A program made the translations under genes and the position numbers. This document shows, one piece after another, positions 1 through 64,000 of a DNA stretch of 64,000 nucleotides; position 1 is the first letter of the stretch; each line of letters opens with the position of its first letter. Under the pieces are notes generated by a model that was given only the letters and a program-made list of their open reading frames with translations, was not told where the DNA came from and did no database searches. This DNA is from Geosiphon pyriformis uo1 (taxonomy: Eukaryota > Fungi > Glomeromycota): the NCBI GenBank assembly GCA_016748015.1, contig JAAOMT010000760.1, positions 296,219 through 360,218 on the forward strand. Direction: 5' to 3'.

Positions 1-279
1 GTGAAGATTCAATTCTTTGTTTTTTCTACATTAGTAATTGTATTCCTTTTGGAGTTACTGCTGGTGTTTGTAGCTTTCCTTTATTCTTATCTGTATAAGT
101 AATGGAAAATTATTGTTGAGTGTATTTTTCAATTTCTTGATTAATTTCTCTAATGATTGGTGTGAAACTGTAATTTTGTGGTAAGCTGATGTATTGAATT
201 AATTCTGTGTAAAAATTTTCTCTTGTTGATTTAATGTCAACTGCTTTTTTTAGAAAATCTGTGATTCTTTTATTGACAT

Positions 280-1242
280 TGTTACTGGAGGTTTTTGGTC
301 TCTTTTCTTAAATGTTGTTGATGTTTGTTTGCTGTGGATTCCCGTTTTCTGGATGTGGTTGAACTTCCAGTAACTGAATTTATCTTCAAATTATCTTCTA
401 TAATTTGAACTGCTGGGCTTATAAGTGGAATGGCCAATTCCGTGCCAGTTACTTTGTATAGTTACATTGTAGTAAATGTCAACTCTTTCCCAAGAATTGC
501 TCATCTGGAAGCTCACTAAAAATGTATAGTTACTTTGCTGTGAAAGTTAACTTTTCTACAGGAATTCTCGTCTGTAGACTACTCAAAATGATTTATAATA
601 AGAAAAGAAAGAGAATAAAAGAAATGTAAAAGAAAAAGTAAAACTGATGATTTATGGAAGTTATTTCGGATCCAGGCCTGAAAGTGCTTTAACAGTCTAC
701 TGAAATTGGTAGCTAATCAATTTCAAACTGTTAGTAGGAATTGGTTAATTTTAAGGGAAATAATTAAGAATTTGGCTTTTCGAATTATTTGATATTTATT
801 TGTCTTTTGGGTGTAGAGAATTATTCTAATTGTTTAAATCTGAAGTAAAATACATTTTCTCAAAGAGAGACACTCTTTTTTTATACAACTTGTCATAACA
901 CTATTCTATGAACTCGAACTTTGCTATTTTCTACAATTTTGCTAAACTAAAGATATATTTCAGTAAACTACAAGTTATTTCTGTGAACTATTAGATATTT
1001 TGGTGAACTATCAATTATTTCGGCAAATTTCTACAAATTTCGGCAAACTTTTTGAATGTTACATAGTTCAGGGTATTGCATGATTAATCATCGCAATTAG
1101 GTTACATTTGTGTTATATACAAATTGGGTTATTAATTAAATGATAATTTCGGACATTTTGCTAATATAATAAGTGATAATTTGAAATGATAATATATGTT
1201 AATTAATGATGAGAATTATAATAATAATTTCATCTGGTAACA
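280..1242 (-). repeat. 3' LTR of A
   Basis: Near-identical to 18935-19921 and adjacent to the PPT. Has a ~25-bp deletion between short TAATTTC direct repeats near 1230. Confidence 0.93.
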
Positions 1243-1256
1243 TAACCTCTTCCTCA
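1243..1256 (-). promoter_or_regulatory. Polypurine tract of A
   Basis: Minus strand reads TGAGGAAGAGGTTA immediately before the 3' LTR. Confidence 0.85.
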
Positions 1257-1930
1257 AGACTGAGCTCCATCAAAGTCCAAATATTGTCTGTAATTTCCAG
1301 ATAATAATCCAAAATTATTGAAAAAATTTGGTCTGAAAATTGCTGAAATTTCAGTTCTGTGAGCTTTCCAATGTATTGAATCTTCAAAGGTTGTAAAATT
1401 GGGTTTTGTAGGACGTTTTTACAGGCATAAAATAGGTCATAAAGTTTAAGAGCAGTTCTTAGTTTATAATAACTGTTTGTAGGTCCAGCTGTTGTCTTGA
1501 ATTCATTGTGGAGTTGTTTCCAAATAGCTTCTTTTGTGAGGTTTGCTGCTGTAAGCTCCTGTTTTTGTTCATGAAGTGTTTTTTCAATGTAGAAATATTT
1601 ATATATAGGAGTATAGTCGTAGTTTTCTTCATTAAGATACAGTTAAAGTTTTTGTTGAATAGTAGCATTCAGTGGAATACTAATAGGAATGAGCATTAAG
1701 TTTTCTCTTAAAGCAAGCTTTAAAAGTTCTGGCAGGTAAATTCCAGAATAACTTCTTGTGTTCTTCTTATATGGGTGATATTTTCGTAAATTTGGGGCTA
1801 AATTTGTGACTACTTCTGTTTGGATATAATTAATGTGGTTTTCAGTAACAGTAATAGATAATTTGGGTATTGTTTTTAAAGCTAACATTAGTTTTTGGGA
1901 TAATTGTTGAATGTTTTAAGGAATAGTCAT
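1254..1930 (-). pseudogene. ORF3 of A (accessory protein of unknown function, decayed)
   Basis: Starts MTIP(Q)NIQQLSQKLMLALKTIPKLSITV and ends ...FDGAQS* at the PPT. Homologous to ORF3 of D, E and F. Confidence 0.7.
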
Positions 1931-2055
1931 TATAGGAGATTTGAAAATAAAAGAAAATTATTTTTGGTGTATGGGTTTTTTTTATATTGTTTTTGTTTTG
2001 TTTTTGTAAAATTGTTTCTAAATTATAAGAAGATAACTATAATAATAAATTTAAA

Positions 2056-3441
2056 TTAAGTGTTTAAGTTGGGAGGTTGTTCAATGACAACTATTGGTTC
2101 TAAATTCCAGGGAATATCTTTGGGATTGATTAAAGGGAAATGTGTGCCAATTTGTGGAATTAATGATTCAGGATTGTTTCTGGAATTATAGTGTTTTAAA
2201 CGATCTCCATGTGCAACTTTTGCTAGGATTTTGTCATCAAGTCTTAGCTTGTATAATCCATTGCCTAGAATTTCATGAATAAAGAATGGTCCATCTTATT
2301 TATTTTCAAATTTTCCACTCCATTGTTTTTCAGCTTTAGTTCTGTGTAAGAGAACTTTATTTCCAACTTTAAATTTGTTGGTAATAGGTGGTAATTTGTT
2401 GTTATGTCTTTCTTTTTGTTGAGCTTGAGAATGTTCAATATGAGTTGCTGCTATTCGTTGTTTTCTTTCTAATGTGCTAAGCAGAGTATAGGCTCTTCGT
2501 TGTAGTGTTTCCTGGAAATTGTTTTTATCGATTGGTTGTGCTGGGTATGTTTCTACTGTAAAACTAATTGGTAATATTGCTGTTCTTCCATAAGTTAAAT
2601 CAAATGGTGTGTGTTTTGTGGTATCTTGTTTTAGTGTTCTATATGCTAGTAAAACTGATGGAATAAAGATATTCCACTCTTGCTCAAAATTGGTTGAGAC
2701 TTTGGCTAATGATTCACACAATGTTCTGTTAAAATGTTCCACAAATCCATTTGTTTGTAGATGGTAGGGCAAAAACAGAGGTCTTTTGACATTGAATTGT
2801 TTGCAAATTTCTTGTATCAGGTTGTTTACAAAGTGTGTTTCCTGATCGAATAAAAGTTCAATTGAACATCCATGTCTACAAATGATGTCTTCATAGATGA
2901 AATTTGCTACTGATTTTACATCTGCTCATTGAATGGCTCTGGCTTTGGGCCATTTAGTAAGATAGTCTACAGCTACTACAATATAACAGTTTCCTTGAGT
3001 GGTGATAAATAGTGGTCTAACAAAATTGATACCAACTTGGTCGAAAGGTTGTCCAACTTTGATTGGATTTAATGGTTCAGTAAGGCGTGTTCCTCTTCTT
3101 TTTTGACAACTATCACAAGATTCAACATATTTGTGAATGTCTTTTTTCATTTGAGGCCAAAAGTAGTATTCTAGTGTTCTTTGGATGGTACTGTCTTTTC
3201 CGAAGTGTGCTGATGAAGAATCTGAGTGCATGTTGTATAATATAGTCTCTTTTTCTTGTTTTTGTATTAATCTAGGTGGTTTGTCTGGGTTTTTGAAATT
3301 TCGATGATAAATAATGTTGTTGTGTAGAAAATATTGTTTGGCTTGTTGTTGTAGTCAATGTTTTTCATTTGGAGACCAATTTGTTGGGATTGTTAATGTT
3401 TCCAAATATTGTTTGAGATTGTTGTAGTTTTCCGAATTCAT
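2056..3441 (-). pseudogene. int: Integrase ORF of A (separate ORF)
   Basis: Start MNSENYNNLKQYL, HHCC zinc finger (H..H..CDSC), rve core (VAVDYLTKWP, PYHxQTNGxVE), GPF-type C-terminus; 462 codons in one frame with decay stops. Confidence 0.9.
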
Positions 3442-3492
3442 TGTTTGTTGGCTGTTTTGGTTGGTTAAGTTGAGTGTTGGTTTTTGTGTTTT

Positions 3493-6400
3493 CTAATCTT
3501 GTCTCATTCTGAAGAGACAGTTAACATTGGTGTGAAGTTTTCCTGGTTTGTAATGTACTATGTATCGATAGTTTGCTAGAAATTCTGTTCATTGGGTTTG
3601 TTTTGTGTTCAGCTGGTATTTTTGTTCTAAAGCCATTTGAGTCCAATATTATCAGTGATAATATCAAATTTTTTAGATCTGAGTTAAAGGTTGAAGTGGT
3701 GTAGGGCCCAGATTATGGCTGCTGTTTTTAGTTCTGTGGCAGGGTAGTTTTTCTTGGCTGGTTTTAATGTTCTGCTAGCATAAGCGATTACTCGCTCATT
3801 TCCGTTGTCATCTAATTGTGATAAGATGGCACCAAAGACAGTATAAGAGGCATCTGTTGCTAATCAGAATCAGTTGCTGAAATCTGGGTAGGTGAGAATT
3901 AGAGCTGTCATTAGTTTTTCTTTGAGGATTTCAAATGCATTTTGGCATTCAGCAGTCTATTTGTATTCGATGTTTTTGGTGGTAAGCTGGTTGAGAGGTT
4001 TTGTGATTTCTGAGAATTCTTTGATAAACTTCTGATAGTAGGAGGCTAACCCTATAAATCCTCTTAGTTCTGTAGTGTTTCAAGGAGTTTTGAAGTTTTT
4101 GACAGTGCTGATTTTTCCAGGATCTGGTTTGATTCCATCTTTACTAACAATATGACCAAGGAAGACCAAGCTTGTTTTTCCAAAGTAGCATTTTTTGATG
4201 TTGAGTTTTAGTCCTGCTTTTTGTAATCATTGAAAAACTTCTCACAGGTGTTTTAAGTGTAATTCGAATGATGGAGAATAAACATCAATATTATCAAGAT
4301 AAATGACTACTGATTTCCAAAGGAGCCCTTAGTACACAACATCTATTAATCTCTGAAACATTGCTGGTACATTGCATAATCCAAAGGGCATTACATTGAA
4401 CTCGTAATTTCTGCCTTGGGTGGTAAATGCTGTTTTGGGACGATCTTTGGGATCCATAGCAACTTGCCAGTAACCGCTTTCTAAATCTAATGTTGAAAAG
4501 TATTTGGATTTTCCAAGAGCATCTAACATGTTATCAATTCAGAGAATGGAGTAGGCATTTCCAATTGTAACACTATTGAGTTGTTGATAGTCAACACAAA
4601 ATTGTATTTTTCCATTTTTCTTTTTAACTAGCACTACAGGTAAAGCCCAAGGACTTATGGAGGGTTGAATGAGCCCATTATTAAGCATTTGTTGTATTTC
4701 TTCTTGGATGAATTGGTGGCTTTCTGGAGCAACTCGATATGCTTGTTGTCTTCTTGGTTTGGCATCTCCTGTATAAATTTGGTGTTGGACCAAATTGGTT
4801 CTTCCTAAGTCATTGTTGTTTTCGGCAAAGATATCAGCAAATTCTGCAATTAGTTCTTTGAGCTGGTTTTGTTGTTGTGGTTCAAGTTGTCTCATGTTGA
4901 TTCGAGATAGTTTTTCCATGACAACATGATAGTTTTCAGAGCTAGGGTTTGGGTTGATTTTTGGTAGTGAATGTCCAATGATTTCCGAAAAATTGAGAAC
5001 TGTCTGGGGTAGTTCTTGTTGAAAGATGTTACTGTAAATAACTCCAATTTCTAAGTTATTTAATAGAACTATGAGGTAATTGTTGGGATTGTAAAAAATA
5101 CCTTGGACTTTCTTTGTTTCTTCTGAAATATAAATGTTTGGGATCAAAATATTATGTTCTAAGCAGACTTGTTCATTGGACTCAAAAATTTGTTGTGTGG
5201 TTGTTGGCTTTGGGCAGGTGTAGATTTCTGGATGTTCTCCAAAGAGTGAGATAGTAATTGGTTGTGGAAGTCTGAGAATCTGGTGGGATTCATTTTGTGT
5301 GTTAAGAGCTATATTAACTAGAACTGTGAATCATCCAGTTGAACCAAAATCTTGGGTTCCTCTATCACTTTTTCCTAATTGTTCTCTTTGATTGACTAGT
5401 TGCAAACCCAAAATGTTAATTAGGGATAAGTAAATAGCTTGAACAATTTTTTCAGCATGGTTGATCTTGAATGATTTGTCAGTTTTATTTTGAAGCATCA
5501 CTGTAATGTCTCCCATATATCCAGCATCAATTATTCCTCCTTTAACATTGATTCCTTTGCTTGCCAGAGAGGACCAGAAGGCAATTTGAACTATTGCTTC
5601 TGGTGGGATTTTGAGTGCAATTTTGAGGTTGATTTTTGTGAGAGATTTGGGTTTGAGAACAAGAGTATTCTTGTCTGGATATCTTAGGTCATATCCAGCA
5701 TTAATGTCATATGCTTTTTCGGGTTTTATTCCTTGTCTGTTGTTGTTAAAGTATTTAAGTTGTAAGGCAGGCTGACTTTTGATAAGATAGATGGGTGTTG
5801 TTTCAATATCTTCTGTTGTTTCAGGTTCTCCAAATTCAATTTTGTTTTCATTGTTTTCACTGGGCAGGGGAATGTTAAGAGCATAGCATTCAGGGCACCA
5901 TTGCTTATCGCAGGGCATTATGCATTCTTCACACAATTTAATGTTCATTTGCTCTAGCCATTGAGCTTGAGCTTCTTTGGTTGGGTAAGTGTAACTGGCA
6001 ATTTGGTGATATACTTCTACTTCATCTTCATAGTTGTATCCAGCAATTTCAAAGGTGTATGTAATGTATTCTGATTCTTTCATTTGACGAACATTTTCTT
6101 GAGTGGCTCCATTGATTAAAGCCATTGCTAGGTCAAAAATCATTTCGGCATCATGAGGGTAATGGTACAGTTTGTTGAGAGCACTGTTGTATGCTGCATC
6201 AAAGGGTATTCCTCTTTTTACTTTTTCTGAAATTGATAAAGCATATTGACAGGTCTGATCGCAGACTTCTCTTCTCATTGCTATATCAATCCAATTGCAT
6301 TTTTTTGGTAGTATATCTCCACAAGTCAAACAAGGGGTGTTGCCCTATTTTTCACTTCTTTTTATTAAATGGCCCTATCATTCTCTGTAACAAGCCTTGC

Positions 6401-7987
6401 AGTAATAACAAGTATGATTTTTATATTCTTCTTCAGGTGAAATGCAGGCTCCCATTGAGGAGAGTTTCTTGTGGCAGTCCTTGCATTTGAGTGGAATGTA
6501 GGGGCATTGTTTTTGTGGTTCTGGTTTTGAATAGGGGACATTCCATCCGGTTGTCATTGGTTCTTCTGTTTCAAGAGAATCATTTGTTGAAAAGTACTGT
6601 TGTTCAGTTTCATCAGCCCAATTGGAGGTTGATCCAAGTGCCATAAATGTTTCAATGATGGGCTTTTCTTCTTTTGGTTCGAATTTAAAAGCCAGGGCTT
6701 TTTCAGAATGTTTGTTGAATGTACCACAAGTGACAGGTACCCAGGAGTGTTGTCCTTGGTAGGAGATTGTTAACTCTTGTGTTTCCCAATTCAAATTAGC
6801 ATTGGCTTTTTGAAGCCAATCATTTCTGACAAAAGCTTGGTACTGGGGCGCGTCCATTACAAGAACTTTGACTGGAATAGTGATTCCATCAAGAGTGAAT
6901 GGAAAATTGTCAATTTCTCCTACTGGAGTCTTTTTCATGCCATCAGCAGTAACAATTACTGTTTGAGCTGGTCAGTTGACATTTCTCTTTAACTGTTGCA
7001 TTAACTGGTAGATAATGATGCTTCTGGCAGATCCACTGTCTAGGATCAAGCAAATTGCCTTTCCTTTGACTTCTGCTTCAGTGTACATAGCAGTGATTGC
7101 TTTTTGTTTGTTGGCAGCCGCATTGCTGAGCAGAAATGGTGACTCATTTGCTTCAAACTTAAAAGAGAATATGTCTAAAAGGTTGGCGTTTTCAGCAATT
7201 CTGGCTGGTGGGATTGTGGTAGAAGTATAGGAAGGGTTTTGTTGTCGTGCTGTAACTTTACCTTCCGAGAGTGCAGTATAGTGAAAATCCTGTTCTTCAG
7301 GTATTGTAAGATAGCTAGGTTGAGTATGATAATGGGTGGGTCTTGGCTGAGCTGGATTTTGGGGAACTAATTAGTTGTTTGAATTGATTTTATTGTTGTT
7401 TACTTGGTATCAGTTTTGTAGTGTAAATTGATTTTGTGGGATTAATCTTTGAGCAGGCACTTGATAATATTGTGTGGGTGGTTGTTGGTATTGCTGTTAA
7501 ATTGGCTGTGGAACAGGCTGATAATAGTTACTTTGATATTGGGGTCTTGGTAGATAGTAAGCTGGTGGTAATGGTTGATAATAAGATTGTTATGGTAGAG
7601 GGTAATATTGATTACTCTTATTTTGTTGGTCTCGTTGTAGCTTTCTGCAATCTCTTTTCCAGTGGCCAGGAATTCCACAGTAATGACAACTTTGAGGCTG
7701 GTTATTAGAGAGTAATGTGAAGTTGTTTTGATTCCGTCTTTGGGGTGGTTGATATCTTTGGGGTTGCTGTTGTTGTTGGTTGGTAAAATAGTTTTTGACT
7801 TTTTTTGCAAGTTGGTCAATTTTTTTTTCAGCTGCTGAGCTGGTTTCTCCAATGGCTAAGTTCACAAGTTTTGTACAATTGACTTCTTTCATGGCCATTT
7901 CATATCTCTTTGCATGCTGAATGGCAGAGTTTAAATCTTTTGGGGCATGTAGGCGAACTTTTTTAATCAGTTTATCCTTTAAACCAG
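3493..7987 (-). pseudogene. pol: Gag C-terminus-PR-Cys-rich domain-dUTPase-RT-RNase H of A
   Basis: CCHC knuckle CHYCGIPGHWKRDC, protease ILDSGSA, dUTPase motifs, RT (FSTLDLESGYWQV, MPFGLCN), RNase H (ATDAS, YASRTL, ITDNIGL). Confidence 0.92.
5331..5760 (-). pseudogene. dut: dUTPase domain of A
   Basis: Motifs AGYDL, SSLASKG, GGIIDAGY, EKIVQAI, RGTQDFGSTG. Confidence 0.9.
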
Positions 7988-8545
7988 TGTTACCAGAGGT
8001 TTTTGGTCTTTTTTCTTGAATGTTGTTAATGTTTGTTTGCTGTGAATTCACGTTTTCTGGATGTGGTTGAACCTCCAATAACTGAATTTATCTTCAAATT
8101 ATCTCCTATAATTTGAACTTACTGGGCTTATAAGTGGAATGACCAATTCCGTGCCAGTTGCTTTATGTAGTTACATTGTAGTAAACATCAACTCTTTCTC
8201 AGAAATTGCTTGTCTGAAAGCTCACTAAAAATGTGTAGTTACTTTGCTGTGAAAGTCAACTCTTCTACAGAAATCTTGTCTGTAGGCTACCCTAATGATT
8301 GTAATAAGAAAAGAAAAGAAAAATAAAAGAAATGTAAAAGAAATAGAATTCTGTCAAGGAAAACGTTTTCTATCCAGGCCTGGAGTCACTAACAGTTTAC
8401 TGAAATTGGTAGCTAATCAATTTCGAAATGTTAGTTGGGTTTTTGGGGGTTTTTCTAAGTACAATAATTAAAGAATTTGGTTTTTCAGATTATTTGATAT
8501 TTATTTCTTTTTGTGTATATAGGAATGGTTTTCAGAGATAAATCT
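7988..8545 (-). repeat. 3' LTR of B (partial, runs into assembly gap)
   Basis: Matches the first ~560 nt of 16767-17748. Confidence 0.9.
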
Positions 8546-9372
8546 NNNNNNNNNNNNNNNNNNNNNNNNNNNNNNNNNNNNNNNNNNNNNNNNNNNNNNN
8601 NNNNNNNNNNNNNNNNNNNNNNNNNNNNNNNNNNNNNNNNNNNNNNNNNNNNNNNNNNNNNNNNNNNNNNNNNNNNNNNNNNNNNNNNNNNNNNNNNNNN
8701 NNNNNNNNNNNNNNNNNNNNNNNNNNNNNNNNNNNNNNNNNNNNNNNNNNNNNNNNNNNNNNNNNNNNNNNNNNNNNNNNNNNNNNNNNNNNNNNNNNNN
8801 NNNNNNNNNNNNNNNNNNNNNNNNNNNNNNNNNNNNNNNNNNNNNNNNNNNNNNNNNNNNNNNNNNNNNNNNNNNNNNNNNNNNNNNNNNNNNNNNNNNN
8901 NNNNNNNNNNNNNNNNNNNNNNNNNNNNNNNNNNNNNNNNNNNNNNNNNNNNNNNNNNNNNNNNNNNNNNNNNNNNNNNNNNNNNNNNNNNNNNNNNNNN
9001 NNNNNNNNNNNNNNNNNNNNNNNNNNNNNNNNNNNNNNNNNNNNNNNNNNNNNNNNNNNNNNNNNNNNNNNNNNNNNNNNNNNNNNNNNNNNNNNNNNNN
9101 NNNNNNNNNNNNNNNNNNNNNNNNNNNNNNNNNNNNNNNNNNNNNNNNNNNNNNNNNNNNNNNNNNNNNNNNNNNNNNNNNNNNNNNNNNNNNNNNNNNN
9201 NNNNNNNNNNNNNNNNNNNNNNNNNNNNNNNNNNNNNNNNNNNNNNNNNNNNNNNNNNNNNNNNNNNNNNNNNNNNNNNNNNNNNNNNNNNNNNNNNNNN
9301 NNNNNNNNNNNNNNNNNNNNNNNNNNNNNNNNNNNNNNNNNNNNNNNNNNNNNNNNNNNNNNNNNNNNNNNN
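8546..9372. other. Assembly gap (N)
   Basis: 827 Ns, expected to hide the rest of the B 3' LTR, the PPT and most of ORF3. Confidence 0.99.
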
Positions 9373-9562
9373 TTCCAGAATAACTTCTTGTGTTCTTTTT
9401 ATATGAGTGATATTTTTGTGAATTTGGGGCTAAATTTGTAACTACTTCTGTTTGGGTATAATTAATGTGGTTTCCAGTAACAGTAATGGATAATTTGGGT
9501 ATTGTTTTTAAAGCTAACATTAGTTTTTGGGATAATTGTTGAATGTTTTGAGGAATAGTTAT
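9373..9562 (-). pseudogene. ORF3 of B (5' part)
   Basis: (M>I)TIPQNIQQLSQKLMLALKTIPKL, near-identical to A ORF3. Confidence 0.7.
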
Positions 9563-9667
9563 TATAAGAGATTTGAAATAAAAGAAAATTATTTTTGGTG
9601 TATGGGTTTTTATGTTATTTTTGTTTTGATTGTTTCTAAATTATAAGGAAATAACTAGTAAAATTAA

Positions 9668-11050
9668 TTAAGTGTTCAAGTTAGAAGGTTGTTCAATGAC
9701 AACTATTGGTTCTAAGTTTCGGGGAATATCTTTGGGATTGACTAAAGGGGAATGTATACCAATTTGTGAAATTAATGGTTCAGGATTGTTTCTGGAATGA
9801 TAGTGTTTCAAATGATCTCCATGTGCAACTTTTGCTAGGATTTTGTCATCAAGTCTTAGCTTGTATGATCCATTGCCTAGGATTTCATGGATAAAGAATG
9901 GTTCATCTCATTTATTTTCAAATTTTCTATTCCATTGTTTTTCAGCTTTAGTTCTATGTAAGAGAACTTTGTTTCTGATTTTAAATTCATTGGTGACTGG
10001 AGGCAATTTGTCATTATGCCGTTCTTTTTGTCGAGCTTGAGAGTGTTTAATATGGGTGGCTGCTATTTGTCATTTTCCTTCCAATGTCCTAAGTAGAGTG
10101 TAGGCTCTTTGCTAAAGCATTTCTTGAAAATTGTTTTCATCGATTGGTTGTGCTGGGTATGTTTCCACTATGAAACTAATTGGTAATGTTGCTGTCTTTC
10201 CATAAGTTAAATCAAATGGTGTGTTTTTTGTGGTATCTTGTTTTAGTGTTCTGTATGCTAGCAACACTGATGGAATAAAGATATCCCACTCTCGCTCAAA
10301 ATTGGTTAAGATTTTGGCTAATGACTCACACAATGTTCTGTTAAAACATTCCACAAGTCTATTTGTTTGTGGATGGTAGGGCAAAGACAGAGGTCTTTTG
10401 ATATTGAATTGTTCACAAATTTCTTGTATTAGGTTGTTCACAAAATGTGTCTTCTGATTAGATAAAAGTTCAATTGGACATCCATGTCTACAAATGATGT
10501 CTTCGTAGATAAAATTTGCTACTGATTTTGCATCTGCTCATTGAATGGCTCTGGTTTTGGGCCATTTAGTAAGATAGTCTACAGCTACTGCAATATAATG
10601 GTTTTCTTAAGTGGTAATAGATAGTAGTCCGACTAAATCGATACCAACTCGGTCAAAGGATTGTCCAACTTTGATTGGATTTAATGGTTCAGTAGGGCAT
10701 GTTTCTTCTCTTCTTTGACAACTATCACAAGATTCAACATATTTGTGAATGTCTTTTCTCATTTGAGGCCAAAAGTAGTATTCTAGTGTTCTTTGGGTGG
10801 TGCTATCTTTTTCGAAGTGTGCTAATGAAGGATTGAAGTGCATTTTGTATAATATGGTTTCTTTTTCCTGTTCTTGTATTAATCTGAGTGGTTTGTTTGG
10901 GTTTTTGAAATTTCGATGTTAAATAATGTTGTGTAGAAAATATTGTTTGGCTTGTTGTTGTAGTTAATGTTTTTCATCTGGAGACCAATCTGTTGGGATT
11001 GTTAATGTTTCCAAATATTGTTTGAGATTGTTGTAGTTTTCCGAATTTAT
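9668..11050 (-). pseudogene. int: Integrase ORF of B
   Basis: Collinear with A integrase; start decayed ATG>ATA. Confidence 0.9.
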
Positions 11051-11101
11051 TGTTTGTTGGCTGTTTTGGTTGGTTAAGTTGAGTGTTGGTTTTTGTGTTT
11101 T

Positions 11102-14100
11102 CTAATCTTGTCTCATTCTGGAGAGACAGTCAACATTGGTGTGAAGTTTTCCTGGTTTGTGATGTACTATGTATTGATAATTTGCTAAAAATCCTGTCCA
11201 TCGGGTTTGTTTTGCATTCAGCTAAGTATTTTTGTTCTGAAGCCATTTGAGTCCAATATTATCAGTGATAATATCGAATTTTTTAGGCCTAAGATAAAAG
11301 TTGAAGTAGTGTAGGGCCCAAATTATGGCTGCTGTTTCTAGTTCTGTGGCAGAATAATTTTTCTCAGCTGGTTTTAATATTCTACTGGCATAAATGATTA
11401 CTTGCTCATTTCTATTGTCATCCAATTATGATAGGATAGCACTAAAGGCAGTATAAAAGGCATCTGTTGCTAATCGAAATTGGTTGCTGAAATCTGGGTA
11501 GGCGAGGATTGGAGCTGTTGTCAGTTTTTCCTTGAGAATTTCAAAAGCTTTTTGGTGTTCGGTAGTTCATTTGTATTCAACGTTTTTGGTGGTGAGCTGG
11601 TTGAGAGGTTTTGCAATTTCCAAGAATCCTTTGATAAACTTCTGATAGTAGAATGCTAATCCTATAAATCCTCTTAGTTCTGTAGTGTTTCAAGGAGTTT
11701 TGAAGTTTTTGACAATGCTGATTTTTCCAGAGTCCAGTTTGATTCCATCTTTACTAACGATATGCCCAAGGAAGGCCAAGCTTGTTTTTCCAAAGTAGCA
11801 TTTTTCGATGTTGAGTTTTAGTCCTGCTTTTTATAATTGTTGAAAAACTTCTCGCAGGTGTTTTAAGTGTAATTTGAATGATGGAGAATAAACATCAGTA
11901 TCATTAAGATAAACAACTACTGACTTCTAAAAAAGTTCTTGGTACACAACATCTATTAATCTCTGAAACATTGTTGGTGCATTGCATAATCTGAAAGGCA
12001 TTACATTGAACTCATAATTTCTACCTTGAGTGGTGAATGCTGTCTTGGAACAATCTTTGGGATCCATAGCAACTTGCCAGTAACTGCTTTCTAAATCTAG
12101 TGTTGAAAAGTATTTGGATTTTCCAAGGGCATCTAACATGTCATCAATCTGGAGAAGGGGGTAGGCATCTTTAATTGTAACACTGTTGAATTGTTGATAG
12201 TCAACACAAAATCGAATCTTTCTATTTTTCTTTTTAACTAGCACTACAGATGAAGCCCAAGGACTTATGGAGGGTTGGATGAGCCCATTGTTAAGCATTC
12301 ATTGTACTTCTTCTCAGATGAATTGGTGGCTTTCTGGAGCAACTCAATATGCTTGTTGTCTTCTTGGTTTGACACCTCCTGTATAAATTTGGTGTTGAAC
12401 CAAATTGGTTCTTCCTAAGTCATTGTTGTTTTCAGCGAAGATATTGGCAAATTCTACAATTAGCTCTTTGAGCTGGGTCTGTTGTTGTGGTTCAAGTTGT
12501 CCCATGTTGATTTGAGATAGTTTTTCTATGACAACATGGTAGTTTTTGGAGCTAGGGTTTGGGTTGATTTTTGGTAGTGAATGTCCAATAATTTCAGAGA
12601 AATCGATGACTGTTTGGGGTAATTCTTGTTGAAATATATTATTGTGAATAACTCCAATTTCTAAATTATTTAATAAAATTATGGGGTAATTATTGGGGTT
12701 GTAAAAAGTAACTCGGACTTTCTTTGTTCCTTCTGAAATATAAATGTTTGGGATCGAAATATTATGTTCCAAGCAGATTTGTTCATTGGACTCAAAAATT
12801 TGTTGTGTGGTTGTTGGCTTTGGGCAGGTGTAGATTTCCGGATGTTCTCCAAAAAATGAGATGGTAATTGGTTGTGAAAGTCTGAGAATCTGGTAGAATT
12901 TGTTCTGTATGTTAAGAGCTATATTAACTGGAACTGTGAATCGTCCAGTTGAACCAAAATCTTGAATTCTTCTATCGCTTTTTCCTAATTGTTCTCTTAG
13001 ATTGACTAGTTGCAAACCCGAAATGTTGATTAGGGGTAGGTAAATAGCTTGGGCAATTTTTTCAGCATGTTCAATCTTGAATGGTTTGTCAGTTTCATTT
13101 TGAAACATCACTGTAATGTCTCCAGTATATCCAGCATTGATTATTCTTCCTCTGACATTGATTCCTTTGCTTGCCAGAGAGGACTAGGAGGTGATTTGAA
13201 CCATTGCTCCTGATGGGATTTTGAGTGCAATTTTGAGGTTGATTTTTGTGAGAGATTTGGGTTTGAGAACAAGGGTATCCTCGCCTGGATATCTTAAGTC
13301 ATATTCAGCATTAATTTCGTGTGCTTTTTCAGGTTTTATTTCTTGTCCATTGTTGTTGAAGTATTTAAGTTGTAAGGCAGACTCTTGTCCAGTGAAAATA
13401 ATGAGAACAAAATTGAATTTGGAGAACCTGAAGCAATGAAAGAAATTGAAACAACACCTATCTACCTTATCAAAAATCGGAATACTAAGAGTGTAGCATT
13501 CAGAACACCACTGTTCATCATAAGGCATAATGCATTTTTCACATAGCCTAATGTTCATTTGCTCTAATTATTGAATTTGAGCTTCTTGGGTTGGATAGAT
13601 GTGACTTGCAATTTGGTGGTAGACTTCTACTTCGTCTTCATAATCAAATCTAGCTAATTCTATGGTGTATTCAATGTATTCTGCTTTTTTCATTTGACAA
13701 ATATCTTCTTTGGTAGCTCTATTAATTAATGCCATTGCTAAGTCAAAAATTATCTTGGCATTATGGGGGTAGTAATAAAGTTTGTTGAGAGCACTGTTGT
13801 ATGCCGTATTAAAGGGTGTTCCTCTTTTTACTTTTTCTGAAATTGATAAAGCATATTGGCAGGTCTGATCACAGACTCCTCCTCTCATGGCTACATCAAT
13901 CCAATTGCATTCTTCCAGTAGCATATCTCCACAAGTCAAACAAGAGGTGTTGTCTCATTTTCTGCTCCTTTTTATTAGATGGCCCCATCATTCTCTGTAG
14001 CAAGCCTTGCAGTAATAACAAGTATGATTTTCATATTCTTCTTCAGGTGAAATGCAGACTCTTATTGACGATAGTTTCTTGTGGCAATCCTTACATTTAA

Positions 14101-16720
14101 GGAGAATATAAGGGCGTTGTTTCCTTGGTTCAGATTTTGAGTAAGGGATATTCTATTCAGAGGTTTCGGGTTCAGAGTGTGGGATAAAATGTTCTTGTTC
14201 TGTTTCATCAGCCCAGTTGGACGTTGATCCAAGAGCCATGAATGTTTCAATGAGAGGTTTTTCCTCTTCCAGTTCAAATTCAAAAACCGGGGCTTTTTCA
14301 GAGTGTTTGTTAAATGTATCACAAGTGACAAATATCCGGATGTGTTGTCCTTGGTAGGAAATTGTTAACTCTTGTGTTTTCCAATTCAGATTAGCATTGG
14401 CTTTTTGAAGCCAATCATTTCCGATGAGAGCTTAGTACTGGGGTGTGTTCATTACAAGAACTTTGACTGGAATAGTGATTCCATCAAGAGTGAATAGAAA
14501 ATTGTCAATTTCTCCTACTGGGGTCTTTTTCATGCCATCGGCAGTGACAATTACTGTTTGAGCTGGTTAGTTGACATTTCTTTTCAACTGTTGCATTAAC
14601 TGGTAGGTGATAATGCTTTCAGCGGATCTACTGTCTAAGATTAAGCAAATTGTTTTTTCTTCGACTTCTGCTTCAGTGTATATAGCTGTGATTGCTTTTT
14701 GTTCATTGGCGACTGCATTACTAAGCAGGAATGGTGACTCATTTGCTTCGAACTCAAAAGAGAATATATCTGAAAGGTTAGCATTTTCAGCAATTCTGGC
14801 TGGTGAGATTGTGGTGGGAGTATAGGAAGGGTTTTGTTGTTGTGCTGCAGCTCTACCTTCCGAGGGTGCAGTATGGTAAAAATTCTGTTCTTCTGGCATT
14901 GTTAAATAACTGGGTTGAATGTGGTAGTGGTTGGGTCTTGGTTGAGTGGAATTTTGGGGAACCAATTGGTTGTTCAAACTGATTCTATTGTTGTTTACTT
15001 GGTATTGGTTTTGTGGTGTGAATTGATTTTGTGTAATCAGTCTTTGAGCAGGTATTTGATAATGTTGTGTGGGTAGTTGTTGGTATTGCTGTTGGATTGG
15101 CTATAGGGTAGGCTGATAATAGTTATTTTGGTATTGGGGTCTTGGTGGATAATAAGCTGGTAGTGGTGGTTGATAATAAGATTGCTGTAGTGGAGGGTAA
15201 CATTAATTACTCCTATTTTGTTGGTCTTGTTGTAGCTTTCTGCAATCTCTTTTCCAGTGGCCAGAGATTCCACAGTAATGGCAATTTTGAAGCTGGTTAT
15301 TGAAAAATAGTACAAAGTTATTTTGATTTCATCTTTGGGATGGTTGATATCTTTGGGATTGCTGTTGTTGTTGATTGGTAAAATAGTTTTCAACTTTCTT
15401 TGTGAGTTGGTCAATTTTTTTCTTAGCTGCTAAGCTGGTTTCTCTAATTGCTAAATTTACAAGTTTTGTGTGATTGGCCTCTTCCATGGCCATTTCATAT
15501 CTTTTCGCATGCTGTATGGCAGAGTTTAAATCTTCTGGTGCATGTGGGCAAACCTTTTTAATTAGTTTATCTTTTAGACCAGCAATAAATTGATCCAAGA
15601 TTTGAGCATTGGAATAATAATCATTTGTTTCGAGTTGGCAAATTTGTCTGAGAAGTTTGTTGAATTTTTCAATATAAGTTATAACAGATTCGGAGAGTTC
15701 TTGTTTGATATTTCGAAAATGATTATGAAAGATGATAGAGGTATTATTGTCGGTGAACTGTTTAAGGAAGGCTGCTTTGAAAGCATTCCAATCATTGAAT
15801 GGGGTGGCCAAGTTTTCAAACCATTCTCCTGCTGTTCTTTTAAGAAAGTAGAGAATTGTTCTTAATATTCTGGCAGTATTCCATCCATTTGCATTTCCAG
15901 CTTTAGTAACTTGGTCGAGCCATTCTTGGGGACTGGTTTCAATGTCTTCTCCATTAAATTCAGGGATTTTTACAATATATGTTGTCATTTTATCTTCTTC
16001 GTTTTCACTGTCTATTGATTTTTCTTCAGATATTTCAAGTTTATTTTCTTTGTTTGCTGCTGTCTCAGAGTGTTCACTTTGATTTTCAGCTAGAAAGTCA
16101 AGGAGATTGGAACTAGTTTGAAGGGGTTCTTGTTGTCTGATAAGACTTCTGAGTGATGTAAAATCTTCTGGTCTTGCAAATCAATTCAAGGGTGAATTAG
16201 GCATTTGTGCTTGTGCAAGTGAAGCTGGAAAAGGTGTAATAGTAAGTGGAAGTTTTGAACTGGTTTTTTGTTCAGGTGTTTGTAAATGTTTGGCAGTTGT
16301 TTTTGGTAGTATTGGAGTATTTGGGATGGTTTTTGAGTATTGCTTCAATTTGTTTTTGCCTTTGTTGCTTGTTTCTGTTTCCGATTCAAAATCAATAGAG
16401 TATTGAGACTGCACTAAATATGTTTCTTCACAGTATTTGATAATGTTAAAATTAAGTTTGTGAAAGTAAGTGGCAAGTGTTTTGCTGTTAAGGTTTTCAG
16501 TTTCCAACTGTGAATAGTGTGTTAAATTATTGTAAAGGTTGCTTCTAACTTCTGAGATATTGTAATTTCCAAAAAGATAATTGTTGATGCAGTTTTCAAT
16601 GTATTGGTATACTGATTTCTTGACAACTTCAATTCCGTCTGGAATGTTGAATCTTTGCTTGCAGTGGGTGTAAATTGATTGGTAATACTCTAGAGTTGTT
16701 GTGTCTAGTGTGGTCGCCAC
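11102..16720 (-). pseudogene. gag-pol: Single-frame Gag-PR-Cys-rich-dUTPase-RT-RNase H polyprotein of B (about 1870 codons)
   Basis: ORF fragments ending at 16181, 15329, 14567, 13568, 13184, 12344, 11927 and 11222 share one frame from GTG 16720 to TAG 11102. Internal stops are CAA/CGA/TGG decay products. Confidence 0.92.
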
Positions 16721-16748
16721 TTTGAATTTTGTTGTTGCTGTGTTATTT

Positions 16749-16764
16749 CCATGGGAGAGCACCA
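16749..16764 (-). promoter_or_regulatory. Primer binding site of B
   Basis: TT + TGGTGCTCTCCCATGG directly after the 5' LTR. Confidence 0.85.
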
Positions 16765-16766
16765 AA

Positions 16767-17748
16767 TGTTACCAGAGGTTTTTGGTCTCTTTTCTTGAAT
16801 GTTGTTAATGTTTGTTTGCTGTGAATTCACGTTTTTTGGATGTGGTTGAACCTCCAATAACTGAATTTATCTTCAAATTATCTCCTATAATTTGAACTTG
16901 CTGGGCTTATGAGTGGAATGGCCAATTCTATGCTAGTTGCTTTATGTAGTTACGTTGTAGTAAACATCAACTCTTTCCCAGAAATTGCTTGTTTGGAAGC
17001 TCACTAAAAATGTGTAGTTACTTTGCTGTGAAAGTCAACTCTTCTACAGGAATCTCGTCTGTAGGCTACCTTAATGATTATAATAAGAAAAGAAAAAAAA
17101 AATAAAAGAAATGTAAAAAAAATAGAATTCTGTCAAGGAAAACGTTTTCTATCCAGGCCTGGAGTCACTAACAGTTTACTGAAATTGGTAGCTAATCAAT
17201 TTCGAAATGTTAGTTGGGTTTTTGGGGGTTTTTCTAAGTACAATAATTAAAGAATTTGGTTTTTTGAATTATTTAATATTTATTTCTTTTTGTGTATATA
17301 GGAACAGTTTTAAGAGATAAATCTAAAGTAAGATACATTTTCTCGAAGAGAGATGCTTTTCTTTTATACAACTTGTCATAACACTATTCTATGAACTTGA
17401 ACTTTGCTATTTTCTACAATTTCGCTGAACTAAAAATACATTTCAGCAAACTACAAGTTATTTTTGCGAACTATTAGATATTTCGGTGAACTATCAATTA
17501 TTTTGGTGAATTTCTACAAATTTCGGCAAACTTTTAAATGTTACATAGTTTGGGATATTGCATAATTTGATCATCGCAATTAGGTTACATTTGTGTTGTG
17601 TACAAATTGGGTTATTAATTAAATAATAATTTTGGACATTTTGCTAATGTAATAAGTGATAATTTGAAATAATAATATATGCTAATTAATGATAGGATTT
17701 ATAAGATAATTTCATGCTAAATAATATCTCTAATTTTGTCTGGTAACA
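16767..17748 (-). repeat. 5' LTR of B
   Basis: TGTTAC...GTAACA, 982 bp, followed on the minus strand by the PBS. Confidence 0.95.
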
Positions 17749-18890
17749 CCAGTGATAAATTGATCCAAGATTTGAGCATCAGAATAATAATTATTAATTT
17801 CAAGTTGGTGAATTTGTCTGAGAAGTTTGTTGAATTTCCCAATATAAGTCATAACAGATTTGGAGGGTTCTTGTTTGATATTGCGAAAACAATTTCAAAA
17901 GGTGATGGAGATATTATTGTCAGTGAACTGTTCAAGGAAGGCTGCTTTGAAAGCATCCTAATCATTGAATGGAGTGGCCAAGTTTTCAAACCATTCTCCT
18001 GCTGTTTCTTTGAGAAAGTAGGAAATTGTTCTTAACATTCTGGCAGCATTCCATCTATTTGCATCTCCAGCTTTAGTAACTTGGTTGAGCCATTCTTGGA
18101 GACTGGTCTCAATGTTTTCTCCATTAAATTCAGGGATTTTTGTGATGTATGCTGTCATTTCGTTTTCTTTGTTTTTACTGTCTATTGATTCTTTTTTAGT
18201 TATTTTAGAGTCATTTTCTTCGTTTGCTGCTGTCTCAAAGTGTTCACTTTGATTTTCAGCTAGAAAATCAAGAAGATTGGAACTAGTTTGAAGAGGTTCT
18301 TGCTGTCTGGTGAAACTTCTGAGTAATGTAAAATCTTTTGGTCTTGCAAATCGATTCAAGAGTGAATTAAGTGTTTGTGCTTGTGCAAGTAAAACTAGAA
18401 AAGGTGTGATAATAAGTGGAAGTTTTGACCTGGTTTCTTGTTCAGGTGTTTGTAAGTGTTTGGCAGTTATTTTTGGTAGTATTGGAATATTTGGGGTGGT
18501 TTTTGAGTATTGCTTCAATTTTTGTTTGCCTTTGTTGCTTGTTTCTGTCTCTGATTCAAAATCAATGGAGTATTGAGACTGTACTGGATATGTTTCTTCA
18601 TAGTACTGGATAATGTTAAAATTTAGTTCTTGAAAGTAAGTGGCAAGTGTTTCACTGTTAAGATCTTCAGTTTTCAACTGTGAATAGTGTGCTAAATTGT
18701 TGTAAAGATTGCTTTTAACTTCTGAGATATTGTAATTTCTAAAAAGATAATTGTTGATGTGGTTTTCAATGTATTGGTATACTGATTTTTTGACAACTTC
18801 AATTCCGTCTGGAATGTTGAATTTTTGCTTGCAGTGGGTGTAAATTGATTGGTAATACTCTAGAGTTGTTGCATCTGGTGTGGTTGCCAC
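17749..18890 (-). pseudogene. gag: Gag N-terminal part of A
   Basis: GTG start at 18890. Capsid-like region from ATG 18158 (MTAYITKIPEFNGE...AGEWF). Collinear with B. Confidence 0.9.
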
Positions 18891-18916
18891 TTTGAAGTTG
18901 TTTTGCTGTGTTGTTT

Positions 18917-18932
18917 CTGTGGAAGAGCACCA
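18917..18932 (-). promoter_or_regulatory. Primer binding site of A
   Basis: TGGTGCTCTTCCACAG after the LTR plus TT. Confidence 0.85.
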
Positions 18933-18934
18933 AA

Positions 18935-19921
18935 TGTTACTGGAGGTTTTTGGTCTCTTTTCTTAAATGTTGTTGATGTCTGTTTGCTGTGAATTCCTGT
19001 TTTTTGGATGTGGTTGAACCTCCAGTAACTGAATTTATCTTCAAATTATCTCCTATAATTTGAACTGCTGGGCTTATAAGTAGAATGGCCAATTCCATGC
19101 CAGTTACTTTGTATAGTTACATTGTAGTAAATGTCAACTCTTTCCCAGGAATTGCTCGTCTGGAAGCTCACTAAAAATGTATAGTTACTTTGCTGTGAAA
19201 GTTAACTTTTCTACAAGAATTCTCGTTTGTAGGCTACCCAAAATGATTTATAATAAGAAAAAAAATAAAATAAAAGAAATGTAAAAGAAAAAGTAAAACT
19301 AATAATTTATGGAAGTCATTTCGGATCCAGGCCTAGAAGTGCTTTAACAGTCTACTGAAATTGGTAGCTAATCAATTTCAAACTGTTAGTAGGAATTGGT
19401 TAATTTCAAGAAAAATAATTAAGAATTTGGCTTTTCAAATTATTTGATATTTATTTGTCTTTTGGGTGTAAAGGATTATTCTAATTGTTTAAATCTGAAA
19501 TAAAATACATTTTCTCAAAGAGAGACACTCTTCTTTTATACAACTTGTTGTAACATTATTCTATGAACTCAAACTTTGCTATTTTCTACAATTTTGCTGA
19601 ACTAAAGATACATTTCGACGAACTACAAGTTATTTCTGCAAACTATTAGATATTTCGGTGAACTATCAATTATTTCGGCAAATTTTTACAAATTTTGGCA
19701 AACTTTTTGAATGTTACATAGTTTGGGGTATTGCATGATTGATTATCACAATTAGGTTACATTTGTGTCATATACAAATTGGGTTATTAATTAAATAATA
19801 ATTTCGAACATTTTGCTAATGTAATAAGTGATAATTTGAAATGATAATATATGTTAATTAATAATGGGAATTATAATAATAATTTCATGCTAAATAATAT
19901 CTCTAATTTCGTCTGGTAACA
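18935..19921 (-). repeat. 5' LTR of A
   Basis: Pairs with 280-1242. Confidence 0.95.
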
Positions 19922-20091
19922 ACATAAAAATTGAAGGCTGATTCTGCTGGATAATAGTTGTTGGTTAAACCCAATTGTTGGCTGTACTGTTAAAATAAGA
20001 ATTTAGCAAATTCTAAATGGTTTGTTCCTATTATTTCTGATTCTGCCACTTTTGGATAATGGTTGTTGGTGCTAATTCTCTATAGGATTAT

Positions 20092-20109
20092 ACCTCACAA
20101 GAAGCATCA
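20092..20109 (-). promoter_or_regulatory. Primer binding site of C
   Basis: TGATGCTTCTTGTGAGGT, a decayed TGGTGCTCCTTGTGAGGT. Confidence 0.75.
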
Positions 20110-20111
20110 AA

Positions 20112-20863
20112 TATTACAGATGATTATATTGGGTCTCAAAGCAAATAACAAATCCATAATGTGGTGCTTAATTGATATATTGATCTTGGTTTCTGAAGGT
20201 TTTTTTTATTGAGCCCTTTGTATAATGGACAGAAATTCAATTGTTGTTTCAGTAGCCTTCCAGAATCACAATTCTGTTGAATTTTTTTCTCAGTGTGGTG
20301 ACTGGTAATTCTTCTGGTAAGCTATTTTCAATTATGAGTGTTCTACCCTTGTTTTATAGGTCTTTTACTAATTCCTATAATGTCTGTAACTTAGCACTTT
20401 AATTCTTTTTGATTAGTAAAACAAAAAAAAATAACAAAGAAAAATAAAAGAAAATAAAGAAATAAGCCAAGGCAATTACAAGTTAGTATTCTTTTAATAG
20501 CCATAATCAAGAGCTATTGTTCCAATATGGTTAAGTATCAACTTCTATCAACATAAAATGTTAATAGTGGAGTGGATTTGAGATAGTAAATAATTATTTA
20601 TTGATATTTGTGATGTGGAAGGTTGTTTAGATGAAATTTAAACTGAAAGATCTGTCTTTTTTTCTTCTAATACTACTACTATATATACAAAATTGATGTT
20701 CTATAAGATTACTCACATTCCTGAACAATGTGCTATGATTTCTTGAACAATGTGCTATGGTTTTTGACATTGCTTTATATTGCTGAGCAATGTGCTTATG
20801 TGCTAATTACTACTTTCCTATTGGTCTACTATTTTCTATATCTGTTTTTTTTTATGAATAACA
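20112..20863 (-). repeat. 5' LTR of C
   Basis: Reverse-complement homolog of the D LTR, with decayed TGTTAC/GTAACA termini. Confidence 0.85.
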
Positions 20864-22352
20864 ATAAATGAAATTGACAATCAATACATCTTTTCCAAAA
20901 TTAGCACCCAAACAGTCTATTGTGTCAATCACCCAACTTTTCAAAACAAAACTCTTAGCCAGTGTTATAAACAAATCAATAGAAGAAACAGCCTTATTCA
21001 GTAAATAAGTGACCACATTTCTCTTGGCAAAAGTGCTCAACAATGTATCTTATTCCAAAATAGCATTAGACAATAAAGTTTCCCTAACTTTGCCATCGAA
21101 AATACAAGAGAATATGTGATCAGAGTTTTCTACCATATTACACCAAATGCAAGCAACACTCAGATATCTCAGATTATACATCTTTTTCTTTTTGGCCACC
21201 AGTAAATAATAGTGTAGTGTTTTCATGAAGTATGACTAAAGCATTACTATAGCAGAGTTAGTGTAATCAGATTGGATTTTGTCATTGAAATGCCAAACAC
21301 AAAAAGTTCTAACCATATTAAAACAACCACCAAAATTTGTATTAACAGCACTATTAACACATCTGGTCTTTCAATCAACAGAGTAAACTGTATTGAATAA
21401 TTTTCTAACAACATAATAAGCATTCTCAAAGACAGGCCTGCCTTTAACATTGAGAAAATAATATGACATCACAAAAGACAAAAAGAACCTAGAGATGACT
21501 GTGACATCAACATAGAAATTGGCATGTTTGTTTCCAATAACACCAAAATCACTCTTGACTTTATTCCAAGTAACTGACAAACCTTTTTTAGAAATAACCT
21601 GGCAAATATGTTCTTTTTTAATCCAGCATTTGTCATAAAAGTCAAGACCAGATACACTACTGATGGAGCTGTACATATCCAGTAAAGCTTGGCTGTTAGT
21701 AAACAAATTAACTAATTGAAAAGTGAACACACACTCCAAAGCAAGAGCAATGGCCTGTAGTTTTACCAGAGTTAATAATAGCAACTCATCTACTTTAATC
21801 CCAACACTAGTGTTTATATTTGGAAAATAAGCAACAGCAGCACCACTACAAGCACCTAATAAACCTAAATTTTTAATGAAGCTATTTATATAGATGGTTA
21901 TAAAACCCAACCCAAAATCCAACAGACACTTACCAATATAGCCAAAGTTACAAGAAGAGTCAGTGAAAACAAAATGAAAAGACAATAATAAATTATTTGA
22001 CAAACCACTTTCATTGATAAATTTGACCAAAGAAACAAACTAGACAGAAACTGGGTCTCTAAGGTCTAGTCTCTTCCACTTGCAAAAAGTGTTCTATGCA
22101 AAACATGTGCCATAACAGTCTAAAAACTGGTTTGCAAACACAATGCCATACTTTTTAAGAGATTTTACTATGTCCAAATAAGACTCAGAGCTGAGCACAT
22201 CCAGAACTGCAATACTATTCTCAGCCCAAAAAACATTAGGCAGAATGCCATTCAAAGACAGATTGCACAATTTGAGAACACATATTATGCCAGCCAGAAA
22301 ACAATTTATTGGGTCAATTAACAACTTAATTGGAACTCAAAGAAGGTACTAG
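20864..22352 (-). mobile_element. LINE 1, 3' part of ORF2 (RNase H and C-terminal Cys region)
   Basis: IYINSF (decayed YTDGS)...LQAIALALECV...WNKVKSD..GNKHAN. Rejoins 52927 across element D. Confidence 0.85.
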
Positions 22353-23161
22353 TGTTACTCATAAAAAAAAAACAGATATAGAGAAAATAGTAGACCAATA
22401 AGTGAATAGTATTTAGCACATGAGCACATTACTCAACAATATAGAACAATGACAGAAATTATGGCACATTGCTCAAGAAATCATAGTACATTGTTCAGGA
22501 TTGTGAACGATCTCATAGAACATCAATTATGTATATATAGCAGTAGTGTTAGAAGTAGAAAAGGAGAATCTTTTCATTAAAAACCTTCCAGCTTAGATTT
22601 TATTGAAGTGATCTTCCAATACACAAATATCAATAAATAATTATTCTCTATCTCAAATTTACTATTCACTATCAACACTTCATGTTGATAGTAATTGATA
22701 CTTAACCACACTGGAACAATAGCTCTTAATCACAACTATTAACAGAATACTAATTTGCAATTGCTTTTACTTATTTCTTTATTTTCTTTTATTTTCTTTT
22801 ATTTTCTTTTATTATTTCTTTGGTTTTACTGAAATTGATTAAGGATTAAGTGCTGAGATACAAACATCATAGGAACTGGTAAAAGACCTGTGAAACAAGG
22901 GTAGAACACTCATAGATTTGAGGATAGCTTACTAGGAGGATTACCGGTCACCACGTTGAGAAAGAAATTTGATGAAACTGTGGTTTCAAGAAGCTATAGA
23001 TAAAACCATCAATTAAAATCTCTGTTCATTATACAAAGAACTCCACAACAAAACCTTTAGATAAACTACACCTTTAGATATCATGAACACTAACAAATCA
23101 ATTAAGCACCAAGTTACAAATTTGTTATTTGCTTTGAGACCCCAAATAAACACCTGTAACA
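22353..23161 (+). repeat. 5' LTR of D
   Basis: TGTTAC...TGTAACA followed by TTTGGTGCT. Confidence 0.93.
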
Positions 23162-23163
23162 TT

Positions 23164-23181
23164 TGGTGCTTCCTGTAAAGT
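23164..23181 (+). promoter_or_regulatory. Primer binding site of D
   Basis: TGGTGCTTCCTGTAAAGT. Confidence 0.85.
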
Positions 23182-23223
23182 ATAATTTTACAGAAAACCA
23201 GCACCAACAGCAATTATTGAAAA

Positions 23224-23872
23224 GTGGCAAAATCCAAAAACATAGGAGCAAACCATTTAGGATTCACCAAATTCTTGTTTCAACAGTACAGCCAACAATT
23301 AAGATTAAACAATAACCATTTTTCAGCAGAATTAGTCTTCAACTTCTACATTAATGACAAAATCACAGACTGCTTAAGAGGAACAGTTAATATTGAATCC
23401 ACAAGAAAAAATTTCTATACAGAATTATTTCAACATATCAGTTTACTAAGAAATTACAGTTTTACACCAATTATCAGGGAAATCAATTAAACCATTGAAA
23501 GATACACACAACAACAATTCTCAATTACCTATGCAGACAAAAAAAAAGGAAGACTACAAACACCAACAGCAACACCAAAAGGAACACAACTATCTACTTG
23601 GAAGAAAACCAGAGTTGAATCACCAACAAATCCATCATACTATTATACCTTAGGAAGTGCCATTAACATTTCATCAACAGATGCATCTACATCACATGTG
23701 ACATCAACATTTGGATGACTCCCATTTCAAAGTAAACAAAAGAAAGCAGAATTACTGGAAACCTATGGCAATTATTTTGAAAGATTTAAATTGCAATTGC
23801 CAATGCTATCAGGATTCTAATCACCACCACCTCAACCAGATTTCAGAAATGTGAGTCCTTAGGAGATAACAG
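23224..23872 (+). pseudogene. gag: Gag N-terminal part of D
   Basis: GTG-AKSKNIGANHLGF..., homologous to F gag; continues at 44342. Confidence 0.88.
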
Positions 23873-24329
23873 TGTTATGGGTAAGCTTGGTGAATAATGG
23901 AAATAGTAACATTTGGTGCTTTCAATTATTGGTGATGCATCTTTTGCATAATTTTATTGGCTTAGTCTTGATTATCAGTCTCTGAAAATCTATTTTTGGA
24001 TGTAAATTTACCCATTGAGTTCTTTGGTTATAAGGCACAAAGTTTGTTTTTTGTCAATTGCAACATTTTTCATAAATGTGAGCTTTTTTCTTCAAGCTAA
24101 TGAGCACAGTTGTTAAGGTCTGGCATTGTCTTTTTGCCCTTCTGGTAAGCTATCAAGATAATGTTAATATCCAAAACCTAGGAGGAGCTGCCCTCTTTTA
24201 CCAGACTATTATGAAGTCTATTCTCAGACAATTGATTTTACTATGTTGCCACTCCACACAGAAATCAAGAAAAAAAAAAAGAAGAGAAAAAAAAAAAAAA
24301 AAAAAAAAANNNNNNNNNNNNNNNNNNNN

Positions 24330-24385
<56 letters not shown>

Positions 24386-24855
24386 TTAATATCATCAATC
24401 ACTGTGATCAAGAGTGATTGGTCCAAGTTGTTAATGGTTCGAGGTGATTATGCTAAGAGCATCTGTCCTAGAACGGAGGTAAGAGACAATAAATTCAATT
24501 GAAACATAGATGTTTAGAGAACAGAGGTTTGCAATTTTGAATATACAATTTATTTAGAAATATGTATATAAGCTAAAAGATAAAAGAATAAAGAAAATTG
24601 ATTCTTGTCTAACTGTCTATTTTTTTCTAGCTTTTATAACTACTCGTTTTTATACATTTTTTTGGTTTTACAGGATTGCTTACAATTGTTATGTTATCAC
24701 TAGCTATTGCTTTGTTATTTCTGTTATTGCTTCATTATTCTATGTTATTGCTAGTTATCTTGTGTTATAACACATTATCTGGCATTATTACATGCTATTC
24801 TGTATTATCCTATGTTATAATGTTTTATCCTGCATTATTCTAAGTTATAATACAT
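23873..24855 (-). repeat. 3' LTR of E, left segment (remainder at 35120-35225)
   Basis: Matches 43286-44240. Contains a long A tract and a 20-N gap (24310-24329). Confidence 0.9.
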
Positions 24856-25810
24856 TGTTATTCATAGAATATAGGAAATATAGTATTATTAGTCAGTAGA
24901 TATTAGCCAATCAGATGTAGATGTAGTAAATGTGGAATTCCAAGATTCCTTTCAGAGAAATTGCAGGATTCCCTGACGAGGAATCACAGGATTCCAGAAT
25001 TCCAGGATTTCTCTCATCAGGAATCACAAGATTCCAAGAATTCCAGGATTCTTGTCACAAGGAATTGAGGAATTAAGGAATCTCAAATATATATATATAG
25101 CAGTAGCATTAGAAGCAGAAAAAATAGAATCAACACTAAGAATTCTTAGCTTAGTTACTACAATCCTCAAATAAATAATTATTTACTATATCAAATTCAT
25201 TCTCCACTATCAACACTTCATGTTGATGGTAATTAATACTTAACCATACTGGAACAATAGTTCTTGATCATGGCTATTGATGGGATACTAACTTGCAAAT
25301 TGCCTTGGCTTATTTTTTATTTTCTCTTTTATCTTTCTTTATTTTCTTTGTTGTCTACTGATTTGATTAAAGGATTTACTCTTGGAGGACTTATAGAGGA
25401 ATAAAACTTACTTAAAAATACTTACTCTTGAAGGACTTATGAAGGAATAAACTTGCTTAAACAATACTTACTCTTGGAGGACTTACAGAGGAATAAACTT
25501 GCTTAAACAATACATACTCTTGGAAAACTTACAGAGGAACTGACATCAAGAAACAGCACTGGTATACACTTACGGAGGATATCGTACCAGAAGAATCATG
25601 AACCATTAAGCTAAGCAAGCAATCAATAAAACTACAGTTTCAGAAAACTACTAATAAACTGTTATAATTGAATCTCTGTCCATTATACAAAGAACTCGAT
25701 TGGAAAACCTTCAGATCAAATACCTTCAGATTATCATTGTCACTAATTGCCTTGAGCACCAAGTTATGAATTTGTTATTTTATTAACACCCCAAAGAATC
25801 ACTTGTAACA
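24856..25810 (+). repeat. 5' LTR of F
   Basis: Pairs with 34209-35119. CCAAT near 24907, (TA)n TATA-like element at 25088-25099. Confidence 0.94.
25376..25540 (+). repeat. 46-bp tandem repeat (about 3.6 units) in the F 5' LTR
   Basis: Unit TTACTCTTGGAGGACTTACAGAGGAATAAACTTGCTTAAACAATAC; about 2.6 units in the 3' LTR (34746-34864). Confidence 0.9.
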
Positions 25811-25812
25811 TT

Positions 25813-25830
25813 TGGTGCTCCTTGTGAGAT
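25813..25830 (+). promoter_or_regulatory. Primer binding site of F
   Basis: TGGTGCTCCTTGTGAGAT, complementary to a tRNA ending ...CUCACAAGGAGCACCA. Elongator Met or Ile(UAU) are candidates, not verified. Confidence 0.85.
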
Positions 25831-25869
25831 ATAATCCTACAGAGAACCAGTACCAACACAAATCTAAAC

Positions 25870-28800
25870 ATGGCAGAATCAGAAATTATAGGAGCCAACC
25901 ACTTAAGATTTGCAAAATTCTTGTTTCAACAATACAGCCAACTATTAGGATTAAACAATAATCACTACTCAGCCGAATCAGCCTTCAACTATTATGTCAA
26001 TGATAAAATTACAGACTGCCTAAAAGGAGCCGTTAATATTGAATCAGCAAGAAAAAATTTCTATATGGAATTATTTCAACACACCAGCTTACTAAGAAAT
26101 CACAGTTTTGCCCCAATCATCAGGAAAATTAATCAAACCATTGAAAGATACACGCAACAACAATTTCCCATTACCTATGCAGACAAAGGTAAAAGAAGAA
26201 TACAAACACTAGCAGCAACACCAAAAGAAATACAGTTACCTAGTTGGAAGAAACACAGAGTAGAATCACCAACTGCTCTATTATATTACTACACACCTAG
26301 AAGCACCATCAACATTTTATCAGCAGACGTGTCCACCTCAAATGCAACATCAATATTTGAAAGATTTTAGTTCCAAAGCAAACAACAAAAAGAAGACTTA
26401 CTAGGATCATACAGAGTGTATTTTGAAGGATTTAAATCACAATCTCCAATGCCATCAGAAATTTGATCACCAATACCCCAACCAGATTTCAGAGCTGCTA
26501 CTCCATGGGAATTATCAGAGGAAGAAGAGGAAGAAAAAGAGGATCAAGGATTCATCTACCAAAACCCAATCTCAGAAAACTCAGAATTTAAAAACCCAAA
26601 TTTTCAAACCCCAATAAACCCAAATCTAGAAAATCTGGAAAATGCAACTCCAAATATTCAAACACTGCAAAACCCTGAACAAATTAATCAAAATAACTTA
26701 CCTCCGAATATCGTCATCAATCAACCACCAATTGATTCAATAGCCAAACCTATACACTAACTCATCCAACAGCTGTATCAACCAAATCAACCACCCCTTC
26801 AGCAACCTGTTCAACAGCCATTTCAACCACCACCACAACAACTTCAACAACCTGTGCAGCAACAAATGGTATACACACCTATAGCCAAACTTGAAAAATT
26901 TACTGGCAACAAAAATGACGCACAAACATGGATAAACGACGTCGCCAAAGCAATTGTCACTAATAATTGGAACAACACCAAAGCCCTTCAAGCAATCCCC
27001 TATTTTCTCTAGGATACTGCAAATGCATGGTATTAGAGTTTAATTGCCTCACTACAGACATTTCAGCAGTTCAAAACCGAGTTTCTGAGATATTTCAGCA
27101 ATAATAATAGCATCAACAGATTAGCCAACACTTTCAACACCATCAAACAAGGAGACATTGAAGCAGTCACCACTTACCTGGAATGCTTCTATAAAAATCT
27201 GCATCAGATTCAGACCATTGAAGCTAACTACTTCACAGCACCACAAATTTTAAATCAATTTATTAGAGGATTGCACAACAGCATCCTCCAATGAGTATGC
27301 CCAATGCATCCAGCTAACCTACCAACTGCAGTCACATACACTAGAGATTTTGAAGCCACAGAACTCAAGGCTAATCATGCCCAAGCCATCAACCTAGTGA
27401 TAAATGGATTATCTGAATTGGACTTCAAATTGAAACAATTTAGTAATTCAATTAATCAGAAATTGAAAGGATACTTAGCTGACAATCGCACAATTTATCA
27501 ACCACTTCAATGATGCAGCAATCCAGGAAACTACAATTGTTCCCAAAATCAAGCACATCTTTCAACATCGGCCAATCAGCAGTGGCAGCCAAAGATGCAT
27601 GTCTGTCACAACTGTGATAAACAAGGGCACATCAAAGCAAACTGCAATGTTTATAACCATCCATGATTGGGAAATCAATATAGAAACCCTGATCGCCAAT
27701 TTCAAACTCTGAGATATTAACAAAATCAGGAACAATATCAACCCATTTACCTGCCAGTGATGCAGCCAATGTATCAAATGCCTACACCAGTATATCAAAC
27801 TCCGATTTATCAACTGCAGCTGCAAGTAATATATCAACTGTAGCCACAAATCATCTATCAACCCCAACCAATTCAAACACTGCCCCAGAAATCAGCTCAA
27901 ATAACATTAGACAACCCTCAATCCAGAGTTACTCAAAACTGAAGATCAGCAATGGTTGTTTACCAACTGGTCCCCAGTTCATTAAACCCACAATCAGAAT
28001 CACGCCCATGGAATTTGGATACTGGTCACACTCAAAACCCAAATTTCCAATACTATTTAAGTCTCCTGGTTACCTCAGAAGACTCCACATCCAACAAACT
28101 GGAATCCAATCAGCAATTACTTACCAACACAATTCCACTAGCAACCATCTCCAATGATAAATCCCTAGCAGCTATTTTTCCTTTTAAACCCGAAGAAATC
28201 ACACTGGTACCATTATTTAGTGGAGCCATTCTCAAAGAAAAATCCATTACAGTGATGTACACGGATGTCAGAGTTGATGATCACCCCATCAAACTCATCC
28301 TAGATAGTGGATCAGCTGGCAGTATTATCACAAGACAGCTCATAGATCAATTAGGTCACTGAGTTGATTGAGCTGTCAGCACTAGAATCATCACAGCCGA
28401 TGGAGTGACCAAAACTCCAATTGGCGAAATTGATAACTTCCCTTTCGAAGTCAATGGCATTGTAACTCCCATTAAAGTTTTAGTGATGGAAGCCACTCAA
28501 TACCAAGCTCTTGTTGGTAATGACTGGCTATTCAAAGTCAACATGACATTAGACTGGAACACCCAGGAACTCCAGCTAACATATTAGAACCAACACATAC
28601 GTGTACTGGCCACATGTGGCCACTTCAAGACTCCTCCAAAAGAGAAACTATTGATCGAACTGGAGGAGATAAAAGAGAAACCTACCTGGGAAGCTTACCA
28701 AGTCTCCTGGGCCAATGCTGACCACAACAAACTACCACCCATACTATCATGGGATGACAAAAAGAAAAAAAAAAGAGAAAGAAGAACTTACTTGGAAAAC

Positions 28801-31800
28801 AAATTAGGGATCTTGAAGTGATGACAGCCAAAGTGAACTAACCACAGAATAGATTTGAGAAGAGAAAGGAAAAGGAAAGGAACAAGAAAAAGAGCCAGCA
28901 CAATCTATCACCCCTATATATGTCTCATATTCTACACAACCTCAGGCCACCTACCATCGACCTAAACTTGAATGTGTCACTTGTAGCAAGAAATTGTCAA
29001 CGATGGGTGCATGTTGTGGCAATGATGAAAACTGGTGGACAGTAACATGATACTATTGTTGCCCATGCGTTATTGAACACAATGGCCGACCACTAAAAAT
29101 AGAAAAATAGGACAATATGCCATGTCTAGCATGCAGAGAAACACTTTTGGACAAAGGAATGTGGAATAACATTCCAGGGTGAAGAGGAATGTGCGATAAA
29201 ACATGCCAGTACACAATCCTAATAAATAATTGGGTATGAAAAGAGACCTCAATCGATGACACATAGAAATGAGCCTTAAGATATTTGGAAGGCTACTCAC
29301 ATGACAAACATGAGATCTGGAGAATAACATATACAATAGCAGAAGGAGCTACAGCCAGCAAGTTGCAGAAAATCAAAACCAATCTGTTATTCCTCCCAGA
29401 GCCAGAATATGTTGCAACATTTGACGTTTTTGGCAACGTTGAGGACGATTCCGAGGAATTTCACAAACACTACCAACAACTAGCACCCACAAGAGAAGAA
29501 CAAGAAGAATGGTTAGCACAGCTAAACACTTGATTATGTGACCACTGTTTGATCCCATGTGACTTTCAATATTGTAATAAGTGTGATCTCATTTACAATC
29601 CACCAATTCACATGATCTACACAATTCCAAAAGAAAAGAAACCAATCAGCAGCTGCACATCAGAATCAGGATCACTATTCGATCCCAATTTAAACTCTGA
29701 CAATAATGACAATGAAAACACCAGTTCCAGCTCTGTTCAATATGGCAATAACAACAATACTGATTCCAACTCAGATTCAAACTCCGATACAAAATATGAA
29801 CAATATATTGCAATTTCTGACTTCACTAGAGAATTGGAACTAAAATGGTTTAGCGATAATGATAAGGGTATTATGCCTAAATGTGTACATAATACTAATG
29901 CCGGGTTTAATCTGAGGTATCCAAAAAAAGAGGCCATCAAATTAAAACCATATTTACACACCTGTATTGATCTGAAAGTAGCACTAGAAATTCTAGCAAC
30001 AACAATGGTTCAATTAGCATCTAGGAGTAGTTTAGTGAAAAGAGGAATTAATATAAGAGGAGGAATAATTGATGCAGGATATATAAGAAATATCATTGCT
30101 ATACTACAAAATAATTCAAAAAAAGTCTATATAATAGAGCTCAATGAAAAGATAGCACAGGCAATATTCCTGCTTCTGGTTAGAGTAGCTCAGTTAATAT
30201 TAGTGGAAAAGAGGGAGAAATTAAGAATAACAGTGAGAGGGATACAGAGATTCAGATCAACAGATAGAATAGATGTGCCAGTCAATATGACAGAAGAAGA
30301 AATTGTTGGCCAAGGAGAAATTATCTCAACTGGTCAAGCAATTTCCATTCCACCATATGACCAGTACATAATAACAATAGAAAAGAAGGTAAAAAGCCAA
30401 GCACAAATTTTTGAAGCAGAAGCAAGTCTTTGTGAATCAGAAGAAGTTGAATTCATCAATCTTCACATACCAGCCAAGAACTATAACCACATCAAAATTC
30501 CCATCTACAACAACACCAGAAATGTTGTCAATATACTAAAAGGAACCATCATCAGATATTTGACCACAGAAATAGAGGATCAACCACTAAGCACTATTCC
30601 AGACTTTCCACAGCTTTGTGGATATGTCAATATCACATCACAAACAATATACAGATAAAACAAATGTTATTTGCTTCAATCAGAACAGTTGGAACAAATG
30701 AACATGGGAAATTTAGATTCACTCCAACATATGCAACTTAAGATGTTGCTCAACAATTTCAATGACATCTTTGTGAGTTTGGCCAAACTGACATCATCCA
30801 GCATTAGATCAAGACTGGAAATGCAATGCTAATTAAACAAAGAGCATACAGAGTACTACCAGCTAGCCACAAGATTATTCGTCAAGAGATAAACCAAATG
30901 CTTGACAATGGGCTAATTCAGCCATCAATGAGCCCATGGTCATCACCAGTGGTACTCATTCAAAAAAGAATGGGAAAATTTGCTTTTGTGTGGATTATAG
31001 AAAACTCAATGGAGTAATTTGTGGAGATAACTACCCCACTCCACGGATCCAAGAATTATTCGACGCTTTTAGTAGAAACAAATGGTTTTTAACATTAGAC
31101 TTGAACAGTGGTTACTGGCAAGTAGCCATGGATCCAGCCGACAAAGAAAAGACAGCATTCACTACCAGAAAAGAAAATTTCGAATTTGAAGTAATGTCAT
31201 TTGGCTTAACCAATGCACCAGCCATTTTCCAATGGCTAATGGAAATTGTTTATACTGGCTTATTGTGGAAATCAGTAGTTGTATACTTGGACAACACCAA
31301 TGTATTCTCAAAAACATTTGATGATCATCTTCATTATCTTCAAGTGTTCAAAAGACTAAGAAGAGCAAGACTAAAGTTAAATGCAACAAAATGCTTCTTC
31401 AGCAAGACAGAACTAAAATTCTTGAGACACATAGTCAGCAAAAATGGCATCAAAACAGATCCAGAGAAAATAGAAATAGTAAAGAACTTTCCAGTGCTGA
31501 CTGATATGACAGAACTGAAATCATTCTTGGGATTTGCCAGCTACTATCAACGTTTTATTAAGAACTTTTCCAAGATAGTGCAGCCACTCAACCAACTGCA
31601 AACCAAGAATACAAAATATGAATGGACAGAAAGTCAACAAGAAGCTTTTGATATTCTAAAAAGAAAACTTATTTAAGCTCTAGTACTGATCTATTCAGAT
31701 CACAGCAAACCATTTATCATCACCACTGATGCATCCAGCCAAGCATTGAGAGCAGTACTATCTCAGAGAGGAACAGATGGCAGAAAACATCCAGTAGCAT

Positions 31801-32068
31801 ATGCCAGCAGAAGTTTAACACCAGCTAAAAAGAACTATGGAACACCAGACTAAAAACACTTAGTGATATACTGAACAGTCATGAAATGGAAAGAATACTT
31901 GAACCAGAAGTTTGAAATATACACAGATCACAAAGGATTAACATCACTTCAAAAACAAGAATTCAGAGATGGAAAATGGCACTCGCACCATATAATTATA
32001 CTATACATTATAAAAAGAGAAAAGACAATGGAAATGCTGACGGTTTGTCACAAATGAGACAAATTTAA
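25870..32068 (+). pseudogene. gag-pol: Gag-PR-Cys-rich-dUTPase-RT-RNase H of F
   Basis: CHNCDKQGHIKANC knuckle, LILDSGSAGSII, dUTPase AGFNL/SRSSL/GGIIDAGY/EKIAQAI, RT LDLNSGYWQV and YLD(D>N), RNase H TTDAS; ends ADGLSQMRQI*. Confidence 0.92.
29840..30265 (+). pseudogene. dut: dUTPase domain of F
   Basis: All five trimeric dUTPase motifs recognisable, partly decayed. Confidence 0.88.
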
Positions 32069-32130
32069 GAACATTTTAACCCAAAAATATAACAAAACCA
32101 GAACAATACCAACGAAAAATATAACAAAGA

Positions 32131-33512
32131 ATAAACATACAAAAATATCAACAACTGCAACATTATATAAACACTCAACAGTTCAAGGAGAATTTATCTC
32201 AAATGGAATGAAAGAGTATCAAACAACAATCAAAATATTTTATCACTCACCAAAATATACTTTATCAGAAAAATAGAAGAGATCTAGAGCAACCAACCAG
32301 AGTAATTACAGAGCCAGAAAAAGAGACAATATTATTCAACATGTACTCAAATCCAACAGCAGGACACTTTCATAAAGAAGCAACCATAGAAAGAACCAGA
32401 AAAAGATACTATTGGCCATCAATGTATCCAGACATCATTCAATATGTTCAAAATTATAATGTTTGTTAATGAAGAGGAAGTACGAAACCCAGTGAACCAT
32501 TAAGACCAATCAAAGTGGAACAACCATTTGACCATATTGGAATTGATTTAGTCAGACCATTAACAATCACCAACAGAGGAAACAGGTACATAGCAGTAGC
32601 CATGAACTATCTCACTAAATGGCCAGAGGCAAAAACAATTCAAAGAGTGGATGCAGAATCTGTTGCCGAATTTGTTCATCAAGATTTGATCTGTCAACAT
32701 AGATGTCCAAAAGAATTACTTTCAGACCAAAGAACTCATTTTTGAACAGAACATTAGCAGAATTAAGCCAAAGATTCAGAATTAAAAGACCATTATCATC
32801 ACCATACTATCCACAAACCAATGGATTAGTCAAAAGATTCAACAGAACATTGTGTAAAGCAATAGTTAAACTCAGCCAAGAAAACCAGAACGATTGGGAT
32901 TTGTTGATACTATTAGTACTATTTGCTTATTAGACAATGAAACAAGATACTACACAAGCAACACCATTTGAATTAGTATATAGTAGAACAACAATACTAC
33001 CAGTGGAAATAGAAGTCAGCACATACTCAACCGAACCAATAACAGAAGAGAATTTCAAAAACACATTGTTGAAAAAAACATATAACTTAATGGAAACATT
33101 AGAAAACAAACAACAAAGAGCAGCTGATAACATACAAAGATCACAAGAGAAACAAAAAGAAAGACATAATAACCAACTACCAGATAAACCAGTTGAATTC
33201 AGGATTGAAGACAGATTACTACTACATTGTACCAAAGCAGAAAAACAATGGAGTAGAAAATTTGACCCCAAATGGGACGGACCATTTCACATAGAAGAAA
33301 TTCTAGGAAATGGAGCTTACAAATTAAGATTGAATAACAAAATCTTGACCAAAGCAGCACATGGAGATTGACTGAAACCATATCACTATACAGCATCATC
33401 ATCTACCAGTAATATTCTACAATTAGAAGTACAGAGAATACTAGTCCAACCAGATGAGATTCCATGAGATCTGGAACCAATTATTATTATTGACAACAAC
33501 ACGTCCAATTAA
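32131..33512 (+). pseudogene. int: Integrase ORF of F
   Basis: (M>I)NIQKYQQLQHYI..., rve core, KWDGPF, C-terminal LEPIIII. Confidence 0.9.
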
Positions 33513-33565
33513 TTGACAAAAAAATATATAAGAACATAATTGACGTGACAGAAAAGATCAAAAAA

Positions 33566-34195
33566 ATGGAAATTACAGACAATATTCATGCACTAGCCCA
33601 ACAAATTTTTCAATTAATCCAACACCAGGAGATGAAAATTACAATCAATTAACAAACCATTTGTTACAAAAATACGGCAAAGATACCACAAAACAAAGCA
33701 CAGAAAAGACTTGAAAATGTTGTTGACAAGATCATAACCAAGATAAAATTGGCCATAAAAGAACAACAAATAGTCGGATTACACCAAAAACTTACCAGAG
33801 AAACTTGGATTTGGTGGACACAACAATTTCCAAAAAATTATTGTTACTTTTACTTGGAACAACACGTGAATATCTAGAACTTATATACGGATAAAACAAA
33901 GTGGTTATTTGACACAATAATACTACAACAACTAGAACATTTTGTGGGGAAAAACAACTTATCCACACAAGCTCGAGCTATATACTGAATACACACAGCA
34001 TTTCAGGATCAACCAGAAATCTTACTCAACAAAGCAATAAATACGGTTACCAGTAATCAATTGGGAAAAATCACCAATGCTCAATTTGAAAAATTACAGA
34101 CTTAAATAACACAAGTAATTCTCAAAAACAAAATTCAGGAAATACTTTAAGAGGGAGAATTAAAAAAATTAGATTTCGACGGAGCTTAATATTAA
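33566..34195 (+). pseudogene. ORF3 of F (209 codons, single frame)
   Basis: MEITDNIHALAQQIFQLI...FDGA(Q)Y*. Internal stops are all one C>T away from CAA/CAG/CGA. Confidence 0.8.
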
Positions 34196-34208
34196 AAGAA
34201 GGGAATAA

Positions 34209-35119
34209 TGTTACTCATAGAATATAAAAAATATAGTATTATTAGTCAGTAAATATTAGCCAATCAGATGTAGATGTAATAAATGTGGAATTTTAGGATT
34301 TCTTTCAGAGGAATTGCAGGATTCCAGGAATTTCAGGATTTCCAGATGAGGAATTACAGGATTCCAGAATTCCAGAATTTCTCTTATTAGGAATCGCAAG
34401 ATTCCAGGAATTCCAGGATTCTTGTTGCAAGGAATTGAGAAATTGAGGAATCTCAAATATATATATATAGCAGTAGCGTTAGAAGCAGAAAAGACAGAAT
34501 CGACACCAAAAATTTTTAGCTTAGTTACCACAATCCTCAAATAAATAATTATTTATTATATCAAATTCATTCTCCACTATCAACACTTCATGTTGATGGT
34601 AACTAATACTTAACCATACTGGAACAATAGTTCTTGATCACGGCTATTGACGGAATACTAACTTGTAAATTGCCTTGGCTTATTTTTTATTTTCTCTTTT
34701 ATCTTTCTTTATTTTCTTTGTTGTCTACTGACTTGATTAAAGAATTTACTCTTAGAGGACTTATGGAGGAATAAAACTTACTTAAAAATACTTATTCTTG
34801 GAGGACTTACGGAGGAATAAACTTGCTTAAACAATACTTACTCTTGGAGGACTTACAGAGGAACTGACGTTAGGAAACAGCACTGATATACACTTACGGA
34901 GGATATTGTACCAGGAGAATTATCAACTATCAAGCTGAGCAAGCAATTGACGAAACTATGGTTTCAGAAAACTATTAATAAACTGTTACCATTGAATCTC
35001 TGTCCATTATACAAAAAACTTGATTGGAAAACCTTCAGATTATCATTGTCACTAATTGTCTTGAGCACCAAATTATGGGTTTGTTATTTCATTAACACCC
35101 CAAAGAATCACTTGTAACA
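34209..35119 (+). repeat. 3' LTR of F
   Basis: Follows the PPT AAAAGAAGGGAATAA. Confidence 0.94.
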
Positions 35120-35239
35120 ATGTTATTCTATGTTATTGCATGTTATTCTGTGTTATGTCATGTTTTGTTTACACTTTGGTCACGTTTTTCTCATAATTTG
35201 GATCGGTTTTTCTACTTGGATAACATTATCCCTCTCTTT

Positions 35240-35973
35240 TTAAAATTGAGCTTCTGTAAAACCATATGTATCTATTGTCATGGCTTCATTCATGTAATGT
35301 TTGATGGTTGCTTCAAGTACTGTCTTTTGTAGGTTTTTGAACTGTTGATTGGTTATTTGTCCTATGTTGTTAACTATTATGGTTTTCATAGATCTGTTTA
35401 GTAGTACATTTGGGCAATGTTGGAAGGCAGCATATAGTTGGTATGCTGTTTTGTAATATAGGGTTAGGTTGTTTCTTCCTATGTATTTTTCTACTTTTTG
35501 CATTGCTTCTTTGTTGAACATTCTCTGGCTGAAGTCTTTATATAATGTTTTCAAGTCAAGCTGTTCTTCAATTTTGTAAAACCAATAGGCTGGCAGAAGT
35601 TTTTCTTTCTATTGCTGGGCATTGTCTAGTGTCTATTCCTCTGTTTCAGGGAGTTCGGTCTCACAAAATAAAAATTTTTTAATTCTTCTATCTTGGAGAC
35701 CAAGTATTTTTTTTTGTAATCTTTTTCTTGTTTCTTTACTCTTTCTTCTCCACCTTCTGCCCAAAGGCAATTTTTTCTCCAATATTGCCTTTCGGGTGGT
35801 GGGTAGAAAAGAGAATGTTTAATTCTAATTGAACTCTCGTCCTTCCCTCTCCTGCTTTTATCTTTGTACTGTATCTCTTTTTTATCAATTGTTATTTTTA
35901 TTTGAGCAGAAGATTGTTGAATTGCATCAAACAGTTGTTTCGAAAGTTGTAAAATTTAATCTGAAAGGTCCAT
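35240..35973 (-). pseudogene. ORF3 of E
   Basis: MDLSD(Q)ILQLSKQLFDAIQ...KTAYQLYAAFQHCPNVLL...GFTEAQF* ending at the PPT. Confidence 0.78.
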
Positions 35974-36055
35974 GTTGAAATTCTGTTGATTTATTTTTAT
36001 TGTTTCAGTAATTATATATACTTGAATTTTCTAATTAAATAGTTATGTATCACTT

Positions 36056-37423
36056 TTATGTTTCGATGATGATGATTGGTTCCAGATCTTGTGATATATT
36101 TTCTGGTCTGATTAACAGAATTTGTGTTCCTAATTAAGATACTAATGACAATGACTGCTGTTTTGTATAATAAATTTTTAATCAGTTCCCATGAGCTACT
36201 TTCTTTAAAATTTTGTTTTCCAATTGTAGTTTGTAAGCTCTATTTCCTAAAGCTTTGTGTATGTGGAATGGACCATTCCACTTTGGGTCAAACTTTCCAC
36301 TCCACTGTTTTTTAGCTTTTGTATGATGTAACAGTACCTGGTCTTCAATCTTGAATTCCATTGGTTGTTTAGGCAGACAATTGTTATGTCTTTCTTTTTG
36401 TTATTTTTGAGTGTTATTAATATTATCAGCTGCTGTTTTTCGGTTGTTTTCTAACATCTCTATTAGCTGGTATGTTTTTTGGTGTAAGGTAGCTTTGAAA
36501 TTTTCTTCGGTAATTGTTTCTGTTGGGTAGAACAATATTTTTTGTTCGATAGATAACGTTACTTTTCTTTCATAGACTAGTTCGAATGATGTAAATTGTG
36601 TTGTATTTTGTTTTAGTGTTCAGTATGCAAAAAGTATTGAAGGTATAAATAAGTCTTATTCTTGTTCATTTTCTTGACTTATTTTTGCTAGTGCTTTACA
36701 AAGTGTTTGGTTAAACCATTCTACCAGTCTGTTTGTTTGTGGGTGATATGGTAATGATAAAGGATGTTTTATACCAAACCATTGGCTTAATTCTATTAGT
36801 GTATTATTGATAAAATGTGTTCCTTGGTTAGATAACAATTCTTTTGGGCATCCATGTTTGCAAATTAGATCTTGGTGTATGAATTCCACTACTGTTTTGG
36901 CATCAGCTACTTGGATTGCTCTAGCTTCTGGCCATTTTGTAAGATAGTCTACAGCTACAGTAATGTACCAATTTCTTTTGGATGTAATTGAAAGAGAACC
37001 AACCAAATCAATTCCAATTCTATCAAATAGATTTCTAACTGAAATGGGTCAAAGTGGTTCTGTTGATTTTGCTTTTTCTCTCCACTAGCATGAGTTACAA
37101 TTGAGAACATATTTGAAGATGTCTTTGTACATTGTTGGCCAATAATATAAATTTAGTGTTCTTTTGAAGATAGCATCTTTGTTAAAGTGTCTTGCAGTCA
37201 GATCTGAGTGCATGCTATATAGTATAGTTTTTTTTTCACTGTCCTTGATTAGTCATTGTGGAGTGGAGTGGTTTCAGTGTTCTTGTCAATATAGTTGGTT
37301 GTCTTGAATAAAATAATTTTGGGCTTGTTTTTGTATGATACTTTGTTTCTGTTGAGATAATATCTTCTTGAAATGTAGTGTCAATAGATACTGATATAGT
37401 TGTTAATAAGTGAGTGTGTCCAT
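36056..37423 (-). pseudogene. int: Integrase ORF of E
   Basis: Own ATG (MDTLTY(Q)QLYQYLLTL), VAVDYLTKWPEARAI, HGCPKELLS, LEPIIII; 456 codons. Confidence 0.9.
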
Positions 37424-37433
37424 GGATCTGGAA

Positions 37434-40400
37434 TTAGGTTTGTGGCATTCTCGACAAACTGTCAGCATTGGTGTTCTTGGATCCTTCCTTATAATGGACT
37501 TTAAGTAGAATTGTTGCAAATACATACTCCATCTTGTATATTTTTCTTCTAGTTGTGGATTGTTGAGTAACCAAATAAGTCTTTTGTGGTCAGTATATAG
37601 GTCAAATGGTTAACTGAGGTAATGTTTCTATGTCTGTACTGCCCAATAAATGGTGAGCCATTCCAAGATTGTTGCACTATATACTTTTTCTGCTGGACTT
37701 GTACTACGACTAGCATATGCAATTAGATGTTCTCTTTTGTCTGGTTCTATCTAAGATAAAACGGCTCTTAGTGCATTTTTTGAGGCATCCATAGTAATGA
37801 TGAAATGTTTGGTGAAATCAGAGTAGATCAATATCAGAGAGGTGATCAACTGCTGCTTGAGATAGTCGAATGCTTTCTGCTGGTTTTTTCTCCATAGGTA
37901 TAGTACATATTTGGATAATAAATAATAAAGAGGTTTTGTGATGGTGGAGAATCCCTTGATAAATTTTCGATAGTATCTTGCTAATCTTAAAAATTCTCAT
38001 AATTCTCATAAGTTGTTTGGGGCTGGAAAGTCTTTGACTTTTTGGATTTTGTCTGGATTAGGCTTAATTTCATCTTTTCTGATCATGTGCCCTAAGAACT
38101 TTAGTTCAGTTTTTCCAAAGAAGTACTTGTTGGGATTGAGTTTTAATCTGGTGTTTTAAAAGCATTTGAACACTTGTTAAAAGTAAAGCAAATGGTTGTC
38201 AAATGTTTTTAAGAACATGTTAGTATCATCCAGATAAACTATGACTGATTTCCAAAGGATTCTTTTGTATACTACATCCATGAGACATTAAAAAGTGGCA
38301 AAAGCATTACAAAGTCTAAAAGGCATCATGTTAAATTCGAAATTGCTATCTTGAGTAGTAAATGCTGTTTTTTTTTTGTCTTTGGGGTCCATTTTAACTT
38401 GCCAATAGCTATTGGCTAAATCTAATAACAAGAACCATTTTTTTTTTCCTAGATTGTTCAAGATTTCTTGGATGAGAGGAGTGGGATAATTATCTCCTTG
38501 CATAACATTATTTAGTTTCCTGTAATCTATGCAGAATTGTGCCTTTCCATTTTTCTTAGTAACTAGAACTATTAGGGAGGACCAAGGGCTTAATGATTTT
38601 TTAATCAGTCCGTTGTCAAGCATTTGTTGTACTTCCTGTTTAATCAAATTATTGCCAGATGGGAGTATATGATAAGCTTGTTGTTTAATTAGTCGAGCAT
38701 CTCTCATATCAATTTGATGCTTCATGATGTCGGTGCGTTTGAACTCATTTTTGCTGGCAAAAACATCAGCATACTGATTCAGAAAGACTTTGAGTTGAAT
38801 TTGTTGCAGGGTATTTAAGTTTTCTAAATTCAATTTATTAATTTCTTCTGGTGTAAACAAGTAACTTTCTTTTGGCAAATTCCATACTTGTAAGATAATG
38901 TTGCAGAATAAGAATAATTGTGTAAAATCTGGAATGGACTGGGTTTTTTCAAGATTCTGAATATTTGTGGATATGGAACTGATGAGAGTTCCTTCAAGGA
39001 TTTCAATGACATCTTCTGTGAGGTTGTGAATGGGAATTTTAAAGTGTTTATGGGCTTTTGTTGGTAGATACAAGTTAGCAATGTCGGCTAAAGAGCAAAT
39101 TTCAGGATCAGCTTCAAATAACAGGGCCTGGTCTTGGATTTTCCAATTCACTTTGAGGATATATTGTCAATAGAGAGAGATGGAAATAATGGTGTTGGTG
39201 TAAATAAGTTCTACTTGGTCACTGTCTTCCTTTATGAGATTGACTGGTACGTTTCCTCTTCCACTTGATCCAAACCCATTGATTTTTCAGACAGTAAGGC
39301 CTAACTTTTCTCAGATTGTTACTGGGGTTAATTGGGGTATTTTGACTAGAGGTAGGAAGATAGCTTGGGCAATCTTTTCTTGTAATTCTATTTTGTAGGG
39401 TCTGTTCAAATTGTTCTGTAGTATTACAATAATGTTCCCTGTGTAACCAGCATTGATGATTCCTCCTTTTATGTCAATTTTTTTCTTGGCTAGACTAGAT
39501 TGAAAGACAACTTGTACCATTGTATTAACAGGAATTTTTAACACTATCTTAAGATCTATTTTTACAAGGAAATATGGGGCTATAATGATGAGTGATTGTC
39601 TGGGATATTATAGGTCGAAACCAGCATCAGTATCATGCACTTTTTCAAAGCAGATTCCTTTCTCATTGTCACTGTACCATTTTAGCTTTAGTTCTTTGGA
39701 TAAGTTAGAATACGCGAGGTATTGTTCTGTTTCGGTAGTCTCACTTGGCTCTTGAAATGGCATGTCCTTAGCTATTAACTCAGTTTCTTCTTTGGATTCT
39801 GGTAGTTTGTCAATATGATATAATGTTCTTGGCAGTAGATTGAACATGAAGTTACATTCATCACAGTACTGAAAATAGCAAGGGATTAGGCAATGATCAC
39901 ATAGTTTCTTGTTTAGATCAACTAGTCTCTGTTCCTGTTCTTCTCGAGTTGGGGCCAATTCTTGGTAATGATCTTAAAATGTGTCTGGGTTGTCAGTAAA
40001 AAACTCTTCGGTAATGTAATTGGATCCATCGTATTTGGATACAAATGGATTTTCTTTGATTTCTCAGATTTCACTGAGTGTGGCATCTTCAGCTTTGGCA
40101 CTTGCCATTCTCCATATTTTGTGTTTATCATGCAGGTACCCGTCTAATTGATTGAATGCTTGTTTCCAGATGTTCTCGATTAGGGTTTCCTTTTATACCC
40201 AATTATTGATCAAGATGATATATTGACATGTTTCATCACATGTCTCTCCTCTGCCAAGTACATTATTCCAGAGTCTTTCATCTGGCAGGATCTCACCAAA
40301 GGTAAGGCATAGTGTATTGTCCTATTTATCTTGTCATTTTGGTCATCCAAATCTGTTCAGTAAACAAGATCTGCAGTAGTATTTGGTGGCAGTGGGCCAT

Positions 40401-43224
40401 TTTTCATTGTCTTTAATACATGCATCTATAGTGAATAGCTTCTTTCCACAATTAACACATATGAATCTTGGAGGTTGGTAAAATAAGTTTTTTGGTCCAA
40501 GATTACATATTCTAGTGATGATAATTGGGGTTCCTCTTCTGCTCTGCCTTTTCTTTTTTTTTTTCAGGTTGGTGGTGAGGGTAGTTCAGTTCAATAATCA
40601 TCTACTCATGAAACTTGATAGGTCTTGATGGTTGATGACAGTAGTGTGTCTTTGAATTCAATAAGGAGTTTCTCAGTACATTGGGTTTTAAAGTGTCTGC
40701 ACATAGCTGGGACTTGGGCATGCTGTCCATTGAATATGAGTTGAAGTTCTTGGGTGTTCCAATCAAGAGTAGCATTGGGTTTTGACAACCAATTATTTCC
40801 TACTAAAACTTGATATTAAATAGCTTCTATGACAAGTACTTTGATAGGGATCTGAATCTCATTAATCTTGAAGGAAAAGTTGTCAATTTTTTCTATTGGG
40901 GTTTTTGTGTTATTATCCACTATAATAATCTGAGCAGTAGCAGCACAGTCTATTCGGCAACCTAGTTGATCCATGAGCTGCTTCATGATTATGCTACTGG
41001 CTGATTCACTATTTAAGATTAATTTAATGTCTATTCCTCCGACTCTGGCATTGGTGTATAAAGCTGTTATTGGTTTATTCTCATTGATGGCTGCTCTACT
41101 AAAAAGGCTATGAGTATTCAAGTTATCAATGTCAAAAAAAAATATGGTGGCTAAGGTGGTGTCTTTGGTAATAGTGGCTGGTGGGATATTGCTTGTTGTT
41201 TGCTGGGAAGGTTGGAAGATTTGTTCCACATCCCTCTCTTCCATAGGTATAGATTTATCAAAATCCTGGTCTTTCATAAGACCGAGATAGAAAGCTTAAT
41301 TCGGGTATCTGGTTGGTGCTGGTTGAAATTAGACAGGACCATGAGGGATTGGTCAAGATGGTCCACTGTTGGTTTGCATGTGATTGTTGTTGGGATTCCT
41401 TCATCCCTAATTATAGTCTATGGTTCGAGATCTGGGCTTGTTGTAAAAAGGAATTTAATAGTGAGAGATTGCTTGTGTCATTGATAATAGTTGATAATAA
41501 TTTCAGGGTGGTGGTTGAGTGTATGGGACTTGTTGTGCATACTGGGGTGGTTGATTTTGAGATATGAAATATTGGGATATCATGTTTTGCTAATATCTTA
41601 GTTGCTGGTATTAGTTTTCTTGATTTTGGTCCATTATCTTCTTTCTGCAGTTACAAGCAATATGTTTAGATTTCTGGCAGTAGTAACAGTTGCAGGGATC
41701 AGATCTCCAAGGTTGTTGTTGTTGCTGATGGTTCTGTTGCTGTGAATATCTGCTGTTGTTGTTATTTTCTCTCTGTTGTAATAGTTGATAAGTTTCTGTG
41801 CTTCTGGCTAAGAATTCTTCAATTTTTTGAGTTAATTTCTTACTTAATTGGGTTATTTTTGTGTTGATGTCAGAGATTCTATTGATGGCTAAATTAATGA
41901 CTTGAGTATGGTTCACTTCTTGCTTGGCCAACTTAAAATCACAAGCAAGAGTAACTGCTTCTTGTAGGTTTGCCAGATGGCAAGATCATATAAATTTTAG
42001 GAGGCTGCTCCTTAGTTCTTTAACAAATTGATTGAGGACTTGCACAGTGGTATAATAATTCTGCTCGATGGCTAGGATTTGTCAAAGGACCTGATTGAAT
42101 CTTTCGAGATAAGTGGTTACTGCTTTATAGTTATTTTGTTTTATTATACTGAATTGATTTTGCAATCGGATAAGTGTATTAGGGTCACAGAAGTATTGCA
42201 AAAATGCAAGTTTAAACTCTGTAAAAGAGATAGGCTTCTCTGCAAGACTCTGGTACCATGAATTGGCAGTTCCGGTCAAAAAGAATGGCAGTGCCTAAAT
42301 TGTGTGGTCGTCATCCTAACCATTAGTGGTAATTGCTTTCTCAGCATCCATGATCCAAGAATATGTGTTATCTTCTTCACCAGAGAATTTCTCCAATTTA
42401 ACAATATTCCAGTAAGCCATGATCCAGTTAATGGGTGGGGTATTACTGGTTACATTTAAGGGAATTGGCGTCTGCATATTCGAGTGTTCTTCAGATGCTA
42501 ATGTTGGTTGTTTTCCTTTGTTGCTTAAACCAATAGATTGTAAAATAGCTGTTTCTTCTATTAAAGGAGATGCTGATTCTGTTGGATTTTGTGCTGGTGG
42601 TTGTTTTCAAGTTGACATGTTTTCTTCTGTTTGACCAGCTACTGGGGTAAGATTTCCAAACAGCAATCCGTATTCTCCCAGTGATTTGTTCCAACTTTGT
42701 TGGCCCCAAGAGTGTGGATTTCCAGGAGTTTGTGGTGTTTTAGACTGGGTTTCTAGGGGTGGATTGAATACAATTTTACTTTGGGGTGTTTAATGATACA
42801 ATGAAGTTGTTGGGAAGAGGACCTTTGGTTTTTTATTAACCATGGATTTGTTTTGGACAGTTGTGAGATTATTGGATCTGTATTTGTATTCTTCCAGATC
42901 AGATTCTACTGGTTGTTGTACTTGAGGGAATTGTTTTATCATGTAGTATTTAATGTCCATATTAACTATACATAGAGTTTTAGTAATTGCTTGAGTAGTG
43001 GTAGTTGTTGAGTACCTTAGTAAGCTTTGATGGATTTGTTCTCCAAGTCTTCTTGTGTCAGTTGTGCAGCCTAACAAGCAGTTGATTTTTGCGTTGATAT
43101 AGTTGCAAAAGTCACTTTCTGTAATGGTAGTTTCTGCTGGTATTTCTAGATTATTTTGAAAGTATTGAAAGAGTGCTCTTCCATATAAAGAATGGCTTTT
43201 TTCTATTGTTCTAATAGTCACCAC
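37434..43224 (-). pseudogene. gag-pol: Gag-PR-Cys-rich-dUTPase-RT-RNase H of E
   Basis: GTG start at 43224, CYYCQKSKHIACNC knuckle, protease, dUTPase (DAGFDL, GGIINAGYTG), RT with intact YLDD near 38230; ends NADSLSRMPQT*. Confidence 0.92.
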
Positions 43225-43265
43225 TTTTGTGTATCTCTGGGGTGCTCTGTCTCTGTGAATTTATA

Positions 43266-43283
43266 ATCTTACAGGGAGCACCA
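43266..43283 (-). promoter_or_regulatory. Primer binding site of E
   Basis: TGGTGCTCCCTGTAAGAT. Confidence 0.85.
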
Positions 43284-43285
43284 AA

Positions 43286-43697
43286 TATTATGGGTAAGCT
43301 TGGTGGGTAATAGAAATTGTAACGTTTGGTGCTTTCAATTATTGGTAATACATTTTTTGCATAATTCTGTTGGCTTAGTCTTGATTATCAGTCTCTGAAA
43401 ATTTATTCCTGGATGTGAATTTACTCATTGAGTTCTTTGGTTATAAGGCACAGAGTTTGTCTTTTGTCAATTGCAATGTTTTCCATAAATATGAGCTTTC
43501 TTCTTTGAGCTAATGAGCACAGTTGTTAGGATCTGGCATTGTTTTTTCGCCCTTCTGGTAAGCTATTAAGATAATATTAATATTCAAAACCTAGGGGGAG
43601 CTGCTCTTTTTTATCAAGCTATTACAAAGTCAATTTCCAGACAGTTGATTTTACTATGTTGCCGCTCTACACAGAAATCAAGAAAGAAAAAAAAGAG

Positions 43698-43758
<61 letters not shown>

Positions 43759-44341
43759 AAAAGAAAAAATTAGTATTGTCAATCACCATGATCAAGAGCA
43801 ATTGGTTTAAGTTGTTAATAGTTCGAGGTGATTATGCTAAGAGCATCTGTCCTAAAATAAAGGTAGAAGACAATAAATTTAATTGAAACATAGATGTTTG
43901 GAGAACAGGAGTTTGTGATTTTGAATATACAATTTATTTAGGAATATGTGTATAAGCTAAAAGATGAGAGAGTAAAGAAAATTGATTCTTGTCTAGCTGT
44001 CTGTCTTTTTCTAGCTTCTATAACTACTCGTTTTTATACATTCTTTTGGTTTTACAGGATTGTTTACAATTGTTATGTTATTACTAGCTATTGCTTTGTT
44101 ATTTCTGTTATTGCTTTATTATTCTATGTTATTGCTAGTTATCTTGTATTATAACACATTATCTGGTATTATTACATGCTATTCTGTGTTATTCTACATT
44201 ATAACATTTTATCCTGTGTTATCTTAAGTTATAATGCATTATTCCATGTTATTGCATATTATTCTGTGTTATGTCATGTTTTGTTCATGTTTTGGTCATG
44301 TTTTTCTCATAACTCGGATCAGTTTTTCTATTCAGATAACA
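43286..44341 (-). repeat. 5' LTR of E
   Basis: 1056 bp; pairs with the split LTR 23873-24855 plus 35120-35225. Confidence 0.92.
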
Positions 44342-47300
44342 ATAGAATTAGAAGAAGAAGAAAAAAAAAAGAAACTGAAGATCAGGAATTTACTTACTAG
44401 AATCCGATCACAGAAAATCCAGAAATAGAAACCCTGAATATTCAAACCCAGCAAATTCCAAATAATTTAAATCCCAAGTTAATTAATCAGGGAAACTTAC
44501 CTCCAGTAATCGTTATCAATCAGCCACCAATTGTACCAATATTAGAACCAATTCCACCACAGCCACTGCAGCAATCTATTCAACCACTGTTACAACAACC
44601 ACAACAACCAATTTAACCACTGCAACAACAACTTCAACAACTCTTACAACAACAAATCATAACACCAATGACATATGCTTCTATTGCCAAACTTGAAAAA
44701 TTCATTGGCAAAGAAGACGATGCCTAAGTGTGATTAAACAATGTGGAAAAAGCCATTACAGCCAATGGATAGGATGACGCCAGAACCATGTAAGCCATTC
44801 TCTATTTTCTTTAAGACACTGCTAATTTATAGTATCAAAGCTTGGTTAACAAACCCCAAGATTTCAATGCATTCAAGCTTGCATTTCTACAATACTTTAG
44901 CAATAATAATAGTATTAATTGGCTAGCAAACACTTTCACCACTATCAAACAAAAGGAGAATAAAGCAGTTACTACTTACTTAGGATGCTTCTATAGGAAT
45001 CTGCACTAAATTCAAGCAATCCAGGCTGACTATTTTACAGCACCACAAATCCTAAACCAATTTATTAGAAGTCTGTACAGCAGCATTCTCCACTGCATAT
45101 GTTCAATGCATCCAGCAAACTTTCAAGCCACAGTTACAAATGCCAGAGATTTTGAAGCCACTAAACTTGAAGCTAACTATGCCCAAGCCATTAATCTAGT
45201 AATAAATAGATCATCTGAATTAGATTCCAAATTAAAACAATTCAGTGACTCAATTAATCAGAAATTAGAGGAATACTTAGCTGATAGTCATGCAATTTAT
45301 CAACCTTTACAATAATGCAATATCCAAGAAAATGCGAATTGTTTCCAGAATCAATCATGTCCATCTTCCTCAACCAATCAACAGTGGCAGCAAGAGATGC
45401 ATGTTTGCCACTACTGTGGTAAACAAAGACATTTAAGAATTAACTGTAGATTAAGAATAGATAACCAATGATCAGAAAATCAGTATCAAAATTCTGATTG
45501 CCAGTTTCTAATTCCAAGTTACCAACCCAGCCCAGCACCATATCAACTGACTTATCTGCCAATAATGCAACAGCCAATATATCAATCATTTATATATCAA
45601 CCTCCAGTTTATCAACTGCAGCCACCAGTAATATATCAACTACCGCAACCACAAATTATTTATTAGACACCCACAGTTTAAACACTGCCATCAAACCCAG
45701 CTCAAATGACATCAGGAAACTTCAGATCAAGAAACACCCAAAACTGGAGATTGGCAATAGTTGTTCACCAACTGATCCCCAGTTTATTCAACCAGTCATC
45801 AGGATCATGACAGCAGAGTTCAGAAACTGAGTATACTCAAAACCCAAGTTCTCAGAACTATTTAAGTCTCCTAGTTACTCCAGAAGATACCCAACCTCAT
45901 AATCTGAAAACCAACCAACAATTAACACTTACCAGCAATATTTTATCAGCAATTATCTCCAATAACAAATCCTTATTAGCTATTTTTCTTTCGAATTTAA
46001 AGAAACCACATATGTTTCATTATTCAGTGGAGCCACTCTTAACACCAAACCAATCACTGCTATGTATACTGATGCAAAAGTTGATGGTCATATCATTAAA
46101 CTGATACTAAACAGTAGATTAGCTGGCAGTATTATTACACAACAACTCATAGACCAATTAGGTTGCCAAGTTGATTGTGCTGCTAGTGCTCGCATAATCA
46201 CCACTGATAGAGCAACCAAAATCTTTATTGGCAAAATTGATGACTTCTTTTTTGAAGTCAACAGTATCATCATTCCCATCAAAGTCCTAGTGATGGAAGC
46301 AACTCAATATCAGGCATTAGTAGGAAATAATTGGTTATCTAAAACCAATGCCATACTTGACTGGACAATGCAAGAGCTCCAACTTAGCCAAAATGGTTGA
46401 CATACACATGTACCAGCCATGTGTGGCCACTTCAAACCAATCAATCCACTAATACCACTCATCGAGTTCGAAGAAAAAGAGAAAAAACCTACCTAAGAAG
46501 CATACCAAGTTTTCTGAACTGATGAAGATTACAATGAACTACCACCTATACTCTCTTGGGACAACCACAACAAAAAAAAACAGAAGGAGACCAAACTTAC
46601 CTGGAATACTGACCAAGCCTGGAAAACTGACAATGGTCAAGACAAACTAACTTTGGAGTGGAAAGAAGATAATAATAAAGAAAAAAGAAAAGAGAAAGAA
46701 AAGGAAACAACACCTACCAACAGCACTTATAGCCCATATGCTTACACTTTACTACAGCCATCTGGCTATCACTAACCAAAATTGGTATGTATTGATTGTG
46801 GCAAGAAATTGTTGTCAATGGGCACATGCTGTAGTAATGATGAAGAATACTCTATAGCCACAAGATTCTACTGCCACTCATGCATCATAGAGCACTTTGA
46901 ATAACTGAAGTGACAAAAAAAGTGGGATAACCAACCTTGTCTTGCATATGAAACTATATTACCTAATGAAGAAATGTGGAATAACATTCCTGAACACAGA
47001 AGAACGTGTAATAAGACATGCCAGTACACTATCCTGATAAACAACTGGGTATGCAAAAGAACACCAATTGATGATGTCTAGAAAAGAGTGTTGTGACAAT
47101 TGGAAGAATATCCCCACAACAAACATGAACTCTAGAGAATGGTATATGCGAAAACAGAAGGTGCAACAACTAGTGAACTCTTAGAAATCAAAAACAACTT
47201 TCTGTCTCTTCCTGAACCCAAATATGTCCAAACTTTTGATGTCTTTGGCAACATTGAGGATGATCCAAAGAAATTCTATGAACATTACAAGCAATTAGCA

Positions 47301-49898
47301 CCCACCAAAGAGGAACAAAAGCAATGCCTAGAACAATTAAATACTTGACTATATTAATACTGCTTAATTCTTTGTGACTTCCAATATTGTAATAAGTGTG
47401 ACCTCATTTACAATCCACCACCATACATGATCTACATGATCCCAGAAAAAGAACCAATTAGCAACTGCACATTAAAATCATAATCAGTTTTCAATCCCAA
47501 TTCAAACTCCAACAATGATGACAATGAAAACACTGGTTCCAGTTCCACTCAATATGACAACAAAAATAACAACAATTTGGACTCCAATTCAAATCCCAAA
47601 ACCTATATCACACTCCCTAATCTTACCAAGGAACAAGAACTGAAATGGTTCAGTGATAATAACAAAGGTATCATGCCTAAACATGCACATGATACTGATG
47701 TAGGGTTTGACCTGAAATATCCAGAGAAAGATTCCATCAAATTAGAACCACATTTACGCACTTGTATTGATCTAAAAATAGCACTGGAAATTCCAGCAAC
47801 AACAATGATTCAACTAGCATCTAGGAATAGTTTAGCAAAAAAGAGGATTAACATCAGAAGAAGAATAATTGACACAGGATATGTAGGAAATATCATTGCT
47901 ATGCTATAAAATAACTCAGAAAAAGCATATGTCATAGATCTAAATGAAAAGATAGCACAGACAATATTCCTACCTCTGGTGAAAATAGTTCAGTAAGTGT
48001 CAGTAGGAAACAGAGAAGAATTAGAGATCACAGCTAGAGAGATACAAGGATTTGGATTAACAAGTAGAATAGATGTACCAATTAATATGGCAGAGGAAGA
48101 AGTTATTGACAAAGAAGAAATTATCTCAACCTGTCAATTAATTTCTATTCCACCATATAATCAGTATATGTTAGTCATAAAAAGAGAAGTAAAGAATCAA
48201 GCTCAGTTGTTCAAAGCAGAAGCCACTATTTGTGAATCAGGAGAAATTAGACTCACCAATCTTTACATATTAGCCAAAAGCCCCAAAAATATCAAAATTC
48301 CCATCTACAACACAACAGAAAATGTCATTGAAATACCAAAGGAAACTATCATTGAATATTTAACCACTGAAATTAAGGATCAACCACCAAACCACATTCC
48401 AAATTTTCTACAACTGTGCAAATATGTGGATATTACATCACAAACAATCTACAGACAAGAAGAATATTATCTGCTCCAGCCAGAACAATTAGAACAAATG
48501 AATTTAGGAAACTTAGACCCACTTTAATGAATGCAACTGAAGATGTTACTCAATAACTTCAATGATATCTTTGCTAGCAAAAATAAATTTGGCCGAACCA
48601 ACATCATTCAGCATCAGATCAAAACTGGAGATGCAATGCCAATTAAACAAAAAGCATACAAAGTACTACCAGCTAGCCATGAGATTATTTGTCAAAAAAT
48701 CAACCAGATGCTTGACAATGGGCTAATTCAGCCATCAATGAGTCCATGGTCATCACCAGTGGTACTAGTCTGGAAAAAGAATAAAAAGATCCATTTTTGT
48801 GTGGATTATTGAAAACTGAATGGAGTAACCAAAGGAGATAGCTATCTAACTCCAAAGATCCAAGAACTATTTGATGCTTTTGGTGGAAATAAATGGTTCT
48901 CAACATTAAATCTAGATAGTGGTTACTGACAAGTAGTCATGAATTCAGCTAACAAAAAAAAGACTGTATTCACAACAAGAAAAGGGAATTTTGAGTTTGA
49001 AGTCATGCCATTTGGCTTGATGAATGCTTTAGCCACATTCCAATGGCTTATGGAAATTGTTTATACTGAACTACTATAGAAATCAGTAGTCATATACTTA
49101 GATAACACCAATGTGTTCTCAAAAACATTTGATGATTATCTGCATTATCTCTAACAAGTATTTGAAAAGTTAAGAAGAGCTGGATTGAAACTAAATGCAA
49201 CTAAATGTTTCTTTGAAAAAACGGAACTCAAGTTTTTGGGACATGTGGTGAGCAAAGATGGAATCAAAACAGATCCAAACAAAATTGAAGTAGTTAAAAA
49301 CTTTCTAGTACCAATCAACTTGCCAGAACTAAGAACATTTTTGGAATTCGCAGGCTATTATTGCCACTTTATTAAGGACTTTTTTAAACTAGCTCAGCCA
49401 CTTTACCATCTACAGGCCAAAAATGTGAAGTATAAATGAACCAAAGCTCAACAAGAAGCATTTGATACATTAAGAAGAAAGCTTATTTAAGCTCTAGTAT
49501 TAATATATCCAAATCACAGCAAACCATTCATAATCACCACCAATACATTAGGCCAAGCATTAAGAGCAGTACTATTACAGAGAGGACCAGATGAAAGAGA
49601 ATATCCAGTAGTTTATGCCAGTAGAAGCTTAAGTCCAGCTGAAAAAAATTATAGAACTCCAGAATTAGAGCACTTAGCTATCTATTGGGCCATCACCAAA
49701 TGGAAAAAATACTTAAGCCAAAAGTTTGATGTTTATACTAATCACAAAAGATTAACTTCAATCCAAAAACAAGAATTTGGAGACAATTGTCATGCAAGAT
49801 AGAAAATAGCAATATCATCATATACATTTATAGTACACTATAAAAAGGAAAAAAACAATGGAAATGCCAACAGTTTGTTGTGAATAAGACAAATCTAA
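44342..49898 (+). pseudogene. gag-pol: Remainder of Gag-PR-Cys-rich-dUTPase-RT-RNase H of D
   Basis: Collinear with F; dUTPase about 47640-48065, RT about 48600-49450; ends ...RQI*. Confidence 0.9.
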
Positions 49899-49929
49899 AA
49901 ACATTTCAACCCAAAAATATAACAAAAAG

Positions 49930-51306
49930 ATGAATACACAAAAATACCAGCAACTCCAGCATTATATAAATATTCAATCATTCAAAGAAAAATTATTTCA
50001 AAAAGAACAAAACAACATAAAACAGCAATTAAAATATTTTATCAATTATCAAAATATACTTTACTAGAAAAACAGAAAAAATTCTGACCAACCAACCAGA
50101 GTAATTACAGAATCAAAAAAAGAAACAATATTGTTTAACATGTACTTAGACCCAATAGCAGAACATTTTCATAAAGAAACAACCATGGAAAGAACCAAAA
50201 AGAGATACTATTGGCCATCAATGTATCCAGACATCATCTAATATGTTCAGAATTGTGATACTTGTCAGAGAAAAAAAGAAACCAGACTAAGTAAACTATT
50301 AAAACCAATCAAAGTGGAACAACCATTTGATCAAATTGGAATTGATCTAGTCAGACCATTAACAATTACCAGCAGAGGCAACAGATATATTGCAGTAGTC
50401 ATGAACTATCTCACTAAATGGCCAGAAGCAAAAGCCATTCAAAGAACAGATGCAGAATCCATTGCCAAATTCATCTGCCAAGATTTGATCTGTCGATATA
50501 GATGTCCAAAAGAATTACTATCAGATCAAGGAACTCATTTTGTAAATAGAACATTGACAGAATTAAGTCAAAGATTTGGGATAAAAAAACCATTATTATC
50601 ACCATATTATCCATAAACCAATGGGTTAATTGAAAGATTTAACAGAACATTGTGTGAAGCAATCACCAAGATCAGTCAAGAAAACCAGGACGAATGGAAT
50701 TTGTTCATACCATCAGTACTATTTGTTTATCAGACAATGAAACAAGATACCACACAAGCAACACCATTTGAATTAGTATATGGTAGAAAAGCAATATTAC
50801 CAGTTGAGATAAAAGTCAACATATATCCAACTGAACCAATAACAGAAGCTAATTTCCAAGAAACATTGTTGAAAAAAATTTATGACTTAATGGAAACACT
50901 AGAAAACAGACAAAGAAAAGCAGCTGATAACATTCAAAAATTACAAAAAAAACAAAAAAAAAGACATAACAACCAATTACCAGATAAACCAGTTGAATTC
51001 AAAATTGGAGACAAAGTACTTCTACATTGTACCAAAGTGAAAAAACAATGGAGTAGAAAATTTGACCCCAAATGGAATGGACTATTTCACATAGAAAAAA
51101 TTCTTGAAAATGGAGCTTATAAATTAAGATGAGACAACAAAATCTTAGCCAAAGCAGCACATGGTGATCGACTGAAACCATATCACCAAATAGCATCATT
51201 ATCTATCAATAACATTCTACAATTGGGAGTACAATAAATATTAGTCCAACCAGATGAGATTCCACAAGATCTGGAACCAATCATAATTATTGGACCAAAC
51301 ATATAA
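49930..51306 (+). pseudogene. int: Integrase ORF of D
   Basis: ATG MNTQKYQQLQHYI, rve core CPKELLSDQGTHF; 459 codons. Confidence 0.9.
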
Positions 51307-51367
51307 AATCAAACAATTAAAAAAATATATAAAGACACAGTATACATGACAAAAGCAACTAAAAAAA

Positions 51368-52003
51368 ATAGAAATACCAGATTATATTCATACTATAGCT
51401 TAACAATTATTTCAGGCCTTAAGTCAACAACTTTTAGACATGAAAATTATTGTTAACAACCAAACAATTTGCTATCAAAACACCAAAAAAAAGACAAAGA
51501 ATACACCATATTAGCGGTTACCAAAGAATAATAAAAACTGGTCAAATAACATAATAGAAAAAATAAAAAACACTTTTGGGAAAATACCTATTATAGTACC
51601 AACAGAAGAACTTACAAAAGAGAATTGAAAACAATGAACAGAACAACTTCTAATATCATACTGTTACTACTAGTTAGGTCGAAAGTTGAATATTCAGGAG
51701 TTGTATATTAACAAATCCAAGAAAATATTTAACCAAAACATAATACAACAAATTGAAGACTTTATTGAAAAGAAGACAAACTTAATACTACATGTGAGAA
51801 CAATTTACTGACTGCACAACATATTTTAGAATTATCCAGAAATATTGTTATATTTTGACATAGAAACTATAATCATTAACCAATAAAAAAAAATAAACAA
51901 TGTACAAGTAGAAAACATGAAAAATAAAGTCAAACAAACAATATTAAAAAAAGAAGTATTAGAGCTAATTCAGAATGAAGATTTCAACAGAGCTCAATAT
52001 TAA
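51368..52003 (+). pseudogene. ORF3 of D
   Basis: (M>I)EIPDYIHTIA(Q)QLFQAL...DFNRAQY* ending at the PPT. Confidence 0.75.
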
Positions 52004-52017
52004 AAAGAAAGAGATAA

Positions 52018-52926
52018 TGTTACTTATAAAAAGAAAACAGATATAGAAAAAATAGTAGACCAATAAGTGAATAGTATTTAACACGTGAGCACATTGCTCA
52101 GCAATATAGAGCAATAACAGAAATCATGGCATATTGTTCAGCAATGTGGAACAATATCAGAAAGCATGGCACATTACTCAGCAATATGGAGCAATGTTAG
52201 AAAATTAGGGCATATTGTTCAGCAATGTGAGTATTGCTTAAGAAATCATAGCACATTACTTGGAATTGTGAGTGATCTCGTAGAACATCAATTATGTATA
52301 TATAACAGTAGTGTTAGAAGTAAAAAAAAAGAATTCTTCTATTAAAGACCTTCCAGCTTAGATTTTATTAAAGCAACCTTCCAATGCACAAATATCAATA
52401 AATAATTATTCTCTATCTCAAATTCACTATTTACTATCAACACTTTATGTTGATAGTAATTGATACTTAACTACCCTGAAACAATAGCTCTTGATCACAG
52501 CTATTGATGGGATACTAATTTGCAATTGCTTTTACTCATTTTTTTATTTTCTTTTATTTTCTTTTATTTTCTTTTGTTATTTCTTTGGTTTTACTAAAAT
52601 TGATTAAGAATTAAGTGCTAAGATACAGACATCATAGAGACTGGTAAAAGACCTGTGAAACAAGAATAAAACACTCATAGATTTGAGGATAGCTTACCAA
52701 GAAGATTACCAGCCACCATGCTGAGAAAAAAATTTGACAAAACTGCAGTTTTGGGAAGCTACAAATAAAACCATCAATTAAAATCTCTGTCCATTATACA
52801 AAGAACTCCACAACAAAACCTTCAGATAAACTACACCTTCAGATATCATCAACATTAACAAATTAATTAAGCACCAAGTTATGAATTTATTATTTGCTTT
52901 TAGACTCTAAATAAACACCTGTAACA
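52018..52926 (+). repeat. 3' LTR of D
   Basis: Pairs with 22353-23161; about 100 bp longer from extra ~40-bp U3 repeat units (52088-52260). Confidence 0.93.
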
Positions 52927-54617
52927 TTGGGACATTTAGCTAACAGTTTACAACTCCATAACTCTGTGCTTGAATAACTCACCAAAAATTCCATTAGCAT
53001 TAGCAAAACTAATTAAGCCAGCCAACAGATTTTTAGTCAGCATTTGCTTAAAAGTCCTTAAATTATATAGCTCTAGATAATATAAAGCTTTATTTGGAAA
53101 ATCCTTGGGCAGATTGGCCTTGAGCTTCAATTTTTTCCTTAATATTTTGTCTTACTTCTTATATACACTCTTTAAAACACAACTAAACTGCAGTCTATAA
53201 TCAATTATGGGTTGTAAAACAGCAAAAACCAAATACAAAAACTGCTTTTCAGTAATGGCTTTCCTCAAAACCACATTTGAAAAGAATCTGACATCTGAAT
53301 AAGCTTTGGCTAAGCTCAGCTTTAACAGACTATCTGTAGAAAAAAAAATTCCTGAGTATTAATAAAACTTATGCCTTTTGATAATAAAGATATTAAAGCC
53401 ACTAATAGATAGTGAAACCTCTTTAACTCCTTAATTAATAAGAATGGTAACTGTTTTATTTGTATTAATAAAAATATCATTAATTAAAAAAAATTTACTT
53501 GCAATGTTCAAAATACATTGTGTAGGCACCATGCAATTTTCAACCCAAATAGTGTTATCCACAAAGGCACTAGCTGTAAAAAAAGAAGCTTTGCCATCTT
53601 TAGAGTTCACTTTATCAGTCCTTGTGAAAAATTTTAAACTCAATTTGTAATCATATAATTGCTTATGTCTTTTGATCTTACAAAGCAAAGGATTATAGAA
53701 AATTCTCCACAACAATGGTAAAAAGACTTCTTCTTAATCCAATTCATTGTGAATAGTATATTCATCAATTAGTTCAAAGTCTGTCATTACCTAGTTGATT
53801 TGATTATTGTGTACACTTCCAAAAAATTTTATAAAATAGAGATACATCTTAATTTTAATTAAGCTGTTTTACAAATAAAACCAACCAACTGAGTCATAGA
53901 CTTTTCACATGTCTTGAAAAACTAATCACAGCTCTCTGTTCTTTTCTAACATATTCTCAATAATAAAACCAATAGCAAAAATCAGAGCTTAAGTGAACAT
54001 ATCTTTCAGAACTGAAAAATTATTGCCATAAAAAACCTTAAATTTACTACAAGCCAGAGATATTCTGTCAGAAAGAATTTTGAACAGTATCTTCTGGGCT
54101 GTTTTGATCAAGACTATAGGTCTGATATTGGTGAGTGTCCCTTTCCAATTATATGGCTTTGGTATCATAGAGACTCAAGCCTGTTTCTACTATAAGGTTA
54201 CTGTGTCTAACACTAAACATGCATTAAAAATATTCAACAAATCACTTAGAATTTGAGTATCTTCATGCTTTCAAAGTTTGTTAGGAATACCAGAAATACC
54301 AGCAGCTTTTCCATTAGACAATTTTTTAACCACTAAAAGAAACTTATCAAACTTAATTTTACACATAATATTTAAAAATACATTATTATTAACATAGTCC
54401 AAAGAAACATATTGATTAAATCAATGAGCAGGCAAAGAGTTGGAAACAACATGTTTCCTTGTTTATTCTTCTATAATAACATTAACAACAGATTTAACTT
54501 TATCAGGCACTAAAATTAACTTGTTATTTACTATTAAATAGTTGAGCACAACTTTTTTAAATGATCATTCCAAAACACTTTTGATCATACATCTTTTATT
54601 AGAACAAAAGTTTTTCA
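52927..54617 (-). mobile_element. LINE 1 ORF2, reverse transcriptase region
   Basis: LWRIFYNPLL, AFVD(D>N)TIW, KAAGISGIPN, RPIVLI; homologous to LINE 2 RT. Confidence 0.88.
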
Positions 54618-55449
54618 TGTTACTCTTAAAATATAGGAAGTATATTAACATATAAATTAGCCAATCAGAAGTAGCCATAGTAAATGTGGAATTCCAAGAT
54701 TCTTCTCAAAGAAATTGCAAGATTCTAGGAATTTCAGAATTTTTATACAAGGAATCACAAGATTCCAGAATTCCAGGATTTCTCTTAAAGAGATTGCAGA
54801 ATTCCAGAAATTCCAGAGTTCCTGGTATAAAGAATTGAGAAATCAAAGAATCTCAATTATGTATATATAGCAATAGTATTAAAAGTAGAAAAGACAGATC
54901 TCTCAGTTTAGATTTCATCTAAGCAATTTTCGAAATAACAAATATCAATAAATAATTATTTGTTATTTCAATCTACTCTCTACTATTAATACTTCATGTT
55001 AATAGTAATTAATACTTAACTACACTGAAACAATAGCTCTTGATCATGGCTATTGATAGAATACTAACATTTATTGCCTTGGCTTATTTTTTTTTTTCTT
55101 TTATTTTCTTTTTTTTTTCTTTTATTTTGTTATTTTTTGTTGTTAACTAATTGATTAAGGATTAAAGCATTAAGTTATTGATGTCAAGAATTGCTTGGTA
55201 AAAGACCCCTGTAAGTAGATAGAACATGTAAAAAATATGGATTGCTTACTAAAAGATTGCCAGCCATCAAGCCAAAAAAAGAATTGCCAGAATTGTGATT
55301 CCAGAAGACTATTAAAACAACTATTGAATCTCTGTCTATTATATAAAAGACTCCACCAAAACCTTCAGATTATAACAATCATATTAATTATTAGCACCAA
55401 GTTATAGATTTGTTATTTGATTCGAGGCTCCAAATAATTATCTGTAATA
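54618..55449 (+). mobile_element. Solo LTR G inserted in LINE 1
   Basis: TGTTAC...TGTAATA with no PBS after it; LINE ORF2 rejoins across it. TSD is degenerate (CCAT-like). Confidence 0.85.
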
Positions 55450-56699
55450 TTATCCATTTGCCTATTGTCTTCTTGATAAAAATGTCCCTAGCAATTTTAG
55501 ACTTGTAATATTTGGATCTTTGGTACACTTTTTTGACTCTTAACAGGTGTTAAAAAATGTTTTTTTTTGCTCTCACTATTACTAAATATTATGTGTACTT
55601 TAAAGACCTCCTTATTATCGAGAGTAGATTACACATTAAAAAAGCATTTGGTTTCTGCTTCCTGATTTGAGCTTAAACATTTTACCAACTTGGTTATTAG
55701 CAATTTCAGCCTAAAAAACTTTGAAGACTGCTTATTTTTTGAACAATTAAACTCACTAAACCAGTACTTAAAAAACACTTTATTGGCAGAGCTTATTATT
55801 ATCTTCTTAAGGATTTTCTACATAGTATCTAAATTTTTAACATTCTTTACACCATTGAATTTGTCCATCTTCTCCAAAAATCTGCATAGTGAATATACTC
55901 TAAAGTGTGACTACTTATTGACATCTATATCTTTAATCTTGAACTTCCACTTATCCTTGTTAGCCTGCATACAATCACCATTAAAACAGGTATTTAAGAG
56001 ATCACTCAGACCAACTAAAACCAAAACAACATTATGATTAATGTCAAAAAATTCAGAAACAGAAACAACTTTATAATTGGCCACTGCAAATAACAAACTT
56101 TTGCTCATAAAAATATAATTGATAACCTTTATGGCATTATTCAAGTTGTTTCAAGTAGAAGCTTTGACTAATAAATATCCACTAAAGGAATTGACCAAGT
56201 CCAAATCCGAGCAGAACATAAAACTTGTACTTTTTCTAGATCTATTTTTATTGAAATCTCTACTTAAAATTATGAATGTAAAGGAATTAATGGCCTTAGC
56301 AATAAAAAAATTGATTTCAAAAGATTGACTAAATCTGGTCTTAGTAAAAGCACCAGCATATAAGCTTAAAATTACTACTAATAGCTTGTTTTTAAAAAAA
56401 AGCCAAACAGAAACAAGCTAATCAAGAACTTCTTTAACCTTAGAAACATGATACACAAGAGAATTCATAATAATCACCACCCCAGCACCAAAAAACTCTT
56501 TGTCTAAGCTAGAAAAAAATATTTTTACTTTATCAAATTTGTTTATGATCCATGGCCTGATACTAGACCTTAACTTTATTTCTGTAATAATAGAAACCAT
56601 ACTTTCAAATTCTATATGCCAATAAACAATGTTTTCTTGCTTGGCAGAGACATTGATACTTCAAACATTGTACATAGCAAATTTTCAAACCAGATCCAT
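55450..56699 (-). pseudogene. LINE 1 ORF2 N-terminus (apurinic-like endonuclease)
   Basis: ATG at 56699, MDLV(W)KFAM.NV..IN, SIITE, GAGV, IDYIF/DH-like remnants. Confidence 0.8.
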
Positions 56700-56701
56700 T
56701 A

Positions 56702-58530
56702 TTAAGAAAAACAAATAATAGGAACCAAACCAGTATTGTTTATTTTAGCTAAAAAGCCCATAACTGTGATTGACAAATTGTTCAAAGTTTCTTCCATTTT
56801 TGAGATAACTAAAGAATCAAAAACCACTGTTTCTACAATATTTTTATTACTAGTAACTACACTTAAACTTTCACTTATTACTATATTCATCCCTTGATTT
56901 TGTGATGAAAGAATTATCAACAGCTAATATCCAGGACTAAACTAAGAAACTGTTGGCCCAAGTATGTCCAATCTCTTAGCCAACTTGTTAACACATTTTA
57001 TGAGACTGACAAAACTATGTTCAAGAGCAGCAAACCTATTGTTCAATTTCATAAACATCATCAGGACAGGTTTTATTTCCAAAGAGGAACTAGGAGCAGC
57101 TAAGTTATTATATACTAGAAGAAAAAAGAATGAAAACTTACCAACAATTTTGGCCTAAGAGACATCACCAAAAGAAACAGAATAGGAGATTGGAGCAGAA
57201 CATTTAACATAAATGAATGCCAGCCTGCTTTTATTATTATCTAACAGTATTCTGTAAGATGGGCCACCAAGAAATAATTTCTTATATATAGAACAGTTTA
57301 AAAAAGTATGACCCAATTTTTTATACTTAGTATATTTAGCAAAAACCAAACAAGACCAGCACAAATTAACACTTCTTAAAACAGGTGTAGTTTTCATAAC
57401 AGTGTCTAGTGAATCAGCCAAATCAAAACAAACAACAACACATCTGGTTTGGGCATACATAACAGGGTGTTAATTGATAACACAAGTCTTCTTACCCACA
57501 AAACCAATAAAGTTCCAAATGTTATAAGCATTGATGCCCATCAGCAATATATAGAGCAGTGCCCTATATTGATCTTTTGTGTTCCATGATTTCTTATTTA
57601 TATTAGTCTTAGCTACCTTTATGGCATTTTTCTCAATTAAAATAGACCATCTAGCTGCAACCAAATCAGTCTGATCCAAATAGGTAAACTCTATCACAGC
57701 TTTTTGTCACAGTTCTACCAATTGTATTTTGATTGACACAATAGCACCAAACTCAGAAAGCACAGTGCACACAGCCTTAGCTAAAATACCAATTAGGATC
57801 TCTTTTAATACCACAGCCCAATCTGAATAACCAATAGATTTTCTAAGATCATTGTTTACTAAGATTTTTACCATCTTTGTCATATCTGAAGCTTAAGCCA
57901 AGCTTGATTCAGAAGTGAATGTTGTTCTGACAATCTCAGCAAATTTTAAAGGAGTAAAAACCTCTCCAAAACCATTAATACCTGAAAATAATTTCCTAAC
58001 CAATATGCATTTTTCTTAAAACATTTTTTCAGGAATATTATTCAGCCCAATATTTAAAGCAAAAAATTTATGAACAAAAACATTGACCAAATTTTTTAAG
58101 AGAAAAGAGAGTTTCAGAGAAGTATTGAAAAAATTTCATCATCATTACCACTACTTAAGAAAATAATTTTCCCTAATGACTTATTCAATGCCTTCTTGGT
58201 TTTGATTTACAAATCTTTAAGCATTTGATCAGGATCCCTATTAACAAAAACACTACCTTCATCATAATCAAAGCTGGTTTTTTTTACCAAGCACTCCTTC
58301 TCTATATCAATACTATTAGACTCAGTGGTATTACCAGTTTTTAAACTCCATGAACAATCATCTTGAATTTTAGCCAAAACTTTTTTATTATTGACACCAT
58401 TTTTCAAAGCACCACTTCTTTTTTTCTTTCTTAGTAAAACAGTTTTGAAGCCACCATTAAAGCCAGAATCTTTAACAGTTTTTTTTATAACAGCAATACT
58501 AAAGCCAATAATAGTCTCATAATCAAACAC
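56702..58530 (-). pseudogene. LINE 1 ORF1 (RRM-like regions plus decayed CCHC knuckle)
   Basis: VAARWSILI, RALLY, RCVVVCFD, KYTKYKKLGHTFLNC (decayed CxxCxxxGHxxxxC); stop directly before the ORF2 ATG. Confidence 0.75.
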
Positions 58531-58559
58531 AAATGGTTTGAATTTATTATATTGAATTG

Positions 58560-60290
58560 TAAAAAAACTTCTTTCAAAAAACTTTTTTGACCCTTTTTTG
58601 GGAATTTGGAATGAAAGAGAGAAAGAAGTTTTTTTTTTAAAATTTTTTTTATTATAATACTCTTATTATTTATTAATTTAGTTATAATTATTATCATTTT
58701 TTCAGAAATAAAAAATGTTTAAATTATTTTACCAAATTTTAAGAAAATAAAAATCTTCTAGAATTATTTATATCAAAAAATATATTTTTAATAGTTTTTT
58801 AAAAAAAATATATAATTATTCAAAATATTATTATTATTACTATTAATATCAAAGTTAATTTATTTAAAAAAATTTTTAAACACATATTTTGTCACAATTT
58901 TTGGCTTTTTAAGAGTTATATTAATATTTTTTGGCTTTAATTTATCTTTATTTTCAAGCTAAAAACTGGTTTTTTCTATTAAAAACTTTTTTTTTATGTT
59001 TATACTTTTTAACTTTGTGGTGTTTTTAGTATTTAAACCAATGTTACTTATAAAAAAAAAGTACAAAATAAAAATAAGAAAAACAGATTATAAAATAAAC
59101 TAATAGGAGAATAGTACTCAATAAATAAACACATTTTTAGAAAATTATAACATATTTTTAGAAATGAGCATATTTCCAATAAGTAGTATAGAAAAAAAGC
59201 AAAAATGTATAGAATTTTATATAACATAAATTATATATATAGTGAGAGTATTAGAAACAGAAAAAACAAAAAAAAAGTTAGAAACAAATAATTATTAAAA
59301 TATCTTTTTTTTTAAAAGATAATTTTTTATAATTTGAAAAAAAATCATATCCATATTAATAAAAATATCTATTACTATCCAATTTATATTGTCATTACTT
59401 GATTAAAAAATATTAATTACTTTCATATTATCAACAATTTATGTTGATAAAATTTAATATGTAATTATATTGAATCAATAACTCTTAATTATCTTAAATA
59501 ATTACTTGTAATATTAGTTATATTATTAGTTAAATCAATATTTTAAAAAGTATTTATATTGATTCCAATAATTGGTTTTTTTAAAATATTATTTTTGTAT
59601 TTTTTTTAGCATTTAAATTAGTTATAATTAAATTAATATTAGATTTTTTCTTAATTTTTTTTATATTTAAATCACTAATAATATTAATAATTTTGTATTT
59701 AAATAAAAAAGATTATAAAATATTAAATTAAATAATAAAATATATAAAAAACCAAAAAAACTTCTTTTAAAATTATTATTTTTTGAAAAATTTTTGGATA
59801 AATAAAAACAAGAAGTTTTATTATTATTAATATTATTATTTTTTATTTTAATATGTAAAATCTAATTATTATTTAATATGATATAATAAACTAAATATTT
59901 TAAATTAAATATAACTTATGTAATTTTTATATATAATTAAATATATAAACTTAATTAAAATTAAATTATATTAAATTAACAAAAGTTAAAAGTAAATTTA
60001 ATTTACTAAATTTATTAATATAATTATTTAAATTTTAATTATTAAAAATAAACCTACTTAAAAACAATTTAGTTTTTTTATATTATGTTTAATATTAAAA
60101 TTATTTATTTATTATAGTATTATTAAATATTTAAAAATTAAATTATTTAATAAAAATATTATAAAAATATTAATTTTAATATTATCTATTTAATTAAAAT
60201 TTATTTTAATTTTAAAACAGATTTTATTAATACAATTAAATTAAAAATTTAAGATTTCAAAAAATTTAAATTTAAATTAATTTTTTTATT
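58560..60290. other. Extremely AT-rich low-complexity tract
   Basis: Almost devoid of G and C; contains relic H. Confidence 0.85.
59042..59513 (+). mobile_element. Highly decayed, internally deleted solo LTR H (C/D-like)
   Basis: TGTTACTTATAAAA start, TATA/GTATTAGAA block, TATCAACA-TGTTGATA hairpin, ACTTGTAATA end. Flanks CCAA/TTAG are compatible with a CCAG TSD. Confidence 0.6.
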
Positions 60291-63200
60291 ATAAGTTTTA
60301 CGAATAAAGCCCAACCACTATCTAATACATAGAATCAAACTAAGTAGAACCAACTAAATACAGTTTATATACAGACCACATATGGCCAGCCACTCAGACC
60401 AAACAAGACAACACTATACATCTATAATAACAAAAGCATCATCACTCAAACCAGAGAAAAAATGACACAATTTGCACCTACCAAACTTAACAGCAAAAGA
60501 TTCTATAACACCAAGTATGTGAAACTATACTGCTAGACAAGCCAGAAATCACACTATTATTTCTAACCAAACCAATCTTTTCTATTTCTGCTTTATGCTT
60601 GGTCCTAACAGTCTATATTTGAGTATACTACAACTTCACCACAAATCTGATATATTCTACTAAGGTCTGAATAGCTTTTTTTTTTCCCTCAAAAACTGAA
60701 ACAGCTTCAGCATACCAATCTCTCATTACAAAATCCTTGTATACTGCTGTATAAAGACTCATATTCAAAGAACATGATGAGAATGAAAGCAAAATAGCAA
60801 ACAGAAATAAACTCGAAAGACTAGACATTGACATCCATTTTTCAGTAGCTTCAACCAAAATGTCCCCATGGAGACCAGAGTTACCAGAACAAGTAAAAAC
60901 ATGATTAGAGAACTCTATCTCATCACACAGCAAACACAAAACATCAGGATAACTTCTGCTATACAACCTTTTTTTAATTGCAACCAGCAGTTACTTATAT
61001 ATAGCTTTCATCAAATACATGCATAAATTGGCTGACTTCCTACTGGTGAACCCAGAAAGCATGTGTGAATCAGGATGCCAAATTGTTGCAGTAGCATCCC
61101 AATCTATTTTTTTAATCATAATATTCGGAACTATATTAAAACCTAGACCAGCCTCCCAATGGGCACAGCATATCAACCGATATAAGTCCCAAGCAAAATG
61201 ACAAACATTGTCAGATATGGCAGTTTTCTCAGCAACTAGAAACCTTTTCCGGATATTAACTGGCAAAGAAAGGGATAAAAAAGTAGTCTCATTAGCCAGC
61301 ACATCAGTCTTTATGTTGCCCAATACATCTAAATGTCTTTTAACCTTTACCCACTTAATTGAAATATTCTTGTTTTTAAAAAAATTGACAACTTGCAATC
61401 TTTCAATCCAACATTAATTACAGAAGTCAGGTGTAGTCAAAGAAGCCTCGGAAATACAGGCATTAATCGCAAATTAACTATCTAAGTACAAAATCACTGA
61501 GCAAGAAGATAGAACACACTCCAAGGCCAACATTACAGCTTGCAGTTCAGCTAAAGTAGAAAACAAAAGTCCAGCAATCTTAACTCCAATGTCCGTGTTT
61601 GCAGCCAGAAAGTATGCAGCTGCTCTATCTGCTGCCTCAACAGAACCAGCACATTTCAAAGACCTATCTGTATAAATCTCAATACAATCAGACCACACCT
61701 CTAGTAGACTATCATGAACTTCAGAGAACCTATTAGAATTCAAAACACTCAGCACATTCTTCTTAGTAGCAGTAGCAGTTCTAAACCCCAAAGAAATATA
61801 ATTGTTCATAAAATTAAACATCAAAGAAAACCAGTAAGGCACAGGGCCTCTTAGGTCCAACTGCTTCTAACGCCAAAATGTTTTTCAGTCCATCATCTTT
61901 TCTTTCTTGTCAAGAATTCTGTCACCAAAAGCAACACCAAAATGCTTCAATGAAAAAACGGACTTGTAATACAAAGACTAATCCAAAATGTCAGACATTA
62001 GAAAATCACCAGGCCCACGAAAGGCACAAAATAAATTGTTTGTTAAAGATAATTCATTCTCCAAAAAAATCTTCACCACCCCTGCCAAGAAATTGTTAAC
62101 AGGACTAACATACAACCTAACAGGGAATTGTAAAAGATTCAAAGAAGACCATCTCAGAACTTGCAAATCCAAAAATCTATGATTAAATAAATGGCCAAGA
62201 ATGCCATGACCATTAGAAAATGAAATCAGTAATGCCAGTTTTCTTTCAAATTGCACTTGCTCAAAGAGCTTCAAATCATATAAAAAAAGGTAGTACAAAA
62301 CCTCACTGAGGAAGTCACATGGTAAACTAGCTTTGGCTCTAAGACCTTTTCTAATTATAATATCCCACTTATGACACACATCTAAAGTAACAAAACTGAA
62401 CTGTGCACGATAGCTAACAATAGGCTACAAAATTGCCAAAACCAAATAACAGAATTGTTTGTCTATAATAGTTTTTTGTAACACTATATTAGAAAAAAAC
62501 CTGATATTTTTATGGGCTTGAGCCAAACTGGGCTTAGAGAAATCCTCAGTTGACAGAAAGATACCCAAATATTGGTGTAACTCACCCTTTTTAGCAATTG
62601 AAATTGGCAATCCATTGATTAATAGCGAAGCATTCTTAATCCCTCCCCCCAATTGATAGAAATCACTACCATTTTATCATCATTAATTGAGATGTTATTG
62701 ATTACAAAAAATTCACTTGCAATATTTAAAATATACTGTGTAGATGTTTGACTACTTTTAATCCAAATCATATTATTAACAAAAGCATCTGCAACCAAAA
62801 AGAAGGTTTTTTCTCCACTTGCCTCAATCCTGTCAGACTTTGCTATAAACTTAGAATCAATTCTATACTCACATAATTGCTTATGCCTTTTTATTTCACA
62901 CAAAAGTAGATCATAAAATATTCTCTAAAGCAGTGGGAAAAAGATCTCCCCTTAATCTAACTTATCATGTACTTTATAACCATCCAAAAGCCCAAAGTTA
63001 ATCATTACTTTGTTAACCTGGTCTCTATGAATGTTGCCAAAAAATTGGATGAAATGTCCACACATTTTGATGCAATGCAAGCTTGCTTGCAAATGATGCC
63101 AGCCTACTGAATCATAAGCTTTGCACATATTCTGTAGCACTAACCAGAACTCTTTGTTTTTCTCCAAAGCATTCTCAACAACTAAGCCAATAGCAAAAAT

Positions 63201-64000
63201 AGGAGACTGGGTCAAAGTACCCTTTAACACTAAAAAATTGTTACCACAAAGAACATTAAACTTGCTACAAGCCAAAAATATCTGATCAGATAGGATCTTA
63301 GATAGTATTTTACATGCTGTCTTGACCAAAGCGATAGGTCTGGTATTTGTCAGAATACTATTCCACTCATAAGGTTTTGGAATCATTGAAACCCATGCTT
63401 CTTTTCACAGATTAGGAACTGCATCCATACTCAAGCACAAATTCAACAAATTCAAAAGACAAGCCAAAACCTCCCTACCATAATGCTTCCAAAGTTCATT
63501 AGATATTCTAGATAACCTGGCTGCTTTATCATTCAGCAGATTATCAACAACCAGAAACAATTCCTCCATATCAATATCAACTATTACACCAGAGAAAGTA
63601 TTATCATCTACATAATCCAGAGGCATATATTGTTGAGCCCAGAGGTCAGGTATTTTTGGAAAAACTGATTGTTTTCTTGTCCACTCTTCCATAATTTTAT
63701 CAATCTTGAGTTTCACCTTATTAGGCTCAATTACCAGCTCATTATCCATTACCAAATGATCCAAAACCACCTTGTGAAATAGACATTTCAAAATGCTTTT
63801 TATCATCTTTTTTTTGTCAGAACAGAAGTTTTCCATACAATAGTCAATTGTCTTTCTTATAGCAGTATCTTCAACAATCTTAGACTCATAATACTTGGAC
63901 TTATGATACTCTTTTTTTATTACCAACAAATGCTTAATCAACTTCATTGAGCTTACATTGTTCAAAACCATGCTATTAACCTTGGAAGCTTTGACTACAT
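60280..64000 (-). mobile_element. LINE 2 (3' part of ORF2: RT, RNase H, Cys motif, 3' UTR)
   Basis: RT NTRPIALV, KAYDSV, AFV(DD); RNase H IYTD(G)S, AELQAV, YLDS, WVKVK.H; CLLCDEIE..HVFTC. Stop at 60365-60367 and A-rich 3' end near 60280. Confidence 0.9.

Follow-up and report, generated by a model that had tools for sequence, protein, structure and literature searches.

Initiation of Gag translation at a codon other than AUG is already known from PEG10 and MLV, and by analogy the GUG start and long folded-domain extension described below for retrotransposons of the fungus Geosiphon pyriformis would be a variant of it. In PEG10, a mammalian host gene derived from a retrotransposon, a CUG lies 34 codons upstream of the AUG, and mutagenesis showed that both starts are used and give products of two sizes (PMC2800197). 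The Geosiphon elements would share with it a Gag-type frame with an in-frame non-AUG start upstream of an AUG. In contrast, they are autonomous, have GUG in place of CUG and would add 244–332 residues with a predicted folded domain instead of 34, their two products being a prediction. The glyco-Gag of MLV (gPr80) starts at a CUG, has 88 extra residues with a signal sequence and is a type II membrane protein (PMC5120145; PMC3542737). In Geosiphon as well, as judged from DNA, a non-AUG start lies in frame upstream of the gag AUG and would let a single RNA encode Gag in two sizes. However, the AUG form of MLV keeps the matrix domain, whereas that of Geosiphon would begin at the capsid, and the Geosiphon extension is about 3–4 times longer and opens with a predicted soluble helical domain.

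Among reverse-transcribing viruses, ORFs I–III of rice tungro bacilliform virus combine shunting over a leader hairpin, an AUU start and leaky scanning through about 895 nt nearly free of AUG (PMC3542737). Both systems are reverse-transcribing and would share a non-AUG first start, with AUG-poor stretches of similar length (730–1,000 nt here), but the virus has separate ORFs and the Geosiphon elements one in-frame extension. Conserved near-cognate starts are also used in fungi, and Neurospora cpc-1 has a long in-frame AUG-free extension with the conserved near-cognate codons ACG, AUU and CUG (PMC5487733). It resembles Geosiphon gag in being fungal and in having near-cognate codons in the A-3/G+4 context, and differs as a cellular transcription factor tied to uORF control. 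In AAV, a DNA virus, a weak ACG start gives a minor N-extended capsid subunit (VP2) and a downstream AUG the major one (VP3). A weak near-cognate start and a minor N-extended capsid would be common to both systems, and the two Geosiphon forms may co-assemble. Finally, Ty3/gypsy (Metaviridae) elements with a dUTPase have the same domain order, LTRs, primer-binding-site (PBS)-like motif and 4-bp target duplication, whereas the Geosiphon elements differ in their GTG-opened extension, in a predicted helical domain for which no match was found and in a further 3' ORF. In the literature searched, mostly outside subscription journals, no report was found of an LTR retrotransposon whose gag starts at GUG or lacks an ATG.

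Elements and families in the window

The analysed stretch, hereafter the window, comprises 64,000 nt of G. pyriformis uo1 (assembly GCA_016748015.1, contig JAAOMT010000760.1, positions 296,219 to 360,218, forward strand). Self-comparison, LTR pairs and 4-bp target duplications resolved six decayed, nested Ty3/gypsy LTR retrotransposons (A–F) of three families, AB, CDF and E, with about 65–69% nucleotide identity in RT and integrase. They form two triple nests in window positions 1–52931: C contains A, which contains B, and D contains E, which contains F. The insertion site of A, B and E is gag of the respective host element, and that of F is the 3' LTR of E. The paired LTRs have TG...CA ends, the target duplications are exact for A and B and decayed for E and F, and a PBS-like TGG motif follows the LTR in all six elements.

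18935–19921, minus strand: 5' LTR of A, which is inserted into the N-domain of C; the 3' LTR ends at 280
16767–17748, minus strand: 5' LTR of B, with a TATA-like box at 17368, a leader of about 600 nt and a 4-bp target duplication
16753–16764, minus strand: PBS-like TGG motif of B, recognised from the sequence directly after the 5' LTR

Pfam domains follow the Ty3/gypsy order of capsid, zinc knuckle, protease, dUTPase, RT and integrase, with a Ty3-type capsid (Retrotrans_gag, 2e-12; Ty3_capsid, 5e-8) and a zinc knuckle (zf-CCHC, 1e-5) in Gag. In E and F, RVT_1 precedes rve or SH3_Tf2-1, the protease was matched in D and Integrase_H2C2 in A; RNase H was recognised by eye, and the protease–RT–integrase order is that of Ty3/gypsy. 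By LTRs, capsid type and domain order, the elements are Ty3/gypsy LTR retrotransposons.

Several further features were observed. A single reading frame of B (9373–15988, minus strand) spans gag, protease, dUTPase, RT and integrase. A TAG common to A and B between RNase H and integrase (B codon 1629) may be a true stop codon or the result of decay. Between the integrase stop and the 3' LTR, in the position of env, A, F, D and E each have an extra sense-strand ORF of about 200–230 codons:

about 1230–1930, minus strand: extra 3' ORF of A
33560–34180, plus strand: extra 3' ORF of F
51350–51990, plus strand: extra 3' ORF of D
35250–35980, minus strand: extra 3' ORF of E

By tblastx, this ORF has 31% identity between F and E over 103 codons and 40% between F and D over 77; that of A had no tblastx match to the copies of the other elements, and its stop-free part no significant Pfam match. 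Positions 52932–58700 and 62400–64000 (minus strand) hold RT-bearing sequence that is decayed, lacks LTR pairs and probably belongs to non-LTR retroelements, with a weak RVT_1 match at 62955–63404. A solo CDF-type LTR lies at about 54617–55451, a very AT-rich stretch (GC 12–25%) at 58900–60600, and runs of N at 8546–9372 and 24310–24329. Neither an Rfam match nor a tRNA gene was found.

The start site of gag

In each element the gag frame opens 42–60 nt 3' of the PBS-like TGG, with AAA-GTG-G in A, B, C, D and E and with AAAC-ATG-G in F. The sequence-only reading of this DNA had described these contexts, and its 11 coordinates are all correct.

16718–16720, minus strand: GTG opening the gag frame of B (AAA-GTG-G)
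16769–16771, minus strand: in-frame TAA at the LTR end of B, 16 codons upstream of the GTG
15986–15988, minus strand: conserved ATG opening the capsid-like domain of B, with Retrotrans_gag and Ty3_capsid matches downstream
18159–18890, minus strand: GTG of A (18888–18890) and its stop-free 244-codon extension, followed by the capsid ATG (18156–18158)
19922–20049, minus strand: GTG of C (20047–20049) and the first 42 N-domain codons, continued at 279–1
23224–23874, plus strand: GTG of D (23224–23226) and first part of its extension, interrupted by E
44342–44670, plus strand: rest of the extension of D and its capsid ATG (44668–44670)
42418–43224, minus strand: GTG of E (43222–43224), 268-codon extension and capsid ATG (42418–42420)
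25870–26868, plus strand: start site of F, reading ATG where the family majority is GTG, 332-codon extension and capsid ATG (26866–26868)

The conserved capsid AUG had been placed 240–330 codons after the start; the measured distance is 244 codons in A and B, 268 in E, 332 in F and about 325 in D with the nested E left out. As had been noted for the TAA of B, the frame is closed upstream: the nearest in-frame stop lies 24, 16, 10, 1, 12 and 14 codons before the start in A, B, C, D, E and F, respectively, and the one in D may be a product of decay.

Family statistics were drawn from gene-model proteins and public DNA contigs. All listed matches to the extension were G. pyriformis gene models, at least 120 for AB, 76 for CDF and 45 for E. 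Val, not Met, is the majority residue of the start column in all three families: V 83, M 11, L 5 and N 1 in the 100 AB proteins scored (20 lacked the region); V 32, M 13 (one being F itself), L 3 and E 1 in 49 of CDF (27 unscored); and V 17 without any M in 20 of E (25 unscored). Further copies from a profile search have Val there in 22/25 (AB) and 36/44 (CDF) cases. Since gene callers favour Met starts, these tallies understate Val. With Met in 18 of the 93 scored copies, CDF may contain an ATG-starting subfamily.

The ATG of F had been explained as CpG decay of AAAC-GTG, which the public contigs bear out: 25870 is G instead of A in 75% and 25869 is A instead of C in 82% of contig depth. Moreover, proteins ending in N-L-N-V at the start site, together with C at -1 in about 18% of contig depth, show that there is an AAAC-GTG subfamily. 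Mutational decay runs G>A and C>T, as seen in 32 of 40 listed differences (out of 104) between B and its family; with this direction, the GTG was not made from an ATG, which agrees with the earlier argument from local bias. Position 16720 is absent from these 40 listed of 104, which shows only that there is no strongly supported change at it. GTG accounts for 31 of the 215 Val codons in the element ORFs, yet is used at 5/5 start sites in the three families, always with AAA before and G after; given this rarity, such agreement is unlikely by chance. The +4 G is nearly fixed, with Ala or Val as second residue in 80 of 81 AB proteins. According to PMC3542737, initiation away from AUG normally depends on a -3 purine and a +4 G, and GUG initiates appreciably; in the efficiencies given in PMC5666671, CUG ranks highest among near-cognate codons, followed by GUG. 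Overall, the data from the families favour inheritance of GTG at the start site, with the ATG of F as its CpG-decayed form.

An upstream exon could instead supply an AUG by splicing, either as an exon ending in A joined to TG after an AAG acceptor or as a coding exon joined at a CAG 15–32 nt upstream. Gene predictors do use these acceptors for the N-termini of their models, in which several internal Met or Leu also appear to be predicted splice joins, and ACAG precedes the GTG in all three families. In addition, the CDF and E leaders contain a branch-point-like TACTAAY with a long pyrimidine tract, and the extra 3' ORF suggests that the elements may splice. Against this, the AAAC-GTG subfamily has no AG before the TG, and the spacing between CAG and GTG shifts the frame within families (15 nt in A, 17 nt in B, and a 1-nt deletion in 43% of AB contig depth). 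The stretch before the GTG is A-rich, the strong acceptor-like signal lying hundreds of nucleotides upstream behind in-frame stops, and splicing would leave the scarcity of ATG after the start unexplained. Upstream of the GTG the family proteins read in differing frames; these mixed frames and the 1-nt deletion place the beginning of coding constraint at the GTG itself. We consider a spliced AUG unlikely.

Coding constraint and predicted fold of the extension

An extension starting at the inherited GTG would be expected to show selection on its protein, which had been suggested as a check. pN/pS was computed on transversions, which deamination does not produce. Over the N-terminal 105 codons the ratio is 0.06 for F/D, 0.07 and 0.19 for F/C and 0.19 for D/C, compared with 0.26 for the capsid, 0.16 for RT, 0.47 for the F/D linker and 0.91 for an off-frame control alignment; the A/B pair has too few transversions to judge. 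By these ratios the extension is coding, with purifying selection on the N-domain as strong as on RT.

16406–16720, minus strand: N-terminal four-helix domain of B, about 105 codons (AlphaFold model)
15989–16405, minus strand: linker of the extension of B, predicted unstructured, with one decay stop and the single ATG

The N-domain was predicted by AlphaFold as a 113-residue stretch with a mean pLDDT of 85 and helices at 7–23, 31–50, 55–69 and 79–106. In the model of an AB family member, confidence rises directly after the start Val, while the linker reaches a pLDDT of 24–30; the model of whole Gag was poor (mean 39.5). Although the N-domains of different families share only about 20% identity and a BLASTP comparison of B with F was not significant, profiles indicate homology with the register held from the start codon (probability 97.9% for CDF/E, 86.7% for AB/CDF and 43% for AB/E). 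Searches of Pfam, Atlas, Foldseek (E<=0.001) and VIA gave no significant match to the N-domain, which does not show that the fold is new; as regards a matrix (MA) fold, the best Z score of 6.4 belonged to helical bundles that are unrelated.

Mutational decay and base composition might by themselves produce a similar pattern, with the extension untranslated, for the copies are heavily decayed, the extension is G-poor and CAT is also low in raw counts. Such an origin is contradicted by pN/pS, with purifying selection at the level of RT, as well as by the confident predicted fold and the homology across families; decay, moreover, adds ATGs and does not remove them. It is very improbable.

Neither a signal nor a membrane segment was found in the extension: the highest 19-residue hydropathy is 0.39–0.72 in B, E and F, and the peak of 1.48 in A lies in a mutated linker stretch. 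The comparison with MLV glyco-Gag made in the sequence-only reading holds for the logic of initiation and fails for this segment and for the length. The long Gag predicted here, with a Ty3-type capsid and fungal relatives, is not a glyco-Gag. A hairpin downstream of the GTG was also not found (z from -1.55 to +1.28).

The profile search returned 269 proteins; all 117 new ones in the best 150 fit AB or CDF, and the 10 examined were all from Geosiphon. Relatives outside Geosiphon were absent among the matches listed, and the viral and metagenome contigs scanned gave no match. The 72 loci from a scan for the PBS pattern had no DNA similarity to the window, and three of them had weak protein matches. 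Six metagenome loci (L002, L004, L019, L035, L069 and L072), unrelated to the window and apparently other LTR elements, have the same PBS-like motif with an ATG 6–11 nt after it; weak capsid matches (E 5e-4) came from L035 and L072.

Scarcity of ATG between the two starts

Between the two starts we count one ATG in B and three in A, none shared, as reported in the sequence-only reading. Zero common ATG in 729 nt compares with 9.8 expected from the downstream rate (P=5e-5), where 730-nt bins contain 5–15 ATG, and the control triplets CAT, TTG, CTG, ATC and AAG are not depleted in the AB extension. The single ATG of B is ACA in about 94% of the family contig depth, and the three of A face ACA, GTG or ATA in B. 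The AB family majority over 244 codons has no Met, its four NAY-G junctions are NAC or show CpG-like decay, and its three Cys are each preceded by a C-ending codon; in comparison, the next 220 codons have five Met, and roughly twelve of their junctions contain an ATG.

In the other families the effect is smaller. Single copies contain 8 ATG against 11.6 expected in D, 11.4 in E and 12.2 in F, and the raw total over the five extant copies is 28 against about 50 expected from dinucleotides. Shuffling of codon order was significant for B (P=0.0004) and E (P=0.024) and not for A (P=0.22) or F (P=0.29). In the E family, in-frame Met is Thr or Val by majority, and of seven NAY-G junctions six show CpG-like decay and one is TAC in the window; the capsid region of E is itself ATG-poor once decay is allowed for, which weakens its case. 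F and D share 4 ATG against 11.8 expected (P=0.0085), with CAT low there too (P=0.027). The CDF out-of-frame ATGs at 25994, 26000 and 26177 remain the majority in public contigs. All three have a weak -3 context by family majority, and 25994 and 26000 show CpG-like decay in proteins, while 26177, with Thr in only 6/50, looks inherited. By these counts, the ATG desert, which had been claimed for A and B, is clear in AB, present but weakened in E, and weaker and not absolute in CDF. No strong AUG lies between the starts in AB and E, and CDF keeps at most three, out of frame and in weak context.

The Met at the capsid start is conserved in 78/109 AB, 30/32 E and 9/12 CDF proteins. With the GUG start retained, this Met could be kept as a protease cleavage site or as the start of an internally initiated RNA, the short form then arising by a route other than leaky scanning. 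For Ty1 such a precedent is described in PMC5408680, where the internal Ty1i RNA makes p22, a truncated Gag acting as a restriction factor. The Met sits exactly at the linker/capsid boundary, the base at -3 of its ATG is C in D and F, and some ATGs remain in the CDF extension, all of which would fit. The loss of out-of-frame ATGs in AB and E is, however, not predicted by it, and a weak GUG would probably leak scanning ribosomes to the next AUG anyway. We rate this alternative, too, as improbable.

Leaders upstream of the start

The AB leader has six ATG columns, of which four read ACG and one ACA in a sister LTR, and one (TATA+30) is ATG in 3/3 copies; apart from decay and this single ATG, the leader is ATG-free, and the earlier statement that most A/B leader ATGs revert in a sister LTR stands with that exception. 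An AB leader ORF from an ATG near 19098 was considered as an AUG source and rejected, the codon being ACG in two sister LTRs. An AUG-poor leader in general does not hold, since the CDF and E leaders keep ATGs. That of CDF has a uORF about 50 nt after AATAAA, and in both LTRs of E an ATG follows AATAAA at equal spacing. The E leader has seven ATG common to both LTRs and shows no depletion (8 vs 7.7 and 10 vs 9.0), several of them being CpG decay as small protein tallies suggest.

25220–25243, plus strand: upstream ATG of the CDF leader opening a 7-codon uORF, weak context, in 6/6 LTR copies
about 25270–25360 (5' LTR of F), 43650–43790 (5' LTR of E) and sister LTRs: leader motif shared by CDF and E

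This shared motif consists of a TGATCA palindrome followed by TACTAAY and a long pyrimidine or poly-T tract. In the A and B leaders, a poly-Y tract occurs, as does a palindrome of the CCAGGCCTGG type. These palindromes and tracts may act as a splice acceptor, mark the 3' end or promote dimerisation.

The extension might also be reached without GUG initiation: ribosomes could shift frame or reinitiate after a leader uORF, enter internally, or shunt. The CDF uORF, with a long leader behind it, is reminiscent of the shunt at a short ORF in pararetroviruses as described in PMC3542737. Yet no uORF is common to all three families, the ATG of the long AB leader ORF arose by CpG decay, and the choice of GTG in optimal context over other Val codons would be left unexplained; shunting, for its part, would still require GUG as the landing start. 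We find this route quite unlikely, even more so than splicing.

Proposed initiation and its meaning

Upstream stops, a near-cognate start in optimal context and clearance of AUG down to a conserved Met are together what one would expect from GUG initiation with leaky scanning, and we hold it probable, at roughly 0.68, that a single RNA was translated in this way into Gag of two lengths. Since every copy in the window is decayed, this describes once-active elements. A transcript starting near the TATA-like box would be scanned from its cap through a leader of about 600–800 nt. Part of the time ribosomes would start at the GUG and make the long Gag of helical N-domain, linker and capsid, while the remaining ones would scan on to the capsid ATG and make a short Gag beginning at the capsid. 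The long form may be a minor one that joins the particle, the strength of the GUG setting the ratio. The two isoforms proposed in the sequence-only reading are thus backed by an inherited GTG, a coding extension and the AB desert, with initiation itself inferred.

In a bolder form, to which we would give somewhat worse than even odds, a whole lineage of fungal Ty3/gypsy elements would have no AUG for full-length Gag. Its family-conserved GUG would dose a minor subunit with an undescribed helical domain in the matrix position, and an RNA cleared of AUG would send most ribosomes to the capsid start, a control of stoichiometry by start codon.

The feature is real and well supported at the level of DNA and family, its mechanism being inferred. 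On this reading, annotation that demands ATG misses the GTG start, and would for that reason have given hundreds of Geosiphon gene models invented and inconsistent N-termini. If the reading is true, these elements would be a clean evolutionary case, located in an early-diverging fungus, of a non-AUG start obligatory for full-length Gag in autonomous LTR retrotransposons. They would bring an N-terminal Gag domain that has no structural match, and a mechanism open to testing by which a retrotransposon could adjust the proportions of two capsid subunits.

Follow-up and report, generated by a model that had tools for sequence, protein, structure and literature searches.

Textbook LTR retrotransposons deliver integrase to the particle as part of Gag-Pol. 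In a 64,000-nucleotide stretch of Geosiphon pyriformis DNA (the window), Ty3/Gypsy elements carry integrase as a gene of its own, which raises the question of how that integrase is translated and packaged. The question is testable because the clade has relatives in Rhizophagus irregularis, whose Gypsy elements are described as expressed and recently expanded (bioRxiv 2021.03.30.436303). A sequence-only reading of the window had proposed a possibly undescribed lineage with its own translational control and a retrovirus-like regulatory toolkit. The core of that proposal holds and extends beyond the window. The lineage is widespread and gypsy-type, with likely glomeromycete hosts, and places Gag-PR-RT-RNase H, integrase and ORF3 in three separate ORFs.

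Nested elements and their common layout

Elements A, B, D, E and F, all of them nested and decayed Ty3/Gypsy copies, share one layout in the window and are listed here with C and G.

280..19921 (280-7987 and 17749-19921), minus strand: element A, same plan, split by B
7988..17748, minus strand: element B, nested in A's gag, 4-bp TSD, N gap at 8546-9372
19922..20866, resuming at 1-279 past the A insertion, minus strand: element C, with LTR, PBS and GTG Gag start
22353..52926 (22353-23872 and 44342-52926), plus strand: element E, same plan, split by D
23873..44341, minus strand: element D, nested in E's gag, with F within its 3' LTR
24856-35119, plus strand: element F, with TG..CA LTRs, PBS, PPT and 4-bp TSD
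54617..55451, plus strand: G, a solo-type LTR related to F's LTR

The three-ORF layout claimed for these elements is real. Pfam returns the domain order that had been assigned to F: Retrotrans_gag/Ty3_capsid, zf-CCHC (a weak match, E 0.02), aspartyl protease, dUTPase, RVT_1, RNase H and integrase Zn/core/SH3. The parts of F, all on the plus strand, are as follows.

24856..25810, +: 5' LTR, with a TATA at 25088-25099 and 46-nt tandem repeats
25255..25279, +: hairpin with a palindromic loop (TGATCA), common to D, E and G
25754..25762, +: 9-nt PBS complement (anti-PBS) in U5, which folds onto the PBS
25813..25830, +: PBS, starting TGG, tRNA-type
25870..26865, +: Gag N-terminal extension, ATG in F and GTG in A-E
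26866..27645, +: second Gag start (AUG at 26866), capsid and CCHC knuckle
28264..28530, +: aspartyl protease (Pfam)
28961..29641, +: Cys-rich domain, with no Pfam match
29867..30244, +: dUTPase (Pfam)
30775..32068, +: RT and RNase H, ending at the conserved stop TAA 32066-32068
32069..32130, +: spacer, non-coding, G-poor, unstructured and AUG-free, ~31 nt longer than E's
32131..33512, +: integrase ORF, without chromodomain; its start has decayed to ATA and its frame changes once, near 32745
33525..33532, +: TATA box in a non-coding spacer, 41 nt 5' of ORF3, candidate internal promoter
33566..34189, +: ORF3, a divergent member of the clade's large family of all-alpha, soluble proteins
34194..34205, +: polypurine tract
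34209..35119, +: 3' LTR

The window elements are dead copies, killed by mutation. F had been called the uninterrupted exemplar, and it does lack a nested insertion, but ~36 in-frame stops and five or more frame changes break it up, its RT motif is dead (YLDN) and its integrase AUG is gone. Its CpG observed/expected ratio is 0.24 and its LTRs have diverged by 7.9%, with transitions making up 68 of 71 differences (~96% of LTR-pair differences). When the window copies are aligned, one or more of them read a sense residue at every internal stop column, and the only stops common to all copies aligned there are those ending RNase H and integrase.

Between protease and dUTPase, the predicted ~220-aa Cys-rich domain proved to be a block of ~225 aa in which 42 columns, including 11 Cys, do not vary between A, B, D, E and F. 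All of its homologs (102 of 102) are G. pyriformis hypothetical proteins. The domain has zero matches in metagenome loci, so a likeness to the insert of locus L059 or to Cys tails after RNase H is unsupported. A programmed stop inside the domain was also rejected: the five codons (TAG, TGA, TAG, TGG, TAG) reflect independent decay of Trp.

Signals in the LTRs vary between subfamilies. Both the palindromic-loop hairpin and the anti-PBS had been assigned to the common plan. The TGATCA-loop hairpin is present in the LTRs of D, E, F and G (with altered stem pairs in D) and decayed in C, but A and B have another palindromic hairpin instead; the hairpin may act in dimerisation. The 9-nt anti-PBS is present in C, D, E, F and G but absent from A and B, and among intact relatives a 9-nt PBS complement occurs in only 1 of 11, far upstream. 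Both are subfamily traits. Tf1/sushi elements prime themselves, the PBS pairing with the transcript's own 5' end and no tRNA taking part. Here the PBS begins TGG, and its complement, missing in A and B, lies ~660 nt downstream of the LTR TATA.

A stop after RNase H and a separate integrase gene

In all five window elements the RNase H ORF stops four codons past the 'LSR' position and a separate integrase ORF follows, as the sequence-only reading had it. The integrase start lies 51, 51, 10, 31 and 62 nt past the stop in A, B, D, E and F, in frames 0, 0, +1, +1 and +2 relative to the RNase H ORF. F's stop (32066-68) has no listed variant at 10% or more in contigs of a single sample (run X1), possibly the window's own source. 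In the same contigs position 32133 is G in 72% of depth, which gives an integrase AUG; the AUG claimed for integrase is conserved in the lineage but has become ATA in F and B.

The split is not confined to the window. Pol and integrase are fused in none of 31 soil-metagenome loci with the junction in view, and undecayed relatives with open ORFs of 1,400-1,650 aa also stop there. Across 34 hand-checked junctions the three frames occur 12, 10 and 12 times and gaps run from -20 to 521 nt in all three frames (median 62 nt), with 26 at most 100 nt, 8 longer than that and only 7 at most 5 nt. Integrase has a conserved start: 99 of the top 120 homologs begin at a Met 68-84 residues before the second HHCC His, none includes the RNase H end (both in a length-limited search), and the AUG has a purine at -3 in 48 of 51 cases. 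Spacers lack AUG in 22 of 30 junctions, and those of the window have a folding energy of 0. One metagenome protein inside the clade, P0124, is a full RT-RH-IN-ORF3 fusion. Three in-clade NCBI models that look fused (P0122, P0123 and P0125) are missing either the end of RNase H or the start of integrase and are apparent gene-model splices across the junction; P0126 keeps the RNase H end and then continues into unrelated sequence.

We tentatively suggest that ribosomes would re-enter just past the Pol stop on the same RNA. Integrase might then be made by reinitiation or internal entry, aided in one subfamily by a structured RNA; we find this a credible possibility, short of a probable one. A covarying 40-nt RNA (structure from RNAalifold) adjoins the integrase AUG in 19 of 80 relatives. 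A scan of 11 of the 19 motif loci against Rfam gave nothing over the motif at E up to 5, and a search of the window with the RNA's model found none (best E 0.11). The motif pattern matched three times in viral contigs, but these matches have no stems and do not score with the model. Unless a helper element assists, reinitiation past an ORF of more than 1,000 codons is usually inefficient. Simple reinitiation could not cross two of the long spacers, of 365 and 521 nt, with their 7-8 AUGs, and the window copies, which have no structured RNA, count against re-entry. The free integrase would reach the particle by binding RNA, Gag-Pol or ORF3; foamy-virus Pol enters its particle by such binding.

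Integrase could instead have a subgenomic mRNA to itself, transcribed from an internal promoter close to the RNase H end, as ORF3 probably has one. Gaps of such varied length and frame would suit this, and the AUGs of the long spacers could be avoided only by a late 5' end. Of 44 loci, 13 have a relaxed TATAWA within -100..-25 where 7.9 would be expected (p 0.03), and TAT is used at the RNase H 'YK' in all eight cases. However, a strict TATA occurs in only 6 of the 44 (2.4 expected), is missing from A, B and D and sits at -91 and -122 in E and F, and other YK pairs are mostly TAT too (4 of 6). We regard a subgenomic origin as unlikely, if a serious competitor.

Splicing of a leader to an acceptor just 5' of the AUG, as for retroviral env or foamy-virus pol, is improbable. 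Every window spacer has one or two AGs near the AUG, and spliced mRNAs are described as typical for the ORF3s of LTR elements (PMC5408684). Yet a branch-plus-YAG motif within 100 nt occurs in 11 of 51 loci against 16 in shuffles, the spacer of locus L002 has no AG, and the GTGAG that resembles a donor is part of the PBS and missing from A and B.

Read-through or frameshifting at the stop, which would make Pol and integrase one polyprotein as in ordinary gypsy elements, is very improbable. In its favour, the 51 nt that follow the TAG keep A and B in frame, a read-through-type UGA-CUA stop is used elsewhere in the clade and P0124 is a full fusion. These points are outweighed by near-equal use of three frames, non-coding spacers of up to 521 nt and an integrase Met fixed in position and in strong context. 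That the stops and GTG starts are artefacts of decay, as the heavily mutated state of the window could suggest, is refuted by intact relatives and has next to no probability left: the stop is invariant in X1 contigs and present in undecayed relatives, and G>A decay can turn GTG into ATG, not the reverse.

Gag starts and ORF3

Gag has two in-frame starts, the first a GUG, CUG or weak AUG, and AUGs are depleted between them. The extension had been described as GUG-started. GTG is indeed the start in five of six window copies (A, B, C, D and E) and in ~75% of X1 depth (36 contigs), but the exemplar F has ATG (25870). GTG is not a decay product, because decay runs G>A and never from ATG to GTG. 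The first start is weak in 11 of 14 relatives, with a pyrimidine at -3 in 10 and CUG in one (L039). Over a fixed 450 nt, these 11 have 0-1 AUG and the three with A at -3 have 11-16. Nine intact relatives have no out-of-frame AUG in 5,298 nt between the Gag starts, against 60.6 +/- 5.9 in codon shuffles, and 88 AUGs in 3,206 nt downstream. In the window, the extensions of A, B, E and F hold 3, 1, 8 and 8 AUGs and equal downstream lengths of B, E and F hold 16, 20 and 19; D's extension is not AUG-poor (8 versus 7).

Positional conservation, an intact CUG-started relative and AUG depletion support a non-AUG Gag start. The weak first start would be leakily scanned to give long and short Gag-Pol, which these sequence signatures make very likely. 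Leaky-scanning viral RNAs have AUGs purged between starts in this way, and in MuLV a non-AUG or weak upstream start in frame with the strong Gag AUG yields an N-extended Gag, glyco-Gag. Unlike the glyco-Gag extension, the one here is a helical domain; in relatives it is an H-x3-5-H..C-x2-C domain. The window's extension does not align with this HHCC extension (hhalign probability 0.1%), whose predicted fold (pLDDT 87.5) has no PDB match. Five relatives have UGA-CUA before RT.

ORF3 is, as had been claimed, a conserved third gene: it is homologous across A, D, E and F, with a third-position transversion excess between F and E. B's copy runs into the N gap (8546-9372), and in P0124 ORF3 is fused behind integrase. 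Its family has 601 representatives at 50% identity, including proteins of Glomus cerebriforme and Rhizophagus irregularis, and its HMM matches 17 of 31 loci with at least 650 nt past integrase, so ORF3 is not universal. An env-like role is ruled out by an all-alpha predicted structure (pLDDT 97) and by the absence of any 19-residue hydropathy window of 1.9 or more in 123 family members and four window-type ORF3s. No Pfam family recurs among 125 members, PDB sequences give no match under E 0.15, and Foldseek returns no match to the fold in PDB or BFVD; in a second look the best Z was 4.3. Weak leads are a Mucoromycota hypothetical protein, a closterovirus coat protein and phage RegA.

A positioned TATA stands upstream of ORF3. 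Of 24 relatives, 13 have TATAWAWR within -75..-25 (shuffles average 0.95 and reach 4 at most), and four of five window copies have it at -41 to -56; overall the box stands 39-63 nt upstream. AUG depletion before ORF3 covers only the last 60 nt. In nine of the 13 the box overlaps the final 5-74 nt of integrase coding sequence, whose codons may contribute. ORF3 would be read from a short mRNA made at its own TATA promoter, and such an internal promoter is probable. Because ORF3 probably has its own promoter, control in this lineage is not all translational. The protein itself might be a nucleic-acid-binding accessory that replaces the chromodomain in integration targeting or regulation, a suggestion that we offer with some doubt.

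A gypsy-type lineage and its relatives

By structure these are Ty3/Gypsy elements. They have TG..CA LTRs, PBS, PPT and a short TSD, the order Gag capsid, PR, RT, RNase H and integrase, and Ty3/Gypsy-type RT, RNase H and integrase with HHCC, catalytic core and GPY/F. Among solved structures the integrase profile matches Ty3 Gag-Pol best (7q5b, E 8e-48) and PFV integrase second best (E 7e-31), and the nearest long homologs are gypsy-type polyproteins. GPY/F is present in 114 of 120 integrase homologs, which end a median of 45 residues past it, and the integrases of A and F give no match to the chromodomain that marks chromoviruses. The canonical two-gene Ty3-like layout is absent, integrase being split off in all 5 window elements and in all 31 metagenome loci. 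In trees whose homologs were all unnamed or NCBI-named, the integrases group as a single clade (SH-aLRT 98), with the split locus L059 outside it, and the RT tree leaves the base of the lineage without resolution. Three weak integrase matches in viral contigs were not used. Gmr1-like elements, with integrase upstream of RT, are excluded by the order in the window elements; that order occurs in 10 of 81 long homologs, two of which were placed in the tree and fall outside the clade. Env-bearing gypsy elements and errantiviruses are excluded too, since ORF3 is not a membrane glycoprotein.

Yeast Ty3 and other Metaviridae share the order LTR-PBS-gag-PR-RT-RH-IN-PPT-LTR. They differ in that here integrase lies outside Pol, Gag and Pol form one ORF with two starts, an ORF3 is added and the TSD is 4 bp. 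Foamy viruses (Spumaretrovirinae) express their enzyme gene apart from Gag and use a 3' internal promoter for an accessory gene, so a separate enzyme gene and a putative internal promoter look analogous. There, however, splicing sets all of Pol apart and an env gene exists; the present elements detach integrase alone, lack env and have a CCHC knuckle in Gag.

A dUTPase between PR and RT was already known from fungal and rotifer gypsy elements, namely PosPlaTy3-5 (Postia), Tmt1 (Tuber) and bdelloid Juno/Vesta/TelKA (PMC2864245, PMC6431247, PMC5408684). As described there, these have one or two ORFs with integrase within Pol, unlike the elements here. Additional ORFs of unknown function are mentioned for dUTPase-bearing elements (PMC2864245) and ORF3s are recorded in PMC5408684; rotifer ORF3s are described as env-, GDSL- or DEDDy-like, whereas ORF3 here has no Pfam or Foldseek match. 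To call the toolkit retrovirus-like goes too far in parts: ORF3 is not env, the dUTPase position is not new, and the anti-PBS and hairpin belong to subfamilies.

A literature search found no description of a gypsy-type lineage with a separate integrase gene. The Gag leaky-scanning signature, the ORF3 TATA, the covarying pre-integrase RNA and UGA-CUA before RT are new here, and three parts stand out: the RNA, a 601-representative protein family without a matched fold, and natural GUG/CUG Gag starts. As a whole, three ORFs with leaky Gag, integrase re-entry and an ORF3 promoter form an account that we judge reasonably likely on sequence grounds. A fuller version is possible, though we would not yet bet on it. 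It would make this an undescribed, diverse Metaviridae lineage of glomeromycetes with rebuilt gene expression. Ribosomes would enter internally to make free integrase, and in one subfamily a new structured RNA, acting as IRES, ribozyme or nuclease-blocking element, would guide them. The Gag isoforms would depend on leaky scanning at a non-AUG start or on read-through of UGA-CUA. An internal promoter of the foamy-virus kind would drive a new-fold accessory, either a transactivator or a targeting factor replacing the chromodomain.

The elements also bear on annotation. LTRs are given as 41.2% of the G. pyriformis genome (PMC11952901) and the 102 'hypothetical proteins' matched by the Cys-rich domain are pieces of these elements, which affects the gene catalogues compiled for these fungi.

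A Pol polyprotein that ends before integrase

Integrase is encoded apart from Pol in these Ty3/Gypsy elements. A stop lies four codons past the end of RNase H in all five of A, B, D, E and F, and integrase starts 51, 51, 10, 31 and 62 nt beyond it, respectively, bearing out the sequence-only reading of a stop followed by an AUG-started integrase. At the junction of F, that reading's exemplar, 2,578 aligned contigs from sequencing run X1 show no variant of the stop codon at or above 10%, and the integrase AUG is restored in 72% of X1 depth. Internal stop columns, by comparison, each have a sense residue in at least one copy.

Homologs share the split. Among the 120 top homologs of A's integrase (length range searched, 253–807 aa), 118 begin with Met, 99 keep the same Met-to-zinc-finger spacing and none carries an RNase H end. 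A search for longer forms recovered five in-clade RT-plus-integrase proteins, four of them eukaryotic gene models with broken junctions. The continuous Pol–integrase ORF that the sequence-only reading set against its proposal was seen in 0 of 31 soil-metagenome loci with the RNase H end visible (from a set of the best 80 of 544 confirmed loci), but it does occur once in the clade: P0124, a protein of a JGI contig, is a true RT–RH–IN–ORF3 fusion in one ORF. Intact relatives with the proposed layout were also found, several metagenome loci encoding a single 1,370–1,650-aa Gag-Pol ORF followed, in order, by integrase and ORF3. Across 34 hand-checked junctions the three frames are used 12, 10 and 12 times; gaps are at most 5 nt in 7, 6–100 nt in 19 and longer in 8.

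Phylogeny places the split elements together. A 102-row integrase tree, built by quick search with SH-aLRT as sole support, has one branch (98) that unites 63 of 64 split rows with the five in-clade long proteins; one split metagenome locus, L059, falls outside. The window's five integrases form a subclade (93) adjoining metagenome locus L002, and they stay together in the RT tree (96), whose base is left open. The elements are a Ty3/Gypsy lineage with non-canonical expression. The openly accessible literature searched yielded no account of free-standing integrase in a gypsy clade, nor of a gypsy Gag that starts at GUG. LTR expansion in Geosiphon, a dUTPase between PR and RT, and a usual count of one or two ORFs in fungal elements are all established in earlier work (PMC11952901, bioRxiv 2021.03.30.436303, PMC6431247, PMC2864245, PMC9963178, PMC5408684, PMC2774666, PMC5911963, PMC4427930); how new the lineage is may depend on the repeat library of PMC11952901 and on Additional file 1 of PMC2864245.

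Nested, decayed copies in the window

Self-comparison resolves two nests of LTR elements, interrupted by two assembly gaps.

Elements and assembly gaps in the window
280–19921, minus strand: element A, holding B and itself inside C
7988–17748: element B, inside A
22353–52926, plus strand: element E, holding D
23873–44341, minus strand: element D, inside E
24856–35119: element F, inside the 3' LTR of D
8546–9372: assembly gap (N), concealing the remainder of B's ORF3 and its 3' LTR
24310–24329: assembly gap (N), within a long poly-A run in the LTR of D

Every element copy here is dead. The 4-bp target duplications are still exact around A and B but have decayed around D, E and F; LTR pairs diverge by 6–11%, nearly all transitions, and A, B, E and F each have a damaged RT motif, for which D gave no match. 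The earlier description was largely right, with F needing corrections: its layout holds, and Pfam bears out its domain order, but this supposedly uninterrupted exemplar is broken by about 36 in-frame stops and at least five changes of frame, and its Gag start is ATG rather than GTG. Its CpG observed/expected ratio is 0.24. C>T and G>A substitutions between the paired LTRs of A, E and F fall in every context; since just about a quarter lie at CpG, decay is wider than CpG deamination alone.

Past coding selection is still legible. F and E differ by an excess of third-position transversions in all coding blocks, including the Gag extension (4/8/14 at codon positions 1/2/3), the Cys-rich domain (15/14/36) and the C-terminal half of ORF3 (19/11/30); these blocks were therefore under coding selection. 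All 102 homologs of the Cys-rich domain bear the name Geosiphon pyriformis, as does an 81%-identical integrase fragment, which makes this fungus the probable host.

Two further features lie in the window. E inserted into a long, nearly open frame at 20866–22350 (minus strand) that resembles the 3' part of another retroelement and contains a 222-aa ORF (21371–22039, minus strand). Another direct repeat pair, 66% identical, occupies 53216–54186 and 62429–63404.

Starts of integrase and Gag

Integrase expression remains the weak step of the account. Spacers before integrase in the window are short, G-poor, unfolded and free of AUG, and the integrase AUG has a strong context. We tentatively favour ribosome re-entry after the Pol stop, a reading that falls just short of even odds. 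An internal promoter is less probable, though TATA boxes are weakly enriched before integrase; a spliced mRNA is improbable, as splice signals there are not enriched.

Past the Pol stop and ahead of the integrase AUG, one subfamily carries a 40-nt element, present in 12 of 13 rows of one branch.

Position of the 40-nt RNA element
L013:587-623, L032:4465-4501 and 17 other loci: just 5' of the integrase AUG

In this RNA a purine-rich bulge of 12 nt separates a lower stem from an upper stem-loop. Over 16 distinct sequences, the same ones from which the structure was drawn, 97.4% of cells pair and both sides change in 7 of 12 pairs; slid controls pair at just 20–52%, and none of 500 shuffles scores as high in covariation. 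A model of the RNA hits 19 of the 80 metagenome loci, always at this place and nowhere else, and nothing in the window; the 11 loci scanned gave no Rfam match. The same subfamily has a 236–344-aa tail with a Cys/His cluster behind RNase H (L020:4350-5166, L028, L032, L038, L043).

The GUG-started Gag extension holds in most copies. A, B, C, D and E all have GTG as the homologous first codon (context AAAGTGG) and G occupies position 25870 in about 75% of X1 depth, but F has ATG. GTG is the family state because decay changes G to A; in F, the ATG reflects either decay or a change particular to its subfamily. Just 5' of this codon, C, D, E and F have an in-frame stop.

AUG codons are depleted between the two Gag starts. 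Intact relatives have a 157–274-aa extension followed by a second, capsid-proximal AUG. Nine intact relatives contain 0 out-of-frame AUG over the 5,298 nt between these starts, where 500 codon shuffles give 60.6 ± 5.9; the in-frame zero is in part by construction. In a fixed 450-nt span scored in all 14 relatives, the 11 with a weak start have 0–1 AUG and the 3 with a strong start have 11–16. Locus L039 (L039:5107) has an intact extension in which no AUG precedes capsid, 200 codons running without one, while a CUG in strong context occupies the place expected of the start. Depletion is kept in the window in A, B, E and F, not in D. Leaky scanning is expected to leave an AUG-free stretch after a weak first start; the Gag starts fit that pattern, and leaky scanning is the likely mechanism.

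Gag extensions in the window show no alignment to the zinc-motif extension of relatives. L020:328-810 and 11 other loci encode an N-terminal Gag domain in which H, H, C and C are invariant; its predicted structure is a confident helical model with no PDB match. Five loci have an in-frame UGA-CUA between Gag-protease and RT (L006:2882, L007:870, L029:3290, L062:1585, L050:3358). UGA-CUA is a read-through context known from viruses, and programmed read-through is likely in this one subfamily.

ORF3 and LTR signals

The proposed conserved, AUG-started ORF3 is homologous across window copies and belongs to a family of 601 representatives, but just 17 of the 31 loci whose downstream sequence is long enough contain it. 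Window ORF3s match that of L002 (E ~1e-10 for A and F), and this group matches the large family (hhalign 94%, E 1e-7). With a family HMM built without window rows, the best window match is D's ORF3 (E 0.0006 among 858 chunks); A, E and F score poorly. The family takes in Glomus and Rhizophagus proteins; its median pI is 8.8, Arg and Tyr are conserved, and it shows no membrane segment. Its predicted structure is a confident all-alpha model without a fold match in the searches completed.

ORF3 probably has its own promoter. Among 24 relatives, 13 have a strict TATA box 39–63 nt upstream of the ORF3 AUG, against a shuffle mean of 0.95, and A, D, E and F each carry one in their non-coding spacer; the simplest reading is an internal promoter. 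The fusion of ORF3 behind integrase in P0124, together with the lack of a chromodomain, suggests a targeting or regulatory role.

Other ORFs occur in clade elements. L009:1945-2889 has an unrelated 314-aa ORF in place of ORF3, with what we take to be a Nudix-like motif. Antisense ORFs of about 200–230 aa lie at L021:5493-6191 and L039:6750-7337, both on the minus strand.

The shared LTR plan stood in part. A TGATCA-loop hairpin is present in D, E, F and the solo-type LTR G, with changed stem pairs in D, and is decayed in C; the anti-PBS is confined to C, D, E, F and G. A and B lack the anti-PBS and have a different palindromic hairpin at a similar site. These signals have a putative role in dimerisation or priming.

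Follow-up and report, generated by a model that had tools for sequence, protein, structure and literature searches.

We asked whether a short hairpin with a palindromic loop, which recurs in the long terminal repeats (LTRs) of a 64,000-nucleotide stretch of Geosiphon pyriformis DNA (the window), initiates RNA dimerization, and whether its palindrome separates the retrotransposons that carry it. The first-pass annotation of this DNA had compared the loop with the dimerization initiation site (DIS) of HIV-1 and had read it as a kissing-loop code separating LTR families.

Elements of the window and placement of the hairpin

The window consists of nested, decayed Ty3/gypsy LTR retrotransposons; its GC content is 32% and its CpG observed/expected ratio 0.19. 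The genome is reported as 41% LTR sequence (PMC11952901). LTR pairs and boundaries were obtained from self-comparison of the window and are listed as elements A to G in Table 1. TG...CA LTR ends, a primer binding site (PBS), a polypurine tract (PPT), and the order gag-PR-RT-IN were present, and Pfam and tblastn placed Retrotrans_gag/Ty3_capsid, zf-CCHC, protease, dUTPase, RVT_1, and Integrase_H2C2 domains in that order, with all coding regions of these elements interrupted by stops. The best 120 of 588 matches to a dUTPase-bearing ORF were all Geosiphon pyriformis proteins. The two LTRs of D differed by 85 transitions and 3 transversions and those of F by 68 and 3; differences made up almost solely of transitions indicate post-insertion decay. 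For the minus-strand elements A, B, C, and E, the reverse complement quoted in the first-pass annotation is the sense strand.

Table 1. Coordinates of the LTRs, the hairpin copies, and neighboring motifs in the window. Unpaired probabilities are predictions for the palindrome in the leader context; z scores refer to the hairpin.
Feature	Position	Strand	Remarks
Element A LTRs	280-1242 (3'), 18935-19921 (5')	-	
Element B LTRs	7988-gap (3'), 16767-17748 (5')	-	nested in A
C, 5' LTR	20112-20863	-	
Element D LTRs	22353-23161 (5'), 52018-52926 (3')	+	
D 3' LTR	52018..52926	+	TGTTA...TAACA ends; polypurine tract just before
Element E LTRs	3' LTR with hairpin 24396-24420; 5' LTR with hairpin 43780-43804	-	nested in D
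Element F LTRs	24856-25810 (5'), 34209-35119 (3')	+	nested in 3' LTR of E
G, solo LTR	54618-55449	+	
TATA-box-like motif, D3	52297..52305	+	kept in all LTR families; putative in function; contig depth peak
AATAAA, likely poly(A) signal, D3	52397..52402	+	79-102 nt past the TATA motif in A-G
Hairpin 1, C/D/F/G type	52431..52459	+	12-bp stem, 5-nt non-palindromic loop
Hairpin, D 3' LTR (D3)	52482..52506	+	8-bp stem, loop CU-UGAUCA-C, palindrome 52492-52497; unpaired 0.96; z -3.28
Hairpin, D 5' LTR (D5)	22717..22741	+	decayed, palindrome broken, hairpin fold lost
Hairpin, C 5' LTR (C5)	20495..20519	-	decayed, loop UGAUUA
Hairpin, F 5' LTR (F5)	25255..25279	+	two G-U pairs; unpaired 0.78
Hairpin, F 3' LTR (F3)	34625..34649	+	unpaired 0.70
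Hairpin, G solo LTR	55031..55055	+	unpaired 0.95
Hairpin, E 3' LTR (E3)	24396..24420	-	D-type loop, stem altered; unpaired 0.78
Hairpin, E 5' LTR (E5)	43780..43804	-	CAATTGCT-CTTGATCAT-GGTGATTG, three G-U pairs, unlike the E3 sequence; unpaired 0.51
Hairpin, A 5' LTR (A5)	19345..19388	-	upper stem 19356-19380, loop AU-UAGCUA-C; unpaired 0.97; z -3.49
Hairpin, A 3' LTR	701..725	-	same hairpin as A5
Hairpin, B 5' LTR (B5)	17180..17204	-	A-type loop, lower stem re-paired; unpaired 0.97; z -3.76
Hairpin, B 3' LTR	8401..8425	-	A-type loop
12-nt GC-rich palindrome TCCAGGCCTGGA	17152..17163, also 8373-8384	-	~20 nt after the A/B hairpin
TACTAAY motif, then U-rich tract, D3	52513..52590	+	AG-free for ~105 nt after the hairpin
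PBS after D 5' LTR	23162..23180	+	TTTGGTGC..., ~420 nt 3' of the hairpin

Each family showed a repeat-rich U3, a TATA-like motif, AATAAA, the palindrome, and a U-rich tract in this order; the palindrome followed the TATA motif by 172-246 nt, the hairpin lay 75-145 nt after AATAAA, and the LTR end and PBS were at least 400 nt further on. Four metagenomic relatives had the same TATA-AATAAA order. The hairpin is probably located in U5, as it lies downstream of the conserved TATA and AATAAA motifs, which would mark the transcript ends. If the TATA motif is the promoter and AATAAA the poly(A) signal, transcription would start after the former and polyadenylation would follow the latter, and the hairpin would thus be present once per transcript, in the 5' leader of the genomic RNA upstream of the PBS. 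An AU-only palindrome, 10-18 nt long, overlaps AATAAA in C, D, F, and G (52397-52411 and equivalents) and could fold over the poly(A) signal.

A hairpin so placed might control splicing of the leader, i.e., the TACTAAY motif, the U tract, and the AG-free stretch would form a 3' splice site tuned by the hairpin, which could itself be intronic. In C, D, F, G, and E5, the TACTAAY motif comes after the hairpin, and AG-free runs of ~85-120 nt span the U tract, that of E5 ending in TTTCTGTGTAG. However, TACTAAY precedes the hairpin in A and B, the D-type acceptor would be AAG, an intron-less LTR was absent among the 12 copies, and two contig joints were not GT-AG (the stretch concerned ended within the U tract). 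We regard splicing control as barely probable. Self-priming as in Tf1, in which case the hairpin would fall in U3, was likewise judged unlikely, since the PBS starts with TGG directly behind the LTR and its conservation extends past the U5-pairing part.

U5 can pair with the LTR end (23105-23172 (+), with equivalents in C, E, F, A, and B), and the same LTR-end pairing was observed in the relatives L004 (2875-2922), L029 (6384-6417), and L027 (435-468). In the window elements, a AGCACCAA(G/A)(C)GTTA motif lengthens this stem until it takes in the first half of the PBS (D5, -19.9 kcal/mol), where it would occlude the primer site; the relatives retain the LTR-end stem only.

Integrity, conservation, and chance expectation

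The hairpin was found in 12 of 12 LTR copies, each on the sense strand of its element, and all 12 sites cited in the first-pass annotation were located. The sequences quoted there were exact for D3 (52482), E3 (24396), and the A copies (701 and 19356), and the remaining copies deviate from them. F5, F3, and G (25255, 34625, and 55031) are 1-2 transitions away from the quoted sequence, which gives G-U pairs or an altered last loop base, and the upper stem of the B copies (8401 and 17180) comprises 7 bp followed by a C-A mismatch. The palindrome was intact in 10 of the 12 copies. It was broken by single decay-type transitions in C5 (TGATTA) and D5 (TAATCA), the two copies already described as decayed, and we estimate that two breaks in 12 approximate the expectation from 10-16% decay per C or G. 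The A/B stem, which in A5 reaches 16 bp in all with a 3-nt bulge when the lower stem is included, is unrelated to the D/E stem. As the first-pass annotation had stated, the 2+6+1 loop geometry is common to both stems, and the 6-nt palindrome differs.

We compared the hairpins between families. D3 and E3 were identical at 21 of 25 hairpin positions and at 9 of 9 loop positions, while the LTRs overall were 42% identical; this places the hairpin in the top 0.8% of windows. It was also the best D-E local alignment, with a score reached in 2 and 1 of 1000 shuffles. In the alignment of eight copies, 95.5% of 88 cells were paired and two pairs were altered on both sides, levels reached by 12 and 142 of 500 shuffles, respectively, counts that are not probabilities. 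One of the double-sided pairs is attributable to decay of a CpG present on each arm, which took opposite courses in E3 and E5, and one clean compensatory change (A-U/C-G) is left. The covariation proposed earlier for the E stem was thus weaker than stated. A and B have in common an unchanged 27-nt core with diverged sequence on either side, and a re-paired lower stem; this level of conservation is unremarkable, as 18.5% of windows were equally identical.

The 123 nt running from AATAAA through the end of the hairpin showed 82-87% identity with 1-3% transversions within C, D, F, and G. By comparison, U3 identity was 44-55% for (C, D) versus (F, G), and that of the next U5 segment 59-75% (pairs with D5 left out). 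As the whole block was conserved, unpaired parts included, the loop does not stand out within these four families. We then mapped the 4619 contigs of a single DNA run, which may be the source sample, to 52280-52560. Depth peaked at the TATA motif and AATAAA and was highest at the two hairpins (0.77-1.43 million; D-specific segment, 1-12 thousand), depth not being equal to copy number. Among 40 of the 70 variants of this D-type stretch, those within the hairpin were C-to-T at 52496 (16%) and 52498 (46%), the former at a rate similar to that of other C positions (18-23%). The other 30 variants include seven transversions, and rare loop variants may therefore exist.

A block conserved as a whole could also be a 3'-end signal, in which the hairpins loop out sequence and bring the U-rich element near the cleavage site or pause Pol II, the palindromes being incidental. 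The order AATAAA, hairpin or hairpins, and U tract is fixed in seven of seven families, the whole AATAAA-to-hairpin block is conserved, and a depth peak falls on AATAAA as well. However, such a signal leaves the 9/9 loop identity of D3 and E3 and the 2+6+1 palindromes in two different loops unexplained, and relatives with the same TATA-AATAAA layout have no hairpin. We consider a 3'-end signal unlikely.

At the DNA level, the sequence could serve a dimeric transcription factor as an inverted repeat or palindromic binding site close behind the promoter. The TATA motif is close by, both strands fold (the antisense strand with about equal stability and its loop closed to 5 nt), a homodimer site would covary too, and the D arm contains AACAAT, which we take to be an HMG-box-like motif. 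However, the hexamer is not centered on the dyad of the arms, tolerance of G-U-type differences is limited to the sense strand, and the A/B arms are unrelated to those of D/E. A DNA-level site is very unlikely in our view.

Chance was assessed on A5 and D3 with 2000 dinucleotide shuffles of the region from the TATA motif to the LTR end. A hairpin of at least 8 bp with any loop palindrome arose in 59/2000 (A5) and 69/2000 (D3) shuffles, and one with the 2+6+1 geometry in 2/2000 and 6/2000; the decayed E5 fails the strict stem filter of this test. In A5 and D3, the hairpin was the sole one of at least 8 bp with an open 7-11-nt loop between the TATA motif and the LTR end. A scan of the whole window returned 128 hairpins with 9-nt loops on the plus strand and 114 on the minus strand, and all nine listed matches with a palindrome at offset 2 were LTR copies on the sense strand. 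It may still be argued that other reasons lie behind the conservation of the D/E hairpin and that the A/B match is a coincidence picked by eye: ~3% of shuffles per LTR contain a loop palindrome of some kind, every LTR holds another strong hairpin whose loop is non-palindromic, and the lineages number two. The exact geometry, polarity, and position in 0.1% of shuffles speak against this, and we hold it to be highly improbable. With D as the discovery and A as the test case, coincidence of the geometry is unlikely, though n = 2 lineages.

Next, we searched beyond the window. Exact hairpin patterns had no matches in viral contigs or prokaryote genomes, and Rfam had none in 52000-55600. RT searches of viral contigs yielded 0, 2, 0, and 1 loci, none useful. 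Metagenomes yielded 84 RT relatives, of which 80 were kept (identity 53-58%); 37 of 83 loci were scanned for LTR features, and seven were examined closely. Among these seven, the post-TATA LTR was complete in three (L004, L027, and L029) and partial in one (L017), and a comparable hairpin was absent from all three complete LTRs and from the partial one, their leaders holding weak candidates only (-2 to -3 kcal/mol). A covariance model built on the eight C-G copies gave one match (E 1.2) on 49 of 83 loci. The absence of the hairpin from 3/3 distant relatives with a complete post-TATA LTR indicates that it is not general to these gypsy elements, and these relatives serve as a negative control for the scan.

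The covariance model, a check suggested by the first-pass annotation for all LTR families, recovered its eight copies in the window and missed A and B. The best D3-A5 local alignment, reached by 21/1000 shuffles, placed an A arm on hairpin 1 of D. Homology of the A/B and D/E loops thus lacks support, the best alignment lying elsewhere and the C-G model missing A/B. Taken by comparison of copies, self-complementarity retained in two clades with two palindromes indicates that this is a real, selected RNA hairpin with a predicted exposed palindrome in two lineages.

Predicted dimerization and comparison with known systems

In the leader context, the palindrome was predicted to be unpaired at 0.70-0.97 in seven of the eight intact copies folded, and the minimum-energy fold of F5 and E5 was without the hairpin. 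Extended homodimers had a predicted gain of 10-12 kcal/mol over two monomers, as expected of any palindromic loop, and mixed dimers, D x A or D3 x E3, had essentially none. Each hexamer contains four A-U pairs; their ranks are 34 and 37 among 64, at ~-5 kcal/mol against -7.9 and -10.9 for HIV. In A and B, the GC-rich palindrome TCCAGGCCTGGA, which the first-pass annotation had not pointed out, is perfect in both B copies and has one C-to-T change in each A copy (19326-19337). Its predicted gain on dimerizing was 20 kcal/mol, and it may be a stronger dimer contact than the hairpin loop. A second GC-rich palindrome was looked for in the D/E type, and none was found.

We hypothesized that the 2+6+1 hairpin, likely in the 5' leader (U5), starts RNA dimerization through a kissing complex followed by an extended duplex, a reading to which we give an even chance. 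Two loops would kiss via their palindromes and then refold to a predicted 22-bp extended duplex. The Gag nucleocapsid would be needed as a chaperone for the AU-rich kiss and the duplex conversion, and the elements encode a CCHC zinc-knuckle Gag. As the kiss is predicted to be weak, a chaperone-assisted extended duplex is a plausible end state. In A and B, the neighboring 12-nt palindrome would add a second contact, as SL-A/SL-B do in MLV.

A weak kiss and pyrimidine flanks would also suit a Psi-like packaging hairpin, whose single-stranded loop is read by Gag or a host protein without loop-loop pairing. Loop and flank sequence are conserved between D and E, and a zinc-knuckle Gag is present; however, the self-complementarity of two different loops is not predicted by such a role, which we consider distinctly unlikely.

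Palindrome-led dimerization is already known for Ty1, Ty3, and retroviruses. According to PMC10483063, HIV-1 DIS loops such as AAGCGCGCA are 9-nt loops with a 6-nt palindrome arranged 2+6+1, in agreement with the first-pass annotation. The LTR hairpin resembles HIV-1 SL1/DIS in the predicted exposure of a 6-nt palindrome in a 9-nt apical loop of this geometry, in lineage-specific palindromes, and in the bulged lower stem of A/B. Three of four testable DIS features differ, i.e., the GC-rich core, the flanking purines, and the position. The DIS is GC-rich with a central G-C, whereas the LTR hexamers have four A-U pairs each and a central G-C in UAGCUA only; the DIS is purine-flanked, whereas the LTR loops (CU/C or AU/C) have at most one purine of three; and the DIS lies 3' of the PBS, whereas the LTR hairpin lies inside the LTR, ~420 nt or more 5' of it. 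HIV mutants with more than one A-U pair in the palindrome replicated poorly and depended on flanking purines (PMC5874298).

Ty3 belongs to the same superfamily (Metaviridae), and its DS/PAL6 is a 6-nt palindrome at the tip of a short hairpin for which kissing was proposed; PMC11381356 also lists UAGCUA as one of five palindromes not implicated. The Ty3 palindrome PAL6 is CUGCAG in GAG and was identified by SHAPE and deletion, whereas the LTR hairpin is non-coding and known from conservation alone. The palindromes PAL1/PAL2 of Ty1 lie in the 5' UTR and need Gag to dimerize (PMC6844567); they are likewise AU-rich, LTR-derived, and upstream of the PBS, but form the stem of SL1 rather than an exposed loop, and Ty1 is copia-type. 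In MLV, two neighboring palindromic elements, SL-A and SL-B, pass from a loose to an extended duplex (PMC5874298), similar to the pairing of the A/B hairpin with the 12-nt palindrome. MLV differs in its GACG tetraloops, which were not noted in the window, and the D/E type is without a second GC-rich palindrome. A possible UAGCUA loop in MLV SL-B found no confirmation in the sources consulted and was set aside.

Our literature search returned nothing on cis-elements of Geosiphon LTRs; subscription journals were largely outside it, and the genome paper was not among its results. Very few LTR retrotransposons have had their dimerization sites mapped (Ty1 and Ty3 in the sources consulted), by probing rather than comparison. 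The hairpin is a small, cheap test object, conserved across otherwise unalignable LTRs and with two mutually exclusive palindromes in sister clades; a test would show whether the lentiviral DIS geometry has a counterpart in fungal Metaviridae.

Two hexamers in two clades

UGAUCA is common to C, D, E, F, and G, and UAGCUA occurs in A and B. The palindrome had been described as family-specific and as a code separating families; the assignment was not supported, as seven families carry two words and five of them, with LTR identity of 42-64% in the pairs measured, share one. Any code would thus be clade-level. The five window RTs formed one clade among 125 sequences (FastTree support 0.958) that split into A+B (1.0) and D+F+E (0.94), C and G having no RT in the window. 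The hexamers track this tree, UAGCUA with A+B and UGAUCA with D+F+E. They differ at both inner pairs, and self-pairing is predicted at ~-5 kcal/mol each, against +1.6 for UGAUCA x UAGCUA. If dimerization proceeds as proposed, the hexamers would favor co-packaging among members of one clade rather than of one family. A stronger claim, that the clades use orthogonal kissing-loop passwords deciding co-packaging and recombination and thereby forming a reproductive barrier between lineages, is tentative, and we think it rather doubtful. If true, the HIV-1 2+6+1 geometry, but within the LTR, would separate co-resident gypsy clades of one fungal genome. A test would also show whether palindrome partner choice, known for HIV subtypes, structures transposon-family recombination.

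The solo LTR G is a mosaic, with a U3 78-81% like F and a TATA-AATAAA segment 78-85% like C/D; the switch lies at the TATA block, and a matching target-site duplication is absent. We rejected this mosaic as evidence of co-packaging because DNA-level recombination accounts for it equally well in a solo LTR without such a duplication.

The PBS sequence following TGGTGCT also differed by clade, being CTYCCAYRGAA in A/B and YYYTGTRAG in C/D/E/F (18910-18934 and 23162-23186), which suggests that different primer tRNAs may be used. The C/D/E/F sequence presumably resembles elongator tRNA-Met.

Several further features were observed in the window. The dUTPase domain lies between two protease-like regions, upstream of RT, in five of five elements (5331-6344 (-), 29534-30658 (+), and 47484-47909 (+)), and in A and B the region adjoining RT matches the spumavirus A9 protease model. 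In C, D, and F, an ORF without a Pfam match comes directly after the PBS and precedes the recognizable gag domain (25828-26370 (+) and 23182-23712 (+)). An additional ORF, also without a Pfam match, lies between integrase and the 3' LTR of A (1199-1642 (-)), and the relatives L010, L013, L014, and L017 have ORF-like sequence at the same place. The stretches 53216-54186, 61171-63404, and 21371-22039 hold pieces of another RT-bearing element and an unassigned ORF; they are mutually similar and unlike the gypsy RTs. Finally, 58000-60500 is extremely AT-rich, with a GC content of 12-22%.
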